A stretch of 64,000 bases of DNA, taken from assembly GCA_964553015.1 (NCBI GenBank), contig CAZKJE010000001.1, positions 94,278-158,277 of the forward strand. Direction: 5' to 3'. Source of the stretch: an uncultured Candidatus Saccharibacteria bacterium (GTDB lineage: Bacteria; Patescibacteriota; Minisyncoccia; Phycocordibacterales; UBA9973). A program made the translations under genes and the position numbers. Positions 1 to 64,000 of the stretch are shown one piece after another. Numbering within the stretch: position 1 is the first letter of the stretch; the number at the start of each line of letters is the position of its first letter. A model generated the notes under the pieces. It was not told the origin of the DNA. It was given only the letters and a program-made list of their open reading frames with translations, and searched no databases.

Positions 1-374
1 GGCCATCTCCGGACAGAAAAAACCGCCCGGCTGATAGTCAGGGAAAAAATGTTTCAGAGTTTCTGTGTTTAATTCAATCTGTCTGACAATTTCTTCATCA
101 GAGAGCAGCGACAAAAGCGCATGATACTTCGCCGAACCGGTAATCTCGATACGATTTTCAGCTAATAAATTTTTCAGATCTTCAATGATGTCGTGATATT
201 CATACTTATGCAATAATTCAAGAAGGGCGCCATTGATATTGATTGAGAGATGCACTCTCTTATTTTTCTTTATTCCTTCAATAATAGGCCGGTAGCTCTG
301 GGCCACAATCGCCTCAAGAATATCCGGTTGCTGGTTGACTGGTTGGTAAAAATGTAAAAAATTGGCCCATTTCA
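1..374 (-). CDS. Glycoside hydrolase family 57-like protein, N-terminal part (gene runs off the window start)
   Basis: Minus-strand translation from ATG at 374 gives MKWANFLHFYQPVNQQPDILEAIVAQSYRPIIEGIKKNKRVHLSINING.. and stays open to position 1. The FLHFYQP/HxHQP-type N-terminus is typical of GH57 amylase/branching enzymes. The gene sits next to glgA. Confidence 0.5.
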
Positions 375-383
375 TATTTATTT

Positions 384-1886
384 TTATCGTTTGAATTGAT
401 TAAGCGCGCGCAGAAAAAGCTTCTCGTATTCTTTCGCGGATTTTTCCCAAGAAAAATTTTCTTTCATAGCTCGTTTCTGAATTTCACGCCAAACTTTGGG
501 ATATTTGAATATCTCATAGGCGCGCATGAAAGTCCCAAAGAAAGCAAGTTTGTCGTATTTCTCAAACACAAACCCCGTACCCGGCTCACCTTCGGATTTG
601 TGATCCTCTACACTATCAGCCAAGCCCCCTATTTTTCTCACTATCGGCACTACTCCGTAACGCATTGCTTCCATTTGGGTCAGTCCGCACGGTTCAAATC
701 TGGACGGAATAAGTATCACATCGGCTCCGGAATAAATGACGTGCGGCAACACATTGTCAAAAGAAAGATGTGTGGCCACTTTGTCGCTTTTTTTGTCTAG
801 CTCGCTGAAAAAGGAAATATAACGCGATTCTCCAGTGCCAAGCACGACGAGCTGAAAATCGAAATTTTCAATTAGCGGTTCAATCGTTTCGGTTATCAGA
901 TCTATGCCTTTTTGTTCTGAAAGACGAGAAATCATGCACACCACAAAAGCATCTTTCTTCTCGGGTAAATTGAATTTTTGCTGGAGAATCTTTTTATTTT
1001 TCGCTCGTTCGGATAAATTCTTTTGGTTATATTTGAATTCCACGTATGGATTTGTTTCCGGATTGTAGTTGTCGTAATTGATCCCATTTAGAATTCCAAA
1101 AAGCCTCGAGCGCCTTTCCTGCAAGAGCTGATCGAGAAGCTCTCCGTACTCGGGTGTGGTTATTTCTCGCGCGTAGCTTGGAGACACCGTGCTTATGACG
1201 TCAGCATATCTGATACCTCGGCGCATGAAATTAAGCTTGAGCAAGCGCGGATCTGTGATAGATGGAATTTGAGATTGCCCATCATCGTAATCAAGCTCGC
1301 TTCCGTATCGATGATCAAACATTCCCTGATAATAAATATTATGAATTATGAATAAAGACGCGATTTTTGATATTATTGGATCTTTGCTGTACTCGCATTT
1401 CATGTAATTCGGGATAAGCCCTCCCTGCCAATCATTCCCTACGATAATATCCGGCTTCCATTCATTCGAAACATGCCTAATGAATTCAATCGTGCCCCGC
1501 GAAAGCAGTGCCCACCTGGCTGGATCATCGTCATAACCATAAACACTCCCTCGCTTCTCATAATATTCTTGGTTTTCTAAAAAATAGTTTATAGAACTGG
1601 TATCATCCCTGTATTCTTTCACATTACAGATAATATCTTCACTGCCATAATTAGGTACCATCAATCCTTCGACGATGACTTTCATTGGAAACTCCTCTTC
1701 GTTTATTGAAGCATATTTGGGAGTCATGGTTCTGACATCATGACCCAATAGGGCAAGAGCTCTGGGAAGAGCATGTAGAACTTCCCCGAGACCTCCGACT
1801 TTCACAAACGGCGCAACTTCTGAACCCACGAACAAGATTTTAAGAGAACGCGATTTTTTATTCAAATTAGAAGAAAACATGGTCAT
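384..1886 (-). CDS. glgA: Glycogen/starch synthase (GT5, ADP-glucose type)
   Basis: N-terminal KILFVGSEVAPFVKVGGLGEVLHALPRALALLGHDV is the canonical GlgA K-x-GGL motif. Full-length 500 aa with two Rossmann halves. Confidence 0.85.
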   Translation of the reverse strand: MTMFSSNLNKKSRSLKILFVGSEVAPFVKVGGLGEVLHALPRALALLGHDVRTMTPKYASINEEEFPMKVIVEGLMVPNYGSEDIICNVKEYRDDTSSINYFLENQEYYEKRGSVYGYDDDPARWALLSRGTIEFIRHVSNEWKPDIIVGNDWQGGLIPNYMKCEYSKDPIISKIASLFIIHNIYYQGMFDHRYGSELDYDDGQSQIPSITDPRLLKLNFMRRGIRYADVISTVSPSYAREITTPEYGELLDQLLQERRSRLFGILNGINYDNYNPETNPYVEFKYNQKNLSERAKNKKILQQKFNLPEKKDAFVVCMISRLSEQKGIDLITETIEPLIENFDFQLVVLGTGESRYISFFSELDKKSDKVATHLSFDNVLPHVIYSGADVILIPSRFEPCGLTQMEAMRYGVVPIVRKIGGLADSVEDHKSEGEPGTGFVFEKYDKLAFFGTFMRAYEIFKYPKVWREIQKRAMKENFSWEKSAKEYEKLFLRALNQFKR

Positions 1887-1891
1887 AAAAT

Positions 1892-2467
1892 TTACGCAGT
1901 TTCAATAATAATCTCCGGCACATTTTTATAATTTGGATTTTTAACAAAAGCGGGTTTCCCGTCTTTTTTTATTATGTAATACGCAAAGCCGTGCATCTTT
2001 TTCACCAAGCTGTAATCCGCATGCGTAGGCCAAGCTGCTTCTTTGTTTTTATCAAAATTAACAGGACTGTCGTCTATAGTAATAAGCCATGAGTCTCCAG
2101 TATTGACTAAGAGGTGCCCGGCATATGCAGGTATCGCTATCATACTGCCCTTTTTTACAAAAATTGCCTTGACATATTCCACTTCGTCACCAACTAGCTC
2201 CCCCTGTGTATTTTTCTTCTCTGCCTGTAATAACAAAATACCTTCACCATATAAGATTTCGTAAGTTTCAATAAAATCGTCCACGTGATAGTGTCCGTAA
2301 GTTTTTATATATTCTTCGCCCACCAAGCCACTTTGCCAAACAGTGATATTTTTCTTTTCACTTCCCCCTCTTATCATAAAATAATGAACATCTGGATCTA
2401 TAGCTTTGGGATCCATCAGGACATCAATCATTTCTTTGTGTGTGCGAAGCGCAAAAGCGTCATTCAT
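1892..2467 (-). CDS. Cupin-type (archaeal-type) glucose-6-phosphate isomerase
   Basis: 191 aa. Metal-binding signature TYGHYHVDDFIETYEILYGEG matches T-x-G-H-x-H-x(5-11)-E-x-Y of cupin PGIs such as Pyrococcus PGI. The second His motif IPAYAGHLLVN is also present. Confidence 0.7.
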   Translation of the reverse strand: MNDAFALRTHKEMIDVLMDPKAIDPDVHYFMIRGGSEKKNITVWQSGLVGEEYIKTYGHYHVDDFIETYEILYGEGILLLQAEKKNTQGELVGDEVEYVKAIFVKKGSMIAIPAYAGHLLVNTGDSWLITIDDSPVNFDKNKEAAWPTHADYSLVKKMHGFAYYIIKKDGKPAFVKNPNYKNVPEIIIETA

Positions 2468-2867
2468 ATTGATTTTTGATTCTTTCTCTTAAACTACTGC
2501 TGCTGAATTTATGATCGCGGCTATTGTATATTACTTTGATTTCCGGCAACCTGTCTCTGGCAATATTCGGTTTGTCCCTCCAGTCTGCCCCCATGAACCT
2601 CACGTCTGGTCTTAATTCTTTAAGTAGATTAAATAAATCCTCTTCAGTATTATAAAGCATAATCTCGTCTACATATTTACACCCTTCAAGTCTTATCCTC
2701 CTTTCTTCTATAGTCTCAATCGGCTTATGCTTATCAGGACGATCAATAGACGGATCGGCCTGAAGACCAACGATCAAATAGTCGCATTGAGATCTGCATT
2801 CTTTAAGCATTAAAATATGCCCCGCATGCAACAAATCCATCGCTCCGCATGTAAATCCTTTAATCAT
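2460..2867 (-). CDS. Cytidylyltransferase-like nucleotidyltransferase (HxGH family; RfaE-domain-II / glycerol-3-phosphate cytidylyltransferase-like)
   Basis: 135 aa with FTCGAMDLLHAGH (HxGH) at the N-terminus, a small Rossmann nucleotidyltransferase. Confidence 0.65.
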   Translation of the reverse strand: MIKGFTCGAMDLLHAGHILMLKECRSQCDYLIVGLQADPSIDRPDKHKPIETIEERRIRLEGCKYVDEIMLYNTEEDLFNLLKELRPDVRFMGADWRDKPNIARDRLPEIKVIYNSRDHKFSSSSLRERIKNQYE

Positions 2868-2897
2868 ATTGTTACTCTATTGAGTATAACATAATTT

Positions 2898-4262
2898 TTA
2901 GGTTTTTATTAATTCCAAAAACTCTTGAGTTTTTTGCTTCATCAGGCTTTCTGACTTCGCTTCCACGTTTAAGCGTATAAGCGGCTGGGTATTGGATGAG
3001 CGTACGTTTGCCCGCCAATCCAAATATTCAACCGACACGCCATCCGTGTGGTCAATCTTCCCTTCTGCAAATTTCTCTTCAATATCTTTGAAAATCAGCT
3101 TTATTTCTGCCTGTGATTTAAGGACTGTATTTATCTCGCCCGAAACAAAATACCGCTGGAAATAAGAATTAAATAATTCTGAGACCTTTTTCCCCGATTC
3201 TGAAATAATTTGCAAAATCAACAAAAAAGGAACAAGGCCGTTATCTGCATAATAAAAATCTTTAAAATAAAAATGTCCGCTTCCTTCACCGGCAAATACA
3301 GCATCCTCTTTTCTCATTCTTTCCTTGATAAAACTATGGCCCACTTTATTTAAGAGTGGCGTACCGCCAGCTTCTTTTACTTTATCTATAATAGCCCAAG
3401 TTTCCCTGACGTCATGGATAATCTTTGCGCCGGGATATTTCTCGCAAAAATATTTACCCAAAAATGCCGTCAGATAATATCCGGGAATTGACCGCCCATT
3501 TTCGTCAAAAAGAAAAAATCTGTCGGCGTCGCCGTCCCAGGCCGCGCCCATATCCGCTTTTTCTTTTTTTATCAACTCCTCGGTTTCTCCCCTGTTTTCC
3601 TTTAAAAACGGATCTGGCGGACCCTTGGGAAAGCTCCCGTCGGGAATCTCGTTTAAGGGAATAATTTTTATTGGTAAATTTAATTCTAAAATATTTTGCA
3701 CCGCCAAACCAAACATGCCGTTTGCGACCACTTTCATCGGCTTAATTTTACTTTTATCAATAAAACTGAGGCATTTATTTAAATAGTCGCTTGCAATATC
3801 TTTTTTTGTAAAAGTGCCGGGAATGGGTGATTTAAAATCATACCCAGACAATACTGTTTCTTTAATATCATTAATTCCGCTGTCTCCGGAAATTGGGACC
3901 GCATTTTTACGAACCATTTTTATTCCATTGTATTCCCGCGGATTATGCGACGCTGAAATGATCAAGGCATCATAGCCGTATTCTCCGGAAACAAAATAAA
4001 TCATATCGGTGCTGATTACTCCGATATCAATGACATCTACACCGTGATTAATCAAGCCGTTTTTCATTGCTTCAAAAAGAGCCGGCCCGGACAGTCTAAC
4101 ATCGCGGCCAATGACAACCGTCTTCGGTTGCGCAAATTTGGCGTAAGCCTGAGCTATTTTATAAGCTATTTCGGGATTAATTTGCTCGGGATAAATACCC
4201 CGAATGTCATACGCGTGAAAAATTGAAGGATCCAAAGTTATAATTTTTTTATTTGGCAGCAT
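2898..4262 (-). CDS. Phosphoglucomutase/phosphomannomutase
   Basis: 454 aa. Active-site loop SASHNPREYNGIKM (phosphoserine motif S-H-N-P), Mg loop GAAWDGDADR and sugar-binding GEGSGH. Confidence 0.85.
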   Translation of the reverse strand: MLPNKKIITLDPSIFHAYDIRGIYPEQINPEIAYKIAQAYAKFAQPKTVVIGRDVRLSGPALFEAMKNGLINHGVDVIDIGVISTDMIYFVSGEYGYDALIISASHNPREYNGIKMVRKNAVPISGDSGINDIKETVLSGYDFKSPIPGTFTKKDIASDYLNKCLSFIDKSKIKPMKVVANGMFGLAVQNILELNLPIKIIPLNEIPDGSFPKGPPDPFLKENRGETEELIKKEKADMGAAWDGDADRFFLFDENGRSIPGYYLTAFLGKYFCEKYPGAKIIHDVRETWAIIDKVKEAGGTPLLNKVGHSFIKERMRKEDAVFAGEGSGHFYFKDFYYADNGLVPFLLILQIISESGKKVSELFNSYFQRYFVSGEINTVLKSQAEIKLIFKDIEEKFAEGKIDHTDGVSVEYLDWRANVRSSNTQPLIRLNVEAKSESLMKQKTQEFLELIKT

Positions 4263-4722
4263 TTTTTTTCTGAACTTTTTTTACTAATTCTGAAGAACTT
4301 TGGATTTTGCCGCCACGTCCGAGTCCATTTACTATTTCACATCCTATTTCATTGCAGACAAAAACTTCCGGACCGGGAATATTTCCTGAATGCCTGTCTC
4401 CCCCTTTGGCAAAAACATGCGGACGAAGCTTGCGTATATCTTCACTAATGCTTATATCTTTTGTATTTTTTTTATGACTGCTTAACAGGACCCGATCTAC
4501 TGAATAAAAAGCTTCAATAATTTCTTTTCTCTCATGCTCCGGCATAAAGACATAGCCTTTTTTAAGTTTTAGCCAATTATCGTTGTTTATTACCACCACA
4601 AGCTCATCTCCAAGCTTTTTCGCTTCATTAAACAGCCGTACATGCCCGATATGCACTGGATCAAAGCCGCCAGAGACCATCACCACTTTCTTCTGTTTTT
4701 TGGATGAAGGTTTTTTTCTCAT
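4249..4722 (-). CDS. Cytidylyltransferase-like nucleotidyltransferase (HxGH; ADP-heptose synthase domain-II-like)
   Basis: 157 aa. VMVSGGFDPVHIGHVRLFNEAKKLGDELVVVINNDNWL resembles RfaE/HldE domain II and FAD-synthetase-like adenylyltransferases. Confidence 0.6.
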   Translation of the reverse strand: MRKKPSSKKQKKVVMVSGGFDPVHIGHVRLFNEAKKLGDELVVVINNDNWLKLKKGYVFMPEHERKEIIEAFYSVDRVLLSSHKKNTKDISISEDIRKLRPHVFAKGGDRHSGNIPGPEVFVCNEIGCEIVNGLGRGGKIQSSSELVKKVQKKNAAK

Positions 4723-4737
4723 TTATTTTTATTTTAT

Positions 4738-4866
4738 TTAGTATTCCTGCTCCTGCGAACCGCCTTTTTAGCAAGCATTCCTCTCTTTGCTTCTAATCGC
4801 TTTTTGGTCTTGTGCGAACGTCTGGATTTCTTTTTTGGACTAAGCGTTGTTCCTCTTTTTGCCATG
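4738..4866 (-). CDS. Small basic ribosomal protein, bL34-like (possibly bL32-like); not in the ORF track
   Basis: Manual translation of the minus strand gives MAKRGTTLSPKKKSRRSHKTKKRLEAKRGMLAKKAVRRSRNTK (43 aa). KR.T..P...KR.R.H and R[LM]..K.G..LA..R are spaced as in bL34. The N-terminus KKKSRRSH is also bL32-like. Confidence 0.45.
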
Positions 4867-4938
4867 ATTTTTATCAATTAATTAATAAGATACCTATATA
4901 TAGTAGCTTAAACTAAAAAATAACTCAAATATGCTTAG

Positions 4939-5940
4939 TTACTTATTCTCTGCTGAATAATCCAAGCTCTGCATTATTACCATGCTCTTGTAGCTGTATT
5001 GATAGTTGGCAACGAATATTGCGCCGATAATGGCGATGACCGCAAAGCCGTTTGTAACCAGATCCATGTGATGTTCCCTTCTTTTTATAATTAGGTAAAG
5101 CAATAATGCAAAAGCAACAACAGAGAAAATAACTGCCAAGAACACGTTTGTCGTATTTCTAGGTGAAGCCAGAAGTTTCTGCCACAACGTAGGCTTTAAA
5201 TTTGTCTCATTATTTAATTCTGTTTTTATGACTTTTACAACCTCACTCGAAGTATCTGCTTCTGTCCTTTCAGAATTAGCTTCTGCCCCCAAAATATCAG
5301 CCGGTTTTGCAACTGCTACGGGAGCTTTTGGTGCAGGCGTTGGAACAGGTGTTTTTGGTGCGACTGCCACTGTCGGAGCTGGATTTGCATATACCTGCGC
5401 GACAAAAATTGTATTCCTGCCCTTATACATACCTTGGGCTATGCCAGTGCCCATCTCTGTATAATTTCCTTTGACTATATTTGCTTTATGAGTCGGACTG
5501 TTCAGCCACGCAATCGTCACGTCTTTGGAATCGCGAAAATTCACGGCGAGATTTTCTCCGGCATATTGATATTCGTAGCCTGCAAGTTCAATCCAATACC
5601 ATGGAGTTAGACCCTCGGGGCTCGTGTGCGCGAAATATCCCTTGGTGGCCATATCCTGCGCTTTCATTTCAGCTGCGTGGGTTAAAACCGGATTTACAGA
5701 AAGCACAGCGAGATTCTGCGACTGGCGTTCAGAATTTGTAAGTTGGTCTAATACTGCGGGCAATACAGCTGCCAGTCCGCCGGAAAGATTTATATTTGCG
5801 ATCGCAGGTATGAGAAAAGTAAAAATTTCCAAAAAGATAACGACGGCTACGATGTTACAAGTACTGCGATCGCGCAAGATGTGCGGACGATGATTATTTC
5901 CGGCATGCGGAATAAAATGCTTTTTGAGCCAAGAAAACAT
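4939..5940 (-). CDS. Membrane-anchored CAP/SCP/PR-1-like domain protein with Pro/Ala-rich linker
   Basis: N-terminal TM, then a CAP-like core (GYFAHTSPEG..YAGENLA..NSPTHKANI), then a PAPTVAVAPKTPVPTPAPKAP linker, then a C-terminal TM. Confidence 0.55.
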   Translation of the reverse strand: MFSWLKKHFIPHAGNNHRPHILRDRSTCNIVAVVIFLEIFTFLIPAIANINLSGGLAAVLPAVLDQLTNSERQSQNLAVLSVNPVLTHAAEMKAQDMATKGYFAHTSPEGLTPWYWIELAGYEYQYAGENLAVNFRDSKDVTIAWLNSPTHKANIVKGNYTEMGTGIAQGMYKGRNTIFVAQVYANPAPTVAVAPKTPVPTPAPKAPVAVAKPADILGAEANSERTEADTSSEVVKVIKTELNNETNLKPTLWQKLLASPRNTTNVFLAVIFSVVAFALLLYLIIKRREHHMDLVTNGFAVIAIIGAIFVANYQYSYKSMVIMQSLDYSAENK

Positions 5941-6008
5941 AATGATGCATTATAACGTACAAAAAACTACCTGTAAAGGTAGTTTTTTGCTTGAAATTAT
6001 TAATCAGG

Positions 6009-9000
6009 TTACTTATTTAACACCGCGCGCGTGAGAGGTCCTACGATTCCATCCCCTTTGAGTCCGCTCACAAGCTGAAACCTTACAACACAGGCTTTAG
6101 TTTTTGGACCAAACTTCCCATCCACAAGGCCGCATTCAAACCCTTTTGCATTCAAGAATTTCTGAAGTTCCATGACTTCATTCAGCACGGCCGCGCTGTA
6201 TGGAGGGCCCATCTTGAGGAAAAGAGTGAAGATGAATTTTGGAACAGTCTCCGCACCAAGAACTTCTCCTGAGACTGGGGCTAGAGGAGGTGTTATTGTG
6301 GGAGAAATTTTTCGTGACCCAGAGCTGCCACCGCCTGAACTAGGTTGTGGATTTATATCAGCAATAGTATCTGCTGTTGTGTTGAGCAAATTGTAATTGC
6401 CTGCGTCAGTTCCGGAAATTGAAATTCCAGTTACAGAAACAGGTTTAGCATTCCCAACGTCCGCATCTGCAAACGAGGCTGAAATATAAGATACAGTGAG
6501 CACATCTCCAGCCACGCGATCATCGGAGAGATCTACCGTCGCATCCGTATTTCCATCAAATGTTTTATTAACTCCTGTTGCTGTGACTGTAAGATCTTTT
6601 GCGGTAATATCCGCTGTGGTCATCACGGGAGAAGCTGTCGGAGTGTAATTTCCTAAGTCTGCGCCTGAGAGAGTAAAATTCGCTGTTACTGTTTTACCTA
6701 CTCCGACATTTTTATCAGAGAAAGTTGCGCCGGTGTTTGTAACCACAACGTCATCCCCCGAAATTTTATCGTCAGAAAGAACGACACTGGCAGTATTATT
6801 TCCATCGTAAACTTTATCTGAGGCGAGAGCTGTAATTGTCAAATCCTTTTCGGTAATTTCTCCCGTCGTATCTGTTACAAAAGTTATGGCGTAATTATCA
6901 GTTACATCATCCCCAGAAAAACTGTCCGTTATTATTCCCTCCGGTATCAAAGTCTTGCCGGTGCCGACATTTTTATTGTCATAAGTCTGTGTCCAGTCTT
7001 CTTCATCGCCCGAAGCTAGACTGCCTGAAGTGATGCTCGGAATTCCGGAAGAACTGTTTGTGCCGTCATACTCTTTTGTATCAGTAACGGCGGTAACCGT
7101 AATTGCTCTTTGAATTACATTTACAGTTCTAGTTACTTCAGTTGCCGCATTGCCTGCAGCGTCTGTAACATTATAGGTTACGGTGTAAGTGCCAAGAACA
7201 TCGGTATCAACAGGATCTACGGTAACTATCGAACCGGTAATGTCGCCATCATTGGTGTCAGAGGCTGTAGCTCCATCATCTGTATATGTTTCGCCATATT
7301 CAATATTAACAGGACTTGCGCCTAGCATTGTGATTACAGGGGCCACGCTGTCATAAGTAATTCCAAATTGCGTCGCGGCAGTATTGTTGTTTCCCGCTAG
7401 ATCTTGAACCTCGCTTGCATCAATATCCACCTTAATATCTCCCTGCCCGAGAGGAATAACACTTAGGCTGTAAACAGCACCAGATGTTGGTGTTAAAGAA
7501 AAGATACCACCGTTTTGAAGTTGAACATCTCCGCTGGTGAATCCTGTTACTGCCTCACTAAAGGTGATGGTAAAAAATATCGGGGAATCATTTGTCGGGT
7601 CACCACTTAATGATGAAATAACTACAGTGGGTGGAGTTGTATCCACGGTAAAGCTCGTAACTGCCAAGAGACTGCTTTCATTTCCGCTTCCGTCCGTAAC
7701 TTTTATAGTGCAGTTACTATAAACACCGTCTGCTAAAGGACCAAAAGTAATAGTGTTGGAGCCTGCTATTGCAGGTGGTAGAGCTAGTGCACAATCGCCC
7801 CCGACGGTAATCGCGCCTCCTTCGTCAGGTGAACTGAAAGTATAATCTGGCGTATCGTCATTGCCCGGAGTCGGCAACACGGGCGTAATTTCGGATAACA
7901 CAGGCGCCACGCCGTCGTCGGCCGTAACCATAGTTGGAGATACAGCCTGATTGCCTGCAAGATCTTTGAAGTTATCTATGTTTGTGAATGTTACGTCCGG
8001 TGTTTCCTCAGTCCCCATAATCGTTGAGAGTGTAAGTGTGACAACTCCTGTTCCTGTTTCGCTGGCTCCTGATACCGTGTGCCCAGCAACAGCAAACTCG
8101 CTTCCACTACCATTAACAGTGCTTCCATCCAGATCTTCACTGAAAGTTAGATCAATAGTCGTGGTAGAAGTAGTTTCTGCTGAAACAAAAGTCGGAGCAT
8201 TTGCATCAATCGCCAGAGTATTTGCTACTACTGTCGTGTATGCTGCGTTAGAATTTCCGTCTCCATCGTCAAGCACGACGCTCGCCGGAGTTGCTCCGGA
8301 AGCTCGATCAGTATTTCCTGATATTACAGTATAAGTAGCGGAATATAATCCTCCGCCGAGATCAGTGAAACTCAATGCATCAATCACTTCTCCATTCACA
8401 GTAATAGCATCTTCCAAGTATCCTGCTTGGTCGGACGTTATGTTTAAAGTAATTACATCGCCGATCTTTGCTGTTCCAGTTGATGGTGTGAATGATAATG
8501 AAGAAATAGATGGAGGAGTTATGTCTACAACTGTTGCTGCATATGTGAATGGCGTGCCAGCTACAAATGCCGTACATGTAACTTTTAAATCATCTTCACT
8601 ACAAACAACATCTGGGTTCGCATCCATGAGCGGAGCAAGAGCTGTAACAACTTCTGCAACACCATTGCCTGCAGCTGCGAGGTAATCATAATCAGTTCCA
8701 TTAATAGTTGCTCTGAAAGTTTCTCCGACCGAAACTGAGGCCGGAGTAAAGGTCACTTCTTGGGCAATTGCTGTTCTGTTTGTGGCGCTAGATGTCTGAA
8801 CAAATCCTGTTCCAGCAACTTTTGCGGTTAAGGTGATAACATTTCCGGCAACACTGGAAGTAAAATCTTGCGTAGCGTAATTTAGCGAAGCTTGAATGGC
8901 AGTGTTCAATCCAAGAGCTATATCGTCGTTAGTAGTATCGCCAGCTAAAACTGTATAACTTACATCGCCGTCAGTTGGCAGGGTTGCGGTGAATACATCA

Positions 9001-9896
9001 CCTTCTTCCACGGTGCCGGTAATGGTTATTTCGTTGACTTGGGCTGTAGCTTTATCAACTGCTCCAGATGTCTGCGCAAATCCAGTTCCAGCAACTTTTG
9101 CGGTTAATGTGATAACGTTTCCTGCAACTCCGGAAGTAAAATCTTGCGCAGCATATCCTGCTGAACCTTGTATAGCCGTGTTAAGTCCAGCGGCAATAAG
9201 ATCATTAGTAGTATCTGTAACTAAAACTGTGTAATCCACATCTCCGACAGTTGGAAGAGTAGCTGTGAATACATCTCCTTCTTCTGGAGTGCCGGAAATT
9301 GTTATTTCATTGATTTGAGCGACAGCATCTACACCGCCAGCTAAAGTAATTGTATCGGCAGTAACAGTATTTCCTCCTGTACCTTTTAGAATAGCTGTCA
9401 AATCAGGAGCTCCATCTATTAATGCGGTAAGTGCTGTAGCTGTAAGGACTGTGCCTGCAGTAACAGAGGCATCCAGATCACAATCAACAGTATAGGCTGG
9501 AGTAATTCCTCCTAAAGTAGCAACGGCACAGTCGGTAGTGTTGTCATCGGTAATTGTAATACTAATTCCATTTGATGAAGTTCCGGCAGCATCTGCTGTA
9601 ACAGTAGAACCATCTGCCCCAGCGCTATCATCAGACGCCTGCACTCCTACCACATTTGCTTGAGTTGTCGCTGTGGCCGCATCTTGATCATCTACGCCTG
9701 CTGGAACATTCGCAACAGTTGTCGCGGTAACGGCAGACTGGTCGGGAACTGCAGAAAGATTGGCGACAGTTTCAACATCTGTAAAAGTACTAGTAATTGC
9801 GGCAACGGTGACTTTGGCAATAAAAAAACCGCCAAACGCCAAAAGCAGTGCGGTTGCTAATAAGCCCAAACGAGAAGAAAAAGTGAGTTTTTTCAT
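6009..9896 (-). CDS. Giant secreted cell-surface protein (1295 aa): Ig-like/BIG domains, two ~95-aa near-identical tandem repeats, MBG(YDG)-type repeats, C-terminal PG_binding_1 peptidoglycan-binding domain
   Basis: Signal peptide MKKLTFSSRLGLLATALLLAFGG. The unit QVNEITI[ST]GT.EEGDVFTATLPT.GDV.YTVL..DTTND.IA.GLNTAIQ.S..YA.QDFTS.VAGNVITLTAKVAGTGF occurs twice. Repeated ..K.YDG..sa....sD....GD.v......sF.DKNVG.gK.V match the MBG domain. The C-terminus LNEVMELQKFLNAKGFECGLVDGKFGPKTKACVVRFQ matches PG_binding_1. Confidence 0.8.
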   Translation of the reverse strand: MKKLTFSSRLGLLATALLLAFGGFFIAKVTVAAITSTFTDVETVANLSAVPDQSAVTATTVANVPAGVDDQDAATATTQANVVGVQASDDSAGADGSTVTADAAGTSSNGISITITDDNTTDCAVATLGGITPAYTVDCDLDASVTAGTVLTATALTALIDGAPDLTAILKGTGGNTVTADTITLAGGVDAVAQINEITISGTPEEGDVFTATLPTVGDVDYTVLVTDTTNDLIAAGLNTAIQGSAGYAAQDFTSGVAGNVITLTAKVAGTGFAQTSGAVDKATAQVNEITITGTVEEGDVFTATLPTDGDVSYTVLAGDTTNDDIALGLNTAIQASLNYATQDFTSSVAGNVITLTAKVAGTGFVQTSSATNRTAIAQEVTFTPASVSVGETFRATINGTDYDYLAAAGNGVAEVVTALAPLMDANPDVVCSEDDLKVTCTAFVAGTPFTYAATVVDITPPSISSLSFTPSTGTAKIGDVITLNITSDQAGYLEDAITVNGEVIDALSFTDLGGGLYSATYTVISGNTDRASGATPASVVLDDGDGNSNAAYTTVVANTLAIDANAPTFVSAETTSTTTIDLTFSEDLDGSTVNGSGSEFAVAGHTVSGASETGTGVVTLTLSTIMGTEETPDVTFTNIDNFKDLAGNQAVSPTMVTADDGVAPVLSEITPVLPTPGNDDTPDYTFSSPDEGGAITVGGDCALALPPAIAGSNTITFGPLADGVYSNCTIKVTDGSGNESSLLAVTSFTVDTTPPTVVISSLSGDPTNDSPIFFTITFSEAVTGFTSGDVQLQNGGIFSLTPTSGAVYSLSVIPLGQGDIKVDIDASEVQDLAGNNNTAATQFGITYDSVAPVITMLGASPVNIEYGETYTDDGATASDTNDGDITGSIVTVDPVDTDVLGTYTVTYNVTDAAGNAATEVTRTVNVIQRAITVTAVTDTKEYDGTNSSSGIPSITSGSLASGDEEDWTQTYDNKNVGTGKTLIPEGIITDSFSGDDVTDNYAITFVTDTTGEITEKDLTITALASDKVYDGNNTASVVLSDDKISGDDVVVTNTGATFSDKNVGVGKTVTANFTLSGADLGNYTPTASPVMTTADITAKDLTVTATGVNKTFDGNTDATVDLSDDRVAGDVLTVSYISASFADADVGNAKPVSVTGISISGTDAGNYNLLNTTADTIADINPQPSSGGGSSGSRKISPTITPPLAPVSGEVLGAETVPKFIFTLFLKMGPPYSAAVLNEVMELQKFLNAKGFECGLVDGKFGPKTKACVVRFQLVSGLKGDGIVGPLTRAVLNK

Positions 9897-9989
9897 ATAA
9901 TTTATATTAAATTTATAATATTAATAATATTTTAATTATTTCTTCACATTACAACTCCTTCTTTTATTGTCAATAGCTTTAGTGCATAA

Positions 9990-10394
9990 CTAAGTGGATA
10001 AAAAGTGACTAAAATAGGCTTCTAATTTAAAAGATAGATATCCTAAAAAACCAAGCTGGATTGTCGGTGTCAAGCCCGTGCCAAGAAATGGAATGATCGG
10101 CATCATGGAATTGTACTCCCACCTGCCGGTCGAAAGAGCATAATATTCTATCAATATAGAAATGATGAGTCCGAAAACAATTATCAGCCAGTCCCATTTT
10201 TTAAATGCAGGCAACAGCACAAACGGCAAAGTTATGAGAACAATATAAATCGCATCCGAAAGCGTAGCGCGTAAAAGAATAAATTCGGTAATTTTCCCGC
10301 CCATATAATTTGCATACAAAACGGCATGCAAATTTTCCCAAATTAGATTTAAGATAAAAGCGGTTATAAATATAAAAAATATTCTTTTTGCCAT
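9990..10394 (-). CDS. Hypothetical small integral membrane protein (about 4 TM)
   Basis: 134 aa, hydrophobic throughout, no recognisable motif. Confidence 0.45.
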   Translation of the reverse strand: MAKRIFFIFITAFILNLIWENLHAVLYANYMGGKITEFILLRATLSDAIYIVLITLPFVLLPAFKKWDWLIIVFGLIISILIEYYALSTGRWEYNSMMPIIPFLGTGLTPTIQLGFLGYLSFKLEAYFSHFLST

Positions 10395-10415
10395 ATTAAT
10401 TTTATTTCAAATATT

Positions 10416-11210
10416 TTATTTTAAATATGTGTCTATATTTTTCTTATGTTCCTCGTAAGTCTTTGTGCAATGAATTTTTCTATTTTTATCATGCAGGTAA
10501 AATAAGCAGTCCGTCTTTTGCGGATTGTAAGCAGCCGTTATGGCATCGATGCCCGGATTGGCAATAGCGCTCGGCGGCAGGCCTTCATACAGGTATGTAT
10601 TGTAAGAAGATTTTATTTTTTTATCCGCGGAGTCTACTTCTTCCCACCATCCTTCCTCCTCACTCCCCTTCGCATATTGCAAAGTGGCGTCTATCTGAAG
10701 CCTCATGCCCTTGAAAATTCTGTTCCAGATAATGCCGGATATCAAGGCCATGTCCCCCTTGCCGGCCGCTTCCCGCTGAATCAGCGAGGCTATTTTAAGC
10801 GCCGTATTCTCATTGATTATTTTTGAGGATTTAGGCTTTTTAATCTTGCTCAATTGCGCGGTAAACTCGTTTGCCATAGTCGCGCCGACCAGCGCCGGAT
10901 CCGCATCTTTGTATATCAGATACGTCTTTGGAAAATAATGCCCTTCCACTTTTACGCTGTTCATAAATTCTGCTTTTTCCGTATTGTCCCAGTCTAGTTT
11001 GCCAGCTACCACTTCTGCCACTTCTTCTCGGCGCAGCCCTTCCTGCACGCGAACGATGCGCACATACGGATTTGCCAGACTGATATAAAAAGAAAGCTTG
11101 GATAGAAGCGCCGGATCAAATTTGTAATAGAAAAACATCGATAAAATTATCAAAATTATTGAGACTAAAATTACAGGCAAGGCAATGATATATTTTTTCA
11201 CACGCTTCAT
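10416..11210 (-). CDS. mltG: Endolytic murein transglycosylase MltG/YceG family
   Basis: N-terminal TM. RIVRVQEGLRREEVAEVVAGKL matches the YceG R.TIPEG.T...I motif. The C-terminus NTYLYEGLPPSAIANPGIDAITAAYNPQKTDCLFYL matches the MltG catalytic end NTY...GLPPgPI.NPG..ai.AAl.P. Confidence 0.8.
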   Translation of the reverse strand: MKRVKKYIIALPVILVSIILIILSMFFYYKFDPALLSKLSFYISLANPYVRIVRVQEGLRREEVAEVVAGKLDWDNTEKAEFMNSVKVEGHYFPKTYLIYKDADPALVGATMANEFTAQLSKIKKPKSSKIINENTALKIASLIQREAAGKGDMALISGIIWNRIFKGMRLQIDATLQYAKGSEEEGWWEEVDSADKKIKSSYNTYLYEGLPPSAIANPGIDAITAAYNPQKTDCLFYLHDKNRKIHCTKTYEEHKKNIDTYLK

Positions 11211-11287
11211 GACGTATAGGCATTATATCATGTAATAAATGGATGCATAAAGCGTCTTAATCGTTACACAGAGGAATAATCAAAATT

Positions 11288-11644
11288 ATGGAAACTATCA
11301 AAAAAAGAGATTTGAAAACGGAAAGAAGCATCCAAGATTGCGGCAAGTGCTACAAAGCATGCACCGCCACTTTTAAGCATTGCATGGAGCTCGGCGGAGA
11401 TCATGTGCTTCCTAAACATTTAAACACTTTAAAAGACTGCATGGAAATCTGCAAAATAACCGAAGATTTTATGCTTCGTGATTCAGAACATGTAAAATGT
11501 CTCTGCGACGAATGCGAAAAGATAACTGAACTCTGCGCGCAGAGCTGCGAGGAGACAGATCCGAACGACGAACAGATGAAAGAGTGTGCCAAAGCCTGCC
11601 GAGAATGCGCCGAATCCTGCAAGGACATGCTCATGACTGCGTAG
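11288..11644 (+). CDS. Cysteine-rich four-helix-bundle protein (DUF326 / Csp-like putative metal-storage protein)
   Basis: 118 aa with about 18 Cys in repeated C..C / CxxxC heptads (CGKCYKACTATFKHCMELGG..CMEICK..CLCDECEKITELCAQSCEE..CAKACRECAESC), typical of DUF326/Csp3-like proteins. Confidence 0.6.
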   Translation: METIKKRDLKTERSIQDCGKCYKACTATFKHCMELGGDHVLPKHLNTLKDCMEICKITEDFMLRDSEHVKCLCDECEKITELCAQSCEETDPNDEQMKECAKACRECAESCKDMLMTA

Positions 11645-11647
11645 TCA

Positions 11648-11672
11648 CTAGGGCAAGGACCGTCCTTGCTAG
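11648..11672. repeat. REP-like GC-rich palindrome, family 1 (ctagggcaaggaCCGtccttgctag); also a bidirectional terminator-like hairpin between convergent genes
   Basis: 7-bp stem gcaagga/tccttgc with loop ccg, exactly in the 28-bp gap between the 11644 and 11673 gene ends. Related copies at 12869, 42565 and 43267. Confidence 0.7.
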
Positions 11673-12815
11673 TTATCTATCCGGTAATAATTTCTCGGCA
11701 TTCTTGTAGGCGTATTTTTCTTGAACATCCGGATTAAGCCTTCCAATAAATGCGCGACTGTATCTTATCAGCGCTTCGCCCACTTTCAAATCGAGCGACC
11801 ATGGCGCTCCGGCGCCGCGATCTGTTCCCCAAATTATCTGATCGGGATGCTTTTCAATAAAACTCTTCCACGTTTCAAGATCTTTTTTAAGAAGCGGTTC
11901 GTAATCTTTAAAGTGAGCCAGAAACTCTTGCTTGCTTACTTCTGGTCTCATAATAAAGGTGTCTCCATAAAGCTCGTCTACTTCATAATAAGCGTTTGGG
12001 TGGCGAGAGAGAATATCATCTATATGTTTCAAATTTTGCCTGCCTCCTTCTTCGTATGGAATGAGCTGGTCTCCATGCCAGATAAAATTTACATCAGAAT
12101 TTTCCGAAAGCACTTTTTCAAACGCCTCCTTTTGACCCCTTCCCAAATGAAAATAAACAAACAGATTATTTTTCTTAATCACAGGATAAATCGCTTCAAG
12201 CCTCGGAGAATCAGGCGGGAGCGCTGGGGCGCCTTTCGGCCCGCCGTTGTCTCCTCGCTCATAAAGGCCTATCTCTCCGTAGCCTTTGAATAAATTTGGA
12301 TAGACCGCAAGCATTTTTCGCAATTCTCCGGCCGTGACTGTCGGAAACCCATCAGCTCTGTCATCGCGGTCTGGCGGCATAATGAGAGGGACAAAGCGCT
12401 CGGGGTATTTTTCCATCGTTTGTTTAACCAGTAAAAGAGATTCGTCAATGATAGGTTCCCACACCGGGAAAAAAGCAAATACCTTTTTAATATTTTCTGA
12501 TTCCATCAGGCAGACATAATCCGCCATGGCAACATTTATTCCCATGCCGAGACGTTTCATAGGACCGTCAGGCTTTCTGAAAGGTCCATCGGGAATTGGG
12601 GGCACATGCATATGCGCGTCGATCAAAGCGCCTTGATATGAATCCGGATATGGCTTTTCTTTTTCTATAGCCTCGCAATTTTTGGGAGCCACTGCGGCTT
12701 CCACCCATTTATCACTCCCTCCCGCTTCTATTCTTTCTCTGATGCGAGGCGCAACAAAAGCTATTCCTGCTAAGAGAATAACAGCTACAACCATCCAGGT
12801 AATTTTCTTTTTCAC
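11673..12815 (-). CDS. Amidohydrolase-superfamily (TIM-barrel metal-dependent) hydrolase with N-terminal signal/TM
   Basis: 380 aa. N-terminal TM, then LIDAHMHVPP (the HxH metal motif of amidohydrolase-2 family) and downstream His/Asp ligands. Confidence 0.6.
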   Translation of the reverse strand: MKKKITWMVVAVILLAGIAFVAPRIRERIEAGGSDKWVEAAVAPKNCEAIEKEKPYPDSYQGALIDAHMHVPPIPDGPFRKPDGPMKRLGMGINVAMADYVCLMESENIKKVFAFFPVWEPIIDESLLLVKQTMEKYPERFVPLIMPPDRDDRADGFPTVTAGELRKMLAVYPNLFKGYGEIGLYERGDNGGPKGAPALPPDSPRLEAIYPVIKKNNLFVYFHLGRGQKEAFEKVLSENSDVNFIWHGDQLIPYEEGGRQNLKHIDDILSRHPNAYYEVDELYGDTFIMRPEVSKQEFLAHFKDYEPLLKKDLETWKSFIEKHPDQIIWGTDRGAGAPWSLDLKVGEALIRYSRAFIGRLNPDVQEKYAYKNAEKLLPDR

Positions 12816-12868
12816 AAAATTAAGTATACCAAAAAATAATCAATACGACCAAACCATAGACAGTAATA

Positions 12869-12892
12869 AGCAAGGACCGTCCTCGCTAGTGC
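12869..12892. repeat. REP-like palindrome, family 1, degenerate copy (agcaaggaccgtcctcgctagtgc)
   Basis: 22/23 nt identical to the 11648 copy, with one stem mismatch. It lies upstream (promoter side) of the amidohydrolase gene, so it cannot be that gene's terminator, consistent with a dispersed repeat. Confidence 0.6.
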
Positions 12893-13062
12893 AAAAAACT
12901 AATTATCTGGTTTTGTGCGCCAGTTAATCTCAAAAGAAATTGAATATTTATTTGGTATTTGCCATTTAGAAAATCTAAAACAAAATAGCTGAAATTTATT
13001 TTCAGAAATTTTCCCAAAACCGAATCTATTCAAAGTAAGCTCTATATCTATGACCATTATTG

Positions 13063-13134
13063 CTCCGGGGGTAGGGATCGAACCTACGACCAATCGCTTA
13101 ACAGGCGACCGCTCTACCGCTGAGCTACCCCGGA
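13063..13134 (-). tRNA. tRNA-Asn (anticodon GTT)
   Basis: Manual fold of minus strand TCCGGGGTAGCTCAGCGGTAGAGCGGTCGCCTGTTAAGCGATTGGTCGTAGGTTCGATCCCTACCCCCGGAG. 7-bp acceptor, D-arm GCTC/GAGC, anticodon loop CTGTTAA, T-arm GTAGG-TTCGATC-CCTAC. No encoded CCA. Confidence 0.85.
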
Positions 13135-13292
13135 ATTTTTATTTATTCTTATCCATTCCCTTTCTACCGCTAAACCCCGCCCGCCTGTGGCGGATACCCC
13201 GGAGCGATGTTTTTTACTTTTAATTTTATAAAGGACTTTTACCATCTTAGCAGAAAACGCAGAAAAAACAATAAAAGAAATCTATAATTCCA

Positions 13293-13538
13293 TTATTTAG
13301 AACGATGAACGCACCCGGCCCAACAGCACGGTCGGCGCATTCCTCCTTTGAGCTTTGAGACAGCTTTTTCTATCCGGATACCCCTTGTTTCTGCTTTTTT
13401 ACCAGAAGTGACCCAGCAGATCCATTCATTGCGCGCGAGCGGAGTGATATTTCTCCATGTTTCCTGTGCTGCTTTAGCAGAATTAAGAGCCTTTCGTAAA
13501 TCTGCTGGCATGCTATGAAGTGTTTCTTTTTTGCCCAT
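13293..13538 (-). CDS. YdeI/OmpD-associated family protein (DUF1801-like)
   Basis: 81 aa. PADLRKALNSAKAAQETWRNITPLARNEWICWVTSGKKAETRGIRIEKAVSKLKGG matches the YdeI/OmpD-associated consensus. The last ~14 codons read into a GC-rich stretch and may be a C-terminal extension. Confidence 0.6.
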   Translation of the reverse strand: MGKKETLHSMPADLRKALNSAKAAQETWRNITPLARNEWICWVTSGKKAETRGIRIEKAVSKLKGGMRRPCCWAGCVHRSK

Positions 13539-13583
13539 CTCAATACTAAAATTTTACTAATAATTTTTATTTCTATTTTTATA

Positions 13584-14816
13584 TCAGGAAAAATCCGAAG
13601 ATGGTTTTTCTTTGCGAGCCAAATATAGAAATGGCAGAGCGGCTAACTGGAAAAATGCTGCGACCCCATAAGAGGCAGCATAGTGTGAAATGTCGGCTAC
13701 TTTGCCCAAAATCGGCTGAATGATTATTCCGCCGCCAGAACCCATGAGTGAATCAAAAGAAAGCACAGTGGCTCTCTCCCCGCTTGGAATTAATCCATTT
13801 AAATACGTCTGGCGCACAGGGGTAAGCGCCGCAAAAATGAGTCCCCAGACAAAAATCAAAATGATTACTGCATAAAAATTATGCGCAACTAAAATTAATA
13901 ATAAAATAAGTGCGGATAAAAATGTTCCGGCAATTAGCACGCCCGTCCTTCTTTTGAATAATTTCTTTATTTTTGTCGCTGACATTCCTCCGACTATCTG
14001 CGCGAAGGCAATGAGAGCAGCGACGAGCCCGGCTATGCCGTAAGCTTTGCCTTTGCCATAAAGCTCGAGCAGAAAAGGCTGCAGGGCGTAAAAAATATAA
14101 AAGCTCACACCGACGGTAAAAGGCGCCGCAAGCATCACCCACCGCACAGGTCTATTTTTTAAACCATTATCGATTGAACTTTTAAAAATCTTTTTAACCT
14201 GCTCTAAGGCTTTATCTTTATTTTTTGGAGTAAAACCTAAATCTTTCATTAGGAAGAAAGCTATTAAAAAGTTTATAGCTAAAACAGCTGATCTTAAAAC
14301 ATAAGGAACGCCTAGATTGGTAAACTGGGCGATTATTCCCCCAGCTATGGAGCCTACAAGCATCGCTCCGCCTCCGGCAATTTGCCCTTTTGCAAAGACT
14401 CCCTCGAGTCCTTTGTTAAAATTGGTAGCGTGCAGGGCATCAACCAGCCAAGCCTCCAGCGCGCCTGAGAAAAAAGTAAAACCGAGGCCTAAAAGGAGCG
14501 AAGATGCTGCCCAGCCCCAAAAAGGTCCCTTGGTATACCACATAAAAAGATAAAGCAAAGTTGAGATCGAAAGAGTAACGCAGCCTAGAAGATATGACAT
14601 TCTCCTCCCCCACATATCGGCGATGATTCCAGTCGGTATTTCAAACAAGACTCCCCCTAAGGTAAAAAAAGCATTTGCCAAAAAAGCCTCAAAATTACTA
14701 AGCCCGGCGTCCAGTAAAAAAAGAGTATTTATACCCCAGATAAAAGAAGCCGCTAAGGTGTTAGTGAGTGTCAGATAAATATAAATGGATTGAATGCTTC
14801 TCGGCTCCTTGAACAT
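13584..14816 (-). CDS. MFS transporter
   Basis: 410 aa, about 12 TM. MFS signature in loop 2-3 (GIIADMWGRRMSYLLG, consensus G-x-LaD-r-x-G-rk-x-x-l). Confidence 0.8.
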   Translation of the reverse strand: MFKEPRSIQSIYIYLTLTNTLAASFIWGINTLFLLDAGLSNFEAFLANAFFTLGGVLFEIPTGIIADMWGRRMSYLLGCVTLSISTLLYLFMWYTKGPFWGWAASSLLLGLGFTFFSGALEAWLVDALHATNFNKGLEGVFAKGQIAGGGAMLVGSIAGGIIAQFTNLGVPYVLRSAVLAINFLIAFFLMKDLGFTPKNKDKALEQVKKIFKSSIDNGLKNRPVRWVMLAAPFTVGVSFYIFYALQPFLLELYGKGKAYGIAGLVAALIAFAQIVGGMSATKIKKLFKRRTGVLIAGTFLSALILLLILVAHNFYAVIILIFVWGLIFAALTPVRQTYLNGLIPSGERATVLSFDSLMGSGGGIIIQPILGKVADISHYAASYGVAAFFQLAALPFLYLARKEKPSSDFS

Positions 14817-14876
14817 ATTTAAATTATACTACTTTATTAAAATGTTATATAATTAAGGTATTATTATAGTTCGTTT

Positions 14877-15254
14877 TTGCATATTTTTATGACAAATGAA
14901 AAAAAGTTAGAGTGGATTTTGAGAATCGGTGTAGCCGGAGAATTTTTGGGCCATGGAGTTTTCGCCGTCTTAGGCAAAGCTGACTGGATAAAGTGGACAC
15001 AGCAGCTGACTGGACTGGATTTAGCGACAGCTACGATGTTTATGACTGCAATAGGAGTGTTAGATATTTTATTAGCTATTCTGGTGCTCACCAAGCCTAT
15101 GAAGCCTCTCCTCTTATGGATGGCTTTTTGGGGATTCTGGACCGCCCTCGTCCGCCCGCTGGTAGGTTTGCCAGTATGGGATTTTATTGAAAGATTTGCA
15201 AATTGGGCGGCGCCTCTTGCACTGTATTATTTTTATAAAAGCCGAGGCCGTTAA
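14877..15254 (+). CDS. Hypothetical small membrane protein
   Basis: 125 aa, 3-4 hydrophobic helices, no recognised motif. Confidence 0.4.
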   Translation: MHIFMTNEKKLEWILRIGVAGEFLGHGVFAVLGKADWIKWTQQLTGLDLATATMFMTAIGVLDILLAILVLTKPMKPLLLWMAFWGFWTALVRPLVGLPVWDFIERFANWAAPLALYYFYKSRGR

Positions 15255-15264
15255 ATAAAGTAAT

Positions 15265-16296
15265 TTAAAATATTCTAGAGAAAAGCCTGATGACTGGAGA
15301 TAAAATATAATCCAGAAATTTTGGCTTGTAAGAGAGAGGGTCAAACAACACCGCTTCTTTTTTCCAGCCTTGTATTATTTCGGAGAGCTTGTCTACGGCA
15401 TTCTTGTTTTTAAAAAAAATTCCGACTTCTGAATTTAATTCAAAAGAGAGAAAGTCCAGATTGTGAGAGCCTACTATTCCTTCAACGCTGTCTATGATCA
15501 TAGCCTTTGCGTGATTCATCCGCGGCAAGAGAAAGAAATTTACCCCGAGCTTGGAGAGCTTGTACATAAAAAAATACACTATGCGGTCCGGCAAGTAATG
15601 ATTGCCCTTTTTGGGAACCAATACTTCGACTTTTACTCCGCGCAGTACTGCCTGGTGCAGCGCCCCGATAAACCAATGTTTCGGCATGAAATACGGAGTT
15701 ACAAAAATAATATTACTCTGCGCTTCGGCGATTTTACTTTTATAAAGTTTTTTTAAGGCGAATCTTTTACTGATTGGAAAATTTTCTATGAGCCAAGAAC
15801 GGGTTTTGGTTAAAAAAACTCTTTTGTTTTGAGCGAGTATAACCGGATCTTTTCCTCCGCATTCCGCATATACTTTGGCAAAAGAAGCAATGATAGCTAA
15901 AACGATTTTTCCTCTTACGCGGACGGCGAGATCGTCCCAGCGCCTCGCAACCTGATGAAAATTTACTCCGCCGATAAAAGCTACCTCTTCATCCACGACA
16001 AGAATTTTCCTGTGTATCCTATGCAAAAATCGGCTGAAGAAAAATATTTCTGCTCCGCTTTCGCGAAGTTCTTGGACTGCTTCTTTGCTTAAGTCAGAGC
16101 TGCCAAATGAATCCAGCACTACGCGAACCCGAAGCCCTTCTTTTGCTTTATTTGTGAGCAAGTTCAAAAAATCAAAACGCTTTACGTCGTCGTTGAAAAT
16201 ATACATTTCTAGATACACAGATTCTTTCGCAGCTTCTATGGCCTCAAACATAGCCTTCCAAGTGGAATAAGAACTGGCGAAAAATTTATACTGCAT
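15265..16296 (-). CDS. Phospholipase D-family protein (two HKD motifs; cardiolipin-synthase-like)
   Basis: HRKILVVDEEVAFIGGVNF and HAKAMIIDSVEGIVGSHNLD are two HxK(x4)D motifs. Start trimmed to MQYKFF (16296) because the longer ORF-track start at 16329 overlaps tRNA-Ala. Confidence 0.75.
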   Translation of the reverse strand: MQYKFFASSYSTWKAMFEAIEAAKESVYLEMYIFNDDVKRFDFLNLLTNKAKEGLRVRVVLDSFGSSDLSKEAVQELRESGAEIFFFSRFLHRIHRKILVVDEEVAFIGGVNFHQVARRWDDLAVRVRGKIVLAIIASFAKVYAECGGKDPVILAQNKRVFLTKTRSWLIENFPISKRFALKKLYKSKIAEAQSNIIFVTPYFMPKHWFIGALHQAVLRGVKVEVLVPKKGNHYLPDRIVYFFMYKLSKLGVNFFLLPRMNHAKAMIIDSVEGIVGSHNLDFLSFELNSEVGIFFKNKNAVDKLSEIIQGWKKEAVLFDPLSYKPKFLDYILSPVIRLFSRIF

Positions 16297-16301
16297 TGCA
16301 G

Positions 16302-16374
16302 TGGACCGTACAGGACTCGAACCTGCCACCCCCTCATTGCAAATGAGGTGCTCTACCAGATGAGCTAACGGCCC
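16302..16374 (-). tRNA. tRNA-Ala (anticodon TGC)
   Basis: Minus strand GGGCCGTTAGCTCATCTGGTAGAGCACCTCATTTGCAATGAGGGGGTGGCAGGTTCGAGTCCTGTACGGTCCA. G3:U70 Ala identity pair present, anticodon loop TTTGCAA. An upstream sigma70-like promoter TTGCAT-16nt-TAGAAT lies at forward 16386-16413. Confidence 0.85.
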
Positions 16375-16429
16375 ATAACAAAGATATTCTATCTTATTTC
16401 TCTAATAATGCAACTAGTTTTATGGCTAA

Positions 16430-16516
16430 AAACAAACCCCGCCCAAGACGAATCAAGAGCGGGGTTTGCGGCACTTATGTTGTTTACGATAAATGTAAGA
16501 TCACCCTTACACTCAC
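16430..16516 (-). ncRNA. Candidate small RNA (~87 nt) with its own promoter and intrinsic terminator, between rnpB and tRNA-Ala
   Basis: On the minus strand, TTGCAT (fwd 16546-16551) - 17 nt - TATACT (fwd 16523-16528) precedes GGGCUGUGAGUGUAAGGGUGAUCUUACAUUUAUCGUAAACAACAUAAGUGCCGC. That ends in hairpin CCCCGC-17nt-GCGGGG (fwd 16440-16467) plus UUUGUUUUU. No ATG in the transcript. Confidence 0.4.
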
Positions 16517-16573
16517 AGCCCGAGTATAGCATATATATAAAAATAATGCAAGTTTTTAGGGTTTAGTAACAGA

Positions 16574-16601
16574 AAAATCCTCTCTTTCAAGAGGATTTTT
16601 C
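16574..16601 (-). terminator. Intrinsic terminator of rnpB (aaaaatcctctctttcaagaggattttt)
   Basis: Perfect 9-bp stem plus U-tract immediately 3' of the RNase P RNA on the minus strand. Confidence 0.7.
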
Positions 16602-16611
16602 ATGTTTTGCC

Positions 16612-16950
16612 CTGTATTCTATAAGCCGAATTCTGTTTCATCACGCCGTAGCTTTCGCAGAGGCGGATAACGATAGCAATTTGTCTAGGCCCCAAATTAC
16701 TCGGGGGCTCAAGCGATTCTTCCCACTATGCATAAAGCTTCGCGGGACACGATCTTGCACAGGAGTAAGTATTTAGCCGTTTCACTCCGGATTCACCCCG
16801 CTAGGCGGGGCAAGCCGGCATCGTCTCTGTTCGCAACTCCACATCGCTATGGAAGGGCGTTACCCTTTACTTTTCCCATCCCTAAGGGACTCGCTGTGTT
16901 CGGACTTTCCTCTCCAGCTTGCGCCAGAGTAGCTATCAAAATACAGAACT
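16612..16950 (-). ncRNA. rnpB: RNase P RNA, bacterial type A (ribozyme subunit)
   Basis: Minus strand has GGAGAGGAAAGUCCGAAC (P4 5' strand, consensus AGGAAAGUCCGGGCUCC), GGUAACGCC, GCGAACAGAGACG, GAGUGAAACGGCU and 3' ACAGAAUUCGGCUUAUAG (P4 3' strand, consensus ACAGAAcCCGGCUUA). P1 pairs CUGUAUU/AAUACAG. The ORF-track entry 16728..16952 (+) falls inside this RNA and is spurious. Confidence 0.85.
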
Positions 16951-16973
16951 AAAGACAATGATACTATAAATTT

Positions 16974-17414
16974 TTAATATGTAAATAGCGCTTTGTCCCC
17001 AACTTTGAGATTATTTCTTTCAGAGAAACCTGACACAACCTCGAGGACATATTTTGCATTAACCTTCGGATCAAAAGTTTCCGGATAGGATTCCGGTCGA
17101 GCGTCTTTTTTAACATAAATTACTTTTTTATCCACGCTCAGCCATATAATATCTATCGGGAAATTCATATCCTTCATCCAGAAGACATACGGGCCCGGCT
17201 TTTCAAACACAAACAGCATGCCGGCGTTTTGGGCGAGACCCGTCCTGCCGGAGAGACCTTTTTCTTTTTCTGCATCACTTATAACCAGATCAACTTTTAT
17301 ATTCTGCCCCGCTATTTTTATTATTTTACTATTATCAATATTGACGACCGTCCAAAAGTGATAACATGCTGCAAGTAAAATAGCTGCAATAACAAAAGGC
17401 AAAATCTTTTTCAT
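16974..17414 (-). CDS. DUF192 (COG1430) family protein with N-terminal signal/TM
   Basis: 146 aa. GLSGRTGLAQNAGMLFVFEKPGPYVFWMKDMNFPIDIIWL matches the DUF192 core G.mgR..l....GMLF.f......FWMknt..plDiiF. Confidence 0.6.
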   Translation of the reverse strand: MKKILPFVIAAILLAACYHFWTVVNIDNSKIIKIAGQNIKVDLVISDAEKEKGLSGRTGLAQNAGMLFVFEKPGPYVFWMKDMNFPIDIIWLSVDKKVIYVKKDARPESYPETFDPKVNAKYVLEVVSGFSERNNLKVGDKALFTY

Positions 17415-18844
17415 TATAATTTTTTAGGGTCTCCGTTCCAGCCGAATATTTTGCCGAGATCGTCCGCGCTTTGCCTTTTGCGTGCAAGCTTTACTTCCCC
17501 GTTCTGGCACACAATCATGGCTGGTTTTGATAAGAGGCAGTGATTGTTGGAAAGGGTGTATTGATAGCTGCCGGTGTCATAGGCAACTACATACAAATCC
17601 GACATGTCTTCAGTTAATTTTGGCAATAGCACGTAATTGCCAGAAGCAGTATACCTGTCGTCAGCGTCGCAGGTAGATCCAGCGATCCAGACTTTCTGCA
17701 AGCGCTTAGTATTTAAATAATTCGCAGAAGTAAAATGCCATTTGCGGCGAACCACGGACCATGTGTCCGTCAGATTGCAGATAAAGCTTCCGTCAATAAA
17801 ATACCATTTTGTGTCAGCTTTGTTTGCAATATTCTTAGCGCCCAGTACTTTGAAAATAGATATTTGGGCCGGAGCAGTAAAATAGCTTCCCCACTCGCAG
17901 ATCAGGTTTGGATGCCTGATACCGAGCCGTTCGCTTTCCTTTTTGGCAGTTTTGATCATCTGGTTTACTAAATTTTTGACGGAAATCATCTTTTTTCTTT
18001 TTTCATAAGGTACTGCCATGCCGCCGCCGAAATTTATAGTATCCAAACCCGGATTGCTTTCTTTCAGCTTTGCATACAAAGGAAAAGCACGCTTGAGAGG
18101 CTTGATAAAGCCCTCTATTTTTTCGTTCTGGGTGGATATATGATAGTGCAGCATAGACAGATTGCGGATCTTGCCTATCTTCATTAGCTCTGTTTCGTCA
18201 AAACCAAAATGGTTGTACTTTTTATCCCAATGCGAATCTACCTTTACGTCGAGGTTTACCCGCACTCCTACTTCGCCTTTAAATTTTTTAAGCCTGTCTA
18301 ATTCTTCAGAGTTTTCAATAATCGGAATTACGATTAGTCCTTTGCCGCGCAGTTCTTCTATGAGGCTTATGTATTGGTCGGTTTTGGGGCCGTTGCAGGT
18401 AACTCGGAGCTTGCGATTAAATTTTTCCTGCTCCAGCATTCTTTTTACCAAAAAAAGCTCGTTTGCAGAAGATACTTCAATGTTGGCTCCTTCCGATAGC
18501 GCCGCCAGCACAAAATCGCGGTTCTGGTTGGACTTCATTACATAGTGATAATAAAATTTACCTTTATAATTTAGAATTTTTATGTAGGCATTAAAAAATT
18601 CCAACAGATCGCGAACTCGATGTTCCAGAATATAAGGAAAAAAAATCTCGGTGGTAGTGCCATACTTTCGGACAATATCCATAATATTATACTGATAGTG
18701 CCCTTCTTTTACGACAAGCTCGCCATTTGGATTCACGTCAAAATGCTGGGTGTTGAATTCATCCATGCCGAGCCTCCAAAATTTTTTCCAGTTCGCGTTG
18801 TTCTTTTTTGATTTCCTGGATTTTTTAGCTTTTGCCTTGACCAT
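17414..18844 (-). CDS. PLP-dependent decarboxylase, Orn/DAP/Arg decarboxylase family (fold III)
   Basis: 476 aa. YVMKSNQNRDFVLAAL matches Y[AV]vKaNsn..vl, and HYHISTQ matches the HfHiGSQ region. Could be arginine or carboxynorspermidine decarboxylase. N-terminal Lys-rich extension. Confidence 0.55.
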   Translation of the reverse strand: MVKAKAKKSRKSKKNNANWKKFWRLGMDEFNTQHFDVNPNGELVVKEGHYQYNIMDIVRKYGTTTEIFFPYILEHRVRDLLEFFNAYIKILNYKGKFYYHYVMKSNQNRDFVLAALSEGANIEVSSANELFLVKRMLEQEKFNRKLRVTCNGPKTDQYISLIEELRGKGLIVIPIIENSEELDRLKKFKGEVGVRVNLDVKVDSHWDKKYNHFGFDETELMKIGKIRNLSMLHYHISTQNEKIEGFIKPLKRAFPLYAKLKESNPGLDTINFGGGMAVPYEKRKKMISVKNLVNQMIKTAKKESERLGIRHPNLICEWGSYFTAPAQISIFKVLGAKNIANKADTKWYFIDGSFICNLTDTWSVVRRKWHFTSANYLNTKRLQKVWIAGSTCDADDRYTASGNYVLLPKLTEDMSDLYVVAYDTGSYQYTLSNNHCLLSKPAMIVCQNGEVKLARKRQSADDLGKIFGWNGDPKKL

Positions 18845-18909
18845 CTAATTAAAAACTAGTATACCCCCACACTTATTATAAGTCAAAGAAAATAAGGTGG
18901 GGTAAAGCT

Positions 18910-21900
18910 TTATAGAGTTATTTCAGATGCAGGCCGTTCAGGCTCTGAAGAGCCCTCAGGCTCGATGAGTTCAGGATCCGGCTCGGGTGTAGGTTCGGGA
19001 GCTGGCTCGAGGGCGGACTCTTCCACAACCTCACCTCCTCCTACCTCCTCCGAAGGAAGAGGTTCACTCACTTCACCCTCTCCTTCGGGGAGGGTTGGGG
19101 CAGGGTCTCCTTCTGGCGCGGGACTTGGCTCGGGTGTAGGTTCTGGGATTGGTTCAGGTGTAGGCTCCGGTTCTGGCTCGGTAGCTGGAACTGGGTCAGG
19201 CGTCATTCCCGCATTTTGCAACAGAGTTTGAAGCTGGTCTTCAGTCACGCAGGTTTCATTGATACAAAGTTTATTTTTAGCTTTAAAAGTTTCGGCGAAA
19301 ATTTCCCCTATGCCATTTGTAGCCTCCGAGAGCCAAGTGGAGATTTTGGCATAGATAGTATTGTTCAAATCTTGAATGGCCTTGGTGAGAATTGGAATCA
19401 TGCCGGTGGTGTTTAAAGACTTCATGCCGTTTTCGTCGGTAGCAACTAGTTTAGGAATAACGAGTTCTACTTCCTGGGCGATGAAGCCGAGATTTTTAAC
19501 TGTATCACCGTCTTCATATTTCCAGTTGAATAGGACGGGTCTTAGATTCATGACTGTGTCTAGACCATAAGTAATGTCTTCTATGTTTTTCTTCATTCTT
19601 TCGTCAGAAGTACAGGTGATGGTTCCTCCATCGGCTAGGGTACAGCCGGTAGCGTTGTCGCTGTTAAAGCGGGCGATGACTCCGGTGCCAGTGGCCAGGA
19701 CATCTAGGGCGTAGGTGGGATCTGATCTGCCGATGCCGACTCTTTTATTAGTAGAATCTACATTAAGAATGACAGTGGCATCTGTTTGTTGAACCTGAAA
19801 TGCAGTTGTGCTATTGGCACCTGGTTTAACTATTGTTGCCTTAGCCGCGTTATTTAATTTGCCAGCTTGAAGCATGATGTTACCGCCATATGACTTCAAA
19901 ATAACGTCATTATTCGGGAATGTTCCACTTTCTAGTCCTATATGAGCCACCCCTGAATTGTAGTTAATATAGCCAGGAAAAGTAGCATAACCATTGGCAT
20001 TAAGATTTAATGAACCATTATTCAGTATTTGTAAATCCGCTGAACTATTGCCCATAAAAGTGGCTATGGATGTACCATTTCCCAGTGAAGATTCTATAAG
20101 ATGCAGTGGGGCTGTTGGAGCTGTCGTGTTGATCCCCACTCTTCCCTCAAAATAGGCAGAGTTGGCTCGGGTGATGGTAGTGTTCGTTCCGGCAATTGGT
20201 TTAGGAACATATAACGAGAAAGCATCTGTAACCGTAATCGCATTCGTGGAAGCAAAAGTCGGAGCGCCGAAGCTGTTGGCGGTGCGGATGGCTACTGTTC
20301 CGGATGCTGCTGTGCTTGTGTCAGTATATGTGGCGGCATTTGAATCAAAAGCAATACCATCGGTGGTCCAAGCGGCAGCTGAAACATTGCCGTCAATTTG
20401 CAGATGAGAGGCGGGGGTGGCGGTGCCGATGCCGAGATTGCCATTATTCAAAATCGTCATTCTCTCGGTCAAAACTGAAGGAGCGGCGTCGGTGCCCGTC
20501 CAGAAAGAAAGTTGTCCCGGCACTCGGCTGTCGGCTATAGTGCCGGAAGAAATTGCTTTGATGGCTGCTCCCGTAATGTAGCCCGCGGCTCCTCCATAAC
20601 CTGTAAAGTTAATGACCCCCAGTTCATCAGCTGTGGTGATAACGGTAGGAGAAGCTCCGGTGCCTCTGGCTTTTCGGAAATTGAAGTCAAAACTGTCAGC
20701 GGAAGCGTTGGCTTGAGTAAAATATCCTTTTCCTAGGTCTACAGTATCGGAAGAGACGTGTAAAAGTCCTGCGGGTGCAGTGGTGCCGATGCCGACAGAA
20801 CCTTGTATTATTGCGCCGTTTGTTGGAGCAGCTGTAGCGGTGTAAGAGTTGCCTATTGAAACCCCACCGTTTACATTAAAGGCAGAGCCTGAATTAGTTG
20901 TTTTAATACTAACATTACCGCTTGCAGAGTCTGCAGATAATGCGGTGAGAGAGGGAGCCGCGCCTGCAGTACCATATAGAAGTTGGAAAAGACCGCCACC
21001 AGCATTGTCATTGGTTAATCGCCATCTGCTTCCACCAGTTTTACCGACTTCTATATATCCAGAGTTGCTCGATTCCACACGCAAACCGTCAACATTTCCG
21101 GTTAATATGTGCAGTTGAGAAGTTGGACTTGCCTTCCCAATCCCCACCTTTCCATCTCCCAAGACTGTAATCGCAGCTGTGTCGTCGTTGTTTGCAACTT
21201 GGAAAACCGTCTCTGCGGCACCCAAGTCAGCGATACCGGTGGTGCCGTTTGACTTAGCTCCGATAATTTTTATGGCAGGAGTAGCGTCAGTGGGATTAGT
21301 AGAACCCATCACACCTCTGATAGAGAGAGCTTGTGCATCGGTATCAGAAATAGTGGTCCACTGGACTCCTCCCTCTGTCGTTGAAAGAGATGTCAAATGT
21401 GAAAAGACATCAGTTTCTGCTAAAGTAGTTAGTCCATGTATTACATCATCATCGGACAAAGCAAAATCGGGAGTGGTGGTTGCTTCGTAAAGTTCTAATA
21501 TATAGTCGGGAGTAATGTCACCTATGCCGACGTTGCCCGTACTTGTATCCACATACAGATCATCCGTATTAACTGCAAAGTCTCCAGTGGTTGCAAGGGA
21601 AACATTTAAATTTGAGCCGGCAGCAGGAGTGATAGTGACTGCGCCAGTGGAAATGAGAGACGGAGTAGAAACTGAAGTAGGAGATAGAAGTTTAGTAGCG
21701 GACAAGGTGTCAGTCGCAAAGGTCAAGTCTGCATCGTCAGAAAGAATTCCAGCAACTCCGGCAAAAGTTACCCTCGTTGCAGTAAGTGCGGAATCAGTAA
21801 TATTTCCTCCGGATAAAGTCGTGTACGTGGCTGCGCCTAAGGCTGGGGTTACGAGAGCAGGCGAATTAGCAAAAACCAGCGCTCCCGTACCGGTTTCATC

Positions 21901-23118
21901 AGAAGCAGAAGTTAAAAGTTGCAAAGAAGTAATGGAACCCGTAGCTGTGCCATAGAGAGTACCGGAGGTTGGCAGAGTTACGTTCGTGGCGCCAGTTGAG
22001 GTAAGGGTAATGGAGTTTGTGGCAGAGGTGGCAAGAGTACTGCCTGCGCCCAGAGTAAGAGTACCGGTACCAGTCGTGATAGTGTTGCCGTTAATGGAAG
22101 CCGCGGTTAATGCTCCCCCTACTGTCAGGGCGTTAGTCGTATCATTGAAAGCAAAATTCGCATTGTCCTGCGCTAAATTTCCGGAAGCGTCCACGAAGAG
22201 GACAGAGTTAGCAGTACCGCTCCCGACTTCTCCGCCGATTTCCGGATTACCCACGTTCTTCCAGGTAGTGCCATTGTAAACCTGCATCTTGGAGACAGTG
22301 GTATTGAAAATGGTCATACCGGCTGCGGGAGTGAGCGCATCTCTCTGCGCCGTTGTTAAATTATTTATTTTTATGCCAGCATGGTTGGTACCGGAGAAGG
22401 AGATCAGTCCAGAAAAGGTGGTGGCTCCACCGACACCCAGACTGCCGGAGAGCGTAGTTATTCCCGTCACATCCAGATTGCCGGAGAGCGTAGTGGCTCC
22501 GGTGACGGACAAGGTTACCGTAGTCAGTAGGTCGGTATTCACTTGGTCACTAATAGAAGTGGATAAGCTGCTTAGACCATCCTCAATGGAATTTAAAAGT
22601 CCGTTGGTTTGATTATCAAAATCAGTTTGGGAGACGAAGGAAGAAGTGTCTGTACTGCTGCTGCTGCTTCCAGAGCTACCTGCTGGACCTCGGGGGCCAA
22701 CTGGGCCTTGCGGACCGGTATCTCCTTTGGGTCCTTGAGAGCCTTGGCTGTAAATTACATTCGCCGACTCCCTGCCGATGACTACCACAGGAGGGTTTTC
22801 GATTGGTATCGGAGGTGTATCGAATCCAGAAACTGTTCTTGGCGGAGTTTCTGGCGGAACAATTTGGAAAGTATTTCCATCCAGCAGAGAAGAAATTAGT
22901 CTTTGCAGACTGTCATTCATCGGCTCTACTATGCTGCTAGTGTAAAATTCCCAGGCATTTTCTGCCAGGTTAGCAGTCAAAGTAGAAGCTTTAACAGAGG
23001 CAGACTTGAGATCAAAATTAAAGTCAAACGCAGAAGCAGGATTAAATGCAGAAAAGAAAAATACCAACACAAAAAAGGATGGAAAAAGCGAACTTTTTAG
23101 AGAAGGTTTCTGGCGCAT
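18910..23118 (-). CDS. Giant secreted fibre protein (1402 aa): collagen-like Gly-X-Y triplets, long Thr/Gly/Ala-rich beta-repeat body, peptidase-S74 intramolecular-chaperone domain, Pro/Glu-rich tail
   Basis: Signal peptide. GSQGPKGDTGPQGPVGPRGPAGSSGSS is 9 consecutive GXY triplets. Near the C-terminus SDERMKKNIEDITYGLDTVMNLRPVLFNWKYEDG..LGFIAQEVELVIPKLV matches the S-D-x-R-x-K-x-N-I start of the Peptidase_S74 domain. Final tail PEPEPTPEPIPEPTPEPSP. Confidence 0.8.
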   Translation of the reverse strand: MRQKPSLKSSLFPSFFVLVFFFSAFNPASAFDFNFDLKSASVKASTLTANLAENAWEFYTSSIVEPMNDSLQRLISSLLDGNTFQIVPPETPPRTVSGFDTPPIPIENPPVVVIGRESANVIYSQGSQGPKGDTGPQGPVGPRGPAGSSGSSSSSTDTSSFVSQTDFDNQTNGLLNSIEDGLSSLSTSISDQVNTDLLTTVTLSVTGATTLSGNLDVTGITTLSGSLGVGGATTFSGLISFSGTNHAGIKINNLTTAQRDALTPAAGMTIFNTTVSKMQVYNGTTWKNVGNPEIGGEVGSGTANSVLFVDASGNLAQDNANFAFNDTTNALTVGGALTAASINGNTITTGTGTLTLGAGSTLATSATNSITLTSTGATNVTLPTSGTLYGTATGSITSLQLLTSASDETGTGALVFANSPALVTPALGAATYTTLSGGNITDSALTATRVTFAGVAGILSDDADLTFATDTLSATKLLSPTSVSTPSLISTGAVTITPAAGSNLNVSLATTGDFAVNTDDLYVDTSTGNVGIGDITPDYILELYEATTTPDFALSDDDVIHGLTTLAETDVFSHLTSLSTTEGGVQWTTISDTDAQALSIRGVMGSTNPTDATPAIKIIGAKSNGTTGIADLGAAETVFQVANNDDTAAITVLGDGKVGIGKASPTSQLHILTGNVDGLRVESSNSGYIEVGKTGGSRWRLTNDNAGGGLFQLLYGTAGAAPSLTALSADSASGNVSIKTTNSGSAFNVNGGVSIGNSYTATAAPTNGAIIQGSVGIGTTAPAGLLHVSSDTVDLGKGYFTQANASADSFDFNFRKARGTGASPTVITTADELGVINFTGYGGAAGYITGAAIKAISSGTIADSRVPGQLSFWTGTDAAPSVLTERMTILNNGNLGIGTATPASHLQIDGNVSAAAWTTDGIAFDSNAATYTDTSTAASGTVAIRTANSFGAPTFASTNAITVTDAFSLYVPKPIAGTNTTITRANSAYFEGRVGINTTAPTAPLHLIESSLGNGTSIATFMGNSSADLQILNNGSLNLNANGYATFPGYINYNSGVAHIGLESGTFPNNDVILKSYGGNIMLQAGKLNNAAKATIVKPGANSTTAFQVQQTDATVILNVDSTNKRVGIGRSDPTYALDVLATGTGVIARFNSDNATGCTLADGGTITCTSDERMKKNIEDITYGLDTVMNLRPVLFNWKYEDGDTVKNLGFIAQEVELVIPKLVATDENGMKSLNTTGMIPILTKAIQDLNNTIYAKISTWLSEATNGIGEIFAETFKAKNKLCINETCVTEDQLQTLLQNAGMTPDPVPATEPEPEPTPEPIPEPTPEPSPAPEGDPAPTLPEGEGEVSEPLPSEEVGGGEVVEESALEPAPEPTPEPDPELIEPEGSSEPERPASEITL

Positions 23119-23190
23119 GTTTTGTATTTAGAAACACATATATTTTAACATATAACCCCCAAAAAAAAAGAAAGTTATACACAACACCTT

Positions 23191-24387
23191 TTATGTTGAA
23201 TATCCCTTCAGAAATTCTTCTTTAAACTCAAAAAAGTTATCGTCCAAAATTGACTGTCGGATTTTTTTTACCAAGTTTACAATGAAATATAAGTTGTGTA
23301 TGGAGGCGAGAGTTCCGGCCAGCATTTCTTTGCCGTGAAAAAGATGAGCTATGTAGCTTTTTGTAAAATTTTTACAGGCATAACAGCCGCAATCTTCTTC
23401 AATCGGAGAAAAGTCATTTCTAAATTTTGTATTCATTATGATTATTTTTCCTTTTTTTGTATAAATAGTCCCGTTTCTGCCAAGCCTAGTAGGCAAGACG
23501 CAATCAAACAGATCTACTCCATTTTCTATACCCATAAATAAATCCTCCGGCTCGCCAATTCCCAAGAGATGCTTGGGCTTCTCTTGCGGCAAAATTTCAT
23601 TCACCCATTTCACAGCCGTAGACATATCTTCTTTTGCAAAACTCCCACCGATGCCAAAGCCGTCAAAATCTAAATTTTTTAAAAAGTTTGCAGATGCTTT
23701 TCGTAGAAATTCTTCTCGTCCGCCCTGCACAACGCCGAACAGAGCTACTTCATCTTCTTTATTTAATCTCTTATGCTCAACAAGACTCCGTTTTGCCCAA
23801 CTATGAGTTCGCTCCAGCGCTTCTTCCTGGTAGCGCAGATCTTCGGTAGGTGAAGTGCATTCGTCAAATGCAAAAATTATATCGGCGCCGAGATTGTGCT
23901 GAATCTGTATTGATTTTTCCGGAGTAATGTAATGAATAGATCCGTCGAGATGTGATTTAAAGGAAACTCCGTCCTGCCCTATCTTTGCGAGACGCGGAGC
24001 ATCGCTGTCATCAAACCTCTCCGGAATCATGAGCGACGGATCAGTAATTTTAGTAACTTTTGAGATCTCCTTGCCGTAAGCGGCACCCAAAGAAAAAACC
24101 TGAAACCCGCCGGAATCCGTCATCGTCGGTCCCGGCCAATTCATAAACTTACCGATACCTCCAGCATCACGGACTATTTCATCCCCCGGCTGTAGATATA
24201 AATGATAGGTATTTCCGAGCACGACTTCCGTGCCCGCTTCCCGCACCTGTTCGGGGTTCAAAGATTTCACAGTTGCTTTAGTCCCGACGGCCACAAAAGC
24301 CGGAGTATGTATTACGCCGTGAGAGGTTTCAAGTATACCGACCCTTCCTAAGCTATTTTTTAATTTTTTTTCTATTTTAAAATCCAT
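23191..24387 (-). CDS. tgt: Queuine tRNA-ribosyltransferase
   Basis: 398 aa. N-terminal GRVGILETSHGVIHTPAFVAVGTKATVKSL, then GGFQVFSL, and Zn site CGCYACKNFTKSYIAHL. Confidence 0.9.
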   Translation of the reverse strand: MDFKIEKKLKNSLGRVGILETSHGVIHTPAFVAVGTKATVKSLNPEQVREAGTEVVLGNTYHLYLQPGDEIVRDAGGIGKFMNWPGPTMTDSGGFQVFSLGAAYGKEISKVTKITDPSLMIPERFDDSDAPRLAKIGQDGVSFKSHLDGSIHYITPEKSIQIQHNLGADIIFAFDECTSPTEDLRYQEEALERTHSWAKRSLVEHKRLNKEDEVALFGVVQGGREEFLRKASANFLKNLDFDGFGIGGSFAKEDMSTAVKWVNEILPQEKPKHLLGIGEPEDLFMGIENGVDLFDCVLPTRLGRNGTIYTKKGKIIIMNTKFRNDFSPIEEDCGCYACKNFTKSYIAHLFHGKEMLAGTLASIHNLYFIVNLVKKIRQSILDDNFFEFKEEFLKGYST

Positions 24388-25212
24388 TTACTGTTCTATT
24401 TGAACAAACTTTATTTCTTGTATATTTATCGGACTGATAAGCAGCACTTTGGTAAAAGGATCGCGCGGGTCGGAAATTGTGGTTTCAACTTTAGCAAGCA
24501 CATAGGGATAAAGCCCCGGCATCACCGCTTCGCCTCCTTTTTGTATCACAATGTCTCTCGGCAGGATCATTTCAAAATTTCCTCCTCCCCTGCCTACTAA
24601 TTCGTAGAAAGTGTTCCCGCCTGCTCCCGACACAGGAGGGCGGGCAGGACTTGGACCGACTACTGCCTGCGTCTTTTCTTCAGCGCTTGAGAATAAAACT
24701 ATTTTTGAAGTGTTCGGAGTTACCGCCCCCACCCGCCCAATCGGAATATCTCCGAGCGCAAAAACCATGTCGCCTGCTTTTATTCCTTTATCTTCTCCCG
24801 CATCAATAAGGAGCGTGTCATAAGTGCTTTGATTTGGTTTGGACAAAACAGCGCTGAGAATAATTTTTCTTTCATCTTTTATTCTGCCTAAAATTTCTTT
24901 AAGACTTTCGTTTTCCGTTCGAAGCAGATCGTAATTTAATATTTTTGCATCAGCTTCACTTAACTTTGACCACAGAGCTTCGTTTTCATTTTGAAGAGAG
25001 CTTTTAAAAGCAAGGTACGCGCCTAAATTTCTAAATTTCCCGCTGGTATTATTTCCAAGAACTAAAACCGGACGAAAAATTTCTCCGCTTACATATGAAA
25101 GTCCGCTCCAGATTCCTGTCTTAAAATAAAATAAGACGGCAAAAAATAACAAAACAGCAGTAACTGCCCAGATTTTTTTTCTTCTCCTCGTTTTATCTAG
25201 GAGGTAGCTCAT
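24388..25212 (-). CDS. mreC: Rod shape-determining protein MreC
   Basis: 274 aa. N-terminal TM, coiled coil, C-terminal beta domain. Immediately downstream of mreB in the conserved order. Confidence 0.8.
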   Translation of the reverse strand: MSYLLDKTRRRKKIWAVTAVLLFFAVLFYFKTGIWSGLSYVSGEIFRPVLVLGNNTSGKFRNLGAYLAFKSSLQNENEALWSKLSEADAKILNYDLLRTENESLKEILGRIKDERKIILSAVLSKPNQSTYDTLLIDAGEDKGIKAGDMVFALGDIPIGRVGAVTPNTSKIVLFSSAEEKTQAVVGPSPARPPVSGAGGNTFYELVGRGGGNFEMILPRDIVIQKGGEAVMPGLYPYVLAKVETTISDPRDPFTKVLLISPINIQEIKFVQIEQ

Positions 25213-26239
25213 CTTGGTTGCCGATCAAAACTTCTTTATAAAAAGGAAGATCATCCAGTATTACTCCCGTACCGCGAGCCACGGCCGAAAGCGGATCTTC
25301 CACCACATAGATAGGAATTTTTAGTACGCTTTGCAAAAGTTCTCCTAGCCCGGGCAAAAGCGCTCCGCCGCCAGATAGAGTGATGCCACGATGCATAATG
25401 TCCGAAAGTATTTCCGGCGGAATAGATTCCAGCATATCTTTCACGCCTTCTACTAGTCCTTTTACTGAAGAAGAAAGCGCCTCGCGAATATCTGAATCGG
25501 TGACCACTACTTCTCTCGGCAGGCCGGTAAGCAAATCGCGCCCTTGAATTTCAGTTTCCATATATTCTCCAGCAACTGCAGAGCCGATAGCTATCTTTAC
25601 CATTTCCGCGGTTCGTTCGCCGATAAGTATTTTGAATTCATCCCGCATATAAGAGATGAGATCATTGTTGAGTCTGTCTCCGGCTATTTTTAAATTTTTT
25701 GATTTAACAATTCCACCGAGCGATATTACGGCTATATCAGTAGTCCCTCCGCCGATATCTATGATCATAGAGCCGACTGGATCCTTGATTGGAAGACGTA
25801 TGCCGATAGCTGCAGCCATGGGCTCTTCGACCAAGAAAACTTCTCTAGCACCGGCTGAACGTGCGGCATCATATACTGCCCGTGTTTCCACGTTTGTCGT
25901 GCCGGAAGGTACCCCGACTACGACACGCGGACGCGCTAATTTTTTAGAAATTTTGTCTGCCTTATTGATAAGATAAGAAAGCATCTCCTCGGTTACTTCA
26001 AAATCTGATATCACGCCGTCTACGAGCGGACGAATCGCTTTGACGTGTCCCGGGGTTCGGCCAAGCATTTCTTTCGCCTGCGTACCTACGGCTAGAATTT
26101 GGCTCGTCTTCGTATTGACTGCAACGACCGAAGGCTCGTTAACGACAATGCCGTGGCCCTTCAAATATACGAGTGTGTTTGAAGTGCCGAGATCTATGCC
26201 GATATCATTTGAAATTAATTTGTAGAATTTTTCAAGCAT
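25193..26239 (-). CDS. mreB: Rod shape-determining protein MreB (actin homologue)
   Basis: IGIDLGTSNTLVYLKGHGIVVNEPSVVAV phosphate-1 motif, MIIDIGGGTTDIAV phosphate-2 motif, 348 aa. Confidence 0.95.
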   Translation of the reverse strand: MLEKFYKLISNDIGIDLGTSNTLVYLKGHGIVVNEPSVVAVNTKTSQILAVGTQAKEMLGRTPGHVKAIRPLVDGVISDFEVTEEMLSYLINKADKISKKLARPRVVVGVPSGTTNVETRAVYDAARSAGAREVFLVEEPMAAAIGIRLPIKDPVGSMIIDIGGGTTDIAVISLGGIVKSKNLKIAGDRLNNDLISYMRDEFKILIGERTAEMVKIAIGSAVAGEYMETEIQGRDLLTGLPREVVVTDSDIREALSSSVKGLVEGVKDMLESIPPEILSDIMHRGITLSGGGALLPGLGELLQSVLKIPIYVVEDPLSAVARGTGVILDDLPFYKEVLIGNQDELPPR

Positions 26240-27477
26240 TCAAGTAATTCATTAAGTGTTACAATTTTTCCTTTTTCTTCTGTGCGCTTTTTTAACTCTA
26301 TTCCCTTTTCCTTCATGCTTCGCGCCGAAACTACTGCACGAAAAGGCATACCGAGAAGATCTGCGTCTGCAAACTTTTCTCCGGCCGACATTCCGGCTCG
26401 ATCATCAAACAAAACTTCAACTCCCGCCTTTTCTAAACTTTCATAAACTTTCTCGGCTTCTTTCAAAACTTCCTCATCTTCCCCTAAACAAAGAAGGTGG
26501 ATCCTAAACGGCGCGATAGTTTCCGGCCAGACTATTCCCTTATCGTCAGAAAGCACTTCTACTACGGTACCTATCAGCCGTCCCAGACCGATACCATAAC
26601 TACCCATCACTACTAGTTTTTCTTCCCCGTTTTCATCTTTATACGTAAGGTCAAAAGGAGCTGAAAACTTTGTCCCAAGGTAGAAAATATTCCCCACCTC
26701 GACTGCTCTTTTTTCAACCAAATTCTCTTTCTTTAATTTAAGTTCCTCAATAATCTCATCGCTGTAAACTTCTTTATTTATAGCAATACCTGAATTTTCA
26801 TCCAAATAAACAGTGTCTTCGCCGACAGAAGTTATCGTCTGAAATTCGTGTGAAAATTTTGAAAAACTGCCGCCGGAAGCAAAAGTCAGATAAGTCAGAT
26901 GGCCAATTCCCGATCTTTTGAAAATATTCTGATAAGCCCCCTTTGTCTTTTCATAAAACGCATTATGCTCTCTCTCGTCTTTTGAAAAAGAGTAGAGCGC
27001 TTTCCAGTAAAACTCTCTGCCTCTCATTATTCCGGACTTGCTTCTGATTTCGTTCCTGAAAATATTTTTAAAATCATATGGGTACATTGGCAAATCTTTA
27101 TAAGAGTTTACATACTGTTTTAGCATGCTGGCGTAAGCTTCTTCATTTGTAAATGATAAGCCGACTTCTCCCCCGTTTTTTAACTGCGTCTTAAACCAAT
27201 TATCTACAACTTCATCACTCCATCTGTTTGATTTTTCCCACACTTCTTTGCTTTGAAGTACGGAAGTTCTCATTTCCATTCCGCCAATGTGATCCATTTC
27301 TTCTCGGATAATCTTTTCTACTTTATTTAAAACACGCAAACCAAGAGGCAGATAACTATACACTCCGGCCATTTCTTTATGTATAAACCCGCCTCTGGTC
27401 AAAAGTTCTGCATTTTTAGAAACCTCATCTGCCGGAGCTTCTTTTCTGGTTTTTGTAAAAAGTTTAGATTGTCTCAT
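26215..27477 (-). CDS. proS: Prolyl-tRNA synthetase (compact, no editing insertion)
   Basis: MRQSKLFTKTRKEAPADEVSKNAELLTRGGFIHKEMAGVYSYLPLGLRVLNKVEKIIREEM matches the ProRS N-terminus. Class II motifs and C-terminal anticodon-binding domain present. Confidence 0.85.
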   Translation of the reverse strand: MRQSKLFTKTRKEAPADEVSKNAELLTRGGFIHKEMAGVYSYLPLGLRVLNKVEKIIREEMDHIGGMEMRTSVLQSKEVWEKSNRWSDEVVDNWFKTQLKNGGEVGLSFTNEEAYASMLKQYVNSYKDLPMYPYDFKNIFRNEIRSKSGIMRGREFYWKALYSFSKDEREHNAFYEKTKGAYQNIFKRSGIGHLTYLTFASGGSFSKFSHEFQTITSVGEDTVYLDENSGIAINKEVYSDEIIEELKLKKENLVEKRAVEVGNIFYLGTKFSAPFDLTYKDENGEEKLVVMGSYGIGLGRLIGTVVEVLSDDKGIVWPETIAPFRIHLLCLGEDEEVLKEAEKVYESLEKAGVEVLFDDRAGMSAGEKFADADLLGMPFRAVVSARSMKEKGIELKKRTEEKGKIVTLNELLECLKNSTN

Positions 27478-27502
27478 ATAGATTCATACTACCCGAAAAA
27501 AC

Positions 27503-27520
27503 CGCTTTGGTCAAAGCGGA
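27503..27520 (-). terminator. Intrinsic terminator downstream of the PaaX-like gene (ccgctttggtcaaagcgg + U-tract on minus strand)
   Basis: 7-bp stem, 4-nt loop. The minus-strand reading is followed by UUUUUUCGGG. It lies between the paaX-like gene end and the proS start. Confidence 0.6.
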
Positions 27521-27611
27521 AATTAACCTATATATTCCTATGATTTCTACTGTTTAATAAAATCTCTTTACTGTTCCCAACTTTCTAGCATATGCTAAAA
27601 TATTAAGAAGA

Positions 27612-28211
27612 TTATAGATGAAAATGTTTCTTTAGATGTCCATCTCTTAAAATATTTTCTATAGTCAAAATCTCTACAAACTTCCCTACTCCAAAGAAAT
27701 CGGCAATAAAAATTATTTCATCTTCACATGGATAGGGAAAAATCCATGCAGATTTTTGGAACTGATAAAAACCTAGCTCTTTTAAATGATGGCGCAAAGC
27801 TTCTCTGCCTTTTGTAAATCTAATCGGAATATCAAACATTACTAATCTCCATTTTCCATTCCACTTATTTGGTTTTTTTATTTCCATAAGATCAATAGCA
27901 AAAGCTCTTAATCTTGTCTCTCCCTTTTTAGTAATTTTCACTATTGTTTTTCCACTACTGTCGCAAACATATTCAATGAGCCTTTGGCGCTTGATGCTAT
28001 CAATCGCACTATTGATCTGTTTTTTGGAATATTTTTTGGAGCCCTTAAAAATTTGCACTGCGTTACCTATAGCTCCCGCCCCGACCACAAGCACAGGAAT
28101 TGAGGCGACCGCTAATGTGCACAAGACAATATTCGCAATTTTCGCCTTAGGTGTATCAGAATTTAAGAAATCTTTTAATTGCTCTAAGTAATTGTCTTTG
28201 CTTGCATGCAT
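27612..28211 (-). CDS. PaaX-family-like transcriptional regulator with N-terminal TM segment
   Basis: 199 aa. wHTH-like LIEYVCDSSGKTIVKITKKGETRL, then a PaaX_C-like region KWNGKWRLVMFDIPIRFTKGREALRHHLKELGFYQFQKSAWIFPYP. Confidence 0.5.
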   Translation of the reverse strand: MHASKDNYLEQLKDFLNSDTPKAKIANIVLCTLAVASIPVLVVGAGAIGNAVQIFKGSKKYSKKQINSAIDSIKRQRLIEYVCDSSGKTIVKITKKGETRLRAFAIDLMEIKKPNKWNGKWRLVMFDIPIRFTKGREALRHHLKELGFYQFQKSAWIFPYPCEDEIIFIADFFGVGKFVEILTIENILRDGHLKKHFHL

Positions 28212-28267
28212 ATATCTAATATTATAGCATATGCAGAATTTTTATGTACTTATTTATGTTAAATTAC

Positions 28268-28287
28268 TGAGTTAACTCATGAGTTAA
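28268..28287. promoter_or_regulatory. Perfect 16-bp palindrome TTAACTCATGAGTTAA in the divergent intergenic region between the PaaX-like regulator and rpsB (candidate operator)
   Basis: tgagttaa-ctca-tgagttaa, 53 bp upstream of the rpsB ATG and 57 bp upstream of the regulator ATG. Confidence 0.4.
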
Positions 28288-28339
28288 GCCACGAGGAGAA
28301 AATTTGCAAAAGGTATAGCTTTCTGTTATATTTAAGCCT

Positions 28340-29077
28340 ATGCAAAAAGTTAAAACCGCAAGTGTAAGCAATGAGAATAAGCCAGAAAATGACAAAATCA
28401 TAGAGGCAATGTTCCAAGCCGGCGCGCAATACGGATACAGTAAGACCCGAAGACACCCTTCTGTTTCAAAGTATATTTATACTACAAAAAACAAAGGAGA
28501 CATCATTAATCTTGAAAAAACAAGCGAGCTTCTAGATGAGGCTTCTCTTTTCATAAAAAATCTCGGCGCACAAAACAAAACTGTGCTTTTTGTAGGCACC
28601 AAGCCTGAAGCCAAAGTAACGACAAAAAATATCGCAGAATCTCTATCCATGCCATACGTCATGGAACGCTGGATCGGCGGCACGCTTTCAAATTTCACTG
28701 AAATAAAAAAAAGAATTATGGAACTGGAGAATTATCAGAAAGACACAGCTTCCGGAGGATTAGACAAATATACCAAGAAAGAAAGAGTTGTTATGGCAAA
28801 GAAAATGGAAAAACTTGCTCGATATTACACAGGTTTGCTTGGCTTGAAAAAAGCTCCAGATGCACTTTTTATCATAGATGCAAAAAGCGAGCATATCGCC
28901 GCTACTGAAGCCAGAAAATCCGGAATACCCGTGATCGCTTTAGTAAATTCTGATTCAAACATAAAAGGAATTGACTTCCCCGTCATTGCAAACGATTCCG
29001 GCATACCTTCAATTAAATTCTTCGCAGCGGCCATCGCTGACTCTTACAAAGAAGGCCAGACAAACGTTACTAAATAA
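28340..29077 (+). CDS. rpsB: 30S ribosomal protein S2
   Basis: GDIINLEKT, LFVGTKPEAK, ERWIGGTLSNFTEIKKR, PDALFIIDAKSEHIAATEARKSGIPVIALVNSDSN are all canonical uS2 blocks. Confidence 0.95.
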   Translation: MQKVKTASVSNENKPENDKIIEAMFQAGAQYGYSKTRRHPSVSKYIYTTKNKGDIINLEKTSELLDEASLFIKNLGAQNKTVLFVGTKPEAKVTTKNIAESLSMPYVMERWIGGTLSNFTEIKKRIMELENYQKDTASGGLDKYTKKERVVMAKKMEKLARYYTGLLGLKKAPDALFIIDAKSEHIAATEARKSGIPVIALVNSDSNIKGIDFPVIANDSGIPSIKFFAAAIADSYKEGQTNVTK

Positions 29078-29136
29078 CAGAGCAAACCCCATACCAGAGC
29101 AAAGCTCGGTACGGGGCAAGTAAAAGAGCTTTTTTT

Positions 29137-29919
29137 ATGTCATCAACACAAATAACAACTGAACAAATTAAGGAATTGAGAGATGCTACGGGTATTTCCG
29201 TGATGCAATGCAAGCGCGCCTTAGAAGAGGCCGAAGGCGACATGAAAAAGGCTTTGGCCATCCTTAAAAAAACCAGTTCTGATATTGCGCTAAAAAAAGT
29301 TGACCGCGAGGTAAAAGATGGCCGAGTAGCTATAAAATCTGATAATAAAAAAGCTGTTTTGGTATCGTTATTATGCGAAACTGATTTCGTAGCAAAAAAT
29401 GAAGATTTCACCAACCTTTTAAATAACCTCACAGAAGAAGCTTTTAAAAACGGCGTAGAAAAAATGAAAGCTAGTGCCAAAGACATGATAGATCCGGTTA
29501 TTCAAAAAACAGGAGAAAATATCCAGCTTGGCGAGGCTTACGAGGTTACTGGGGAAGTCCTGGAAAGCTACTTGCACAATAATAAAATAGGAGTAATCGT
29601 GTCGCTAGATGGTGGAAACGCAGAGCTTGCAAAAGATATAGCCATGCACATCGCCGCAATGAAACCAGAATACATTTACGCGAGTGAAGTGAGCATTGAG
29701 GCGAGAAAAACCATGCAGGAAGTTTTTGAAAAAGAAGTAGCCGGCATAGACAAACCCGAAGAAATAAAGAAAAAAATGCTTGATGGAAAAATGATGACAT
29801 ATTTCAAAGATCGTACCCTTACAGATCAGCCTTTCATAAAAGATGGAGATATGACCGTAGGCAAGCTCTTAGAAACTAAAAATGCTAAAATAAAAGAAGT
29901 AAAGAGATATTCAATATAA
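29137..29919 (+). CDS. tsf: Elongation factor Ts
   Basis: ITTEQIKELRDATGISVMQCKRALEEAEGDMKKALAILKK is the EF-Ts UBA-like N-terminus. Follows rpsB as in most bacteria. Confidence 0.95.
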   Translation: MSSTQITTEQIKELRDATGISVMQCKRALEEAEGDMKKALAILKKTSSDIALKKVDREVKDGRVAIKSDNKKAVLVSLLCETDFVAKNEDFTNLLNNLTEEAFKNGVEKMKASAKDMIDPVIQKTGENIQLGEAYEVTGEVLESYLHNNKIGVIVSLDGGNAELAKDIAMHIAAMKPEYIYASEVSIEARKTMQEVFEKEVAGIDKPEEIKKKMLDGKMMTYFKDRTLTDQPFIKDGDMTVGKLLETKNAKIKEVKRYSI

Positions 29920-29932
29920 ACCTGAGTATCCT

Positions 29933-30346
29933 TTGCTAAATCATATGTATATACTTTTTACTTTATTTTTTGTTTCTCTTCTTGGAATCATATTTATGAT
30001 AGGAAGAAAGCTTTTGCTTATACAAAATGGATACGTTTTCAAAGAAGAGACTTTTGCTCTTGACGGAAAATACCTCGAAGAACTAAAAACAAAGACAGTG
30101 CGAAGTATACAAAAGCTCGGATTCGTGACCCTTGTGATAACGATCAGGATTTATGTAAAAGTTTCAAATTTCTTTCAGAGTGAATTCAAAGAAGCATTGG
30201 AAAAAATAAGAAATATGCGTGCTAAAAAATCAGACGGTATAACGATAAAAATAAAACGGGAAAATAAGTTCTTAAAGATGGTAAGCCAATACAAAAGAAG
30301 AATAAAAAAGATAAAGGAAAAGGTAAAACAAGAAGAAAGTTTGTAA
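29933..30346 (+). CDS. Hypothetical protein with N-terminal TM and Lys-rich C-terminus
   Basis: 137 aa, no recognised motif. Confidence 0.4.
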   Translation: MLNHMYILFTLFFVSLLGIIFMIGRKLLLIQNGYVFKEETFALDGKYLEELKTKTVRSIQKLGFVTLVITIRIYVKVSNFFQSEFKEALEKIRNMRAKKSDGITIKIKRENKFLKMVSQYKRRIKKIKEKVKQEESL

Positions 30347-30378
30347 ACTTCATAATGTAGTGTATAGTGTTTACCATT

Positions 30379-30451
30379 GCCGGCATAGCTCAGTTGGTAG
30401 AGCGCCAATTTTGTAAATTGGATGTCGTGGGTTCGATCCCCTCTGCCGGCT
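30379..30451 (+). tRNA. tRNA-Thr (anticodon TGT)
   Basis: GCCGGCATAGCTCAGTTGGTAGAGCGCCAATTTTGTAAATTGGATGTCGTGGGTTCGATCCCCTCTGCCGGCT. 7-bp acceptor, anticodon stem CCAAT/ATTGG with loop TTTGTAA. One U-U mismatch in the T-stem. Confidence 0.75.
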
Positions 30452-30461
30452 CAAAAAATAC

Positions 30462-31448
30462 TTAAGAAGTAGACATACCGTCCATTTTTTTGCCTATAAC
30501 CTCTTCTGCTTCTGTAAGTTCCTCTTCAAAATTTTGAAGGAACAATATTTCTTCTTCTGTGAGTTTGCGTTTGGATTGGGCTCTTTTAAGCAGAGATATA
30601 TGCTCGTTTATGTCTTTGCGAAGCAGTTTAAAAGATTCATCCACCATTTTCCCCGTCTCGCGGCTCTCTTTGCGCAGGCGGCGAACGAGGCCTAAAGAGT
30701 TATACCAAACGTATGCTCCGCTTCCAAAAAGAACAGCGAGCGCGAATAGACCAAGAATGATAGCTGAAATATAATTTAGTACGAGGCCTATAAAATCAGC
30801 CAAAAATTTTGAAACAGTTCCCTGCTTCGTTTCTTCGGGATAGTAAGTCATAGCCGGAGGCTCAGTTATAAAATCCTCCAATATTATTTCTGTATTATTT
30901 TCTTCTACGACTGGCTTCACAGGTGACGAAGAAGGACTGGTAGATTCTAATACCTTAGATTCTATGGAAAAATTGGCTGTGCCAAGATTTTCAAGAATAT
31001 TGGTTCCCGCGCCGTCATTGGCCAATACCGAACCAGAGGTAAAATAGACTTTCGCCTGTCCGGAAGATTTAGCTCTGAAAGTTACGCTAATAATATTCCC
31101 TCTGCTGCCTATGAAGCCAGGGTTAAGGGCAATGCCTTCAAAGCCAAATGTTCCCTCTGCGTTGGAAAATGCCGGTTCCTGCACCCACAGACTTACTATT
31201 GACTTGGCTTTAGATATGCCGACTATTTCGAGCTTGTCGGCAGGAAAAGAAATGGTTCCCGAAACAGCATTGACCGTTTTGTCAGGACTTGAAACATAAA
31301 CAACAACAGAAAATGTATTGCCAACCGTCCGCGACAAAACAGCGGGAGAAAAATTGAGACTCGCCGCCATGGCTGTGAAAGGCAGTAAAAATAACATACC
31401 TAGAATAAAAGAAGAGATAAAAGTTTTTATATGTTTTTTCTTGTCCAT
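30462..31448 (-). CDS. Type I membrane protein with extracellular cohesin-like domain and cytoplasmic coiled-coil tail
   Basis: Start taken at MDKKKH (31448) to avoid overlap with the upstream gene. Signal peptide, then SLNFSPAVLSRTVGNTFSVVVYVSSPDKTVNAVSGTISFP (cohesin-like beta-sandwich signature), a TM near residue 230, and a charged C-terminal tail. Confidence 0.55.
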   Translation of the reverse strand: MDKKKHIKTFISSFILGMLFLLPFTAMAASLNFSPAVLSRTVGNTFSVVVYVSSPDKTVNAVSGTISFPADKLEIVGISKAKSIVSLWVQEPAFSNAEGTFGFEGIALNPGFIGSRGNIISVTFRAKSSGQAKVYFTSGSVLANDGAGTNILENLGTANFSIESKVLESTSPSSSPVKPVVEENNTEIILEDFITEPPAMTYYPEETKQGTVSKFLADFIGLVLNYISAIILGLFALAVLFGSGAYVWYNSLGLVRRLRKESRETGKMVDESFKLLRKDINEHISLLKRAQSKRKLTEEEILFLQNFEEELTEAEEVIGKKMDGMSTS

Positions 31449-32314
31449 ATTTTTGAAATAAGAATAACAATAGAAAGCGCTACAGCAATAATTATACCCC
31501 AATAAAACAAATATTCATACCACAAAAGAGAATGGGAAGGGGCAATTTTTACAGTTTGGGCATTGCCGGCGTTATCCACAGCCTGTATTATAATATGGCT
31601 TTTAAGCGCTTGATCTGCCAGGACATGGGGACTTTGAGCAATTCTCCAACGTGAAAGAAATGGAAATGATTTCAACCGATATTCTTTTATACGATAGTGA
31701 GATACACCCGAATTTTTATCTTGCGTGGCAAACACTACAAATGATTTTTCTAAAAAGAGGGCGGAGTCGCTTGACACAACCGGCGAGAAAATTTCAGGCA
31801 GTTCTTTGTCTATTATTGACTCCGAGCGCCTCTCACTGTCTCCCTGTCCGACAAAAATAGCTACATTGTCAACAACAGCGGAATCTTTAGTGCCCTCGCC
31901 ATCGTTTAAAAGCAATTCCAAATCTTTTATTTGGATCATGGCAATTCCCTCCTTTTTCGCTTCAAAAACAACGGAGAAAACAAGATTGTTAGTTCCGCTA
32001 AAACCGCCCGGCGTGATGCCGGAAAATGAAACAGCGCCGAGTTTTTCAAGATAAGGCTTTTCTATCCAAAAATTTATGGATGAGTTGCCGTCGCGGATCT
32101 CTTTAACTTCAAGCATATACGGCAAAAACACAAGCCGTCCTGAAAGAGCATTGATGGATTCTTGTGAATGCACGATAATGCTCACGGTAAATTGCTCCCC
32201 CGTCTTTATTTTTATTTTATTGGACTCAAGGCGAACTTCCGCGGCGGAAGCTGTGAGCGGAAAAAGAATAAGTATAGCTAAACTTATAAAAATATTTTTT
32301 ATAATATGATTCAT
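31427..32314 (-). CDS. Membrane-anchored cohesin-like domain protein (paralogue of the downstream gene)
   Basis: Signal peptide. AEVRLESNKIKIKTGEQFTVSIIVHSQESINALSGRLVFLPYMLEV is the same cohesin-like N-domain pattern. C-terminal TM. Confidence 0.55.
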   Translation of the reverse strand: MNHIIKNIFISLAILILFPLTASAAEVRLESNKIKIKTGEQFTVSIIVHSQESINALSGRLVFLPYMLEVKEIRDGNSSINFWIEKPYLEKLGAVSFSGITPGGFSGTNNLVFSVVFEAKKEGIAMIQIKDLELLLNDGEGTKDSAVVDNVAIFVGQGDSERRSESIIDKELPEIFSPVVSSDSALFLEKSFVVFATQDKNSGVSHYRIKEYRLKSFPFLSRWRIAQSPHVLADQALKSHIIIQAVDNAGNAQTVKIAPSHSLLWYEYLFYWGIIIAVALSIVILISKIWTRKNI

Positions 32315-32315
32315 A

Positions 32316-33347
32316 TTAACCCGTCCAATTAAATGCCATGATGCTAAAATCTACTAGATTAACCTTGCCATCGCCGTTCAGATCGCTTCCCGCCGGAGGA
32401 TTAGGGCGCTTATACCAATAAGCTGCTATTGAAAAATCAATAAGATTAACCCTATTATCGCCATTCGTGTCCCCTCTTGGGACATTTTTAGGCAATTCAT
32501 CATTAATATTCTTTGTCCCTACTATGAAGCCTGCGACTTTTCCGAATGCGGTTATTTCTCCGCCTAGTGAGGCCTTGGACTTTGTTTGATGCTGTCCTGC
32601 TTCAAGAACTGATGTGTCAAAGTTCACCAGATAACCTCCGCTTGTATCTGCTATTTTTTTTATAAAAAATTCCTCTTCAGAACTTACGCTGATTGTTATT
32701 TCCGAAGAAGGAGCGCTCTGCCCGAAAATGGCAATGTTGTCTCCCCTCCGTACTTCGCTTTTATCGGTTGCAATTGTCGGTGCGATGAAGATACTGCCTA
32801 CTTTAGTGGTAACGCCGGATGTTACGCTGACCGGAAAGGCAAGAAGCGAAGAGCGTGTTCCTTTGCTATCTTCAGAATAAATACTGAAAATATAGTTCCC
32901 GCCAGAAATATTTGAAATGGTAATTTGAAAATCAGCGTCCGCGTCGGCCACACTTGTCGCCACAACTTGGGCGTCTTTCAGGAGCGTTATAATGCTCCTC
33001 GGGTATGCTCTGCCCGTAAATACGACATTAGTGGAAGGAATGGTGGTTTGACCTGAGTAGTTCCCCCCTCCTCCGCCGCCGCCACCCCCGCCGCCGCTTG
33101 AAACGCATTGCGAAGTATTAAAAGTGCAGGCAGAAGTACAAGACAATGTTCCGCTGGAAAACCCCAAAGAAGAGCAGGAAGCCCCGCCCAAATTAGCGCC
33201 GTCGCATTGCTCTCCCCCCGCAATAATCCCATCTCCGCAACCGGGAACTGTTGCCGTTATCTCAACGGTTATGGCAAACGCTGGGAGCGGTCCTGCGATA
33301 AAAATAAGAAAAAACGTATATATAAATAAATTTTTTATACCATTCAT
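32316..33347 (-). CDS. Secreted dockerin-containing protein with Myxococcus-type Cys-rich repeat, poly-Gly linker and Ig-like domain
   Basis: Signal peptide. CGDGIIAGGEQCDGANLGGASC matches the Cys-rich repeat CGDG..(x)GEeCDdGN. G12 run. C-terminus DTNGDNRVNLIDFSIAAYWY...DLNGDGKVNLVDFSIMAFNW is two dockerin type-I Ca-binding repeats (D.NgDg.VN..D). Confidence 0.65.
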   Translation of the reverse strand: MNGIKNLFIYTFFLIFIAGPLPAFAITVEITATVPGCGDGIIAGGEQCDGANLGGASCSSLGFSSGTLSCTSACTFNTSQCVSSGGGGGGGGGGGNYSGQTTIPSTNVVFTGRAYPRSIITLLKDAQVVATSVADADADFQITISNISGGNYIFSIYSEDSKGTRSSLLAFPVSVTSGVTTKVGSIFIAPTIATDKSEVRRGDNIAIFGQSAPSSEITISVSSEEEFFIKKIADTSGGYLVNFDTSVLEAGQHQTKSKASLGGEITAFGKVAGFIVGTKNINDELPKNVPRGDTNGDNRVNLIDFSIAAYWYKRPNPPAGSDLNGDGKVNLVDFSIMAFNWTG

Positions 33348-34363
33348 TCATTTTGTTGTTGGCGCATTGCTTGGCCGATGATAAACCGATTGTATTTCCG
33401 AAGTCCGGCCCTGCCGATAAATCCAAGTACTAAAATAATAAGCGCCAGTATTGAAAGCAGCTGCCATGGCATTATGAAAAAATTATATGAAGCGTCCGCT
33501 GTCTGATTTGTCTCTCCCCAAGAAAGATTGAGCTTTGCGGTATACCAGCCAAAATGAAAATTTTTTAATTGATCCAAGGCTGTTTTAAAGAATCCCGGAT
33601 TTGATTTTCCTTCATTTGCCTTCATTAAGTCCTTCCCCCATACAACGCTGAATTTCCTAGTACTGCCAGGAAGCACGCTTCCCTGGTTTTCGTTGGCTAG
33701 AAGCGTCGCAGAAGTAAATCTGAATGTATTTTTAACTTTGATTTCTCCCAATGGAACCACGCGATTGCCGCCGATGTTGTTAAGGCGATATTCAAAAGTT
33801 ACGGGAAGCGAGCTTGCTACTCGGCTGTTTTCTTTGACAAAAAAGTCCAAAAGGCCCCCACCCTCCGCCACTTCTCCGGAAACTCTAAGCAGAACCAAAA
33901 TACCTATCTTCCCCCCAATTGACACTTCACCCCCGCCTTCTGCTTTGGGTGGCTGACTGCCGAAGAATATGGCGGCAAAATATCCTCCTGGATCAGTGCC
34001 ATTGGGAACGGTAATGGAATAAGGAACAATAACTCGCTCTCCGGATTTGAGCGTAACGCTCGCATCCGTCTTTATCCAGGTGGCAAGGCCGTCCTTTGCC
34101 CCTACGAAGTATGGAGCACCAGAATCACCTCTCGGTTCAAAATTCTCGTAGGAGGTATAAAAAATCTTTTCGCTGTCCTGTTCGTTGAAAAGTTCAATTT
34201 CGCCCCCAACTGTCTGCCCAGGATCAGCAGTTATCTCAATCTTGGCTGGAGAAACAGTCAAGGCAAGCGCCTTGTTTGAAACAGCGAACAACAGGCCGAT
34301 TAAGAGAATTATGTGGAGTGTGTTTTTCATAGGTGTAATGAAGGTACTGTGTCCCATATACAC
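33344..34363 (-). CDS. DUF916/DUF3324-like (WxL-interacting-protein-like) surface protein with C-terminal TM anchor
   Basis: Signal peptide. ALTVSPAKIEITADPGQTVGGEIELFNEQDSEKIFYTSYENFEPRGDSGAPYF..ATWIKTD..VTLKSGERVIVPYSITVPNGTDPGGYFAAIFF resembles DUF916. C-terminal TM plus a short basic tail, as in CscA-type anchors. Confidence 0.45.
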   Translation of the reverse strand: MYMGHSTFITPMKNTLHIILLIGLLFAVSNKALALTVSPAKIEITADPGQTVGGEIELFNEQDSEKIFYTSYENFEPRGDSGAPYFVGAKDGLATWIKTDASVTLKSGERVIVPYSITVPNGTDPGGYFAAIFFGSQPPKAEGGGEVSIGGKIGILVLLRVSGEVAEGGGLLDFFVKENSRVASSLPVTFEYRLNNIGGNRVVPLGEIKVKNTFRFTSATLLANENQGSVLPGSTRKFSVVWGKDLMKANEGKSNPGFFKTALDQLKNFHFGWYTAKLNLSWGETNQTADASYNFFIMPWQLLSILALIILVLGFIGRAGLRKYNRFIIGQAMRQQQNE

Positions 34364-34368
34364 CTATG

Positions 34369-35409
34369 TTAAAAATTCGCAGTTGCTACATAGGTTAATG
34401 TGGCGGTGTATGCTCCGGCTTCGGTACTTGATGTAATGTTTCCAAGATAACGCACTGAATAAGTGGTGTTGGCTGAAGCGCCGGAAGCGGAAGCGACCTG
34501 GTCCGGAAAAGCGGCGGTGTCAAAAGCAAAACCGGCTGCGGCATAGGGAGCAGTTACACTGCCGGAACCGCCGGAAGCGGTCATGCGCAGGCCGAACTGT
34601 TCTGTGCCGGCTGATGAAGCTGTGTTAGTAGCGCCGATTGCGGTAATGGTATTACCGCCGGAAGTAAGTGTGGCCCCATTTAAAGTCATAGTATAACCAT
34701 TGGCAGCATTTGTGCCGACAACCAGCGTATGCGCTTCTGTTTCAGTTGCTGAACCGTTCGTATCGCCGGTAGCAAAGAAGTCGTCCGCGGCGGTCAAGGT
34801 GCCGAAACCGATTGAGTTGTCCGAGATGGTAAAAGTAAGCGATTCGTCTACGGTCGCTGTTACCGCAACTTGGTCATCGGTTAAAATGTTAATGACAATA
34901 TCTCCCGTATCGCCGAATGTACCTGAAACTGCGATGGTATATGAAGCCGCAGAAGTTGCGTTGGTTGAGTTTGTGCTGTCGTAGGTGAGAATTATCTTAT
35001 CACTCGCCGCAACAACAGCTGTACCAACGCCGTCTGTCGGCGCAGTGAGCGTTAGAATACGATTTTGAGTACCGGAGAAAACTGCGCCCCAGGCAGTAGC
35101 GCTCGGACTTGCGGCTAACGTTTCAGTACTTTCAGCGCCCGTCGTGGCGCCGTGGGTAAAAGTTACTGTGCCTATTGTCTTTGAAGTGAAGTTAAAGTCC
35201 GAAGGAAAGGTTATTATTATGGTATCGGTTGAATCACCTGCTCCTGTCGGGGTGGTAAACTTTATAGTGTGACTCGAAAGAGTGCTTACCTTTTGAGAAG
35301 ACAGGGTATCTGATTTGCTTGTCAAAGCGGCCGCATTTGCCACCTCTTTAGGAAAAGCAAAAACGAGAAGCGCAAAAATTAGAATCGCACCGGTTAGTTT
35401 ATTTGACAT
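34369..35409 (-). CDS. Secreted surface protein with ~165-aa C-terminal domain shared with the next gene (candidate divergent WxL-like domain)
   Basis: Signal peptide. The C-terminal domain LTFTISDNSIGFGTLTAADDFFATGDTNGSATETEAHTLVVGTNAANGYTMTLNGATLTSGGNTITAIGATNTASSAGTEQFGLRMTASGG..TTYSVRYLGNITSSTEAGAYTATLTYVATANF is about 80% identical to the C-terminus of 35534..37168. Confidence 0.6.
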   Translation of the reverse strand: MSNKLTGAILIFALLVFAFPKEVANAAALTSKSDTLSSQKVSTLSSHTIKFTTPTGAGDSTDTIIITFPSDFNFTSKTIGTVTFTHGATTGAESTETLAASPSATAWGAVFSGTQNRILTLTAPTDGVGTAVVAASDKIILTYDSTNSTNATSAASYTIAVSGTFGDTGDIVINILTDDQVAVTATVDESLTFTISDNSIGFGTLTAADDFFATGDTNGSATETEAHTLVVGTNAANGYTMTLNGATLTSGGNTITAIGATNTASSAGTEQFGLRMTASGGSGSVTAPYAAAGFAFDTAAFPDQVASASGASANTTYSVRYLGNITSSTEAGAYTATLTYVATANF

Positions 35410-35533
35410 AATAATTTAAAAAATTTTTAAAAATAAAATTATAATCTCGACTTAAAATTAAACGAAAAGTTACAATATATTATATTAAAATCTCATTATA
35501 ATAGCCAACTTCGCCTGTGGATAACATTTTTAA

Positions 35534-37168
35534 TCAAAAACTGGCGGTAATGACATAGGTTAACACCGCACTGTAACTGCCTGCCTCGGTGTTGGCGGTA
35601 ATGTTGCCTAAGTAGCGAACTGAATAGGTCGTGGAAACATCGTCTCCATCCGCATCGGAAGCCACTTGGTCTGGAAAATTGCCAGTGTCTAAGGCAAAAC
35701 CTGCGGCAGCATAAGGGCTAGACACTGCACCGTTTCCTCCGGAAGCAGTCATGCGGAGTCCAAATTGCTCCGAGCCGGCAGAAGAAGCAGTATTTGTTCC
35801 GCCGATTGCGGTAATGGTATTACCGCCTGAAGTCAAAGTTGTCCCGTTTACTGTGATTGCATACCCGCTTCCGGCATTAGTGGATGCTGTGATAGTGTGC
35901 GCCTCAACTTCTGTCGCCGAACCGGTACCAGCTCCATTGGCAAAGAAATCATCTGCCGAAGTAAGCGTGCCGAAGCCGATAGTGTTGTCGGAGATACTAA
36001 ACGTGAGAGATTGCGCTGCGCCAGTGGTAAAAGTGTTGCAAGTTGACGAATCGGTAAAACTTCCATTCCCGTCGGGATCTTTGGCTGATGCTTTCCACCA
36101 ATATTGAGTGCTTGCTGACAGCGCGGTTTGGGTCAAAAAGCTTCCTTGGGTGCTGGAAGTATAACAGGCGGTTGGAGCGGCAGTGCAGGTTGCGTTGCTT
36201 CCTGTCCAGCCGGTTGAGCTTACTGCCTGGTCGTTGGTTTGCACTACCGTGGTACACCCGCTGTTTGAATAAATTGTAACTTTATAACTTAAATTATCTA
36301 CGGTTGTGTCAGCATCGGTAGCAGTCATTGTAAAGGTTGGTGTCACTGAAACACCGGTAGCGGCATTGGCCGGCGAATCCTGCGTAGGCGCGTTTGGCGG
36401 CTTATTGTAAGTAAGAATGACTTTTCCTACGGCTCCGCTTCCGCCGCTAATATTAGTTCCATCAGCCGCTCCTCCGCCTCCGCCTCCATTTCCAGAGGCT
36501 GGAGCAGAACCAGCGGCGTTAGCAGAAGCACCGCCATCACCGCCATGTCCTCCGCCTGTTGGAGTGTTTGCAGTTGGATAAGTTGCAGTACTCCATGTTT
36601 GAGGACCGCTCCACCCGTCCGCAGCAGTGCCGGCAGAAGAACCTCCGTAACCGCCTAGGCCGGCGTTGTTATTTCTTCCCTTTTCTCCTTGTCCTCCGCT
36701 AAATTTTGTATCGCCTACTCCCGAGGCTGCCGCGCCGCCAGCCCCGCCAGCTGGCGGTGTTCCCGTTGAACAGGCGCCGGGAGAACCTCCTTTTGCTAAA
36801 ACGGTTGAAGTATTTACAAACCAGCTGTCGCCTCCGGCGGTTGACGCGGTGCAACCAGCGTTTCCTGTACCAGCCGCACCAACCGTAACTGTATAATTAT
36901 TACCTGGAATTACAGTAGTTGTGTTGTCTTTTGAATATGCTCCGCCGCCTCCGCCGCCTCCGCCATCCGTAGTTGCGTTTTCTCCTCCTCCTCCGCCTCC
37001 GCCTCCCCAAACTTCAGCAGTGACAGAAGTGACGCCTGTCGGGGCTGTCCAGGTCGTTGAACTGGTAAAAGTTTCGGTAGTACTTGCCTCTGCAATTATT
37101 ATCTGGACAAATAAAAAGATAGAAAAAGATAGAAAAAATAATTTTGGCAGGTATTTTATTATTTTCAT
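35534..37168 (-). CDS. Secreted surface protein: Gly-rich segments, FN3/Ig-like middle, C-terminal domain paralogous to the 34369..35409 C-terminus
   Basis: Signal peptide. GGGGGGGENATTDGGGGGGGG runs. C-terminus LTFSISDNTIGFGTLTSADDFFANGAGTGSATEVEAHTITASTNAGSGYAITVNGTTLTSGGNTITAIGGTNTASSAGSEQFGLRMTASGG..TTYSVRYLGNITANTEAGSYSAVLTYVITASF. Confidence 0.6.
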   Translation of the reverse strand: MKIIKYLPKLFFLSFSIFLFVQIIIAEASTTETFTSSTTWTAPTGVTSVTAEVWGGGGGGGGENATTDGGGGGGGGAYSKDNTTTVIPGNNYTVTVGAAGTGNAGCTASTAGGDSWFVNTSTVLAKGGSPGACSTGTPPAGGAGGAAASGVGDTKFSGGQGEKGRNNNAGLGGYGGSSAGTAADGWSGPQTWSTATYPTANTPTGGGHGGDGGASANAAGSAPASGNGGGGGGAADGTNISGGSGAVGKVILTYNKPPNAPTQDSPANAATGVSVTPTFTMTATDADTTVDNLSYKVTIYSNSGCTTVVQTNDQAVSSTGWTGSNATCTAAPTACYTSSTQGSFLTQTALSASTQYWWKASAKDPDGNGSFTDSSTCNTFTTGAAQSLTFSISDNTIGFGTLTSADDFFANGAGTGSATEVEAHTITASTNAGSGYAITVNGTTLTSGGNTITAIGGTNTASSAGSEQFGLRMTASGGNGAVSSPYAAAGFALDTGNFPDQVASDADGDDVSTTYSVRYLGNITANTEAGSYSAVLTYVITASF

Positions 37169-38643
37169 TTAATATTAAAATTGGCAGTTTCAAAAACCGC
37201 AAAAAGCGGGTATTCGGCTATATCAAAAGCTTCACAACTTTCTTTTGTTTCCCCTAAGCTTATCGCTGTTTTATAATCTCCCGCCCTTAAATTAAAAATC
37301 GCTGTTGGCAGCGGTAAGGCCGTAGAAACGCATTCAGAGATAAAATTTTCTGTCTCCGTATAAACAGCTATTCCCCAATAATTCATAACGTCTATTATTT
37401 GACGGGGTACCCCTATTTCCCTTGATTCAAGAGCTATCAAATCATAGAAGGCGGCAGAGATGTTTATGGAAACTGGTGATAAAATGTTTGTCCCGTCTGG
37501 TATCCGCTGAAAAATTATTTTATCCTGGACATTGCCAATTTTAATAGCATCAGTTTCATCTTTGGACTCAATAGTTTGTTCATCCGTAAATCCACCTAAG
37601 GCCAGTGCAGGCTGCTCTTCTAACACATTGAGATTATCTTCATTTAAATCAGCTTCAATTGGCAGACTTTCGTATTCCACTTCCAGCCAAACAGAATCCA
37701 GGTAGATTGTAGGCATATCGTCAAAAGTCGGCAGAGTATGGATGGCTATTTGCACGCGTTCCAGATCTGTGATGGTTGTAAAAATATCCATCGGCATTTC
37801 AAAGCTTACGTCATTTGTTATATCTGATACATATCCTATTGTGCTCCAGTTGCTTCCATCAAGGGTGTACAGAACTTTAAGCAGAGCTGCAGTAGTAGTT
37901 GTTTCTGTTTCTAAGGTCGTGTCTTCAGGGATTTCAGAAGTGGTCCCATTAATATTTTCAGCAGATATTTCTTCTGTAGTTTCAGTAGAATTTTCTTCAC
38001 TTGCGTCAACCTCTTGGGCATGGACTCTAGAGAAAAATAATTTATTTAAAAAAGAAACTTCCTCGCTAGCCGGCAATTCTTCCGCTGGTTCTTCTTCTGT
38101 AGGAAGAACTTCCTGCTCCATTACTGCAGGCTCATCGGCAACAGGTTCTGGAGTTTCTTCTGTTATGGGAATTTCCTCCGGGATTTCTGGCGCGATTTCT
38201 TCTTCCGACTCAGAAATATTCTCTTCTGATTCCGGAGCATCTGACTCTTCAGCTATAACAGGCTCGCCTGGAGTGGCCCAGGAGAACTTTAGGATTATTT
38301 TCTTTTGAAATGCATCTATGGGTATTTCGCCCGTAAATTCGCCGCAAAAGATTTGCCCGACAGCATTTGAAATTGATGCTGAATTTGAGTCATTGTAATT
38401 ATTCGCGTCTCCATCTGTTACGTCCGGCGCACCGACAGCTTTATCTGTATTCTTCCATCCGCCAAGACAAGAAGCCGGATAAAAAGAAGAAATTTGCGCA
38501 TTCGCATTACCCGCGTTTCTCAATAGGAAAATTCCCACTATTAAAATAACGACAGACAGGCAAAAGGTACCTAATACTTTGCTTGAATCTGAAATAGTAT
38601 CAGATTTTTTTATGATTTTTTTACGTATATCTCCTGGAAGCAT
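37165..38643 (-). CDS. Hypothetical membrane-anchored acidic (Glu/Pro/Thr-rich) protein
   Basis: 492 aa. N-terminal TM, long low-complexity acidic stretch (EEIAPEIPEEIPITEETPEPVADEP..), structured C-terminal ~250 aa. Confidence 0.5.
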   Translation of the reverse strand: MLPGDIRKKIIKKSDTISDSSKVLGTFCLSVVILIVGIFLLRNAGNANAQISSFYPASCLGGWKNTDKAVGAPDVTDGDANNYNDSNSASISNAVGQIFCGEFTGEIPIDAFQKKIILKFSWATPGEPVIAEESDAPESEENISESEEEIAPEIPEEIPITEETPEPVADEPAVMEQEVLPTEEEPAEELPASEEVSFLNKLFFSRVHAQEVDASEENSTETTEEISAENINGTTSEIPEDTTLETETTTTAALLKVLYTLDGSNWSTIGYVSDITNDVSFEMPMDIFTTITDLERVQIAIHTLPTFDDMPTIYLDSVWLEVEYESLPIEADLNEDNLNVLEEQPALALGGFTDEQTIESKDETDAIKIGNVQDKIIFQRIPDGTNILSPVSINISAAFYDLIALESREIGVPRQIIDVMNYWGIAVYTETENFISECVSTALPLPTAIFNLRAGDYKTAISLGETKESCEAFDIAEYPLFAVFETANFNIK

Positions 38644-38685
38644 TTGTGGCCTAATTATAGCAAACTTGCGAAATATATTCTATGT

Positions 38686-39381
38686 CTATTGCTTGATTTC
38701 CTCATCTGCAGTTTTATTTTCTATTCCCTGAAGCTTGAAAGATTCTTTGACTTTTGCAGACAGCTCCTCTACCTCGTGAAATCCAGTCAGCACATCGTCG
38801 TCTATGACCAAGGCCGGCAGCTCGGTATCTTTTATTTTATAGATCTGGATCATAGCTTTTACGGCCGAAAGATCTATACTATAGTCAAAAGAATAGACCC
38901 GGAGCTCCGGATATTCCTCGCGCAGTTTAGACAAGACCAGGCTTTCTTCCCTGCAGAGAGTACAGTTTTCCGCTGTGGTGTAAAAATAAAGAATAAAAGC
39001 AGATTTTACTTTGCAGCGGTCAGAAATTTTTTTTGCTAAAAGATAATCCTTGATCTGGAGAAGCGAGTAATATTTTTTTAAATAAGATACTTCTGCTGTA
39101 TCGCCCAAGTTCTCCTCGCTCCACTCGAGCTTGCTGCCTAGCTCGGAAAGCTCGCTTGAAAAAACGGAGTCTGAAATATTCTTGCAGGAAAGATCTGACA
39201 AAAGTGAAAACTGCGTTTCTGAAGAAAGAATGTCTATCGCAATTTTATCCTGTATGTTTTTTAATTGGTCTATTTTTTTGTCGCCAAAATAATTGCTGAC
39301 ATAGCTCGCAGTAAAGAAAAGGGCTACAGTAATTAAAAAAACTATTAAATATTTTCTCCAGTCTATATTGTTTGAGTCCAT
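38686..39381 (-). CDS. Membrane-anchored thioredoxin-fold protein (CxxC)
   Basis: N-terminal TM. C-terminal ILYFYTTAENCTLCREESLVLSKLREEYPELRVYSFD has a CTLC active-site motif in a Trx/Grx-like context. Confidence 0.55.
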   Translation of the reverse strand: MDSNNIDWRKYLIVFLITVALFFTASYVSNYFGDKKIDQLKNIQDKIAIDILSSETQFSLLSDLSCKNISDSVFSSELSELGSKLEWSEENLGDTAEVSYLKKYYSLLQIKDYLLAKKISDRCKVKSAFILYFYTTAENCTLCREESLVLSKLREEYPELRVYSFDYSIDLSAVKAMIQIYKIKDTELPALVIDDDVLTGFHEVEELSAKVKESFKLQGIENKTADEEIKQ

Positions 39382-39406
39382 AATTTGAAATTCGTAATTT
39401 ATCTCT

Positions 39407-40651
39407 TTATCTCCACGAAGGCTTCCTTGATAAGATAGTATTGTAAATTCCGCGCAGGAACCAGAAAGGAGCTATAATTCCGAAAATAGGGAAAAAATAA
39501 AGTATGTGTAAAGAAAATTTGTTCTTTTCTCCTGTCATCCTCTGTCCGAAAAGTATCGCAAAAATTACGAGCAGATATATAAAACCAATAATAAAAATAG
39601 TAGATTGGGTATTGATAAAAAATGGATCGAAATTAAAGCTCCTTGCGCTGAAATCAAAACCGATGGTGCTTACCTGTAATACTTTTGAATATATAAAGTT
39701 GTAAAAATTATAAGCTATCCTGCCAAAAAGAAAGCTTACCGAAAAAATCGACACGACACCCATAGGCAATGTAAAAGTCGCAAAATTGCCATATTTTTTC
39801 CTGAATAAAACGTGCCGATAATCTATCGTATTGTTGATAAAGCCGTAGATCCAGCGCAGCCTCTGGCGATATAATTTTCGGATTGTTTTCGGCGTATTTG
39901 TATATACATACGCATCGTTGCAATGCTCTATTTTATAGAGATTTTTCTGCATGCGGTAAGCTATCTCCATGTCTTCGGTGCTGTGACCGTGCCTGTAATG
40001 GCCAAGATTGTCAAAAACTTGCCTGCGGAATACAGTAAGCGGTCCGGGCGTTACGTTTATAGCCCCGAGGATACCGAGCATTTTTTTGAAATAAACTCCC
40101 ATGTGATATTCCGCTTTCTGGGCATACTGAATCATATTCTTTGGTTCATAAACAGTCACAGAGGGAGCCACGGCCATCACACTAGCATCCCGTTCAAAGT
40201 AACTCATAATACGAACAAGGGCCTCAGAGTCTGCGACAGAATCCGCATCCAAGCATCCGAAAAAATCAGTTTTGGAATTTTCCAGCGCTAAATTCAAAGC
40301 AGTGTGTTTTCCGCCATTTTTCTTTTGAAAAATTTTTATGTTAGAGTGTTCTTTAAATTTATTTATTTCTTTTAAAGTACCGTCAGTTGAACCGTCATCT
40401 ATGAGAAAGATATTTATTTTGTCTTTAGGATAGTTCAGATCAAGGAGTGATGCTACTGTATTCCCCACTGTCTCTTCTTCGTTCCAGCAAGGCACAGCTA
40501 TGGTCACCGCTGGATAAAAAGCTAACTTGACATCCCCTTTTCGGGTGACAATTTTTTTCCTGTTTTCAATAAAAGTTATCAGGAAAAAGACCTGCACATA
40601 TGCAGACAAAAAAACCAATATGTAAAGTATAACGTCTCCGATTGAAGTCAT
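39407..40651 (-). CDS. Processive family-2 glycosyltransferase (membrane-integrated; NodC/PgaC/cellulose-synthase-like)
   Basis: DDGSTDGT and DADS (the D,D,D motifs), TEDMEIAYRMQ, and QRLRW (the Q-x-x-R-W motif of processive beta-glycosyltransferases). Several TM helices flank the catalytic domain. Confidence 0.75.
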   Translation of the reverse strand: MTSIGDVILYILVFLSAYVQVFFLITFIENRKKIVTRKGDVKLAFYPAVTIAVPCWNEEETVGNTVASLLDLNYPKDKINIFLIDDGSTDGTLKEINKFKEHSNIKIFQKKNGGKHTALNLALENSKTDFFGCLDADSVADSEALVRIMSYFERDASVMAVAPSVTVYEPKNMIQYAQKAEYHMGVYFKKMLGILGAINVTPGPLTVFRRQVFDNLGHYRHGHSTEDMEIAYRMQKNLYKIEHCNDAYVYTNTPKTIRKLYRQRLRWIYGFINNTIDYRHVLFRKKYGNFATFTLPMGVVSIFSVSFLFGRIAYNFYNFIYSKVLQVSTIGFDFSARSFNFDPFFINTQSTIFIIGFIYLLVIFAILFGQRMTGEKNKFSLHILYFFPIFGIIAPFWFLRGIYNTILSRKPSWR

Positions 40652-40713
40652 GTTATGAGTGTTACTATAGCACTTTTATTCCAAACTGCCAAGGATAATA
40701 AAGGGGGGAATGA

Positions 40714-40737
40714 AAAAGCCCCCTAGGGGGCTTTTTC
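40714..40737 (-). terminator. Intrinsic terminator (perfect palindrome aaaaagcccccTAgggggcttttt) 3' of the DUF378 gene
   Basis: 10-bp GC-rich stem flanked by A/T tracts on both sides. It lies between the DUF378 gene end and the GT2 gene start. Confidence 0.7.
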
Positions 40738-40774
40738 CGAAAAAACAATAAGCGAAAGAACAAAAAGTATTAAA

Positions 40775-41041
40775 TTACATCTTCTGGCTCATGCCTCCCT
40801 CGCTCATACCGCCCATGCATGTCTTGCATCTGCAGCCAAAGCATTTCATTACGGCCGCAACACCTACTAATATGTAAACGATAGCCTCTACGATTGGCCA
40901 TGACCCCAAGAGCATATTTACCACGTTCCAATCTGAACCCAAAAGCATACCGACCCCTACAAGACCCCAGTTCAAACCTCCGACCACAAGGAGCCATTTG
41001 ACGGAGTGCATAGGTCCGCAGCACATTTTTCCATTCATCAT
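40775..41041 (-). CDS. DUF378-family small membrane protein
   Basis: VKWLLVVGGLNWGLVGVGMLLGSDWNVVNMLLGSWPIVEAIVYILVGVAAVM matches the DUF378 consensus (..iall.vGglnWgLvG.f..dlVa.lfG....lsrivYilVGlaal). Confidence 0.65.
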   Translation of the reverse strand: MMNGKMCCGPMHSVKWLLVVGGLNWGLVGVGMLLGSDWNVVNMLLGSWPIVEAIVYILVGVAAVMKCFGCRCKTCMGGMSEGGMSQKM

Positions 41042-41171
41042 ATATTTTTATTCTTACTTTATACTACTCTGTCCCTCGACCATGAACCGAGTTTAATTAT
41101 TAATACTTTGATTATACCATACTGAAAAAAAATGCTACAATGTGGATATTAACAAATAACAATATAAACAA

Positions 41172-41951
41172 ATGGAAGAGAATAATGTAAGTAACGTTGA
41201 AAAAGCAACGGAAAACGAGGGCAATAACGTGCAAAATAGCTCAAAACAGATAGGGAGCGCTATAATCATAGCCGGCGTACTCATAGCCGGAGCAGTTTTA
41301 TTAAAAGGAAACATCGCACCAGTCCAAAATAATAACGGCGTAAAAGCACCAGCACCCATAACAAAAGAGGATAGAGTTCTTGGAAACCCGAAAGCGAAGG
41401 TATCGGTCATTTTGTACGAAGATTTTCAGTGTCCTTTCTGCGGAGCGGTGTCCGGACTTGTGACAGATTCAGGGGCCATACAATACTTGAAACAAAAAGT
41501 TTCTCCGGACTGGACCCCGTTTATGCCGGAGATTATGAAATATGTAAAAAACGGAGAGGTATTATTTGTATACAGAGATTTTCCATTCCTAGGGCCTGAA
41601 TCTTTGCAGTCGGCAGAAGCTGCGAGGTGCGCCGGAGACGAGGGTAAGTTCTGGGAATATCACGATTACCTTTATGCTCACCAAGACGGAGAAAATGAAG
41701 GTGCTTTTTCAGACAATAACCTGAAATCTTTCGCTAAAATACTAGAGCTGGATAGTGCAAGCTTTGACTCTTGTCTTGATGGCAATAAATACGAACAGGC
41801 AGTTTTGGATTCCAGAGACGAAGCATCCAGCGCAGGCGTAACCGGAACTCCAAAAGGATTTATTCTTAAAAAAGGGAAAGTGGTAAGCACGATAGACGGC
41901 GCTGAGGGAGGAGAAACAATACAGCAAAAAATAGACGCCGCGCTGAAGTAA
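41172..41951 (+). CDS. DsbA-family thiol:disulfide oxidoreductase (membrane-anchored, extracytoplasmic)
   Basis: N-terminal TM. ILYEDFQCPFCGAV (CPFC active site) in a thioredoxin fold with an inserted helical domain. 259 aa. Confidence 0.75.
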   Translation: MEENNVSNVEKATENEGNNVQNSSKQIGSAIIIAGVLIAGAVLLKGNIAPVQNNNGVKAPAPITKEDRVLGNPKAKVSVILYEDFQCPFCGAVSGLVTDSGAIQYLKQKVSPDWTPFMPEIMKYVKNGEVLFVYRDFPFLGPESLQSAEAARCAGDEGKFWEYHDYLYAHQDGENEGAFSDNNLKSFAKILELDSASFDSCLDGNKYEQAVLDSRDEASSAGVTGTPKGFILKKGKVVSTIDGAEGGETIQQKIDAALK

Positions 41952-41972
41952 ATCTCCACCCCGCCCTAAAGG

Positions 41973-41993
41973 GCACCCCTCAAGAGGGGAATT
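41973..41993. repeat. REP-like element, family 2 (gcaCCCCTCaaGAGGGGaatt), copy A
   Basis: Stem cccctc/gagggg. The same ~38-nt unit (c.cc.accc.gc.c.aa.g.gc.cccctcaagaggggaatt) recurs at 42392-42430. Confidence 0.6.
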
Positions 41994-42013
41994 ATAAAAC
42001 ATTAATTTAAAAA

Positions 42014-42385
42014 ATGAGAAAAATAGGAATAGTGATTTCTGGACTTATAAGTTGTTTGGGAATATTCGGAACTATAATAGGATTAAGTGATCCACGTGCT
42101 TTAGTTTCTTTAATACCATTGATTTACTCAACACTGATCTTTATCAAATTGAAAAGAAACACCGAGTTTGAGAAAACACATAAGTTTACTGTAATTTCTT
42201 TGGTATTATTTTCGCTTTTTGCAGGATTTTTGTCATTGATATTTTTGTCCTTCCTTAAAGTAACGGCATCGGGTGATGGTGTAGGTTGGTATGGAATTAT
42301 AGGGTTGGAAATTTTATTGACTTATGCTTCAACACTATCTTTTTTGATCTACATAGTAGAATCAATTGTTCATAAGAAATTCTAA
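42014..42385 (+). CDS. Hypothetical small membrane protein (3-4 TM), bracketed by family-2 REP copies
   Basis: 123 aa, hydrophobic, no motif. Confidence 0.45.
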   Translation: MRKIGIVISGLISCLGIFGTIIGLSDPRALVSLIPLIYSTLIFIKLKRNTEFEKTHKFTVISLVLFSLFAGFLSLIFLSFLKVTASGDGVGWYGIIGLEILLTYASTLSFLIYIVESIVHKKF

Positions 42386-42408
42386 ATATACACCTACCCG
42401 GCGCAAGC

Positions 42409-42473
42409 GCCACCCCTCAAGAGGGGAATTTGCACATCCGAATTTTGTATTTTATTCCCCTCTTGAGGGGTGG
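42409..42473. repeat. REP-like family 2, copies B and C in inverted orientation (19-bp perfect inverted repeat cacccctcaagaggggaat / attcccctcttgaggggtg around a 24-nt spacer)
   Basis: Read directly. The arms can form a long stem-loop, resembling a subterminal hairpin of an IS200/IS605-type element or a BIME-like REP pair. Confidence 0.65.
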
Positions 42474-42505
42474 ATCGCTTTAGCGAGACGGGGTGGACGC
42501 ATCTT

Positions 42506-42562
42506 TTTAGTCGAAATAATTCTTAAGCCTTGAGATTTTTTCGTGCTGGCGGAGTTTTTCGA
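42506..42562. repeat. 57-bp direct repeat, copy 1 (duplicate of the rpoD 3' end; encodes ..[17 protein letters not shown] on the minus strand)
   Basis: tttagtcgaaataattcttaagccttgagattttttcgtgctggcggagtttttcg versus the 43324-43379 copy gives 51/57 identities. All 6 differences are synonymous in the rpoD reading frame. Confidence 0.75.
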
Positions 42563-42564
42563 AG

Positions 42565-42589
42565 TTGAGCAAGGACCCCCCTTGCTCAA
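42565..42589. repeat. REP-like family 1 copy (ttgagcaaggaCCCCCcttgctcaa), left flank of the RAYT gene
   Basis: Stem gagcaagg/ccttgctc, the same stem as the 11648 and 12869 copies. Confidence 0.65.
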
Positions 42590-42616
42590 AATTATTTTCA
42601 GGTTTATAATGGATGC

Positions 42617-43297
42617 ATGGAAAGAAAAACACCGTTTGTTGAGGGCGAACACTACCATGTATATTCCAGAGGAGTAGAAAAGCGAAAAATATTTATGACT
42701 ACAAAAGACTACGATCGCTTTGTGGCTCTTTTGTATATTATGAATCAAGATGCTTCGTTTAGAATGGAAAATTTTCTACGAGACAAACAAAAAAGTTTAA
42801 AAGATATTTTTAAAGAGCAAAGAGGGAAACCCCTTGTATCGATTCTAAGCTATTGCCTTATGCCCAATCATTTTCATTTGATTTTATATGAACACAGAGA
42901 AGGCGGAATTAGTAAATTTATGGGCAAACTTTTAACTGCGTACTCAATGTACTTTAATACAAAATATGAGCGAAGCGGTCCCCTACTAACTAGACCATTT
43001 CGTTCAGAACACATAAGTAGTGAACCGCAGTATATGTATATATTTTCATATGTTCATCTCAACCCAATATCAATAATTGATGGAAAATGGAAAGAAGAAG
43101 GCGTAAAAAATAAAAAAGAGGTAGAAAAATTTCTGGAAAAATATCAATTCTCAAGCTACCAAGATTTTCTAGGAAAAAACAGAGGAGAAATCGCTATTAT
43201 TGATTTTTCTTTTATCCCGGAATATATAAAGGAAATGAAAATAGATTTCAAATGCTTAGAACACAATTTTGAGCAAGGGGAGTCCTTGCTCAGTTAA
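42617..43297 (+). mobile_element. REP-associated tyrosine transposase (RAYT; IS200/IS605 Y1 HUH transposase fold)
   Basis: 226 aa. HYHVYSRGVEKRKIF, LSYCLMPNHFHLILYEH (HUH motif H-F-H) and the catalytic Tyr region LLTAYSMYFN. Flanked by family-1 REP hairpins at 42565 and 43267. The last ~8 codons are encoded by the right REP. Confidence 0.75.
43267..43293. repeat. REP-like family 1 copy (ttttgagcaaggGGAGTccttgctcag), right flank of the RAYT gene
   Basis: Same gagcaagg/ccttgctc stem in inverted-loop form. Confidence 0.65.
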
Positions 43298-43323
43298 AGC
43301 CTTCGTCCATAATCAGAATTATA

Positions 43324-43379
43324 CTTTAGTCGAAATAGTTTTTCAATCTTGAGATTTTTTCGTGCTGACGAAGTTTTTC
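43324..43379. repeat. 57-bp direct repeat, copy 2 (the functional 3' end of rpoD)
   Basis: See copy 1. This copy is contiguous with the rpoD ORF. Confidence 0.75.
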
Positions 43380-44540
43380 GTGCACTTTGGCCTCAATCTG
43401 GCGGATACGTTCGCGAGTAACTCCGAATTCTTCACCTACTCTCTCGAGGGTGTGTTGTATCCCGTCTAAAAGCCCGTAGCGCATTTCCAGTATTTTCCTT
43501 TCTTTCGGATTTAACTCGTCCAGCACTTCACGGATCTGATCTGACAAAATACGGCGTGAAGATTCCTGATCGGGACGCAAAATTTTGTCGTCCGGAATAA
43601 AGTTCTCCAGAGTTGATTTATCATCGTCGTCCCCTACCGGCTGCTCGAGAGACACAGTTTCTTGTGAAATATTTTCTATAACATGGATCTTTTCCACGGG
43701 TATGCCCATCTCGGTCGCAATTTCTTCAGCCAGAGGCTCGCGGCCCAAATCCTGCGAAAGCCTGCGGTGCGTCTGCTTGTATTTAGAAATTGTTTCCACC
43801 ATGTGCACCGGTATGCGAATAGTCCTCGATTGGTCGGCAAGAGCGCGGGTGATAGACTGGCGGATCCACCACGTAGCATAGGTGGAAAATTTATACCCTT
43901 TTGTCCAGTCAAATTTTTCCACTGCCTTAAACAAGCCGAGGTTTCCTTCCTGAATAAGGTCGAGCAAGGTAAGGTTTGCCGACCGACCTACATATTTTTT
44001 AGCAATAGAAACCACGAGACGCAAGTTTGCGCGGGCCAGCAGATTCTTCGCCTCCAAGTCCCCTTTTTCAATTCTTTTTGCCAAGTCTTTTTCATCGCCT
44101 GCGTGAATGAGCGGATACTGCCCGATTTCTTTCAGATACATCTGGATGGAATCATGCATCGCCCCCTTGTTCAGATCTTTGTCATTTGCATCGAGGTCGA
44201 GATTGAGCAGGTTTCCGCCTTCAAGCACGTCTATGCCAGCCACGCCGAATTTCTCATACAGCTCGTCTAGGAACAAAATGTTGTTTTCTATGTCAGGGAA
44301 AGTTTTTAGTATCTCGTCATACGTGATAAATCCCCGCTTTCGCCCCTTTTCTATGATGCTGTTTGCGAGCGTTTCCAGAACTTCGGCCTTTTTCTCAATG
44401 TTAGATAACTTTTTTACTTTTTCTTTTTTGACAACTTTTTTCGCAACCTTTTTTAACTTAGGTCTGGCTTTTTTCCGGATTTTTTTTGCCTTTTTTACAA
44501 CTTTCGCTTTTTTATTCAGCTTTTTATTTTTCTTTTTCAT
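43326..44540 (-). CDS. rpoD: RNA polymerase sigma-70 factor RpoD with Lys-rich N-terminal region
   Basis: Region 2 ([65 protein letters not shown]) and region 4 ([54 protein letters not shown]) are canonical. Start moved to MKKKNKK (44540) to avoid a 53-nt overlap with dnaG. The ORF-track start is 44597. Confidence 0.9.
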
Positions 44541-44544
44541 GGTC

Positions 44545-46278
44545 TTATTTTTTTGAACGACTATTTTTAATATCTTCTTTTTTCTTATTGAGCTCATTTA
44601 TTTCTTTTAAAAGTTCTTGTCCGGTTTTTTCATTTGTGGCATACCGGAGCTCAAGCATCTTTTTTCCCAATTCTTCGTTTATCTTTTCTTCTTCCAGATT
44701 TAAAGTCATTTCTGTTATATTTCTTTTCAAATTATCATCATTTTCGTAAAATATTTCTGCTTCAAAGATGAGATCCTCTTGGCTATTTTCATATTTATCG
44801 TATGCGACTTTTAGTTTTTCAAATATGCTTTCAAAATCTATGGCAGGAGCAGGTAGGGACTTCTGCCACAGCGCAATGCCTAAGAGCCTCCGTTCTATAT
44901 AATCTTTTCTATACAAGTTCGTGAGTGTTTCACCGGCTTTCTGTATTTCTTCCTTTTCATATTTATGTTCTTGCTCAATCTTTTTTAAATCTTCCAATAA
45001 GAATGCTTCCGAAATGGAGGTTTCGTCTTGTATTTTTTTTAAAAAATTTGCTTTTTCAGAAGACTTGCTAAGCGCTCCGACAAAAGGTAGGACTTTTTCT
45101 TGAATTACTCTGCTCATTTTGTGCGAATCACTGCCTGATTCTTTGACAGCTTTCGCTAATAAAAATTCTATTATGTGTTTGGAATTTTTTATAGCTTCCC
45201 GCCAGGCATCTGCACCAGATTTACTAATCAAATCTGCCGGATCTACTCCTTCCGGCATGTCTACCACTTTTACATCCATACCCAAGGATAAAGCTATCTT
45301 GCCAGCACGAACCGTGGCATTTACGCCGGCCTTGTCTGCATCAAAGGAAAGAACGAGGTTCTCTGACAGACGCCGTATGAGGCCAAGATTGCTTACAACC
45401 CGCTCTTTGGAAATTGTTGAGTCTGATAAAGCTGTGCCGGAAGTTGCGACTGTATTCCTGTATCCTGCCTGATGAGACAAAATCAAATCCATCTGCCCTT
45501 CCACTAAAATAGAAAAATTATTTTTTCGGATTGATTCTTTGGCTTTATCTATTCCATATAAAACTGCGTTTTTGGTGAAGATCGGAGTTTCAGGACTATT
45601 TAAATATTTAGCGGACTTGCCGTCATCCACAAAAATTCTGCCGGAAAAAGCTACGATGCGTCCGCTTGAATCCGCGATCGGAAACATTATTCGTCCGCGA
45701 AACCTGTCATACATGGCCTTATTTTTATCCTCGGGTCTCTTGGCAAGTCCGGCAAGCTCTATCTCTTTGTCGGTAAAGTTTTTAGACTTAAGATGATCAT
45801 AGAGAAGCCGCCAGTCGAGAATTGCGAATCCAATCCTGAAATCTTTGATACTTTTTTCATTCAATCCGCGAGCTTTTAAATATTCTAATATCTGTGAGTT
45901 ATTTTTTAAATTATTCTCAAAATAGTTAGTAGCCTCTTCCATTACTTCATACAATTTTTCTTTTTCACTCTTACTCTCTTTGGCTTCTTTTGTATAAGGC
46001 TCGAGTGGAATTCCGGCGCGATCGGCGAGAAGCTTTAGTGCGCCTTTGAAATCCAGCCCCTCAAATTCTTCCACAAAAGTAAAAATATCTCCGGACGCCG
46101 CGCAGCCAAAGCAATAATATGTTCCCCGTCCTGGCGAAATAAAGAACGAAGCTGTCTTTTCATTATGAAAAGGACACTTGGCCTTTAAGTTTGCGCCTGC
46201 CCCATCAAGCTTTATATATGAAGAGACTACTTCTTCAATTGATAGCCTCTCCTTAATTTTTTGTACGGGAGAATTCAT
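44545..46278 (-). CDS. dnaG: DNA primase
   Basis: CHC2 zinc finger [30 protein letters not shown], then a Toprim domain ([19 protein letters not shown]). dnaG-rpoD order conserved. Confidence 0.9.
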
Positions 46279-46280
46279 TT

Positions 46281-46793
46281 TTATTTTGTAAACTTAAAGG
46301 TTGAAAGAATTTGATCTATTATTGGCTCTGCTTCTTTTGTTTTATCTTGGTTAAAGGTAAAAGTTTGTATATACCAATTCTGGTCTTTCTCAAATTGTAC
46401 GAAAACTTGAGTCATATTGTCCCACATTCCTTCCGAGATTGTAATTTCTTCTGCATTAAATCCTGCGACTGTTACTGAGGTTTTTGATAAATCCATCCCT
46501 TCGGCAACGATTTTTTGTGGTTGCACCAAAACACCATAGGTCTGACAATATAGAGGGTATATTCCGCCTCCATCTAAAAGCGTTTTACAGCCTTCTGATC
46601 TGAGAGAAATACTTGAATCGCCAGACTTGTGAAACTCAAAATAATTTTCAGGATACTTCACCTCGAATCCATATCGAGCATTAATAAAGGTTTTCCAATC
46701 TGAATTTTTTGACCATGTGAAGTACCCACCTAACCCAAGAAGGATAATAATGCCTCCAATTAAAACTAGATTCGCAAAACCTTTTTGACCCAT
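46281..46793 (-). CDS. Hypothetical membrane-anchored protein
   Basis: N-terminal TM (LVLIGGIIILLGLGGYF), no motif. The ORF-track start at 46856 would overlap the rpoC 3' end, so the internal Met at 46793 is used. Confidence 0.45.
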   Translation of the reverse strand: MGQKGFANLVLIGGIIILLGLGGYFTWSKNSDWKTFINARYGFEVKYPENYFEFHKSGDSSISLRSEGCKTLLDGGGIYPLYCQTYGVLVQPQKIVAEGMDLSKTSVTVAGFNAEEITISEGMWDNMTQVFVQFEKDQNWYIQTFTFNQDKTKEAEPIIDQILSTFKFTK

Positions 46794-46827
46794 ATTGTTT
46801 TTAGTTAAATTGTTAATAACCAAAAAA

Positions 46828-49800
46828 CTATTCTTCGCTTTGAGCTTCTGCTGCAATTCTTTCCTTAAAACCAGTACCAGCCGGAATCAATCGTCCGATG
46901 ATGACATTTTCTTTTAGTCCTCGAAGGTTATCCACTCCGCCTTTTACGGCATTTTCAATAAGCACGCGGTTAGTGTTCTGGAAGGATGCCGCAGAGAGCC
47001 AGCTCTTGGTTCGAAGCGATACTTCGGTAATACCAAGTACCACTGTTTCCGCTGTAGCTTTTCTGCCGCCGATCTCTTCTACTCTCAAATTTTCTTCGAT
47101 AAAAGCAGTATTTTCAACTATGTCTCCGATAGAGAAATTTGTTTCGCCGGCATCTTTTATTTTTCGGCGTGAGAACATCTGGCGAATAATTATTTCTGTG
47201 TGTTTGCGGGAAATAGAAGCGCTCTGAAGCTCATACACTTTATTTATTTCTTCAATAATATATTCTTCGACAAGTTCCTTGCCTCCAAGCCTGAACATTT
47301 CGGCAATGTCTGCGGATCCGTCGGTAAGAAGCTGGCCCTTTTTGACTTTATCTCCTGCTTTTACGATCGGAGTTCGGCGGAAGGCGACTATGTATTCCAT
47401 TTCGTTCTTCTTATTGTCAATTTTGCCGTCTTCTTTCAGGCCTGCTTGCGCAGACAGATCAGACAAAACTTTTATAACTTTTTCTTTGCTGTCTTTTGCG
47501 GTTATAGAAAGTACTTCGCCGTCTGTCTCGGAAATAATTGCAGGATTTTTTGGAATTCGTCTCTCGAATATCTCCTCGACTCGGGGTAAACCAGTAGTTA
47601 TGTCAGTTCCGGCGACACCTCCGGCGTGGAAAGTACGAAGTGTAAGCTGAGTTCCCGGTTCGCCGATAGCTTGGGCGGCGATGATTCCGACAGCTTCGCC
47701 CGGCTCTACCACGTGGTTGCGGCCTAAGTCTAGACCATAGCACATCACACACAGGCCATGCACCGTTTTACAAGTGAGCGGAGATCGCACGAATACTTCG
47801 GTAAACCCTTCTCCTTCTATGTTGTAAGCTTCTTCTTTAGTTATTAGGAATCCTCTCTTGTAAGCGACTTTGCCCGATGAATCTTTAAGGTCAGCGGCAA
47901 GCACGCGTCCGCGGATATTTTTTGACAGAGGAATTTCAATTCCGGAAATGTTTTCCCTTGAAACCATCTTGCCTTCTTTTGTACCGCAGTCTTCTTCGGT
48001 GATGACCACGTCGTGAGCGACATCCACCAATCTTCGGGTCAAGTATCCGGCTTTGGCAGTGTTAAGCGCGGTGTCAGATGCTCCTTTTCGAGCTCCGTGC
48101 GTGATAATGAAATATTCTATCGGAGAAAGACCTTCCTGATACGAAGGGATAATCGGGAATTCCAAAATTTTACCCTGGTTGTTCTGGATAAGACCGATCA
48201 TGCCCGCCATCTGCACGAGGGATCCCATGTTTCCTCTTGCTTTGGAAGTAAATAGGTCGTAAGCCGAGCCGTTTTTATCAAGCGTAGCTGGTAAAACTTT
48301 TTCCAAGCTTTTTTTTGTGCGAGTCCAGATCTCTATTATTTTCTGATATTTTTCCTCTTCAGAAAGAAGACCTTCGCTCCATTCGGAAACGACTTGCTCT
48401 TCATGTTTTTTGCTGTCACTTATAATCTGCTTTTTTTCTTCGGGCACTTTTACATTGTCCAGTCCCCAGGTAGTTCCTGAAACCGTGGAATATTGAAATC
48501 CGAAGGATTTGATTTTGTCTAAGATTGCCGGAGTGTTATCTACGCCAGAGTGAACTATGAGCTCGTCTAATAAGGCAATCAGTCTGTCCTGAGTCATTTC
48601 ATCATTAACATAAGAGAAATCAGTCGGCAATATGCTGTTAAAGAGAAGCTTGCCGACAGTGGTATCAAAAATTCCGCCGTCAAATTTTCTGTATTTTTCA
48701 GAATCAGTCGCAAGAACTTTTATTTTTGCCCGCAAAGTTATAACTCCATATTCGTATGCAGTGATCGCTGTGTTTGGGTTTGAGAAATATTTTCCTTCGC
48801 CTGTTTCTCCGTCAACAACTTTGGTCATCCAGTAACTTCCGAGCACCATGTCCATACGAGGGTTCACTATCGGCTCGCCGTTTTGAGGCTTTAGGAGGTT
48901 TTTGTTTGAGGCCATGAGCTCTTGTGCTTCAGACTGAGCTTCTTCAAGTAAAGGCACGTATACTGCCATCTGATCGCCGTCAAAGTCGGCATTGAAAGCC
49001 TGACAAACGAGAGGGTGAACCTGAATAGCATTTCCTTCGATAAGAATCGGATTAAAAGCCTGAATACCGAGCCTGTGCAAAGTCGGCGCGCGGTTTAAAA
49101 GCACATATTTTCCTTCGATAACTTCTTCGAGCATCGCCCACACTTCCGGAGTTCTCTCTTCTATGAGCTTGTTTGCTCCGCGAATGTTGAATGCAAGTTC
49201 TGCTAAAAGTATTTTTGAAATTACGAATGGGCGGAACAGTTCGAGCGCCATATGCTTTGGAAGTCCGCATTGATTAAGCTTAAGCTGTGGACCGACGACA
49301 ATAACCGAACGTCCGGAGTAATCCACCCGCTTTCCGAGGAGGTTTTGTCTGAACAAACCTTGTTTTGATTTTAGGTTGTCAGACAGAGATTTGAGCGGAC
49401 GCTTCTGGGACTGGCTCATTGCAGCAGAATCGTTCTGCTTGGCGATAGAGTTGTCTATGAGCGCATCCACTGCTTCCTGAATAATTCTTTTTTCATTTCG
49501 AAGAATGACGTCCGGAGCATTTATTTCTTTAAGTTTCTTTAAGCGATTATTTCGGTTTATAACTCGGCGATACAAGTCGTTCAAATCTGAAGTCGCATGC
49601 CGTCCTCCGTCTAAGGCGACCATCGGGCGCAAAACCGGCGGGATAACAGGAATAACAGTCAGAAACATCCATTCCGGCCTGATACTTGCATACGTCATCG
49701 CCCGGATAAGAGAAAGTCTTTTCTGTAATTTTTCTTTGTCAGCGGTGCTTGCTTTCTCAAGCATCTTTTCGGTAAGAGTTTTCAGCTTGCCGAGATCAAG

Positions 49801-50472
49801 ATTCTTGAAAATGGAGTAGATAGCCTCGGCGCCGATATTTGCCTCAAAACAGGTGCCGTATTTCAAAGAATAATGATGAAAAGAAATTTCGTTTAAAACT
49901 TTTCCTTCGTAGATTTCTCCAATTTCTTTTTTGGTGACTGAAAGAAGATTTTTTAGCTTCTCGCGAGTATCTTCGTCGGCGGCGTTTTTTAGCTTAGATT
50001 TAAATTCTTTATCCAAGCCGGACAAAATAGTTTCTTTTTCGTCTTCGTGAACTTTGGTGATTATATATCCGGCGAAGTAAATAACTTTTTCAAGATCAGA
50101 GACAGAAATATTTAGAAGTATGCTCATGCGGGATGGCACACCTCGCAGAAACCAGATGTGAGACACGGGAGTAGAAAGCTCTATATGGCCCATGCGCTCG
50201 CGGCGAACAATAGAACGAGTAACTTCGACTCCGCACTTCTCGCAGATGATATCTTTGTAGCGGATTCGGCGATATTTTCCGCAGTAGCATTCATAATCTT
50301 TTTCCGGTCCGAAAATTTTCTCGTCGAAAAGGCCTCCGCGCTCGCTTCGGCCGGTGCGATAATTTATCGTTTCAGGCTTGGTGACTTCTCCAAAAGACCA
50401 TTCCTTTATCTGCTCAGGGCTTGCAAGCCGGAGAGCAATTCGATCAAATTCAGTTGTGTTTAGTGTTTTCAT
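46828..50472 (-). CDS. rpoC: DNA-directed RNA polymerase subunit beta'
   Basis: Zn-binding CYCGKYRRIRYKDIICEKCGVEV, catalytic NADFDGDQMAV, bridge-helix and trigger-loop regions. 1214 aa. Confidence 0.97.
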   Translation of the reverse strand: MKTLNTTEFDRIALRLASPEQIKEWSFGEVTKPETINYRTGRSERGGLFDEKIFGPEKDYECYCGKYRRIRYKDIICEKCGVEVTRSIVRRERMGHIELSTPVSHIWFLRGVPSRMSILLNISVSDLEKVIYFAGYIITKVHEDEKETILSGLDKEFKSKLKNAADEDTREKLKNLLSVTKKEIGEIYEGKVLNEISFHHYSLKYGTCFEANIGAEAIYSIFKNLDLGKLKTLTEKMLEKASTADKEKLQKRLSLIRAMTYASIRPEWMFLTVIPVIPPVLRPMVALDGGRHATSDLNDLYRRVINRNNRLKKLKEINAPDVILRNEKRIIQEAVDALIDNSIAKQNDSAAMSQSQKRPLKSLSDNLKSKQGLFRQNLLGKRVDYSGRSVIVVGPQLKLNQCGLPKHMALELFRPFVISKILLAELAFNIRGANKLIEERTPEVWAMLEEVIEGKYVLLNRAPTLHRLGIQAFNPILIEGNAIQVHPLVCQAFNADFDGDQMAVYVPLLEEAQSEAQELMASNKNLLKPQNGEPIVNPRMDMVLGSYWMTKVVDGETGEGKYFSNPNTAITAYEYGVITLRAKIKVLATDSEKYRKFDGGIFDTTVGKLLFNSILPTDFSYVNDEMTQDRLIALLDELIVHSGVDNTPAILDKIKSFGFQYSTVSGTTWGLDNVKVPEEKKQIISDSKKHEEQVVSEWSEGLLSEEEKYQKIIEIWTRTKKSLEKVLPATLDKNGSAYDLFTSKARGNMGSLVQMAGMIGLIQNNQGKILEFPIIPSYQEGLSPIEYFIITHGARKGASDTALNTAKAGYLTRRLVDVAHDVVITEEDCGTKEGKMVSRENISGIEIPLSKNIRGRVLAADLKDSSGKVAYKRGFLITKEEAYNIEGEGFTEVFVRSPLTCKTVHGLCVMCYGLDLGRNHVVEPGEAVGIIAAQAIGEPGTQLTLRTFHAGGVAGTDITTGLPRVEEIFERRIPKNPAIISETDGEVLSITAKDSKEKVIKVLSDLSAQAGLKEDGKIDNKKNEMEYIVAFRRTPIVKAGDKVKKGQLLTDGSADIAEMFRLGGKELVEEYIIEEINKVYELQSASISRKHTEIIIRQMFSRRKIKDAGETNFSIGDIVENTAFIEENLRVEEIGGRKATAETVVLGITEVSLRTKSWLSAASFQNTNRVLIENAVKGGVDNLRGLKENVIIGRLIPAGTGFKERIAAEAQSEE

Positions 50473-50495
50473 ATATTTTTATTATTCTGAATTAG

Positions 50496-53400
50496 TTAAA
50501 TTTTATCTCCAGACTTTTTCAAGTCCACATCAAGCGCGAGACCTCTCAGATAATTCAAAAGCACATTGAACGACGCCGGAGAATTTGGCGGCCTGATAGT
50601 TTCATTTTTGATAATGGAATCGAAAGTCGCCGATCTTCCGAGGATGTCGTCAGATTTGATGGTAAGCATTTCGCGAAGAGTATAAGCCGCGCCGTAGCCT
50701 TCGAGAGCCCAGACTTCCATTTCTCCGAATCTCTGTCCTCCGCCCTGCGCTTTACCGCCGAGAGGCTGCTGAGTGATGAGCGAGTAGGGACCAATTGACC
50801 TCATGTGGATCTTGTCTTCCACCATGTGGTGCAATTTTAGCATGTACATATATCCGACGGCGACGTCCTGCTGAAAAGCTTCTCCGGTTCGTCCGTCAAA
50901 CAGCTGTAACTTTCCGTTTTCTGGAAGTCCGGCTTTTACCAACTCTTCTTTTATCTCTTCCTGTTTTGCCCCGAGGAATGGGGGTACGATTGCCTGATAG
51001 CCGAGAGTGTTTGCGGCCATGCCGAGATGCATTTCCAAAATCTGTCCTAAGTTCATACGAGAAGGAACGCCGAGCGGAGAAAGTATGATATCTACAGGAG
51101 TACCATCTGCTGTGTACGGCATATCTTCTTCCGGAAGGATTGTAGATATGACTCCCTTGTTTCCATGGCGGCCAGAAAGTTTGTCTCCGACGGAAATATT
51201 TCTGATCTGGGCCACTTCTATAACTATCTTTTTGATGATACCCGCTTCAAGAGTGTGTCCAAGATCTCGGGAAAATATTTTTACACCGATGATGCGTCCG
51301 CGCTTGCCGTGCTCCATGCGAAGCGAGGTGTCTTTCACATCGCGGGCTTTTTCAGCAAATATAGAGCGGAGCAGTCTTTCTTCCGGAGTGAGTTCTGTTT
51401 CGCCTTTCGGAGTAATTTTACCGACCAAGATATCATTTTCTCTGACTTCGGCGCCGATGCGGACGATACCGTCTTCATCAAGATCTTTCAGTTTCAGTTC
51501 ACCTACGTTTGGAATATCGCGAGTAGTAATTTCGGGCCCGAGTTTTGTATCGCGAACTATACAGGTAAATTCTTCCACATATACAGATGTAAATTTGCTT
51601 TTCTTTACAAGTCTTTCGGATACAACAATGGCGTCCTCGTAAGTAGAACCAGACCATGATAAAAATGCCACGAATATATTCTGTCCGAGTGATATCTGTC
51701 CGGCAACGGTACTGGAGGTGTCTGCAAGCACATCTCCCTTTTTAATTTTATCGCCGACGTTTACTAAAGGACGCTGGTGAAACACTGCGAAGTTGTTATT
51801 TCGGAGAAAGTTTACGAGATCATAGGTGTGTTCTTTCTTGCCTTCTATAACTATTTTCTTGGCATCAAGATATTTCACGACGCCGTCTTCCTTTGCGATG
51901 ATAAGTCTGCCTGAATCTTTCGAAGCTAGTTCCTCTACTCCAGTAGCCACAAGAGGCATTTCAGGAAGTACGCAAGGCACAGCCTGTTTCTGCATGTTAC
52001 TTCCCATGAGCGCGCGGTTTGCATTGTTATGTTCCAAAAACGGGATCATTGAAGTGGCGATAGAGAATGCTTGGTTTGGGGCAACGTCAATAAAATCTAC
52101 TTCGAGCGCTTTCACCATGCCGGGCTCTGTCTTGATACGAGCTTCCACTTTTTCTTTGGTTATTTTACCGTTCTCATCATAAGGAATACCGGCATGCGCT
52201 ATGTTGTATTTTTCTTCTTCTAGCGCATTTAGATACACTATCTCGCCGGTGATCTTGCCATCTTTAACTTTTGCATAAGGAGTTTCAATTATTCCGAAAT
52301 CATTTATCTTGGCATAAGTTGAAAGGTGTAAAATCAGACCGATGTTCGGACCTTCAGGCGTATGAATAGGACACACCCTGCCGTAGTGCGAAGGATGCAC
52401 GTCGCGGACTTCAAGTCCGGCACGCTCGCGGGTAAGACCGCCGGGCCCTAGGGCTGACAGCGTGCGCAAATGTTCCATCTCGTACAGCACGTTTTCCTGC
52501 GCCATGAATTGCGAGAGCTGGTTGGTGGTAAAAAATTCTTTGATGCGGGCCTGTAGCGGGCGCTGATTTATGATCTGGATCGGCATCGCGGTGTCCACAT
52601 CTATGATCGACATTCTGTCCTGAATGTTTCTCTTGATCTGCATCATACCGGTGCGAACTTTTTGCTGGAGAATTTCTCCGACAAAGCGCACGCGCCTCTG
52701 GCCCAAGTGATCTATGTCGTCCGCCTTGGCACCGGCCGTATTGTTTAATTCTATTATATGAGAAATTACGGTAACGAGATCCTCTTTGGAAATTGTTCGG
52801 CGGGCCATTTCTGCTTCACCCATAGATTTGCCGAACCTTTGATTAAATCTGAATCTTCCAACAGGCGAAAGATCGTAGCGTTCGGCAGTAAATAAAGAAT
52901 TTATAAATTCTTTGGCGTTTTCTGCTGTCGCCATGTCTCCGTCGCGGAGGCGCTTGTATATTTCTATATATGCATCGTTCAAACTTTTGAGGCCATCTTT
53001 CGCCAGAGAATTTTTTATTGTTTCCTGCGCAACTGCGTTCCCCTTGAAAGCTTCCATGATCATTTCGTTCGTCTCGTAGCCGAGTGCACGAAGAAGCGCG
53101 GTTGCCGGAAATTTTCTCTTTTTATCTATTCGTATATAAATCGCGCCGTCTGCTTCGGACTCCATTTCTATCCATACTCCGCGGGCAGGGATCATTTTCG
53201 CGCCGAAATATTTCTGTCCTTTTGACTCTGATTCAGTAAAGAATACTCCGAAACTTCTGGCAAGCTGCGGCACGATGACACGCTCGACGCCGTTTATGAT
53301 AAAAGTTCCATGCGGAGTCATGAGCGGCATCTCTGACATAAATATCTCCTGTTCTTTTACAGTACCTAAAATTTTATTCGTCAATTTTACCCGCGCCTTC

Positions 53401-53690
53401 AGAAGCCCTTGGTAAGAGAGCTTGTTTACTTTAGAATCATTTTCGTCAGTCTTGGATTCGCTTAAAGTAAAAGAAGTAAACTCCAATTGGAATTTTTTTC
53501 CGGAGTAATCTATGATCGGCGTGAATTCTTTGAAGACCTCGCTAATGCCGATCTCCACGAGCCACTTGAAGCTCTTCACCTGCGCCTCTATCAGGTTTGG
53601 AAATTGAACCAGGGGCTTTTTATACCTTGAAAAATACTTCTTTGGACGAGACGTTGCACTTATTTCTTTGGGCATATTGATTGAGTACAA
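50496..53690 (-). CDS. rpoB: DNA-directed RNA polymerase subunit beta
   Basis: 1064 aa. Canonical beta blocks (GRHGNKGVISTILPEEDMPY, FGEMEVWALEGYGAAYTLREMLTIKSDD). Immediately upstream of rpoC. Confidence 0.97.
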   Translation of the reverse strand: MYSINMPKEISATSRPKKYFSRYKKPLVQFPNLIEAQVKSFKWLVEIGISEVFKEFTPIIDYSGKKFQLEFTSFTLSESKTDENDSKVNKLSYQGLLKARVKLTNKILGTVKEQEIFMSEMPLMTPHGTFIINGVERVIVPQLARSFGVFFTESESKGQKYFGAKMIPARGVWIEMESEADGAIYIRIDKKRKFPATALLRALGYETNEMIMEAFKGNAVAQETIKNSLAKDGLKSLNDAYIEIYKRLRDGDMATAENAKEFINSLFTAERYDLSPVGRFRFNQRFGKSMGEAEMARRTISKEDLVTVISHIIELNNTAGAKADDIDHLGQRRVRFVGEILQQKVRTGMMQIKRNIQDRMSIIDVDTAMPIQIINQRPLQARIKEFFTTNQLSQFMAQENVLYEMEHLRTLSALGPGGLTRERAGLEVRDVHPSHYGRVCPIHTPEGPNIGLILHLSTYAKINDFGIIETPYAKVKDGKITGEIVYLNALEEEKYNIAHAGIPYDENGKITKEKVEARIKTEPGMVKALEVDFIDVAPNQAFSIATSMIPFLEHNNANRALMGSNMQKQAVPCVLPEMPLVATGVEELASKDSGRLIIAKEDGVVKYLDAKKIVIEGKKEHTYDLVNFLRNNNFAVFHQRPLVNVGDKIKKGDVLADTSSTVAGQISLGQNIFVAFLSWSGSTYEDAIVVSERLVKKSKFTSVYVEEFTCIVRDTKLGPEITTRDIPNVGELKLKDLDEDGIVRIGAEVRENDILVGKITPKGETELTPEERLLRSIFAEKARDVKDTSLRMEHGKRGRIIGVKIFSRDLGHTLEAGIIKKIVIEVAQIRNISVGDKLSGRHGNKGVISTILPEEDMPYTADGTPVDIILSPLGVPSRMNLGQILEMHLGMAANTLGYQAIVPPFLGAKQEEIKEELVKAGLPENGKLQLFDGRTGEAFQQDVAVGYMYMLKLHHMVEDKIHMRSIGPYSLITQQPLGGKAQGGGQRFGEMEVWALEGYGAAYTLREMLTIKSDDILGRSATFDSIIKNETIRPPNSPASFNVLLNYLRGLALDVDLKKSGDKI

Positions 53691-53792
53691 AAATTACGCT
53701 TAAAATATAACTATATTATAAGCCTTATAATGAAAACGAGGATTGCATCCGATACTCAATCAATGAATCTAAAGTAGCCTACTCTTTTTTTA

Positions 53793-54470
53793 CTAAGAAG
53801 TCAAGCGTTTTTTCCAATCTTCTATTTTTTTATGATTGCCGGAAAGTAAAACCTTTGGAACTCCATAGTTTTTAGATTTATATTTTAAAATTTCAGGACG
53901 GGTGTACACTTCGCTTGATGACACTCTTTCTTCTTCGAGCGATTCATATTTACCCAATATACCTTTTACTTGGCGGGAAATTGAATCTATTAGAATCATA
54001 GCTGGAAGTTCTCCGCCGGTAATGACATAATCCCCTATTGAAATTTCTTCTGCTTTCAATATTTTCTGTACTCGCGCATCTATGCCTTCGTATCTGCCAG
54101 AGATCATAATGATATCTGTGTATTTTTTCGCAGATTTTTTTGCATAGGCTGTGTCAAATTTCTTGCCGGATGGAGAAAAAAGAATTATTTTTATTTTTTT
54201 ATTCGTAATTCGTAATTTATAATTCGTAATTTTTCTTAAAGCTGCTTCAACGGCTTTAAGAACAGGTTCGGCGCGCATTACCATTCCTGGCCCGCCGCCA
54301 TATGGTTTGTCATCTACTGGCCGATAGTTATTTTTTGGGGCTTTGATAAAATCGCGGGGATTATAAAATTTTACGTCTATCAATTTATTCTTTATTCCCC
54401 GCCCGATAATAGACTCATGCAAATATGAATCAAAAATGTCCGGAAAAATTGTAATTATATGAAAACGCAT
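53793..54470 (-). CDS. trmD: tRNA (guanine37-N1)-methyltransferase
   Basis: MRFHIITIFPDIFDSYLHESIIGRGIKNKLIDVKFYNPRDF, DDKPYGGGPGMVM and SIGDYVITGGELPAMILIDSISR are canonical. Contains a short internal AT-rich tandem repeat at 54201-54231. Confidence 0.9.
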   Translation of the reverse strand: MRFHIITIFPDIFDSYLHESIIGRGIKNKLIDVKFYNPRDFIKAPKNNYRPVDDKPYGGGPGMVMRAEPVLKAVEAALRKITNYKLRITNKKIKIILFSPSGKKFDTAYAKKSAKKYTDIIMISGRYEGIDARVQKILKAEEISIGDYVITGGELPAMILIDSISRQVKGILGKYESLEEERVSSSEVYTRPEILKYKSKNYGVPKVLLSGNHKKIEDWKKRLTS

Positions 54471-54565
54471 CTGTATGTTTATTTACTTGTATTTATATCA
54501 CACATAAATTAGAAGAGCCATTAGGACAGCATAGCTCCCCTAATGGCCCTGATTTTTTTCGGCGT

Positions 54566-54766
54566 TCATCGCCGACGGAAAACCGCCCTGATGTACTGCA
54601 CGTTCGCGAGAACATTACGCGACCTGATATCTTGCTGTGCGCTGAGAAGGCACGAGCCTTCTCCTTCAGTCCACTCCTGTGCTTTCTTATGCCCCTGCCC
54701 AAGCAGACGCATGCAATACAACACAACTGCCACGGCAATGATGTACAGCACAATGGTTACCCACAT
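54566..54766 (-). CDS. Candidate 66-aa small membrane protein inside a GC-rich island
   Basis: AAGGAGGG lies 8 nt upstream of ATG at 54766. MWVTIVLYIIAVAVVLYCMRLLGQGHKKAQEWTEGEGSCLLSAQQDIRSRNVLANVQYIRAVFRRR has a TM helix and a charged tail. GC-rich codons (CTG/GTG/GCC) are atypical for this genome. A 9-bp-stem hairpin follows (54524-54554). Confidence 0.35.
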   Translation of the reverse strand: MWVTIVLYIIAVAVVLYCMRLLGQGHKKAQEWTEGEGSCLLSAQQDIRSRNVLANVQYIRAVFRRR

Positions 54767-54891
54767 GTCGTTGGCCCTCCTTAGGCCTTCCAAAAAAACT
54801 TTACCATAAAAAAACTAAAAGTCCATAAAAACAAAAACTCGGATCTCTCCGAGCCTTTGCTAAAGCCTAGCGCCTAATGCCTAGAGCCTAT

Positions 54892-55248
54892 TTATATTCC
54901 CTTCAATTCGTCCATTGCTTCATCCACAGTCTTCAGTGTTGAGGGAGCTTGCCCCATGCCGCTGCCGGTAGAAGTCATTCCGCCTTCGTGCCTCATGCTT
55001 CCGGCAGGCTCGTTGATCTTCAAATTAACGCGGGCATTATTCTTCATGCCGATGATGCGGAGCAAGGTGCGGATAGCTTTCGCGGTATTACCCATTCGTC
55101 CGATTATCTTGCCCATGTCGGCAGGATTTACGGTGAGAGTAATTAGTACGCCCATTTCGTCCACAGTTCGCTCTATCTTTACATCGTTTGGATTATCCAC
55201 GAGAGCTTTCACCACGTATTCCAAAAATATCTTATCTGCTTCTTCCAT
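54892..55248 (-). CDS. khpA: KH-domain RNA-binding protein KhpA (UPF0109/YlqC-like) with C-terminal extension
   Basis: VKALVDNPNDVKIERTVDEMGVLITLTVNPADMGKIIGRMGNTAKAIRTLLRIIG has the KH GXXG loop (GRMG). The position between rpsP and trmD is conserved. Confidence 0.8.
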   Translation of the reverse strand: MEEADKIFLEYVVKALVDNPNDVKIERTVDEMGVLITLTVNPADMGKIIGRMGNTAKAIRTLLRIIGMKNNARVNLKINEPAGSMRHEGGMTSTGSGMGQAPSTLKTVDEAMDELKGI

Positions 55249-55347
55249 AGTTTTAATAAAAATTAACTTTTATAATTTGCGCAGTCGTTCCGACTTTATA
55301 TACTGCATTAACTGTAATTATACTTCACCTCGCCATGGCGGGGCAAG

Positions 55348-55668
55348 TTATTTTTTTGCTTTAAGTTCTTTGCGTTTTACGGTAGGCTTTTTCTTTGGCA
55401 ATACATTTATTTTCTTTCCTGCTGTGACTTTGTCATGCACAAGAAAATTGTGCATCGTATCCGAAGGCTTTGCGCCTTTTGATATCCAGTACTTTATCCT
55501 GTCAGTATTCAAATTTTTCTTCTGTGCATCATCTTTGGCTTTAGGATTGTATGTGCCTAAAATTTCCAAAAACTTTCCGCTCTTAGTGCTGTTTTTGGAA
55601 TCAGTCAAAACTGCCCGAAAAGATGGATCGTTCTTCCTGCCTATCCTCTGAAGTCTTATTTTTAACAT
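55348..55668 (-). CDS. rpsP: 30S ribosomal protein S16
   Basis: MLKIRLQRIGRKNDPSFRAVLTDSKNSTKSGKFLEILGTYNPK is the canonical bS16 N-terminus. Confidence 0.9.
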   Translation of the reverse strand: MLKIRLQRIGRKNDPSFRAVLTDSKNSTKSGKFLEILGTYNPKAKDDAQKKNLNTDRIKYWISKGAKPSDTMHNFLVHDKVTAGKKINVLPKKKPTVKRKELKAKK

Positions 55669-55768
55669 TTTCTTAGCTTAACATAAATTGTTAAAAAGGC
55701 AACCTAAACGAGTAACGGCGTTGCTCAAGAGAAATCTCTCGAGCAACGCCGTCGATGTGATTTGGCCG

Positions 55769-56188
55769 TTACCATGTCCTGTTGGAACCCGATGATCCAC
55801 CCGTGATTCCGCCGGGAGGTCGGGTGGTTACCCGCGGACGACGCGAGGTCTGGTAAGTGGTGTTGTAACCACTTGAACCATAATACACCCTGCCGTAGTT
55901 CCCGCCGTAACAGTACGACGGAGCGAGAACCCAGCTCGCACATGGGTTGCGCTGAGCCTCGGCTGCTTGCGCCGAAGCTGCCGCCCTTGCGGCTTCGGTA
56001 GCACGTTGCGCCTCGAGTTTGGCAAGCTCGAGACAGAAAGCCCTGACATCTGAATCTTTGATGAGATTCCCCGCGCATAAGCGCGGAAGATTGATCAGAG
56101 TAGATTGCGGGTTGGCTGCTCGAGCCAATTCGCTCGATGCGCACCCCGTCACCAACATCACTGCTAGTACAACAAGGAACAGTTTCAT
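55769..56188 (-). CDS. Small lipoprotein encoded in a GC-rich island (Ala-rich helical segment, Gly/Tyr/Ser-rich tail)
   Basis: GGAG lies 7 nt upstream of the ATG. MKLFLVVLAVMLVTGCASS is a signal peptide with lipobox VTG-C. GC-rich codon usage unlike neighbouring genes. A 140-aa Ala/Gly/Tyr-rich product. A strong 11-bp-stem hairpin (55706-55744) follows. Confidence 0.5.
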   Translation of the reverse strand: MKLFLVVLAVMLVTGCASSELARAANPQSTLINLPRLCAGNLIKDSDVRAFCLELAKLEAQRATEAARAAASAQAAEAQRNPCASWVLAPSYCYGGNYGRVYYGSSGYNTTYQTSRRPRVTTRPPGGITGGSSGSNRTW

Positions 56189-56298
56189 CTCTCATCTCCT
56201 TTGAGAAGGGGCTCAAACTGCCTCCCCTAGCTCATTCTCTACAAGTATAGCACATTTCATTGCTATTGTCAATGTTAATTTGATGCTATAATTAAAGG

Positions 56299-64000: not shown

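Follow-up and report, generated by a model that had tools for sequence, protein, structure and literature searches.

Does the short stretch between the RNase P RNA gene (rnpB) and a tRNA-Ala gene at this locus hold an independent gene for a small RNA (sRNA), and if so, how might that RNA act? CPR/Patescibacteria have very small genomes and few recognisable regulators, and they are not routinely cultured. To our knowledge almost none of their regulatory RNAs has been characterised experimentally. The locus was studied within a window of 64 kb (the whole stretch of DNA that was analysed) and compared with related loci from genomes and metagenomes. The host clade belongs to the Parcubacteria/Paceibacteria (Nomurabacteria-type) CPR, and the sRNA family described below appears to be specific to it.

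Organisation of the locus

The original prediction described three separate stable-RNA genes. Sequence inspection, Rfam and ARAGORN found its elements on the minus strand, displaced by a few bases at most (Table 1). Reading from 16948 to 16302, rnpB is followed by the putative sRNA gene and by tRNA-Ala(UGC), with promoter-like and/or terminator elements for each. The division into three genes is supported by the Rfam matches to rnpB and tRNA-Ala and by a conserved promoter that appears to belong to the sRNA itself; cmscan recovered the two known RNAs and assigned the sRNA to no family. The CCA end is not encoded in the tRNA-Ala gene. The promoter-like site in front of this tRNA has the same type of −35 box as the conserved sRNA promoter, and its −10 box ends 11 nt from the tRNA 5′ end.

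The RF00010 model aligns with rnpB over its whole length (positions 1–367; 91.6 bits, E 2.2e-28) and both strands of P4, GAGGAAAGUCCG and ACAGAAUUCGGCUUA, are present. The start of the match lies 9–10 nt from the −10 box of a promoter-like site. The score falls below the RF00010 gathering score of 100, and the gene is thus missed by a default gathering-mode scan; rnpB of the relatives scores 84.7–119.8 bits against the same model. In the alignment the P13/P14 region is almost absent, although all core model positions are still covered. Sub-threshold Rfam scores have been documented for CPR RNase P RNAs that lack P13/P14 (PMC8172020), and for this reason 16948–16606 was filed as rnpB; we regard the sequence as that of a genuine rnpB despite its score. 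The terminator palindrome that follows could, from its sequence, act in both directions. Its arm GAGAGGATTTTTC recurs in the relatives inspected.

Table 1 Predicted features of the stable-RNA locus (window coordinates)
Feature	Position	Strand	Basis or detail
rnpB promoter-like site, TTTACA-16-TATCAT	16958..16985	−	Promoter scan, 10/12 matches
RNase P RNA (rnpB), bacterial class A, reduced form	16606..16948	−	Rfam RF00010
rnpB intrinsic terminator, palindrome	16572..16601	−	12-bp inverted repeat GAAAAATCCTCT/AGAGGATTTTTC
sRNA promoter (predicted)	16523..16551	−	Sequence; TTGCAT 16551-16546, 17-nt spacer, extended −10 TGcTATACT 16531-16523 (TATACT 16528-16523)
sRNA gene (predicted), ~87-89 nt	16428..16516	−	Covariance model R1, fold, family alignment A4
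sRNA 5′ tail GUGAG	16516-16512	−	Predicted start ~G16516
sRNA hairpin P1	16511-16494	−	7 bp including one G·U, loop GUGA
sRNA single-stranded linker UUUAUCGUAAACAACAUAAGUGCC	16493-16470	−	Conserved, unpaired
sRNA terminator hairpin	16469-16432, U-tract to 16428	−	13-bp stem around CCCCGC/GCGGGG
tRNA-Ala promoter-like site	TTGCAT 16413-16408, 16-nt spacer, TAGAAT 16391-16386	−	Read from sequence
tRNA-Ala, anticodon UGC	16302..16374	−	Rfam tRNA (RF00005) 63.6 bits, threshold 29; ARAGORN

Promoter, fold and coding potential of the sRNA gene

Its sequence features indicate that the element between rnpB and tRNA-Ala is very probably a gene (16516–16428, minus strand) for a non-coding RNA of about 88 nt. 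Transcription would start at the G of an invariant GUGAGUG, driven by a strongly conserved σ70 promoter, and would end at a covarying intrinsic terminator. The promoter had been called textbook. Its TTGCAT-17-TATACT arrangement is indeed present and is conserved family-wide, but TTGCAT shares only three of six positions with TTGACA, and both TTGCAT boxes of the locus, that of the sRNA and that of tRNA-Ala, went unreported by a generic promoter scan. The boxes are credible because this −35 type is conserved across the family and not because they match the textbook sequence. The promoter formed no part of the pattern by which the family was collected; in 118 distinct upstream sequences, among the matches listed, TTGC, TATG and TATACT each reach a conservation of at least 92%, and positions −6 to −1 are variable.

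The predicted RNA folds with −38.4 kcal/mol (z = −5.2), and none of 200 shuffled sequences folds as well. RNAfold lengthens P1 by G·U pairs. The covariance model R1 matches the window copy at 16430–16516 with 81.6 bits (E 3e-17). The original prediction also said that the transcript lacks a start codon, which is not strictly correct: an ATG reading frame of 47 amino acids (16532–16389) overlaps the region, beginning upstream of the inferred transcription start site. A small protein gene was considered and rejected, since there is no conserved reading frame; the linker tolerates 1-nt insertions and deletions (UAAC, UAAAC, UAAAAC, UUAAAC) and the hairpin lengths also vary. One relative (L002) reads GUG AGU GUG AGG UAA, a stop after four codons.

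Distribution and covariation of the family

Conservation in relatives was borne out. Of 24 related genome loci searched by BLAST with this locus, 15 keep the promoter and the sRNA, whatever the orientation of rnpB, and these 15 genomes have the intact promoter–hairpin–linker–terminator unit once per locus. A pattern scan of metagenomes located the unit on at least 120 contigs, the matches coming from groundwater and lake samples. Both helices covary across the family. Genome and metagenome loci together yield at least 121 distinct sequences (118 by the first pattern, 121 with a slightly looser pattern and the window copy), all with the same architecture. The covariance model returns one strong match per locus, at 63–103 bits, and likewise one in the 64-kb window; a divergent copy in one locus (L011) scores 34.7 bits. 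The sRNA is single-copy in every locus examined. Phage origin was also checked, and the pattern gave no match in viral contigs. More distant relatives were sought through homologues of the neighbouring DUF192 protein. One of these loci (L146, 54% identity) has the full rnpB–sRNA–agmatinase arrangement; in another (L148, 55% identity) synteny is rearranged and neither rnpB nor the sRNA is nearby. A covariance model, well-defined ends and a membership above 120 make the family usable for metatranscriptome searches and comparative target prediction.

In the family alignment (A4) pairing is kept in 96.2% of the cells in helix positions; shuffles reach 81.3% and slid controls no more than 70%. Of the 18 pairs, 13 change on both sides. 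In the terminator, 10 of the 11 stem pairs show changes on both sides, with 98.2% of the cells still paired. One P1 pair reads GC 47, AU 30 and GU 23. RNAalifold independently recovers the same two helices only and leaves the linker unpaired. G·U pairs are frequent, and they fit only the strand assigned to the sRNA.

Family members share the invariant GUGAGUG start, a P1 of 6–9 bp with RAGG at its apex and a nearly invariant, unpaired, C/A-rich linker of about 25–30 nt, UUUAUCG-UAAACAACAUAAGUGCCGCAAAA, which occurs in two variants (CAACAUAAG and CAAUGUAUG). The terminator stem is followed by UUUUGUUU in essentially all members. Altogether some 45 nt of sequence is unpaired and stays near-invariant between members whose rnpB differs by as much as about 35%, and this unpaired part is conserved more strongly than the greater part of the neighbouring RNase P RNA. 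The single copy, the apparently strong promoter and the conserved unpaired part together suggest that the sRNA likely does something central in the clade.

Gene neighbourhood

Among the matches listed, rnpB lies directly upstream of the sRNA in 116 of 123 informative loci (94%), these loci having been collected by sRNA sequence alone. In the linked loci 57–230 nt separate rnpB from the sRNA promoter. Relative to the sRNA, rnpB has the same orientation in 66 loci and the opposite one in 50, the two states being interspersed on a tree of rnpB similarity (again among the matches listed), and the sRNA unit is unaltered in the 50 loci where rnpB points the other way. In the sole opposite-orientation locus read in detail (L057) the rnpB and sRNA promoters overlap back to back. 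Inverted repeats were sought as a possible driver of rnpB inversion; only the P1 arms of rnpB and the terminator palindromes turned up, and the idea was rejected. The genes form a conserved syntenic block, ArgDC–DUF192–rnpB–sRNA; at least six loci have the sRNA with no rnpB nearby. Downstream of the sRNA we find genes for MltG-like, UvrB, ClpB-like, agmatinase, GlnA or PLD proteins or for tRNA-Ala, named for the proteins by reading the cluster sequences, with a Pfam match only for PLD and agmatinase.

Searches for targets

No site in the 64-kb window stood out for its run of complementarity to the sRNA. Related loci totalling about 1 Mb contained 226 complementary sites, against 308 ± 152 for shuffled seeds, hence no enrichment. 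The translation start regions of neighbouring genes, examined by gene cluster, contained no outstanding complementarity, and the tRNAs none above background. These searches covered a small part of any one genome, and their negative outcome is weak evidence. A linker match to the ‘GMLFVF’ codons of the DUF192 gene was dropped, as it reaches 11 nt or more in only three loci.

RNase P RNA itself was also considered as a partner. The duplexes that RNAduplex predicted for 95 sRNA/rnpB pairs were weak in energy and scattered in position, and in a scan of aligned 7-mers any site of complementarity between linker and rnpB was common to at most 12% of sequences. The same scan found the sRNA 5′ tail complementary to the rnpB strand CUUAC in about 40% of sequences. 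This candidate pairing is uninformative: the Rfam alignment has CUUAC as the 3′ strand of P7, and neither partner shows any variation.

Mode of action and alternatives

In the window the element sits 90 nt downstream of rnpB and is overlapped by the 47-amino-acid frame, and one could view it as no gene at all: a read-through tail of rnpB that ends in a second terminator, a hairpin arisen by chance or a short coding frame. We find this hardly credible. Read-through from rnpB is excluded by the conserved sRNA promoter and by the 50 loci with inverted rnpB, in keeping with the separate gene originally proposed; the fold statistics and the covariation of both helices speak against the view as well, as do the frame-breaking linker indels and the position of the frame's start codon. 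A very unlikely reading is a cis-acting 5′ leader or attenuator, in which the promoter would drive the downstream gene, the terminator would be regulated and the short RNA would be a by-product. The next gene mostly shares the strand of the sRNA and often lies about 100 nt past the sRNA start, and in some loci it is the polyamine gene agmatinase, 40–110 nt downstream. The downstream genes are, however, functionally unrelated and differ between close relatives, and in most inspected loci, including most agmatinase cases, a −10 box of their own lies between the sRNA terminator and the start codon. Since the terminator is free to change in sequence and the linker is not, a conserved anti-terminator pairing is not possible. 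An involvement with RNase P is improbable: the sRNA might regulate rnpB/rnpA expression, serve as substrate or decoy, or be an accessory that offsets the reduced specificity domain. The two genes stay adjacent, at short range, through many flips of rnpB, their promoters overlap in L057, and rnpB of this clade lacks most of P13/P14 (cf. PMC8172020). The more specific proposal, that the sRNA is dedicated to the reduced RNase P as its second RNA component, as a decoy or as a regulator keeping RNase P RNA in balance with its protein or with tRNA supply, has a slim chance of being right. If true, selection for co-expression from adjacent promoters would explain the pairing through repeated rnpB inversions. 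The linkage itself offers a concrete hypothesis on RNase P biology in reduced genomes. Against any such involvement, the adjacency may simply be inherited with the syntenic block, some loci have the sRNA alone, linker–rnpB complementarity is not conserved, the rnpB match of the 5′ tail is already paired in P7, and rnpB by itself covers all core model positions.

The best explanation overall, held with moderate confidence, is an independent, clade-specific sRNA that acts in trans, the invariant single-stranded linker being its functional surface. The adjacency to rnpB would then be mainly inherited synteny of two stable-RNA genes and no proof of shared function; the 94% linkage is left unexplained by this model. 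The most likely mode would be antisense pairing to a conserved target RNA whose gene lies elsewhere in the genome; we propose this by analogy with the classical terminator-ended riboregulators of bacteria. This mechanism is plausible but falls somewhat short of probable. Some 45 nt of invariant unpaired sequence exceeds what a seed typically needs, and a protein or RNP partner fits equally. The middle of the linker accepts insertions; a continuous seed would thus span at most its 3′ 20 nt. We consider it rather unlikely that the RNA binds protein instead, with the linker and the 5′ GUGAGUG/RAGG elements as a platform and the RNA as scaffold or sponge. The partner might be a housekeeping factor, or else an RNA chaperone that reads the AAC-AAC (ARN-like, CA-motif-like) tract and the U-tailed terminator. 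The length of the near-invariant unpaired sequence and the failure to find complementary targets in the regions searched are both consistent with protein binding, and the highly conserved promoter suggests abundant constitutive expression. On the other side, no candidate partner protein emerged and none is conserved beside the gene. The DUF192 protein is unlikely to bind RNA, as it apparently has an N-terminal hydrophobic segment on our reading of its sequence (JGI labels homologues ‘uncharacterized membrane protein’). Known sponge RNAs carry several CA motifs each, whereas the sRNA has a single CA-like motif. Returning to the trans-acting sRNA, even an ordinary riboregulator would be worth annotating across a large group of uncultured bacteria.

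Comparison with known RNA families

Gathering and E-value scans with Rfam 15 of the window and 16 other loci brought the sRNA to no family's gathering score. The best weak match is rnk_pseudo (RF01772, gathering score 55), at 25.7 bits for the window copy and 25.7–38.8 bits on three members. The model, of about 108 nt, ends in a terminator as the sRNA does, and the matches, all far under the gathering score, also span the upstream promoter region and the terminator of the sRNA; the Pseudomonas rnk leader, however, belongs in cis to an unrelated gene of gammaproteobacteria. A literature search found no description of the sRNA family, the only relevant paper concerning divergent CPR RNase P RNAs (PMC8172020). 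On this evidence we take the family to be uncatalogued.

The closest known kind are the terminator-ended trans-encoded sRNAs such as Spot 42, RyhB, GcvB and the CA-motif RNA CrcZ. Like the Spot 42 type, the sRNA has a σ70-type promoter of its own, a length of about 90 nt, a 5′ hairpin, an unstructured segment and a Rho-independent terminator with a U-tail; its conserved segment is C/A-rich, AAACAACAUAA. It differs from them in having no sequence or Rfam relation, in its reduced-genome CPR host and in the unusual length of its invariant unpaired part. We know of no counterpart among Spot 42-type sRNAs to so tight a linkage with rnpB. In being single-copy, with a strongly conserved promoter and stable-RNA neighbours, it also resembles 4.5S/SRP RNA, 6S RNA and tmRNA. 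It has, however, neither the internal loops of SRP domain IV (RF00169) nor the central bubble of 6S RNA (RF00013), and is at most half the size of the latter. The original prediction noted no obvious match to these three RNAs, and indeed there was no SRP or 6S match at E up to 10 and no tmRNA by ARAGORN.

The linker sequence AAGUGCC(G/A)CAAAA followed by a variable hairpin resembles the class-A P11/J11-12 consensus AAGUGCCACAGAAAA followed by P12. The likeness extends over only 12–13 nt, the clade's own rnpB reads GUUGCGAACAGAGA at this place and there is no second RF00010 match; it is probably due to chance. Short resemblances of the sRNA to the 16S 3′ region (AAGUCGUAACAAGG), the 16S 5′ region (UAACACAUGCAAGUCG) and the resume codon region of tmRNA are probably chance too.

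The RNA genes of the locus

Under an E-value threshold the complete RF00010 model (bacterial RNase P class A) was matched to rnpB at 91.6 bits (E 2.2e-28). This score lies below the curated Rfam cut-off of 100, hence the gene goes unreported in gathering mode, in which three tRNAs were the sole Rfam matches across the whole 64-kb window. Both P4 strands are intact, the model section holding P13 and P14 is nearly empty, and orthologues in relatives score 85-120 bits. To detect RNase P RNAs in circularised genomes of the candidate phyla radiation (CPR), Lui et al. (2021) had to lower Infernal thresholds; many of the RNase P RNAs they describe are without P13, P14, P16 and P17 (PMC8172020). Low-scoring RNase P RNAs in CPR bacteria are already on record. 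The original prediction was therefore right to call rnpB here, and both this gene and tRNA-Ala, also found in the scan, are ordinary for the phylum. For the ~88-nt candidate non-coding RNA (sRNA) between them no Rfam 15 family reached threshold.

Features of the locus in gene order on the minus strand, 17414 down to 16290; sRNA elements were read directly from the minus-strand sequence
Feature	Position	Strand	Basis or remark
DUF192 gene (3' end of)	17414-16974	-	Pfam PF02643
rnpB promoter-like site, TTTACA-16-TATCAT	16985-16958	-	promoter scan
RNase P RNA (rnpB)	16948-16606	-	RF00010
rnpB terminator, 12-bp palindrome	16601-16572	-	
sRNA -35 box, TTGCAT	16551-16546	-	
sRNA promoter spacer		-	17 nt
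sRNA extended -10, TGc + TATACT	16531-16523	-	
Gap between -10 and start		-	6 nt
GUGAGUG start	G16516	-	
P1 hairpin (UGUAAGG / UCUUACA, loop GUGA)	16511-16494	-	
Unpaired segment UUUAUCGUAAACAACAUAAGUGCC	16493-16470	-	
sRNA terminator hairpin	16469-16432	-	
U-tract end	16428	-	
tRNA-Ala(UGC)	16374-16302	-	Rfam, ARAGORN; preceded by promoter-like site
PLD-family gene	ATG at 16296		Pfam; after tRNA-Ala

Many of the relatives looked at keep the sequence of the rnpB terminator (AAAAAUCC(U/C)CU...AGAGGAUUUUU), unusually for such an element; flanked on each side by A- and U-tracts, the palindrome is predicted to terminate in both directions. The tRNA-Ala gene is without an encoded CCA, and right behind it a hairpin (ACTGCAATGCAGT) plus T-run (16290-16302) overlaps the ATG of the PLD-family gene. 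The window has a G+C content of ~42%. Next to housekeeping genes lies a 1402-aa ORF (18910-23118, minus strand) that carries, close to the C-terminus, a Peptidase_S74 (endosialidase chaperone) domain, typical of phage tail-fibre proteins.

A conserved family in relatives

Relatives were fetched from GTDB representative genomes by means of the adjacent 476-aa PLP-dependent decarboxylase. The resulting 24 loci belong to MAGs whose labels read Candidatus Nomurabacteria, Paceibacterota, Minisyncoccia or Parcubacteria; others bear labels that appear wrong for this clade. The window is therefore assigned to a Parcubacteria/Paceibacteria-type CPR bacterium. In 15 of the 24 the sRNA unit is conserved (73-88% identity, BLAST) from the -35 box up to a point shortly ahead of the terminator stem; the stem itself differs in sequence between relatives yet is present in all 15. 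JGI/ENA metagenome contigs were scanned with a pattern taken from the transcribed part only (GTGAGTG-N20-50-AACWAYRTANGTGCCRCAAA), which was found in at least 120 contigs and was absent from IMG/VR viral contigs. Metagenome, genome loci and window together hold at least 121 distinct sequences (at least 118 under a slightly stricter pattern, window excluded), all of a common build: promoter, GUGAGUG, hairpin, linker, GC-rich hairpin, its loop often GNRA or UUCG, then UUUUGUUU. A covariance model of 16 genome sequences gave exactly one strong match per locus (63-103 bits) and a single match in the window, at 16430-16516 (81.6 bits). A divergent copy in one relative (L011) scored 34.7 bits, and the remaining matches, at 24 bits or less, are bare terminators.

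A generic promoter scan of the window listed neither the sRNA nor the tRNA-Ala promoter, since TTGCAT shares only three positions with TTGACA. The sRNA promoter had been described as textbook; that word goes too far, the case for the promoter being conservation across the family and not a consensus match. We compared the 45 nt upstream of GUGAGUG, which lie outside the search pattern, in at least 118 distinct sequences. TTGC (-35 to -32), TATG (-17 to -14) and TATACT (-12 to -7) each recur in 92% or more of them, the T-rich spacer is mostly preserved and -6 to -1 is variable. Judged from sequence, this pattern is the one expected of a functional extended -10 promoter whose start site is fixed. 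Conservation of the promoter outside the search pattern is strong evidence that the sRNA unit is transcribed on its own. We note that in many of these promoters the spacer holds the -35 box a second time, inverted, as in the relatives L048, L095 and L057 (CTTGCA-N8-TGCAAG) and in the window (16529-16552). In L057, where rnpB has the opposite orientation, this copy is the -35 of the divergent rnpB promoter; loci with rnpB in the same orientation carry similar spacer sequences (L013 shares that of L007), so it could also be an operator for a dimeric regulator.

The 96-nt sRNA stretch folds at -38.4 kcal/mol, against -22.3 ± 3.1 for shuffles (z = -5.2), and 0 of 200 shuffles were as stable. When 100 distinct sequences were aligned to the covariance model, a fit that biases the alignment towards the model structure, standard pairs filled 96.2% of pair cells; column shuffles reached 81.3 ± 0.5%, and sliding the partners by 1-3 columns gave 70% or less. 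Both sides change in 13 of the 18 pairs, and covariation is seen in 10 of the 11 terminator pairs. One pair of the 5' hairpin, P1, is GC in 47, AU in 30 and GU in 23 sequences, several others toggle between Watson-Crick and G.U, and insertions lengthening P1 are complementary pairs (e.g. GUGUGAGGU...ACCUCGCAU). Because of the alignment's leaning RNAalifold was also run on it, and gave the identical two helices and no others. On the opposite strand these frequent G.U pairs would read C.A, and they thereby support the sRNA strand as the one transcribed. An extension of the window P1 by GUGAGU/AUUUAU, drawn by RNAfold, is unsupported: its 3' side varies (AUUAAU, AUAAAU, AUUAUU) and its 5' side is invariant.

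Linker conservation, that of the unpaired segment between P1 and the terminator hairpin, was judged on 16 genome-derived sequences, found by synteny and not by pattern. In these, little or no variation is seen in the 5' GUGAGUG, in the RAGG of the P1 apex or in the linker AUCG-UAAACAACAUAAGUGCCGCAAA. Single-nucleotide indels between AUCG and AACAAC (UAAC, UAAAC, UAAAAC, UUAAAC or none) and, within a single subgroup, a duplication (UCGUAGUCGUAGAC) exclude a reading frame and thus a small protein gene; a 47-aa ORF overlapping the region begins inside the promoter and is unconserved. At the indel site the linker divides into two modules, a short one (AUCG) and one of 20 nt (AACAACAUAAGUGCCGCAAA). 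In the chief variant CAAUGUAUG stands in place of CAACAUAAG, by C-to-U and A-to-G transitions and one transversion; the transitions would keep pairing to G and U of a partner strand, which is suggestive only.

Two sub-families were observed, one with P1 ~4 bp longer and a conserved CUGACG-containing loop (L010, L029, L040, L073, L092, L095, L099, L101), the other with a duplicated UCGUAG(UCGUAG)AC insertion in the linker (L009, L038, L058, L082). L002:5900-6420 was compared with window 16430-16950. L002 has a decarboxylase 96% identical to that of the window, yet rnpB is inverted there and the sRNA (66 bits, linker ACAUAUAACAAUAUAUGUGCC) is far more divergent than the one in L003, a relative with only 90% decarboxylase identity. 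From these comparisons L002 appears to be mosaic or recombined here.

Within the reach of Rfam 15 and ARAGORN, membership of a known RNA family is excluded; weak matches to the rnk leader of Rfam are well below threshold and also span the upstream promoter region and the terminator. Literature searches found no published description of the family. The predicted sRNA appears to be real and to represent an uncatalogued family.

Linkage to rnpB

All loci were searched for rnpB with nhmmer; 123 offer 500 nt or more of upstream sequence or contain a detectable rnpB. Among the matches listed, rnpB lies directly upstream of the sRNA promoter, at 57-230 nt, in 116 of these 123, in the same orientation in 66 and the opposite one in 50 (L002, L007, L010, L024 and 46 metagenome loci), and downstream in none. 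In the four opposite-strand cases among the 15 genomes the orientation of the sRNA unit with respect to the protein genes is unchanged. One opposite-orientation locus, L057, was read base by base: the two promoters stand back to back and overlap, the sRNA promoter spacer holding the rnpB -35 box. Transcription by read-through from rnpB with a tandem terminator, which the original prediction had named as a possible refutation, is excluded by the conserved promoter and the 50 inverted loci.

On a tree of rnpB similarity, loci of the two orientations are intermingled, and so rnpB appears to have flipped repeatedly; nearest neighbours agree in 71 of 88, and clusters at 20% rnpB distance include both orientations. 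Sequence comparison suggests repeated in-place inversions, between DUF192 and the sRNA gene, of the whole cassette of promoter, gene and palindromic terminator (window 16606-16985). Besides rnpB's own P1 arms, no flanking inverted repeats were found to explain them. The sRNA stands with no rnpB in its vicinity in at least six loci, e.g. tRNA-Tyr-sRNA-agmatinase. The attachment of the sRNA to rnpB is unusual and unexplained.

Possible function

An independent gene whose RNA combines a small hairpin at its 5' end with a long stretch, conserved and accessible, and a U-tailed terminator resembles a classical trans-acting sRNA. Such a role, predicted from anatomy, is our best explanation, at slightly under even chances. 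The linker showed no consistent complementary site in rnpB and nothing clearly above the shuffled range in tRNAs. On both strands of the window its best match was 13 nt long, one G.U pair included, and fell within an MFS transporter gene, and ~1 Mb of related loci held 226 sites of at least 11 nt, against 308 ± 152 for shuffled linkers. Around the translation starts of neighbouring genes, taken cluster by cluster, real and shuffled sequences mostly lay within 1-2 kcal/mol of each other; the largest gap, ~3 kcal/mol, was in a cluster of only five genes. These searches cover a small part of any one genome and are thus not strong evidence against antisense action.

An RNA bound by protein is a rather unlikely reading that fits the conserved sequence and promoter almost as well as a trans-acting sRNA does: the invariant unpaired sequence is unusually long and promoter conservation points to strong expression. 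A role related to RNase P would account for the lasting linkage to an rnpB that has been inverted repeatedly; we consider it improbable, as the whole block is syntenic, the sRNA also occurs away from rnpB and complementarity to rnpB was lacking. Should the sRNA prove to be linked to RNase P, or to some core process of these minimal bacteria, its significance would be much greater.

Gene neighbourhood

Among the matches listed, DUF192 lies upstream in 73 loci, always on the sRNA strand, the decarboxylase in 67, and tRNA-Ala(UGC) within 1.5 kb downstream in ~20 of 136. The genes downstream of the sRNA vary (MltG-like, UvrB, ClpB-like, agmatinase, glutamine synthetase, PLD, tRNA-Ala), their names being read from cluster sequences with Pfam confirmation for PLD and agmatinase only. 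Most inspected downstream sequences have their own -10 box, and the end of the sRNA U-tract is often used in a TTGAC/TTGCA -35 box (L004, L006, L007, L009, L013, L015). A cis leader is unlikely, the downstream genes being unrelated and having promoters of their own, and the terminator sequence is free to vary, which makes a conserved anti-terminator impossible. This overlap of sRNA terminator and next promoter (window 16428-16440 and equivalents) is very compact.

In most agmatinase loci a -10 box (TATTCT, TATAAT, TACAAT; L146:5010-5046, L069, L123, L130) lies 6-8 nt before the ATG, without a Shine-Dalgarno sequence, which implies leaderless agmatinase mRNAs in these CPR bacteria. In L146, whose DUF192 protein is only 54% identical, the order decarboxylase-DUF192-rnpB (opposite)-sRNA-agmatinase is retained; in L148 (55%) synteny is rearranged, with neither rnpB nor sRNA nearby. 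The RNA genes sit inside an apparent polyamine cluster of arginine/ornithine decarboxylase, DUF192, rnpB, sRNA and agmatinase (Arginase family), completed by a deoxyhypusine-synthase-like gene on the other strand (L146:2563-6971). In the window (16974-18844), tRNA-Ala and the PLD-family gene replace agmatinase and the deoxyhypusine-synthase-like gene.

What the first reader, a model, noticed from the sequence alone, without database searches (positions are those of the whole stretch)
18910..23118. Orphan 1402-aa collagen-like fibre protein with a phage tail-fibre intramolecular chaperone (peptidase S74) domain, outside any prophage context
Nine consecutive Gly-X-Y triplets, a long Thr/Gly/Ala-rich repetitive body and SDERMKKNIEDI...IAQEVELVIPKLV, the hallmark start of the auto-cleaving chaperone of endosialidase and tail-spike proteins. 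These domains are trimerisation and processing devices of phage fibres. Here the gene has a Sec signal peptide and sits between a decarboxylase and tgt-mreCB with no other phage genes, so it appears to be domesticated as a cellular surface fibre. An extra ~90-aa Pro/Glu-rich tail follows the S74 domain, which normally is C-terminal and cleaved off.
Basis: partly seen in the sequence, partly recalled or inferred. Interest (0 to 1): 0.6.

Follow-up and report, generated by a model that had tools for sequence, protein, structure and literature searches.

The report
Secreted phage-like fibre in Patescibacteria
A 1402-residue secreted protein of an ultrasmall (Patescibacteria/CPR) bacterium is built like a phage tail fibre, ending in a self-cleaving trimerisation domain, and most likely forms a cell-surface fibre. 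Cellular fibres of this kind are already known from the predator Bdellovibrio, so this is a new variant, not a new kind.

Summary
ORF 18910-23118 lies on the minus strand and encodes 1402 aa. It has a Sec-type leader, nine Gly-X-Y triplets and a Peptidase_S74 domain (59 bits, cutoff 22). The Ser1171/Lys1176 SDxxxK dyad is invariant across 24 relatives. Every gene with a profile match in the 64-kb window is cellular (tgt, mreBC, rpoBC, rpoD, dnaG), and there are no phage structural genes.

It is not an orphan. It belongs to a large Patescibacteria family that NCBI names 'tail fiber domain-containing protein'. Two related genomes carry N-terminally homologous fibres in the same tgt|decarboxylase slot. 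About 20 other close relatives have that slot empty.

The body is mosaic, and six ~100-130-aa modules carry the 'capping-loop' motif. The family profile hits the Bdellovibrio MAT fibres (Bd2133, E=5e-21) more strongly than any phage structure.

The 'extra tail' is a recurrent family feature: a conserved Cys-hairpin module followed by a low-complexity tail.

Best reading: a Sec-exported fibre, trimerised and matured by S74 autocleavage, with the N-terminus next to the cell. Its likely role is adhesion. It lacks the MAT N-terminal domain, so I call it a new variant of a known kind. Interest is moderate.

The parts
18910..23118 (-). Whole fibre gene, 1402 codons plus stop
   Evidence: an identical protein, P0001, is in the public collection
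23029..23118 (-). aa 1-30: Sec-type signal peptide, predicted cleavage ASA|FD, no lipobox Cys
   Evidence: heuristic; modelled as helix 8-25
22744..23028 (-). aa 31-125: lineage-restricted N-terminal region. One long predicted helix (aa 49-80) followed by a Pro-rich linker (aa ~85-115); presumed cell-proximal end
   Evidence: Only one real relative among 1.84 billion representatives, plus L018. AF2 model, (pLDDT 65-75 for the helix, below 50 for the linker)
22663..22743 (-). aa 126-152: collagen-like segment, 9 G-X-Y triplets
   Evidence: conserved in P0122 and the L018 fibre
22522..22662 (-). aa 153-199: Ser-rich stretch and 'neck' helix (aa 164-199), probably a coiled coil in the trimer
   Evidence: AF2 pLDDT 85-94; conserved in P0122, L018, P0013 and P0068
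22117..22521 (-). aa 200-334: strand repeats plus a small beta domain (LTTAQRDAL...MQVYNGTTWKNVG); probably the part matched by Pfam PF26696 'PTL_trimer'
   Evidence: Precomputed Pfam for P0001; family name; which hits share the segment; phrog_25721 and phrog_2415
21559..22116 (-). aa 335-520: Thr/Ala/Gly-rich shaft segment, the most widely shared block (about 70 of 120 relatives)
19609..21558 (-). aa 521-1170: six beta-helix-type modules of 99-133 aa, each with a capping-loop motif (at aa 531, 659, 776, 896, 995, 1128). The last module is the presumed distal tip after cleavage
   Evidence: profile hits to Bdellovibrio MAT fibres 8OND, 8OJN, 8OML and 8OL4; phrog_5668 and phrog_9942 tail-fibre families
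19336..19608 (-). aa 1171-1261: S74 intramolecular chaperone / autoprotease domain. Ser1171 (19606-19608) and Lys1176 (19591-19593) form the dyad; predicted cleavage between Thr1170 and Ser1171
   Evidence: AF2 pLDDT above 90; Foldseek 7DC3 prob 1.00, 3GW6 prob 0.87
19207..19335 (-). aa 1262-1304: conserved C-terminal module WLxxAxNGIxxxFA...C-x4-C-VT..QL..LL (Cys1285, Cys1290). Not in Pfam-A or NCBIfam
   Evidence: N, I and both Cys invariant in 13 sequences; modelled as the end of a helix, a hairpin and a helix, pLDDT 80-85
18913..19206 (-). aa 1305-1402: low-complexity Pro/Glu tail (28 P, 25 E of 98), no hydrophobic segment, no LPXTG

Best explanation
The gene encodes a Sec-exported, homotrimeric surface or extracellular fibre of a Patescibacteria (CPR) cell, of the Nomurabacteria/Paceibacteria type. 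The proposed mechanism is as follows. (1) The leader takes the unfolded chain across the membrane (inferred from sequence). (2) Outside the cell, three C-terminal S74 domains associate and register the chains. Folding of the interdigitated beta-helix modules, the coiled-coil neck and the short collagen triple helix then proceeds from the C-terminus towards the N-terminus. This is inferred from what is established for endosialidase and for Bdellovibrio Bd3182. (3) The Ser1171/Lys1176 dyad cuts between Thr1170 and Ser1171. This releases a 232-residue fragment (S74, Cys-hairpin module and Pro/Glu tail) and exposes the last beta-helix module as the distal tip. The catalytic residues are shown to be present; the cleavage itself is inferred. 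(4) The N-terminal helix and Pro-rich linker stay next to the cell. Relatives that carry a true N-terminal transmembrane anchor ahead of the same linker-collagen-fibre order support this orientation. (5) The mature fibre of about 1140 residues would be very roughly 70-85 nm long, by scaling from Bd3182. It binds a ligand on another cell or surface, most plausibly the host of an episymbiotic lifestyle. This last step is the weakest and rests on analogy only. The gene is an accessory, fast-evolving, recombining cassette gene sitting in a variable slot of a conserved housekeeping block.
For: S74: Pfam 59.4 bits. Ser and Lys are invariant in 24 relatives. The AF2 model has pLDDT above 90 over the domain. 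The fold matches the MyRF ICA domain 7DC3 (prob 1.00) and the endosialidase chaperone 3GW6 (prob 0.87).

Body: six capping-loop motifs against 0.28 expected. The family profile hits the Bdellovibrio MAT fibres Bd2133 (5e-21), Bd3182 (3e-14), Bd1334 and Bd2439, as well as phage fibres 8JOV and 6F45. For Bd3182, autocleavage at the SDxxxK serine, surface display and trimeric structure were shown experimentally (PMC10769870).

Cellular use: the protein has a signal peptide, which virion proteins assembled in the cytoplasm do not need. Every ORF with a Pfam match in the 64-kb window is cellular, apart from an IS200-like transposase. GC3 is 0.41, inside the neighbours' range. Fibres with a homologous N-terminus occupy the same tgt|odc slot in two other genomes (L018; L092). 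Five of six relatives whose contexts I examined are also flanked by housekeeping genes. No close relative was found in IMG/VR. GenBank phages match only aa ~640-1285 piecewise at 25-42% identity.

Orientation: P0013, P0035, P0044, P0009, P0015 and the L032 fibre have a single TM helix at aa ~137-235, followed by the same Pro-rich linker, collagen and fibre, with S74 at the far end.

Mosaicism: blocks of 100-200 aa at 60-82% identity are shared with different proteins at different positions. The positional orthologues share their ends but differ in the middle.

Lifestyle: all cultivated Patescibacteria are obligate episymbionts (abstract of bioRxiv 10.1101/2024.11.25.624915).
Against: Nothing here shows expression, export, trimerisation, cleavage or surface retention. 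The AF2 runs were monomers, and the fibre body was modelled poorly (pLDDT ~50). How the N-terminus is held on the cell is unknown. It is not the conserved beta-rich MAT N-domain, and it has essentially no relatives. If the leader is cleaved and nothing binds the N-terminus, the fibre would simply be released. The conserved C-terminal module also occurs without S74 in P0003, P0033 and the L006 fibre. It therefore has a role that this model does not explain. The gene is absent from about 20 of the closest relatives that keep the same synteny, so it is dispensable. One relative (P0044) lies next to an integrase and a relaxase-like gene. No ligand or binding pocket was identified, so the adhesin role is an analogy.
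Confidence: 0.65

Rival explanations
1. It is an ordinary phage or prophage tail-fibre gene: a remnant, or part of an element extending beyond the window. It would be made in the cytoplasm and assembled onto virions.
For: S74 and several body segments match PHROG tail-fibre families and phage tail-fibre genes. One relative, P0044, lies near an integrase. Three tRNA genes lie in the window.
Against: The protein has an N-terminal secretion leader. No phage structural, packaging, lysis or integration gene lies in the 19 kb downstream or 41 kb upstream. The flanking genes are syntenic housekeeping genes in about 25 related genomes. GC3 is typical of the genome. IMG/VR holds no close relative. The phage-type members of the hit list lack a leader and end about 90 residues after the catalytic Ser.
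Confidence: 0.04
2. It is a secreted or surface-bound trimeric glycan-degrading enzyme (a depolymerase of the tailspike or endosialidase type) that the cell uses to attack or feed on host or biofilm polysaccharide, rather than an adhesin.
For: S74 domains classically mature endosialidases and tailspike depolymerases (my own knowledge; also PMC10769870). The relative P0068 carries a Pect-lyase-type domain, PF12708. The MAT paper notes that the tip cleft resembles the O-antigen-binding site of the P22 tailspike.
Against: No hydrolase or lyase family matched this protein in Pfam, NCBIfam or PHROGs. The modules are thin fibre-type beta-helix repeats like Bd3182 and Bd2133, for which binding, not catalysis, was reported.
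Confidence: 0.12
3. It is a structural surface fibril (coat, spacer or biofilm matrix fibre) with no specific partner. The S74 domain serves only as a folding device.
For: The body is Thr/Ala/Gly-rich and of low information content, and it contains a collagen segment. The window encodes other large wall-associated proteins, namely a 1295-aa protein with PG_binding_1 and a cohesin/dockerin cluster.
Against: A gene for a generic coat would not be expected to be missing from most close relatives. Nor would it be expected to show block-wise mosaic exchange with conserved ends and a variable middle and tip. That pattern is typical of receptor-binding proteins.
Confidence: 0.15
4. It is the fibre of an extracellular contractile injection system or tailocin encoded elsewhere in the genome.
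For: eCIS tail fibres can carry S74 (titles and abstracts).
Against: eCIS particles assemble in the cytoplasm, which a Sec leader contradicts (my own knowledge). No sheath, tube or baseplate gene is in the window. Relatives with N-terminal TM anchors do not fit a particle-borne fibre.
Confidence: 0.03

Closest known systems
Bdellovibrio bacteriovorus MAT (mosaic adhesive trimer) fibres, S74 subgroup, e.g. Bd3182 (PDB 8ONC/8OJN); Caulton et al. 2024, PMC10769870
   Same: Both are cellular rather than viral genes. Both have a signal peptide, a body of about 1000 aa or more made of beta-helix modules with the V-G-G/N-pi-x-x-P-x-x-x-L capping loop, a C-terminal S74 domain with SDxxxK, and mosaic evolution. 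The family profile hits Bd2133, Bd3182, Bd1334 and Bd2439 at 5e-21 to 8.5e-9.
   Different: The conserved ~130-aa beta-rich MAT N-terminal domain is missing. Here the N-terminus is a predicted helix plus a Pro-rich linker with almost no relatives. This protein also has a collagen-like segment and a coiled-coil neck. A further conserved Cys-hairpin module and a Pro/Glu tail follow S74. The host is a monoderm-like CPR bacterium, not a diderm predator, and the paper's list of MAT-bearing taxa contains no Patescibacteria. Only one copy is seen in 64 kb, against 21 per Bdellovibrio genome.
Phage tail fibres and tailspikes with a C-terminal intramolecular chaperone domain (endosialidase K1F 3GW6, phi29 gp12 3GUD, fibres 6F45 and 8JOV)
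   Same: The same S74 domain and Ser-Lys dyad, and the same triple beta-helix or fibre preceding it. Short collagen-like runs also occur in phage fibres.
   Different: Phage proteins have no secretion leader and sit among virion genes. In the phage-type hits the protein ends about 90 residues after the catalytic Ser. Here 232 residues follow it.
Myelin regulatory factor (MYRF/MyRF) ICA domain, PDB 7DC3
   Same: This was the best structural match to the model (prob 1.00, TM 0.58 to target), with a profile hit of 2e-16. It is a precedent for an S74-type domain in a cellular protein with further sequence C-terminal to it.
   Different: In MYRF the downstream part contains a membrane anchor, and cleavage frees a transcription factor (my own knowledge). 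Here no hydrophobic segment follows S74, and the released part is the C-terminal fragment.
Bacterial collagen-like surface proteins (Bacillus BclA, Streptococcus Scl1/Scl2)
   Same: A short G-X-Y triple-helix stalk sits in a trimeric surface filament whose register is set by a C-terminal trimerising domain (BclA; my own knowledge). There is a weak NCBIfam match to adhesin_SclA over the G-X-Y run.
   Different: Only 9 triplets. Pfam Collagen is below its cutoff. There is no LPXTG motif and no C1q-like head. The collagen segment is a minor part of the fibre.

Membership tests
Peptidase S74 / intramolecular chaperone autoprocessing domain (PF13884) | Profile match above the curated cutoff | tested here: met
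   59.4 bits against a cutoff of 22, E=4.2e-16, aa 1171-1225, profile positions 1-57 of 58
Peptidase S74 / intramolecular chaperone autoprocessing domain (PF13884) | Catalytic Ser-Lys dyad in an S-D-x-x-x-K motif | tested here: met
   Ser1171 and Lys1176 (SDERMK). Both are invariant in alignment A1 of 24 sequences. The motif is as defined in PMC10769870.
Peptidase S74 / intramolecular chaperone autoprocessing domain (PF13884) | Fold of the chaperone domain | tested here: met
   AF2 pLDDT above 90 across the domain. Foldseek: 7DC3 prob 1.00, 3GW6 prob 0.87, 3GUD prob 0.69. The model is a monomer, so the trimeric arrangement was not assessed.
Peptidase S74 / intramolecular chaperone autoprocessing domain (PF13884) | Autoproteolytic release of the domain after trimer assembly | not testable with these tools
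   Needs expression of aa ~985-1402, wild type against S1171A
MAT superfamily (Bdellovibrio mosaic adhesive trimers) | N-terminal signal peptide | tested here: met
   Basic n-region, hydrophobic core, ASA|FD. Heuristic only.
MAT superfamily (Bdellovibrio mosaic adhesive trimers) | Conserved beta-rich ~130-aa domain immediately after the signal peptide | tested here: not met
   Searching aa 31-125 against 1.84 billion representatives found one real relative, a CPR orthologue, and no Bdellovibrio protein. AF2 predicts one helix (aa 49-80) followed by a disordered Pro-rich linker, with no beta domain (low to moderate confidence).
MAT superfamily (Bdellovibrio mosaic adhesive trimers) | Beta-helix fibre modules with the capping-loop motif V-G-G/N-pi-x-x-P-x-x-x-L | tested here: met
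   Six motifs against 0.28 expected. Profile hits to 8OND 5e-21, 8OJN 3e-14, 8OML 1.5e-9 and 8OL4 8.5e-9.
MAT superfamily (Bdellovibrio mosaic adhesive trimers) | One conserved end and a diversified, exchangeable remainder (mosaicism) | tested here: met
   The N-terminal 425 aa are 55% identical to the L018 fibre, with the middle unrelated and the S74 end 31% identical. P0122 shares both ends at 61% and the middle at 41%. Blocks of 60-82% identity are shared with unrelated positions of other proteins.
MAT superfamily (Bdellovibrio mosaic adhesive trimers) | Trimeric, displayed on the cell surface | not testable with these tools
   Only monomer prediction is offered, and there are no experimental data for this organism
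Phage virion tail fibre | Encoded among phage structural and assembly genes | tested here: not met
   No such genes in the 64-kb window. The flanks are syntenic housekeeping genes.
Phage virion tail fibre | Cytoplasmic assembly (no export signal) | tested here: not met
   A Sec-type leader is present
Collagen triple-helix repeat proteins (PF01391; Scl/BclA type) | Profile match above cutoff, or a long G-X-Y array | tested here: inconclusive
   Nine perfect triplets, but 19 bits against a cutoff of 27.2. The run is conserved in orthologues.
Collagen triple-helix repeat proteins (PF01391; Scl/BclA type) | LPXTG sortase anchor (Scl type) | tested here: not met
   No LPXTG and no C-terminal hydrophobic segment
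MYRF-like membrane-tethered S74 proteins | Transmembrane segment C-terminal to the S74/ICA domain | tested here: not met
   Maximum Kyte-Doolittle 19-residue score after Ser1171 is 0.99

The most novel reading that the evidence does not exclude
Patescibacteria as a group carry a previously undescribed class of exported S74-matured mosaic fibres. These are anchored through an N-terminal leader or TM helix, a Pro-rich linker and a short collagen stalk, and they end in a CPR-specific Cys-hairpin module plus an acidic or Pro-rich tail. They would serve as the host-recognition organelles of these episymbionts: the cellular counterpart of phage receptor-binding proteins, diversifying by cassette exchange at genomic hot spots such as mreC|tgt|odc and LeuRS|MurJ. 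In this reading the conserved post-S74 module is a new pro-domain with its own function, for example transient tethering or targeting before autocleavage.
Probability: 0.3. Interest if true: 0.65.

Novelty: new variant of a known kind. Interest (0 to 1): 0.42.

Why it matters
How ultrasmall CPR/Patescibacteria cells recognise and hold on to their hosts is largely unknown beyond type IV pili (abstracts). A widespread, rapidly recombining family of exported fibres built from phage receptor-binding parts is an obvious candidate for host-range determinants. It would extend the Bdellovibrio MAT principle from a predator to episymbionts with a different cell envelope. The conserved module behind the S74 domain, which also occurs without S74, is uncharacterised. 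It could show what else the cleaved 'chaperone' fragment does. None of this changes the understanding of S74 chemistry itself.

Tried and rejected
(1) Prophage or eCIS context was rejected after Pfam and PHROG scans of essentially all ORFs of at least 120 aa.

(2) Recent foreign origin by composition was rejected. The overall GC of 0.48 comes from amino-acid content, and GC3 of 0.41 is typical.

(3) Full MAT membership was rejected, because the defining N-terminal domain is not there.

(4) The P0121 hit (5774 aa, E=4e-46) to the N-terminal region is a sum of about 20 weak repeat matches (each ~1e-5) in an unrelated repetitive protein. P0123 is low-complexity. Both were discarded.

(5) Viral relatives:
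- A single-protein scan of IMG/VR found none.
- A degenerate DNA pattern for WLADAxNGI gave 8 chance hits without the module.
This is therefore only a weak negative for distant phage relatives.

(6) A profile search for the C-terminal module in the 5.8-billion-protein collection returned only 4 short fragments and missed known members, so it was uninformative.

(7) Exact look-ups of P0001 and P0002 contigs found nothing. The organism is therefore placed only through the tgt relatives, which are 86-89% identical and come from Minisyncoccia, Nomurabacteria and Paceibacterota MAGs.

(8) Literature searches for S74 or tail-fibre proteins in Patescibacteria found no paper. The library is incomplete, so absence is not proof.

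(9) Promoter and terminator scans were at background level.

(10) The L018 sequence was not accepted for structure prediction, so the N-terminal model rests on a thin alignment.

Full report
**Observation**

The ORF at 18910-23118 is real but lies on the minus strand. It has an ATG start and encodes 1402 residues.
- **Leader.** It begins with a typical Sec leader, MRQKPSLKSSLFPSFFVLVFFFSAFNPASA|FD.
- **Collagen-like run.** Nine uninterrupted Gly-X-Y triplets lie at aa 126-152. In 2000 shuffles, runs of six or more occurred only 4 times. Pfam Collagen stays below its cutoff.
- **S74 domain.** Pfam Peptidase_S74 scores 59.4 bits against a cutoff of 22, at aa 1171-1225. The motif SDERMK gives Ser1171 and Lys1176. 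Both are invariant in an alignment of 24 family members.
- **Tail.** The last 98 residues hold 28 Pro and 25 Glu.

**Genomic setting**

The window is chromosomal DNA of a Patescibacteria (CPR) bacterium. The tgt gene next door is 86-89% identical to tgt of Minisyncoccia, Nomurabacteria and Paceibacterota MAGs, and all 80 best loci are Patescibacteria.

The ORFs of the window that match a family encode:
- glycogen synthase, PGM, YceG, an MFS transporter, PLD, DUF192 and Orn/Arg decarboxylase on one side;
- tgt, MreC, MreB, a class II aaRS, S2, EF-Ts, RpoD, DnaG, RpoB/C, TrmD, RNase III and NusB on the other.

No capsid, terminase, portal, tail tube, lysis cassette or integrase was found. Among the ORFs that lack Pfam hits, PHROGs matched nothing. 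GC3 of the fibre gene (0.41) lies within the neighbours' range. The 'no prophage' part of the finding therefore stands.

**Not an orphan**

The public collection holds 243 significant relatives. Nearly all the named ones come from CPR lineages, and many are annotated 'tail fiber domain-containing protein'.

Synteny analysis of 80 tgt loci gave three results.
- The block aaRS-mreB-mreC-tgt-odc-DUF192 is conserved in about 25 close relatives.
- In most of them tgt is followed directly by the decarboxylase gene.
- One locus, L018, has a 1449-aa fibre in exactly this slot, 55% identical to ours over the first 425 residues.

An exhaustive search with the N-terminal 95 residues found one true relative, P0122. 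It also sits between tgt and odc in its genome. Other relatives carry different fibres between mreC and tgt (L032, L006), or uvrB in the tgt|odc slot. Two more fibres, P0013 and P0008, share a LeuRS|MurJ slot. The gene is thus an accessory gene in a variable slot of a conserved housekeeping block. It was inherited within a small lineage and remodelled internally.

**Anatomy**

After the leader, the parts run in this order.
- A predicted long helix (aa 49-80) and a Pro-rich linker.
- The collagen run.
- A confidently predicted helix at aa 164-199, probably a coiled-coil neck.
- A region that the public annotation assigns to PF26696 'PTL_trimer'.
- A Thr/Ala/Gly-rich shaft, shared with about 70 of 120 relatives.
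- Six modules of 99-133 residues, each with a G-[IVL]-[GN]-x3-P-x3-L loop: 6 observed against 0.28 expected.

This loop is the 'capping loop' consensus defined on the Bdellovibrio fibre Bd3182 (PMC10769870).

A profile of the last two modules plus S74 hits the following:

| Target | PDB | E-value |
|---|---|---|
| Bd2133 | 8OND | 5e-21 |
| Phage fibre | 8JOV | 8e-18 |
| Phage fibre | 6F45 | 6e-17 |
| MYRF | 7DC3 | 2e-16 |
| Bd3182 | 8OJN | 3e-14 |
| Bd1334 | 8OML | 1.5e-9 |
| Bd2439 | 8OL4 | 8.5e-9 |

The S74 part is modelled with pLDDT above 90. It matches the MyRF ICA domain and the endosialidase chaperone by fold.

The protein is strongly mosaic. Blocks of 100-200 residues at 60-82% identity recur at unrelated positions of otherwise different proteins.

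**The C-terminal 'extra'**

The S74 helix runs into a conserved module, W-L-x-x-A-x-N-G-I-x3-F-A ... C-x4-C-V-T-x2-Q-L-x2-L-L. The Asn, the Ile and both Cys are invariant in 13 sequences. The module is modelled as a hairpin followed by a helix. Only after it comes the low-complexity tail.

Module plus tail recur in at least 13 relatives. P0003, P0033 and the L006 fibre have them without any S74 domain. Neither Pfam-A nor NCBIfam has a model for the module.

Phage-type members of the hit list have no leader and end about 90 residues after the catalytic Ser. The tail is therefore a family trait of the CPR proteins, not an oddity of this gene.

**Orientation and mechanism**

Fourteen of the 37 S74-bearing relatives that begin with Met have Sec-like leaders. 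Several others (P0013, P0035, P0044, P0009, P0015 and the L032 fibre) have a cytoplasmic N-terminus and a single TM helix. In these the same linker and fibre follow, with collagen in P0013, and S74 lies at the far end. This places the N-terminus at the cell and the S74 end distally.

Established S74 behaviour comes from endosialidase and from Bd3182, where S782A blocks cleavage. Combined with that, the most likely sequence of events is:
1. export through Sec;
2. registration of three chains by S74;
3. folding of the trimer from the C-terminus towards the N-terminus;
4. autocleavage before Ser1171, with loss of a 232-residue fragment;
5. exposure of the last beta-helix module as the tip.

Export, trimerisation, cleavage and ligand binding are all inferences. 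Only the sequence determinants are shown.

**Comparison with known systems**

The closest known system is the MAT superfamily of Bdellovibrio. Those are cellular fibres, many of them S74-terminated. The MAT fibres examined were surface-displayed, and one member, Bd2439, binds prey glycans. The paper's list of MAT-bearing taxa includes Oligoflexia, PVC, Alphaproteobacteria, the FCB group and Omnitrophica, but no Patescibacteria.

Our protein meets the MAT criteria for leader, capping-loop modules, S74 and mosaicism. It fails the criterion of the conserved beta-rich N-terminal domain. It also adds a collagen stalk and the post-S74 module. I therefore treat it as working like a MAT fibre without being a member in the strict sense.

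No paper in the library links S74 fibres to CPR.

**Verdict**

The 'domesticated fibre' idea is right in substance but already has experimental precedent. The gene is one of many in its phylum.

What may be new is the CPR-specific architecture: the N-terminal anchor region, the collagen stalk and the conserved module and tail behind S74. The hot-spot, cassette-like evolution may also be new. Interest is moderate.

Noticed in passing
window 35534-37168 (-): This 544-aa secreted protein has a Gly_rich_2 domain (PF21722) that also matches PHROG tail-fibre and tail-fibre-assembly families (phrog_863 at 1.4e-11, phrog_6202). It is a second phage-receptor-binding-like protein in the same window. Its C-terminal 159 residues are 74% identical to the C-terminus of the neighbouring 346-aa protein (34369-35409).
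   Followed up: partly
window 30462-38643 (-); L094 420-9539: Seven same-strand ORFs, six of them with an obvious N-terminal leader, form a cluster. It includes a cohesin-domain protein, a Big_6+dockerin protein and several ORFs without any family match. Five of them (30462-35409) are collinear and 29-46% identical to a cluster in another CPR contig (L094). There the next gene downstream is an S74 fibre (P0016). The cluster is absent from the otherwise syntenic genome of P0122 (L092). A functional link between this cluster and fibre proteins is possible but untested.
   Followed up: partly
window 6009-9896 (-): This 1295-aa surface protein has Big_12, a bacterial surface Ig-like domain, three YDG domains and a C-terminal PG_binding_1 domain. 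It is presumably a peptidoglycan-bound giant protein.
   Followed up: no
P0013, P0035, P0044 and the L032 fibre (L032 2858-9325): Some CPR S74 fibres start with one or two cytoplasmic HTH_17/excisionase-like domains (motif AEAAKL.GYNQDYLG.L.R.GKI), followed by a single TM helix and then the extracellular fibre. A DNA-binding-type domain fused to a surface fibre is unexplained.
   Followed up: partly
L006 5690-9373; P0003; P0033: These are fibre-like proteins that carry the conserved Cys-hairpin module and low-complexity tail but no S74 domain. The module is therefore an independent unit of unknown function.
   Followed up: partly
window 41172-41951 (+): A DsbA-like thioredoxin is encoded here. 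A DsbA gene also lies just upstream of the S74 fibre P0068 (L095). It could form the Cys1285-Cys1290 disulfide of the exported module.
   Followed up: no
window 42617-43297 (+): This is an IS200/Y1-transposase-like ORF. It is the only mobile-element-type gene seen in the window, and it lies about 20 kb from the fibre gene.
   Followed up: no
window 18845-18909: The intergenic region between the fibre and decarboxylase genes holds an inverted repeat (CCCCAC...GTGGGG) followed by a T-rich stretch. It also holds a TTGACT-17-TATACT promoter-like site on the minus strand. This suggests the fibre gene ends a transcription unit.
   Followed up: no
L092 12117-15401: In the genome of P0122 the tgt|odc slot holds, besides the fibre, a PD-(D/E)XK nuclease-like gene and a Cas4/RNase_H_2-like gene. 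This fits the slot being a hot spot for accessory genes.
   Followed up: no
L097 1550-7359: The relative P0044 (2277 aa, PTL_trimer + S74) lies just downstream of a phage-type integrase, a Replic_Relax gene and a DUF3768 gene. Some family members may travel on integrative elements.
   Followed up: no

Follow-up and report, generated by a model that had tools for sequence, protein, structure and literature searches.

A probable Parcubacteria version of the CPR Pam pilus operon with a putative cohesin-dockerin anchor

What kind of structure is built by a tight block of seven genes for exported proteins in the genome of an ultrasmall bacterium of the Parcubacteria group? Few uncultivated bacteria are as abundant as the Parcubacteria, whose means of reaching and holding hosts are, to our knowledge, poorly understood. 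The block occupies positions 30462-38643 of the window, by which we mean the whole 64-kb stretch of DNA analysed here. An initial annotation had described it as a csc-like surface-display cluster carrying WxL-like, cohesin-like and dockerin modules, and its general view of a modular, non-covalent surface-assembly locus is supported. The analysis presented below suggests a different identity, and we consider the cluster to be probably the Parcubacteria counterpart of the CPR Pam pilus operon, with a filament that may be anchored via cohesin-dockerin docking.

The locus comprises seven tightly packed ORFs (G1-G7), all on the minus strand, as are the features given below; their co-directional arrangement had been correctly annotated. 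Successive ORFs are joined by overlaps or gaps of 4, 124, 11, 4, 1 and 22 nt, and from G4 to G7 the genes abut or overlap at every junction. An N-terminal hydrophobic segment was present in all seven proteins, in agreement with the signal peptides previously assigned to them, and an additional C-terminal transmembrane (TM) helix was observed in G4, G6 and G7; the membrane segments are single helices throughout. These genes are not chance ORFs, since G3 has more than 1287 homologues (60-90% identity) and the G4 family contains 7913 representatives at 50% clustering. A promoter-like site, TTGGCT-18-TATAAT (35479..35508), lies directly upstream of G3 in the one intergenic gap of any size (35410-35533); it is regarded as a hint only because the consensus scan overall was not enriched over shuffled sequences.

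The Pam pilus is a recently discovered, thin donor-strand-exchange filament with a cryo-EM structure from Ca. Mycosynbacter amalyticus (Saccharimonadia), and in its pilin a linker donor strand joins an N-terminal beta-sandwich to an open-grooved C-terminal domain (Troman et al. 2026, preprint, doi 10.64898/2026.03.03.709456). The C-terminal domains of G3 (34372-34839) and G2 (35537-36007) scored 87.5 and 73.9 bits, respectively, against the model NF058581 (CPR_Pam_pilin_C), above its curated cut-off of 55 bits. The same model matched all 59 C-terminal domains collected from related loci (best E 4.9e-49), while weak Pfam Fimbrial matches were seen in 6 of the 59 (best E 0.0025). By sequence, the domain common to G2 and G3 is the Pam pilin C-terminal domain, a characterised family different from the WxL domain proposed earlier, and thus an outcome that the initial annotation had itself named as counting against it. 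The two proteins are paralogues sharing this domain, as had been noted, with an identity of 74.5% over 157 aa instead of approximately 80% over 165 aa. Since the shared domain is that of the Pam pilin, a donor-strand-exchange pilus operon fits the locus better than a csc-like cluster.

G3 (34369..35409; 346 aa) is the candidate major pilin, with a signal peptide and an N-terminal domain, and its length and domain order are consistent with a two-domain Pam pilin. Between the domains lies the putative linker strand QVAVTATV (34849-34872), and the corresponding motif, DDQVxVTATV, was found in 36 of 40 G3 orthologues. The AF2 model of G3 had a pLDDT of 54, falling below 50 in the linker region. 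The alignment to the PamT model places another segment, LTFTISDN, inside the C-terminal domain, and the conserved Ser/Thr-rich mature N-terminus of G3 is an alternative candidate for the donor.

The candidate tip adhesin G2 (35534..37168; 544 aa) also bears a signal peptide, and its Gly_rich_2 domain (36407-37066; Pfam, 64.3 bits) is separated from the Pam pilin C-terminal domain by a middle region containing Cys. It has no QVxVTATV linker strand, and the motif was detected in just 4 of 38 G2-like proteins. In other loci, genes at the G2 position encode N-terminal parts of 235 to 2390 aa and retain the C-terminal domain. No equivalog of PamT, a single-domain tip pilin (NF058579; cut-off 240 bits), was detected: the best scores were 39 and 26.5 bits and spanned just the domain, and the candidate tip protein here is the two-part G2. 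The G2 start overlaps by 4 nt the preceding gene, G1 (37165..38643; 492 aa), and G1 orthologues precede the tip gene in 11 loci. The earlier description of an acidic TM protein applies well to G1, which is N-terminally anchored (TM at residues 23-41) with a net charge of -67. An acidic/Pro-rich insert splits its conserved beta-rich domain, which contains Cys, and no family was matched in Pfam or NCBIfam.

G4 (33344..34357) is probably read from a start at 34357, giving a 337-aa protein modelled with a pLDDT of 84.7 as two beta-sandwiches and a TM helix (33398-33466). The model resembles both WxLIP and the chaperones of chaperone-usher systems. With two PapD-like domains and a membrane helix at the C-terminus, the modelled G4 has the architecture of PamC and PamD, which are PapD-like chaperones with a C-terminal TM (Troman et al. 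2026). Its closest solved relative is the E. faecium WxLIP, which was also the sole match in a PDB sequence-profile search; WxLIP consists of DUF916 (PF06030), DUF3324 (PF11797) and a TM helix (PDB 9i1y, 9i25; Hassan et al. 2023, PMC10599100). As regards the annotation of G4 as a DUF916/DUF3324-like protein with a C-terminal TM, the helix is confirmed and the fold and the family point the same way, but the window's own G4 sequence gave no match to Pfam DUF916/DUF3324. Its second domain matched fn3_5 and NPCBM_assoc by sequence, and not DUF3324. In the model, an F1-G1-like loop is disordered and is followed by the last strand of domain 1, IGILVLLRVSGEV (33869-33907); the WxLIP loop is likewise disordered prior to partner binding (Hassan et al. 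2023).

Downstream of the chaperone gene, G5 (32316..33347; 343 aa, with a signal peptide) encodes a secreted adaptor and candidate pilus terminator. It carries the tandem type I dockerin already annotated (32337-32474; Dockerin_1 28.6 bits, GA 22.9), with the repeats DTNGDNRVNLID and DLNGDGKVNLVD. Dockerin_1 was present in 34 of 36 G5 orthologues, and the family profile matched solved dockerins, including 2y3n_B at E 1.6e-5. The protein also contains one or more Big_6 Ig-like domains (Pfam, 30.8 bits) and a Gly linker of 11 residues, previously counted as 12. The Cys-rich repeat, assigned earlier to a Myxococcus type, stayed below the cut-offs (TIGR02232 17.8 versus 20.8; DUF4215 16.7 versus 27). 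At the mature N-terminus, the strand ITVEITATV (33246-33272) resembles the pilin linker strand QVAVTATV. This strand is the most conserved part of the G5 N-terminal region and is retained in orthologues without the Cys-rich repeat, with the poly-Gly always placed after it. When a 12-column HMM of the G3 linker was run against approximately 800 ORFs, the ten best non-G3 matches were the mature N-termini of G5 orthologues, with weak individual E-values (0.009 to 8) for a short, beta-strand-like motif of 9 residues. Rank 11 was the N-terminus of the post-chaperone protein of locus L049, which has its own TM.

The last two genes encode putative membrane-anchored cohesin-like proteins with signal peptides. 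G7 (30462..31448; 328 aa) more likely starts at ATG 31448, as on the Logan contig, than at TTG 31502. Its cohesin domain (30999-31334) scored 25.6 bits against Pfam Cohesin (PF00963; GA 24.1), and beyond its TM (30729-30785) lies a helical cytoplasmic tail, conserved and about 75 aa long. Among 29 G7 orthologues, Cohesin was matched in 16 (best E 2.1e-7) and Big_13 in 22, and the best match to a solved cohesin had an E-value of just 0.5. In G6 (31427..32314; 295 aa), a cohesin-like domain (31835-32242) precedes a second beta domain, and the TM (31454-31510) is C-terminal. The window's G6 had no Pfam match of its own, Cohesin included; its assignment is based on Cohesin matches among its orthologues (11 of 31; best E 7.7e-6) and on paralogy with the G7 family (hhalign probability 100%, E 2.4e-48). 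The C-terminal TMs of both proteins and the Pfam match of G7 agree with the earlier annotation, and the assignment of G6/G7 to the cohesins by profile is marginal.

A sample of 49 species-level loci showed a recurring order of a variable tip protein, G3, G4, G5, G6 and G7. G4 follows G3 in about all loci, and the downstream genes were present in 36 of 42 (G5), 30 of 41 (G6) and 27 of 40 (G7) loci; in 34 of 42 loci, the C-terminal domain also occurs in an upstream protein whose head varies. The dockerin and, more marginally, the cohesin-like modules are borne out by the profile searches, and both belong to a conserved operon core. Cohesin-like genes with a TM lie directly downstream in 33 of the 36 loci with a dockerin-bearing post-chaperone gene and in none of the six dockerin-less loci, counts that are not independent because the loci are phylogenetically related. 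In the divergent, dockerin-less loci L041 and L049, the post-chaperone protein combines the strand and its own TM in a single chain; in L050, also dockerin-less, it has its own TM and no strand motif. Three related loci (L013, L018 and L021) encode the dockerin protein and no adjacent cohesin gene.

From these parts, we infer a scheme of polymerisation, assembly order and contacts of G5 with the pilin and with G6/G7, in which G5 would terminate the pilus and dock the filament onto the membrane-bound cohesins. All G1-G7 products would be exported by Sec, and the chaperone G4, held in the membrane by its C-terminal helix, would cap newly exported pilins at their incomplete Ig-like C-terminal domain. 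G2, with its variable adhesin head, would initiate the filament at the tip, since it has no donor strand. The major pilin G3 would then polymerise, each subunit inserting its linker strand into the C-terminal domain of its predecessor. Mature G5 starts with a copy of that strand, which may plug the last pilin; beyond it, the flexible Gly linker and Ig domains would lead to the dockerin, which would dock the finished filament on the cohesin domains of G6 and G7. G5 and G6/G7 would together take the place of PamR, the terminator of Mycosynbacter, a single chain in which two FnIII domains lie between an N-terminal strand and a C-terminal TM (Troman et al. 2026). The presence of two cohesin proteins and just one dockerin protein counts against this anchor model, as does the conserved cytoplasmic tail of G7, for which the model offers no role. 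Such a filament would probably serve to reach and attach to a host or substrate.

The genes downstream of the chaperone could also be read as a neighbour of a Pam-type pilus. G5-G7 would then form a separate, co-transcribed cohesin-dockerin complex, for example a membrane-tethered Ig-domain adhesin that does not touch the filament, and the pilus would be released or anchored by the chaperone or another protein. Cohesin and dockerin modules are widespread outside cellulosomes, which is compatible with such a complex, as are the three loci where G5 lacks adjacent cohesins. Mycosynbacter Pam pili, moreover, detach easily (Troman et al. 2026). Against this stand the specific likeness of the G5 mature N-terminus to the pilin linker strand, highest in conservation at that very site, and the divergent loci in which a protein with the strand and its own TM occupies the same position, following the logic of PamR. 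The tight conservation of gene order and the overlapping genes argue in the same direction, and we consider an unconnected G5-G7 complex rather unlikely.

A second alternative retains the WxL/Csc type of display known from Firmicutes, with G2 and G3 as monomers held by strand complementation with G4, no polymer, and the cohesin-dockerin pair as a parallel display device. The G2-G3-G4 trio does mirror the commonest WxL cluster, composed of a long WxL protein, a short WxL protein and WxLIP (Hassan et al. 2023): G4 has the WxLIP architecture, a large and a small protein share a C-terminal domain in each cluster, and the predicted binding of WxLIP is a strand insertion that completes an incomplete beta-sandwich. 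However, the partner domain differs. No W-x-L motif occurs in G2 or G3, Pfam WxL (PF13731) is absent from the 25 families listed at E-values up to 10 for the same 59 domains that the Pam pilin model matches in full, and a PDB profile search with the pilin C-terminal domain gave no match, the WxL chain of 9i25 included. An LPxTG motif, as in a CscD-like protein, was found in none of the seven proteins, and the second domain of G4 departs from DUF3324 in sequence. WxL proteins are thought to be peptidoglycan-bound monomers and not filaments, whereas Mycosynbacter proteins with the domain of G2 and G3 form filaments by cryo-EM (Troman et al. 2026). The strongly conserved inter-domain strand of G3, absent from G2, fits a polarity of polymerisation, and the identity among G3 homologues is as expected of a self-assembling subunit. 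A WxL/Csc-like monomer display is accordingly judged improbable.

The chaperone-usher pili (Pap/Fim, Csu, Caf1, CFA/I) share with the proposed pilus the logic of donor-strand complementation and exchange and a two-domain tip adhesin. They differ in that outer membrane and usher are absent here, with no match to Usher or another porin-like family among the seven proteins (Pfam, NCBIfam), and in that the chaperone is membrane-tethered. The pilins here have an extra N-terminal domain, and the donor strand would be an internal linker instead of an N-terminal extension, as in the Pam pilin (Troman et al. 2026). The cohesin-dockerin part is comparable to cellulosomal and non-cellulosomal pairs, given that the type I dockerin of G5 has two Ca-loop repeats and matches 2y3n, 5nrm and 1daq, and that G7 and its relatives match Pfam Cohesin. 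In contrast to those pairs, the locus has no enzymes, each cohesin protein carries a lone cohesin domain held by its C-terminal TM helix, and the proposed cargo is the pilus. Cellulosome-like nutrient capture, in which membrane cohesin scaffolds would gather enzymes or binding proteins tagged with dockerins for the breakdown or binding of polymers, accounts for the two domain types but is highly improbable, as Pfam and NCBIfam searches of the operon returned neither a glycoside hydrolase nor a carbohydrate-binding module, a strict dockerin calcium-loop pattern matched only G5 in the six-frame translation of the 64-kb window, one cohesin domain per cohesin protein excludes a multi-cohesin scaffoldin, and the operon partners are pilin and chaperone genes.

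The favoured Pam-type pilus reading draws on several shared features: the pilin C-terminal domain above the curated cut-off, a putative two-domain pilin with a conserved inter-domain strand beside a tip-type protein without it, a PapD-like chaperone with a C-terminal TM helix, Sec signals on all parts with neither an usher nor a trans-envelope machine, and a terminator concept of N-terminal strand plus membrane anchor. The differences are also clear. The host lineage belongs to the Parcubacteria group, with RpoB 96% identical to Ca. Nomurabacteria, whereas Pam-type pili have so far been reported mainly from Saccharimonadia and Microgenomatia (Troman et al. 2026). There is a single chaperone gene here versus two in Mycosynbacter, the tip protein bears a Gly_rich_2 head, and no ATP synthase genes were found among the examined window ORFs, unlike in the neighbourhood reported in the preprint. 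The anchor seems to be split between one secreted protein that bears the dockerin and two membrane proteins that bear the cohesins; no PamR equivalog or single-chain PamR-type protein was found in the window, where G5 ends in the dockerin and the TMs are on G6 and G7. The earlier statement that the locus is not a described system no longer applies to the pilin and chaperone core, already known from the 2026 preprint, but it stands for the cohesin-dockerin part, as the preprint makes no mention of cohesin, dockerin, WxL or DUF916. New are the proposed cohesin-dockerin anchor, the link to WxLIP and the occurrence in Parcubacteria.

We tentatively propose, as a possibility held with less than even confidence, a broader combined view. 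A donor-strand-exchange pilus may be fastened to the cytoplasmic membrane non-covalently by cohesin-dockerin, with G5 as terminator and G6/G7 as sockets, and the Pam chaperones and WxLIP may be homologous, representing two branches of one ancient strand-complementation family in bacteria without an outer membrane. The probable Parcubacteria form of the Pam-type pilus is very widespread, its chaperone family alone counting about 7,900 representatives at 50% clustering, and the analysis offers a testable model that assigns a tip, a shaft, a chaperone, a terminator and an anchor. Should the anchor model be true, this would be the first cohesin-dockerin docking that holds a pilus and an example of a plug-and-socket pair replacing a covalent membrane anchor. 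The link between G4 and WxLIP, in turn, joins two literatures that do not cite each other and suggests that the WxL clusters of enterococci, listeriae and lactobacilli share the strand-complementation chemistry of pili.

The ORF calls placed seven genes on the minus strand at 30462-38643, numbered G1 to G7 in the direction of transcription: an acidic anchored protein (G1), a candidate tip adhesin (G2), a candidate major pilin (G3), a PapD/WxLIP-like candidate chaperone (G4), a dockerin protein (G5) and two cohesin-like membrane proteins (G6 and G7). Overlaps of 4 nt occur at G1/G2, where the G1 stop overlaps the G2 start, and at G4/G5; G5 and G6 are separated by 1 nt, G6 and G7 overlap by 22 nt, and the 124 nt before G3 represent the sole real intergenic gap. 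A promoter-like TTGGCT-18-TATAAT was located in this gap by a consensus scan and is regarded as a hint only, because the scan overall was not enriched relative to shuffles. All seven products possess an N-terminal hydrophobic segment, and G4, G6 and G7 also carry a C-terminal transmembrane helix. An independent Logan contig of 8.7 kb yielded the same seven gene calls, and the coding sequences of G7 and G4 probably start at 31448 and 34357, respectively. The operon is bounded downstream by a plus-strand tRNA-Thr(TGT) gene (30379-30452), 10 nt from the G7 stop.

The flanking genes are housekeeping genes (rpsB, tsf, rpoB, rpoC, dnaG and rpoD). The lineage placement rests on the neighbours of RpoB, which shares 96% identity with a protein of Ca. 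Nomurabacteria and whose other named neighbours belong to Paceibacterota or Minisyncoccia, that is, the Parcubacteria group. The record titles of 'binchicken' MAGs across the related loci L002-L050 (Saccharibacteria, Peribacteria, Gammaproteobacteria) disagree, while the pilins there are 60-89% identical; these titles appear unreliable, since they are mutually discordant and conflict with the RpoB placement. Directly upstream of G1, a 231-aa protein (38686-39381, minus strand) with an N-terminal transmembrane segment and a CTLC (CxxC) motif gave no Pfam match, and only L002, the closest relative, keeps it in this place. It could act as a thiol-disulfide oxidoreductase on G2 and G5, both of which contain Cys. 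Further along the minus strand, a 1402-aa protein (18910-23118) that carries, towards its C-terminal end, a Peptidase_S74 intramolecular-chaperone domain as in tail fibres or endosialidases is another large, probably trimeric surface fibre, and a 1295-aa surface protein (6009-9896) includes three YDG domains, Big_12, Bact_surface_Ig-like domains and a C-terminal PG_binding_1. G1 itself (37165-38643, minus strand) is anchored N-terminally, has a net charge of -67 and matched no known family in Pfam or NCBIfam. Its orthologues share a conserved domain (FYPxxCLGGW, QIFCG, YTLDGxNW and PTIYLDSxWLEVxYE, in this order) interrupted by a variable acidic/Pro-rich insert.

G2 and G3 have a C-terminal domain in common. 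The initial annotation had described this domain as about 80% identical over about 165 aa and WxL-like; its existence was confirmed, with the figures corrected to 74.5% over 157 aa, while the WxL identity fails on the criterion that the annotation itself had set, a match to another characterised family. Both proteins instead match NCBIfam NF058581 (CPR_Pam_pilin_C, Pam pilus system pilin subunit) at 73.9 bits for G2 and 87.5 bits for G3, with a cut-off of 55, as do all 59 non-redundant copies of the domain from related loci (best E 4.9e-49). TasA/camelysin, SCPU and WxL were weighed for the domain, and none is among the 25 listed Pfam families matching the 59 copies; six of these copies weakly match the chaperone-usher "Fimbrial" family, and neither a W-x-L nor an LPxTG motif occurs in G2 or G3. 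Pfam searches with G1, G3, G4 and G6 returned zero matches, and NCBIfam contains no model recognising G1, G4, G5, G6 or G7. The single sequences of G2, G3 and G4 produced no meaningful match in the PDB, and a profile built from the C-terminal-domain alignment matched nothing there. More than 1287 homologues of G3 were found at 60-90% identity; its AlphaFold2 model, built from 48 homologues that are all at least 66% identical, was poor (pLDDT 54), and the Foldseek hits obtained with it were discarded as noise (best E 0.05).

NF058581 originates in a 2026 preprint, in which cryo-EM of filaments of Ca. Mycosynbacter amalyticus revealed the pilins PamA and PamB; the pam operon of that bacterium also includes genes for PamC and PamD, which are PapD/FimC-like chaperones with a transmembrane helix at the C-terminus, for the tip pilin PamT, which has a single domain, and for PamR, a terminator/anchor that combines an N-terminal strand with two FnIII domains and a C-terminal transmembrane helix (doi 10.64898/2026.03.03.709456). 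Pam was reported mainly in Saccharimonadia and Microgenomatia, and the preprint mentions none of cohesin, dockerin, Paceibacteria, WxL or DUF916 (doi 10.64898/2026.03.03.709456). Given the shared pilin C-terminal domain of G2 and G3 and the PamC/PamD-like architecture of G4, the locus probably encodes a Pam-type pilus core.

DDQVxVTATVxxS is the inter-domain segment common to the G3 orthologues, and LTFSISDNxIGFGTL comes next. LTFSISDN is covered by the alignment to the PamT model; since PamT is a single-domain pilin lacking a linker, LTFSISDN is assigned to the C-terminal domain, and QVxVTATV is therefore the candidate donor strand. This strand is present in 36/40 G3 orthologues versus 4/38 G2-type proteins, in which LTFSISDN is kept; its absence fits a putative tip subunit, which would accept a strand and donate none. 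The fold of G3 and the identity of the donated strand are candidate assignments based on family membership and motif conservation; the mature N-terminus of G3, conserved and rich in Ser and Thr, is an alternative donor. A similar strand, ITVEITATV, forms the mature N-terminus of G5, where x-V-x-I-T-A-x-V is kept in the orthologues, including those lacking the Cys-rich repeat, and is always followed by a Gly-rich linker. When a 12-column HMM built from the G3 linker was searched against the approximately 800 ORFs of the loci, G5 N-termini were the ten best non-G3 matches, although individual E-values are weak for a strand of nine residues. Rank 11 was the N-terminus of the post-chaperone gene product of the divergent locus L049. 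This protein and its counterpart in L041 follow the PamR design: each has a signal peptide and the strand, then a small domain, and carries a C-terminal transmembrane helix of its own. Both loci are without cohesin genes. When loosened, the motif is also found in the final strand of domain 1 of G4, IGILVLLRVSGEV, the site of strand donation in PapD-type chaperones; this resemblance is treated as weak, because the stricter linker HMM has no match there.

In G5, Big_6 and a tandem type I dockerin both scored above the Pfam cut-off. The dockerin, already proposed in the initial annotation, is found in 34/36 G5 orthologues (Dockerin_1), and the family profile matches solved dockerins at E 1.6e-5. 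The Cys-rich repeat is a resemblance that remains below threshold in both models, and the Gly run is present but consists of 11 residues, not 12. Of the two membrane proteins annotated as cohesin-like, G7 just passes the Pfam Cohesin cut-off (25.6 versus 24.1; 16/29 orthologues match), whereas G6 has no match of its own and is linked to the family only through its orthologues (11/31) and its clear paralogy to G7 (hhalign E 2.4e-48). The closest solved cohesin was reached at E 0.5 at best, and with the narrow G7 score and the indirect link of G6, the assignment is considered reasonable but marginal. The G7 tail (30462-30728, minus strand) is a conserved cytoplasmic helical segment of about 75 aa after the transmembrane helix, with the consensus KRxLTxEE. 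Most orthologues are longer (500-660 aa) and have Big_13 Ig-like domains separating the cohesin from the transmembrane helix; the G7 of this window (328 aa) does not. In L033 (6871-9468) and L034 (13072-15684), the equivalents of G6 and G7 form one ORF of about 870 aa, either a natural fusion or an assembly/frame artefact.

With each GTDB species represented by a single genome, a scan yielded 49 loci; denominators count the loci with enough sequence, and the counts are not independent since the loci are related. Just upstream of G3, 34/42 loci encode a protein that combines the Pam C-terminal domain with an N-terminal part that varies greatly (235-2390 aa). G4 follows G3 in essentially all loci, and G5 (36/42), G6 (30/41) and G7 (27/40) come next; the cohesin and dockerin genes thus belong to the conserved operon core and are not passengers. 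This recurrence counts against the closest rival explanation, a pilus beside an unrelated cohesin-dockerin module. Cohesin-like genes with a transmembrane helix lie immediately downstream in 33/36 loci whose post-chaperone gene bears a dockerin and in 0/6 loci without one. The exceptions, the related species of L013, L018 and L021, have G5 with a dockerin and no adjacent cohesin gene, as a module independent of the pilus might; unrelated genes occupy the usual position, some 2 kb past the match to G3 in the downstream direction, and the cohesin genes of these species may lie elsewhere in their genomes. The chances that the cohesin-dockerin pair is the predicted pilus anchor are about even.

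A second rival, display of monomers in a WxL-like manner, draws on the relationships of G4 and is opposed by the NF058581 identity of G2 and G3. The G4 AlphaFold2 model (46 homologues, pLDDT 84.7) contains two beta-sandwich domains and, at the C-terminus, a long helix, with a disordered loop at residues 134-150 before the last strand of domain 1. Foldseek against the PDB ranked first E. faecium WxLIP (9i1y; 9i25, the complex with a long WxL protein; E 6e-12), followed by RbmA and the chaperone-usher chaperones CsuC, Caf1M, CfaA, DraB and SafB; these matches and the model underlie the assignment of a PamC/PamD architecture. In the G4 family (7913 representatives at 50% clustering, E up to 0.001), PF06030 (WxLIP_PGBD, DUF916) is the commonest Pfam match, in 10/46 close and 38/106 diverse members (best E 2.9e-7). 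A diverse family profile retrieved only EfmWxLIP1 from the whole PDB sequence set (E 0.0012), and a narrow one retrieved no match. The DUF916 call of the initial annotation therefore holds as a distant relationship by fold and family, but G4 is not itself a Pfam member. A disordered WxLIP hairpin was predicted to become a strand completing the WxL beta-sandwich (Hassan et al., PMC10599100), the same chemistry as chaperone donor-strand complementation; our literature search found no paper connecting Pam chaperones with WxLIP/DUF916. A cellulosome-like complex was rejected, as the Pfam and NCBIfam searches gave no enzymes in the operon and a strict calcium-loop pattern scan gave a single dockerin in the 64-kb window.

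From the strand motif, domains, synteny and PamR-like proteins, we propose a Pam-type pilus in which G4 would chaperone the pilins, G2 would cap the filament tip and G3 would build the shaft. The N-terminal strand of G5 would terminate the chain, and its dockerin would dock onto the membrane-anchored cohesins G6 and G7. The view that this is not a described system stands in part: the pilin and chaperone core is of the kind described in 2026 and encoded in NCBIfam, but the cohesin-dockerin module lies outside that description. The locus adds to the Pam system an operon form found across Parcubacteria, a cohesin-dockerin module that is conserved and probably has an anchoring role, and a relationship between the chaperone and WxLIP/DUF916.

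Follow-up and report, generated by a model that had tools for sequence, protein, structure and literature searches.

A repeated rpoD 3' end beside a hairpin-bounded HUH/Y1 transposase module in Patescibacteria, probably derived from two lineages

In a 64-kb stretch of DNA from the Patescibacteria, the whole of which is here called the window, the 3' end of the sigma-70 gene rpoD is followed by a small transposase module and, on the far side of that module, by a second copy of the last codons of the gene. Upstream of rpoD lies dnaG (44545-46278), and beyond the second copy lies dsbA. The features of the locus are as follows:

42410-42473, no strand assigned: perfect hairpin with a 20-bp stem (DNA fold -30.1 kcal/mol), putative remnant of a native bidirectional dsbA/rpoD terminator
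42506-42561, minus strand: left repeat copy, 17 codons and stop, candidate relic of a displaced resident rpoD 3' end (repeat search, alignment)
42565-42589, plus strand: left-end hairpin TTGAGCAAGG-ACCCC-CCTTGCTCAA, 10-bp stem, loop ACCCC (DNA fold -10.6 kcal/mol, z = -6.6)
42605-42610, plus strand: TATAAT box, separated by 6 nt from the ATG of the transposase (sequence, left-end alignment)
42617-43297, plus strand: HUH/Y1 transposase, 226 aa (Pfam Y1_Tnp PF01797, 35.3 bits against a cutoff of 23)
43270-43292, plus strand: right-end hairpin TGAGCAAGG-GGAGT-CCTTGCTCA, 9-bp stem, loop GGAGT (repeat search, DNA fold)
43293-43324, no strand assigned: spacer of about 33 nt from the right hairpin to the rpoD stop, 43325 being the first base of the repeat (alignment)
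43325-43380, minus strand: right repeat copy, functional, last 17 codons and stop of the live rpoD (repeat search, alignment, Pfam)
43326-44597, minus strand: rpoD, 423 aa (Pfam sigma-70 r1.1, r1.2, r2, r3 and r4)

The direct repeat described in a preliminary description of this DNA is real, although repeat search and alignment (42506-42561 against 43325-43380) give it 56 nt rather than 57 bp, with 49 of 56 positions identical and a start-to-start spacing of 819 nt. Read on the minus strand, both copies encode the same 17 residues and stop, and the right copy is, as had been proposed, the true 3' end of rpoD, the 423-aa gene with its full set of sigma-70 Pfam matches. Seven nucleotides, not the six first counted, differ between the copies in six codons (CTC/CTT, CGC/CGT, AGG/AGA, CTT/TTG with two changes, AAG/AAA and AAT/AAC), and all seven are synonymous, as had been stated; a fully silent outcome arose in none of 20,000 simulations of seven random substitutions in this repeat. 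Over 54 sites this amounts to 7 differences, and the rpoD tails of different species differ at 7-13 of 54. Similarity between the copies ends at or near the stop codon, and a 17-mer derived from the repeat occurs in the 64 kb only in its two copies. The stop codon of the relic is at 42507-42509 and its upstream end is cut 3-4 nt from the left hairpin. A minus-strand open reading frame spanning the relic (42507-42632) was considered as a gene of its own and set aside, having no counterpart; the relic is read as untranslated because stop codons closely precede it in relatives (L025, L028 and L013; loci are designated by L numbers). A contig from an independent Logan assembly (SRR12113420) is 100% identical to the window over 42400-43808, a span of 1409 nt that includes both repeat copies.

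The insert measures 0.76 kb and the Y1 gene is the only gene within it. Its hairpins are parts of 34-nt terminal inverted repeats that are 91% complementary (the left one at 42566-42599), and the right hairpin, with its loop flipped relative to the left, overlaps the last transposase codons and on the minus strand resembles a terminator 33 nt behind rpoD. Whereas the two window hairpins have loops flipped against each other, most of about 30 close relatives carry them in the same loop orientation, as direct copies; the order hairpin, about 25 nt, TATAAT and ATG is kept in about 30 relatives. The spacer has no relation to the DNA that follows the relic, and the -10 box of a promoter-like site on the minus strand (43346-43318) falls within it. 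The module hairpin was not found elsewhere in the 64-kb window, the two cassette ends being its sole occurrences; a second hairpin type is present in two copies, around one gene. Also in the window, an imperfect 34-nt repeat (82%) flanks an orphan 123-aa open reading frame with no such hairpin and no transposase. As that repeat comes without a Y1 enzyme, a general host recombination route may make repeats of this kind.

Alignment of 25 homologs shows H85-F86-H87, Y145 (in YVHLNP), N149 and P150 to be invariant, and the family comprises more than 2300 homologs at 70-85% identity. In a Foldseek search with an AlphaFold model of the transposase (pLDDT 71), the E. coli RAYT in complex with REP, 4ER8, came first (E = 5e-5, probability 1.0) and the TnpA proteins of IS200, IS608 and ISDra2 came next; the family profile compared with PDB sequences gave nothing below E = 0.1 (ISDra2 TnpA, E = 0.1), and the match came from the fold search. 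The modeled fold is closest to RAYT, and the label "RAYT/REP" given to the cassette at the outset is only partly apt. Its relation to IS200-like HUH enzymes is borne out by the PF01797 match and the Foldseek matches, but membership of the RAYT family proper is not, the score against NCBIfam REP_Tyr_transpos (the NF047646 equivalog) being 38.8 bits, below the cutoff of 80. The description of the hairpins as family-1 REPs goes too far, since within the 64 kb the hairpin is confined to the two ends of the cassette and gives no sign of a dispersed REP family.

Comparison with the described enzymes sharpens this assignment. With RAYT (TnpA_REP; E. coli YafM, 4ER8) the window protein has in common the HUH/Y1 fold, the HUH motif and a tyrosine in Y-x-x-x-N-P, and the layout of a gene between hairpins, which are inverted in the window, is likewise common to both. 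It is about 60 aa longer than the E. coli protein, its two hairpin copies in 64 kb contrast with dispersed REPs, and whereas RAYT genes are single-copy and vertically inherited, two diverged paralogs occur here in at least nine MAGs (L004/L024, L013/L031 and L026/L028 among them). In a setting not described for RAYTs, these modules border housekeeping genes at one end of the gene and bring a replacement for that end with them. The E. coli RAYT acts only on single-stranded DNA in a hairpin-dependent manner, needs only a C-T dinucleotide to cut between its two bases, cleaves more than 400 nt away and transfers strands (PMC3333891), and such relaxed cleavage and strand transfer would suit the variable joints described below. 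The IS200/IS605 elements (IS608, ISDra2) also have a Y1 transposase between sub-terminal hairpins, on one strand, and resemble the module in that its edges are hairpin feet and a short target duplication is absent. That RAYTs are not known to make target duplications had been pointed out before and holds for this enzyme; the 56-nt repeat is not a target-site duplication. The module departs from the IS200/IS605 pattern in being single copy with no identical copies in the window, in its joints, which have no conserved target of four or five nucleotides and fall at varying distances (0-19 nt) from the foot of the hairpin, and in that a hairpin defines only one end of the insert, the other lying in homologous gene sequence.

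The window is not an isolated case. At least 12 other Patescibacteria loci have the same anatomy, at rpoD, at an ABC-F ATPase gene, at dsbA, at a small gene convergent with ABC-F and at the 5' end of one gene:

L025: rpoD 3' end, 44-nt repeat, 4 differences
L028/L144: rpoD 3' end, 71-nt repeat, 3 differences
L013: rpoD 3' end, 30-nt repeat, about 93% identity
L090/L093: rpoD 3' end, relic of about 38 nt
L091: rpoD 3' end, 24-nt relic, about 65% identity
L023/L137: ABC-F ATPase 3' end, 57-nt repeat, 3 differences
L012/L159: ABC-F ATPase 3' end, 28-nt repeat, 3 synonymous differences and 1 at the junction edge
L142: ABC-F ATPase 3' end, 50-nt repeat, 3 differences
L138: dsbA 3' end, 97-nt repeat, 99% identity
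L126: dsbA 3' end, 24 nt of dsbA tail in a 33-nt repeat, 85% identity
L119: small gene convergent with ABC-F, 3' end, 56-nt repeat, 87.5% identity
L141: 5' end of a gene, 50-nt repeat, 4 differences

At all of these loci between 0 and 19 nt separate the cut end of the relic from the foot of a hairpin, on the 5' side of the left hairpin or on the 3' side of the right one. The differences between copies are overwhelmingly synonymous across loci, with a joint probability below 1e-15 under simulated random substitution (the L159 row of that simulation, in the wrong frame, is to be left out). In the rpoD and ABC-F cases examined one boundary of the repeat is the stop codon, and in L138 and L126 the repeat runs about 8-10 nt beyond it. 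No consensus cleavage motif or microhomology was found at the joints across the loci compared: the window and L090 both break between the C and the G of TTTTTCG, and L012 and L091 are compatible with a C-T cut or a 4-nt microhomology, but the others are not. Because the relic ends lack a shared cleavage motif, a sequence-specific transposase step is unsupported. In many relatives the module lies 5-33 nt behind a stop codon with no repeat, and wherever it was measured the distance from stop to hairpin falls in this range. Small genes between module and rpoD in relatives mostly have no Pfam match, the remainder matching His_Phos_1, GNAT, DUF6624 or EamA, and no common passenger family was found among them with Pfam. 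Of 140 loci, 65 have a conserved housekeeping gene as convergent neighbor at a distance of up to 1.6 kb (rpoD 37, pyrG 12, ABC-F 11, pyk 2, fusA 2, prf 1), and such target genes, together with the short distances from stop to hairpin, fit a homology-anchored mode of spread.

Empty sites and exchange between lineages can both be observed among the relatives. Ends of rpoD with the module (L025, L028 and others) and without it are found, and in the nearest rpoD relatives (L083-L089; 97% aa) dnaG-rpoD is followed by dsbA, DUF378 and GT2, with the module absent and dsbA abutting rpoD. The empty-site junction expected from the window, with the left tail fused to rpoD, is GGCGGAGTTTTTCG joined directly to TGCACTTTGG. 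Exact-protein look-ups for a second strain of the same population (rpoD, the 123-aa open reading frame, dsbA and the transposase) matched SRR12113420 only, and neither a donor nor a pre-insertion strain of the same species was found in this way, so that the import is deduced from other species. The suggestion of alternative alleles with and without the cassette accordingly survives between species but not within the population, where no second strain was found, and nothing points to the in/out switch that had also been proposed. Between L004 and L025 a tract of 630 nt is about 100% identical within an 80% background and runs from the 3' end of the transposase gene through the right hairpin and an orphan gene into the rpoD tail, of which it takes in the first 20 nt; it was found by a scan for shared 32-mers and missed by megablast, whose HSPs continued into the 80% sequence. 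The crossover inside the rpoD tail seen in this pair is analogous to the homologous crossover at which an anchored import would end. More generally, transposase identity does not track that of the host markers: against the rpoD core it has a Spearman rho of 0.22 (p = 0.24), and the hosts of the nearest transposases (L090, L091 and L093) have dnaG sequences among the most distant.

The 56-nt repeat probably consists of two orthologous rpoD segments from two lineages, set side by side by horizontal insertion. In the ancestor dnaG-rpoD would have been convergent with dsbA, from which a palindromic terminator separated it. Incoming DNA would have derived from a different Patescibacteria lineage in which a hairpin-bounded Y1 module already stood a few bases behind rpoD. 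On its rpoD side the incoming piece would have been anchored by homology within this highly conserved gene, so that the donor rpoD 3' end (the right copy) became the working end. Its far side would have stopped exactly where the left hairpin begins, at the outer foot, and would have been connected there to the resident strand at a point 56 nt before the stop codon of the resident gene. The left copy, as the resident tail, would thereby have been severed from its gene and left as a young, untranslated relic. All differences are synonymous, on this account, because both tails evolved as working genes, and as the lineages have different DNA downstream, the similarity goes no further than the stop codon; the insertion also explains why the relic abuts a hairpin. 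The synonymous pattern had earlier been taken to mean that both copies have been, or are, under coding constraint, and the mark of constraint is indeed there, but it would reflect past selection in two separate lineages rather than ongoing selection on both copies here. The hairpin-foot end may have been made or joined by the Y1 enzyme, by analogy with the E. coli RAYT, which binds a hairpin, cuts single-stranded DNA at low specificity as far as hundreds of nt away and transfers strands, or host illegitimate recombination at hairpins could have made the joints instead. As intermediate, either a linear piece anchored by homology at one end or a circle recombining within the tail may be envisaged. 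About a dozen young, barely decayed relics require a high turnover of insertions, unless older relics are deleted fast, which would also explain them.

Which copy is resident was judged from the flanks. All available rpoD genes are only 74-80% identical in nucleotide sequence, which places silent sites near saturation and makes polarity unreadable from the nearest relatives. The left copy is best read as the resident rpoD end and the right as imported with the module. The terminator hairpin stands directly behind the relic stop, which is followed by the arm ATTCCCCTCTTGAGGGGTG, and a perfect complement of this arm lies just behind the dsbA stop (41974-41992), for which reason the relic side is taken to be the place where the two genes natively converge; behind the live copy come the unrelated spacer and the right hairpin. 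In L091 a 24-nt relic (RLKNYFD and stop) lies 1 nt after the dsbA stop and abuts the left hairpin, and L126 has a dsbA-rpoD stop spacing of about 1 nt, both keeping the spacing of a direct junction without a cassette; in L086-L089, which have no cassette, the two genes even overlap. The L090 relic has an older module on one side and a newer hairpin pair on the other, an order to be expected if newcomers displace the resident tail. All this weighs against the opposite polarity, in which the right copy is native and the left is the rpoD tail of another host, carried on the left end of a module that inserted just behind the stop. Such an arrangement would agree with the many relatives that have the module behind the stop without a repeat, and the left copy differs from the L028 rpoD tail at only 2-3 of 54 sites, far less than the 24% divergence of the remaining rpoD, a resemblance that could be chance among 91 pairs; we regard this opposite polarity as quite improbable. 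Duplication in place (as a long target-site duplication, or by slippage or template switching at a hairpin), followed by divergence with a synonymous pattern due to selection, as in a switch, or to chance, is less probable still. Hairpins are able to stall replication and the 97-nt repeat of L138, at 99%, could be fresh, but a neutral relic should gain mostly non-synonymous changes, and in the simulations described above the observed silent pattern is not what random substitution yields. The relic moreover lies outside any open reading frame, with stops just upstream in L025, L028 and L013; the repeat boundary is tied to the stop codon as described above; and the L091 relic, about 65% identical to its live tail, still encodes the clade consensus whereas the live tail has a Y-to-H change.

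The strongest of the competing explanations, though an unlikely one, is a reversible integrative cycle in which a circular module with a captured rpoD tail as its "attP" undergoes a single crossover, homologous or Y1-mediated, in the resident tail, so that both copies are hybrids used in turn. The end structure is that of Campbell-type integration, as in e14 at icd (PMC6379469), the repeats would be in frame by construction, mirror-image cases occur at dsbA tails and at the 5' end of one gene, and the distant cuts and strand transfer of RAYT could yield circles with neighboring DNA (PMC3333891). What tells against such a cycle is that repeat length (24 to 97 nt) and break point vary per genome and across several genes with no fixed attachment site, that the module has no integrase, that 56 nt at 88% identity is a poor RecA substrate, and that exact-protein look-ups found no circle junction or empty allele for the window population; the L004/L025 tract, for its part, shows ordinary double-crossover exchange. 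It could also be argued that the contig merges two strain variants of the rpoD end, as the source is a metagenome-assembled genome and the copies differ at a strain- or species-like level, yet the Logan assembly has the identical 1409-nt configuration, more than 12 unrelated assemblies (MAGs and metagenomes) show this architecture too, and the copies are separated by unique sequence with an intact, conserved gene, which leaves an assembly artefact barely credible.

Like the module, e14 and phage 21 in icd, tRNA-gene islands and Rac at ttcA insert within the end of a conserved gene, the insert supplies a replacement end, and imperfect direct repeats flank it. In e14-type integration in icd the incoming DNA supplies a near-synonymous gene end and the old end stays as a pseudo-fragment (PMC6379469). 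The module differs in lacking a tyrosine or serine integrase, in its insert of only 0.76 kb, in a break point that is not fixed but falls in several target genes, at 3' and 5' ends, and in a joint at a hairpin of the single-stranded-DNA type. Homology-facilitated illegitimate recombination, reportedly described in naturally transformable bacteria by de Vries and Wackernagel in 2002 and by Prudhomme et al. in 2002, likewise joins one end through a homologous anchor (here rpoD) and the other through a non-homologous joint. Here, in contrast, the non-homologous end coincides in every case with the edge of a module bounded by hairpins, and the joint lies inside the tail of the anchor gene itself, giving a repeat and not a deletion; that process is known from transformable bacteria, and for the present organisms transformation would be an assumption. 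IS91 and ISCR elements (HUH Y2) transpose in a one-ended manner, with one fixed end, and mobilize adjacent host DNA of variable length. The module resembles them as an HUH element with one fixed end and variable adjacent host DNA, but they belong to another enzyme class, with two tyrosines and rolling-circle replication, and in the modules described here either end can be the fixed one.

To our knowledge almost nothing has been established about gene gain in the Patescibacteria (CPR), which are uncultivated and have tiny genomes. Here a very widespread Y1/hairpin module is found repeatedly at the ends of the most conserved genes, where it leaves young gene-end relics, and these relics are a datable, sequence-level footprint of DNA import across lineages. 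In annotation, such repeats should not be called switches or target duplications. A wider proposal, which we put forward tentatively and hold to be possible though doubtful, is that a large family of RAYT-like Y1 enzymes with their hairpins constitutes a homology-anchored delivery system in Patescibacteria, with one end set by the enzyme at a hairpin foot and the other in the adjacent, most conserved housekeeping gene (rpoD, pyrG, ABC-F, fusA, prf, pyk), by which the module and hairpin-bounded passengers would cross species, the 3' or 5' end of the gene being rebuilt each time, and which might be a main route of gene gain in such reduced genomes. It would be an HUH-enzyme counterpart of the integrase elements that target tRNA genes or icd. 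We know of integration that rebuilds the end of its target gene only from integrase-bearing phages and islands until now. If the enzyme makes the joint at the hairpin foot, this mode of integration would extend to HUH enzymes that act on single-stranded DNA, and a function would be suggested for RAYT-like proteins outside the REP-rich proteobacteria.

The DNA behind rpoD in the window is taken up by a module of 0.76 kb that starts 33 bases beyond the rpoD stop codon, and a second copy of the rpoD tail (17 codons and the stop) lies 3-4 bases to the left of its left hairpin:

43326-44597, minus strand: rpoD, 423 aa, sigma-70 regions 1.1, 1.2, 2, 3 and 4 matched; downstream of dnaG
43270-43292: right hairpin of the module, core of a 34-nt inverted repeat
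42617-43297, plus strand: transposase ORF, 226 aa, Pfam Y1_Tnp match
42605-42610: TATAAT box within the module
42565-42589: left hairpin of the module, core of a 34-nt inverted repeat
42506-42561 and 43325-43380: direct repeat of the last 17 codons and stop of rpoD, 56 nt, 49/56 identical

The arrangement is identical in the independent Logan assembly of SRR12113420, and the repeat and cassette of the preliminary description are thus real. The repeat had been given as 57 bp with 6 differences, all synonymous; it measures 56 nt with 7 differences in 6 codons, and all 7 are indeed synonymous, an outcome reached in 0 of 20,000 simulated trials of 7 random substitutions. The last rpoD codons and the spacer also form a promoter-like site (TTGAAA-17-TATAAT, 11/12; 43346-43318, minus strand) directed antisense into the transposase gene, with the right hairpin then a terminator-like structure.

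Comparison with 160 loci fetched around transposase homologs in related Patescibacteria MAGs (L numbers below) reveals a constant layout of hairpin, about 25 nt, TATAAT, ATG to stop, and hairpin; the stem sequence is genome-specific and the loop is usually ACTMC at both ends. In 65 of the 140 loci with enough flank, a convergent, conserved housekeeping gene lies within 1.6 kb of the module (rpoD 37, pyrG 12, ABC-F ATPase 11, pyk 2, fusA 2, prf 1), its stop codon 5-33 nt from the right hairpin where this was measured. By rpoD, the window's closest relatives (97% aa) share the synteny rpoC ... dnaG-rpoD, dsbA, DUF378, GT2 and have no module, dsbA abutting or overlapping rpoD, so that the window module is an insertion. 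One hairpin of the module has a flipped loop (GTAGT/GGAGT, not ACTAC/ACTCC) on an unchanged stem in seven fetched loci (L008, L015, L016, L018, L020, L029, L031) and in the window, which suggests loop inversion or replacement of a single hairpin. A second hairpin type of the same GG-N5-CC build, (A/G)GCAAGG-ACCGT-CCT(T/C)GCT, flanks a 380-aa Amidohydro_2 gene (11673-12815, minus strand) at 11649-11673 and 12866-12890, a hairpin-gene-hairpin unit with no transposase; similar units with other passenger genes adjoin the transposase in L005, L007, L009, L010, L011 and L031.

The flanks of every module were scanned for direct repeats and for rpoD-tail peptides, and duplicated gene ends proved recurrent.

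Gene-end repeats beside modules in related loci (locus; duplicated part; length; comparison of copies)
L025; rpoD 3' end; 44 nt; 4 differences
L028/L144; rpoD 3' end; 71 nt; 3 differences
L013; rpoD 3' end; 30 nt; 2 differences, 1 of them in the stop codon
L090/L093; rpoD 3' end; relic of ~38 nt; functional tail differs at 2 aa
L091; rpoD 3' end; relic of 24 nt; ~65% identity with live tail
L023/L137; ABC-F 3' end; 57 nt; 3 differences
L012/L159; ABC-F 3' end; 28 nt; 3 synonymous differences and 1 at the junction edge
L142; ABC-F 3' end; 50 nt; 3 differences
L138; dsbA 3' end; 97 nt; 99% identity
L126 family; dsbA 3' end; 33-nt repeat including 24 nt of dsbA tail; 1 codon differs (D/N)
L119; 3' end of a small plus-strand gene; 56 nt; 5 synonymous differences within the shared peptide
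L141; first 16 codons of a gene; 50 nt; 4 differences

In all recurrent cases the detached copy breaks off at a distance of 0-19 nt from a hairpin foot (left hairpin, 5' foot, when the gene is on the right side; right hairpin, 3' foot, when it is on the left), and the other boundary coincides or nearly coincides with the stop (or start) codon. For rpoD and ABC-F, similarity does not go past the stop codon; in L138 and L126 it continues for about 8-10 nt beyond it. In L141 it is the gene's 5' end that is duplicated; its copies (2289-2338 and 3664-3713) both encode MENNKKGFIDVLVGLQ with 4 silent differences, and the detached one begins at the right hairpin's 3' foot. Across loci nearly every difference is synonymous (joint P for random substitution <1e-15), the exceptions being the less conserved dsbA (1 codon) and L090/L091 (2 residues), and the relics lie outside ORFs, with stop codons just upstream in L025, L028 and L013.

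Two origins for such repeats can be weighed, duplication of the gene end in place and the juxtaposition of ends from two lineages. A copy duplicated in place and then released from selection would gather mostly non-synonymous changes and indels, and the duplication would not, as a rule, stop at a stop codon, where the observed repeats do or nearly do. Among the compared genomes, rpoD cores share 74-80% nucleotide and 90-97% protein identity, and 7-13 of the 54 tail sites differ between genomes, every change being silent; with 7 of 54, the pair of copies in the window shows species-level divergence. In L091 the relic still encodes the clade consensus RLKNYFD-stop, the live tail reads RLKNHFD-stop, and the two are about 65% identical. 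The species-level silent divergence, the boundary at the stop codon and the consensus kept in the L091 relic together argue for two lineages and against duplication. The coding constraint earlier proposed for both copies is borne out; it acted, however, in two separate lineages.

Of the two copies, the left is taken to be the resident end and the right the import because of four observations. The sequence past the relic stop is the perfect complement of that directly past the dsbA stop (arms 41974-41992 and 42454-42472), and these arms look like the old bidirectional terminator of the convergent dsbA/rpoD pair. What lies behind the live copy is a spacer of unrelated sequence and then the module. 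In L091 the stops of relic and dsbA are 1 nt apart, L126 has the same ~1-nt spacing, and dsbA and rpoD overlap in the cassette-free L086-L089. In L090 a newer hairpin pair, lacking a transposase and bringing yet another tail, has displaced an older module-plus-tail; this nested event (L090:3699-3880; L093 alike) leaves an rpoD relic between the intact module and the pair, whose hairpins are ~115 nt apart and which resembles a miniature, non-autonomous module. Between dsbA and the relic, an orphan 123-aa membrane ORF (42014-42385), with no Pfam match and absent from cassette-free relatives, is bracketed by 34-nt imperfect direct repeats (82%; 41960-41993 and 42397-42430); with its repeat it looks to have split the terminator palindrome later.

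Exchange between lineages is also evident elsewhere. L004 and L025, from two species, are ~80% identical over transposase, rpoD and dnaG, yet share a 630-nt tract at ~100% (L004:4612-5241; L025:4051-4685) that begins 65 nt before the end of the transposase gene, takes in the right hairpin and an orphan gene, and ends 20 nt into the rpoD tail; the orphan, between module and rpoD, encodes 159-182 aa and has no Pfam match. The identity of transposases to that of the window does not run parallel to rpoD or dnaG identity. Nearest-neighbour transposases have the same target gene in 43 of 63 cases (37% by chance), and on deeper branches target genes are mixed.

Homologs of the transposase number more than 2300 (~70-85% identity) and come almost exclusively from Patescibacteria MAGs labelled Nomurabacteria, Paceibacterota or Parcubacteria; the HUH triad (H85-F-H87) and Y145 in YVHLNP are invariant, and several MAGs hold two diverged paralogs. 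The transposase's AlphaFold model (pLDDT 71) best matches the E. coli RAYT-REP complex 4ER8 (E = 5e-5), followed by the IS200, IS608 and ISDra2 TnpA structures, and it is a predicted RAYT/IS200-type ssDNA enzyme in mode of action. The RAYT/REP label of the preliminary description holds for this predicted fold, but the sequence scores 38.8 bits against the NCBIfam RAYT cutoff of 80 and the module hairpin occurs in the 64 kb at the two module ends only; the enzyme is not classed as a bona fide RAYT with REPs.

The DNA brought in would always have the module edge as one end, the other being concealed in homologous gene sequence. Such DNA could enter as a linear fragment, with a homologous anchor and a joint at the hairpin foot, or as a circle that recombines within the tail, its two cuts made at the hairpin foot and, with relaxed site choice, in the neighbouring gene. 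The RAYT of E. coli recognises a hairpin on ssDNA, requires no more than C|T for cleavage, cuts at distances above 400 nt and carries out strand transfer (PMC3333891), and by analogy a RAYT-like enzyme could make such ends. Host recombination alone may give the same pattern, as the hairpin-less imperfect repeat around the 123-aa ORF indicates. Because of that repeat, and because no shared motif was found at the joints of the compared loci, the chances that the Y1 enzyme takes part in making the module-end joints are roughly even.

The closest conceptual precedent is e14/phage 21 in icd, where the prophage brings a near-synonymous 3' end and a pseudo-icd fragment is left behind (PMC6379469); the window module differs in having no integrase and no fixed site. 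No prior description was found of RAYT-like modules that rebuild housekeeping-gene ends, those of rpoD included, across the Patescibacteria. The repeat, for which an in/out switch had been suggested, is on the sequence comparisons most plausibly the footprint of a horizontal insertion, and neither a target duplication nor a switch.
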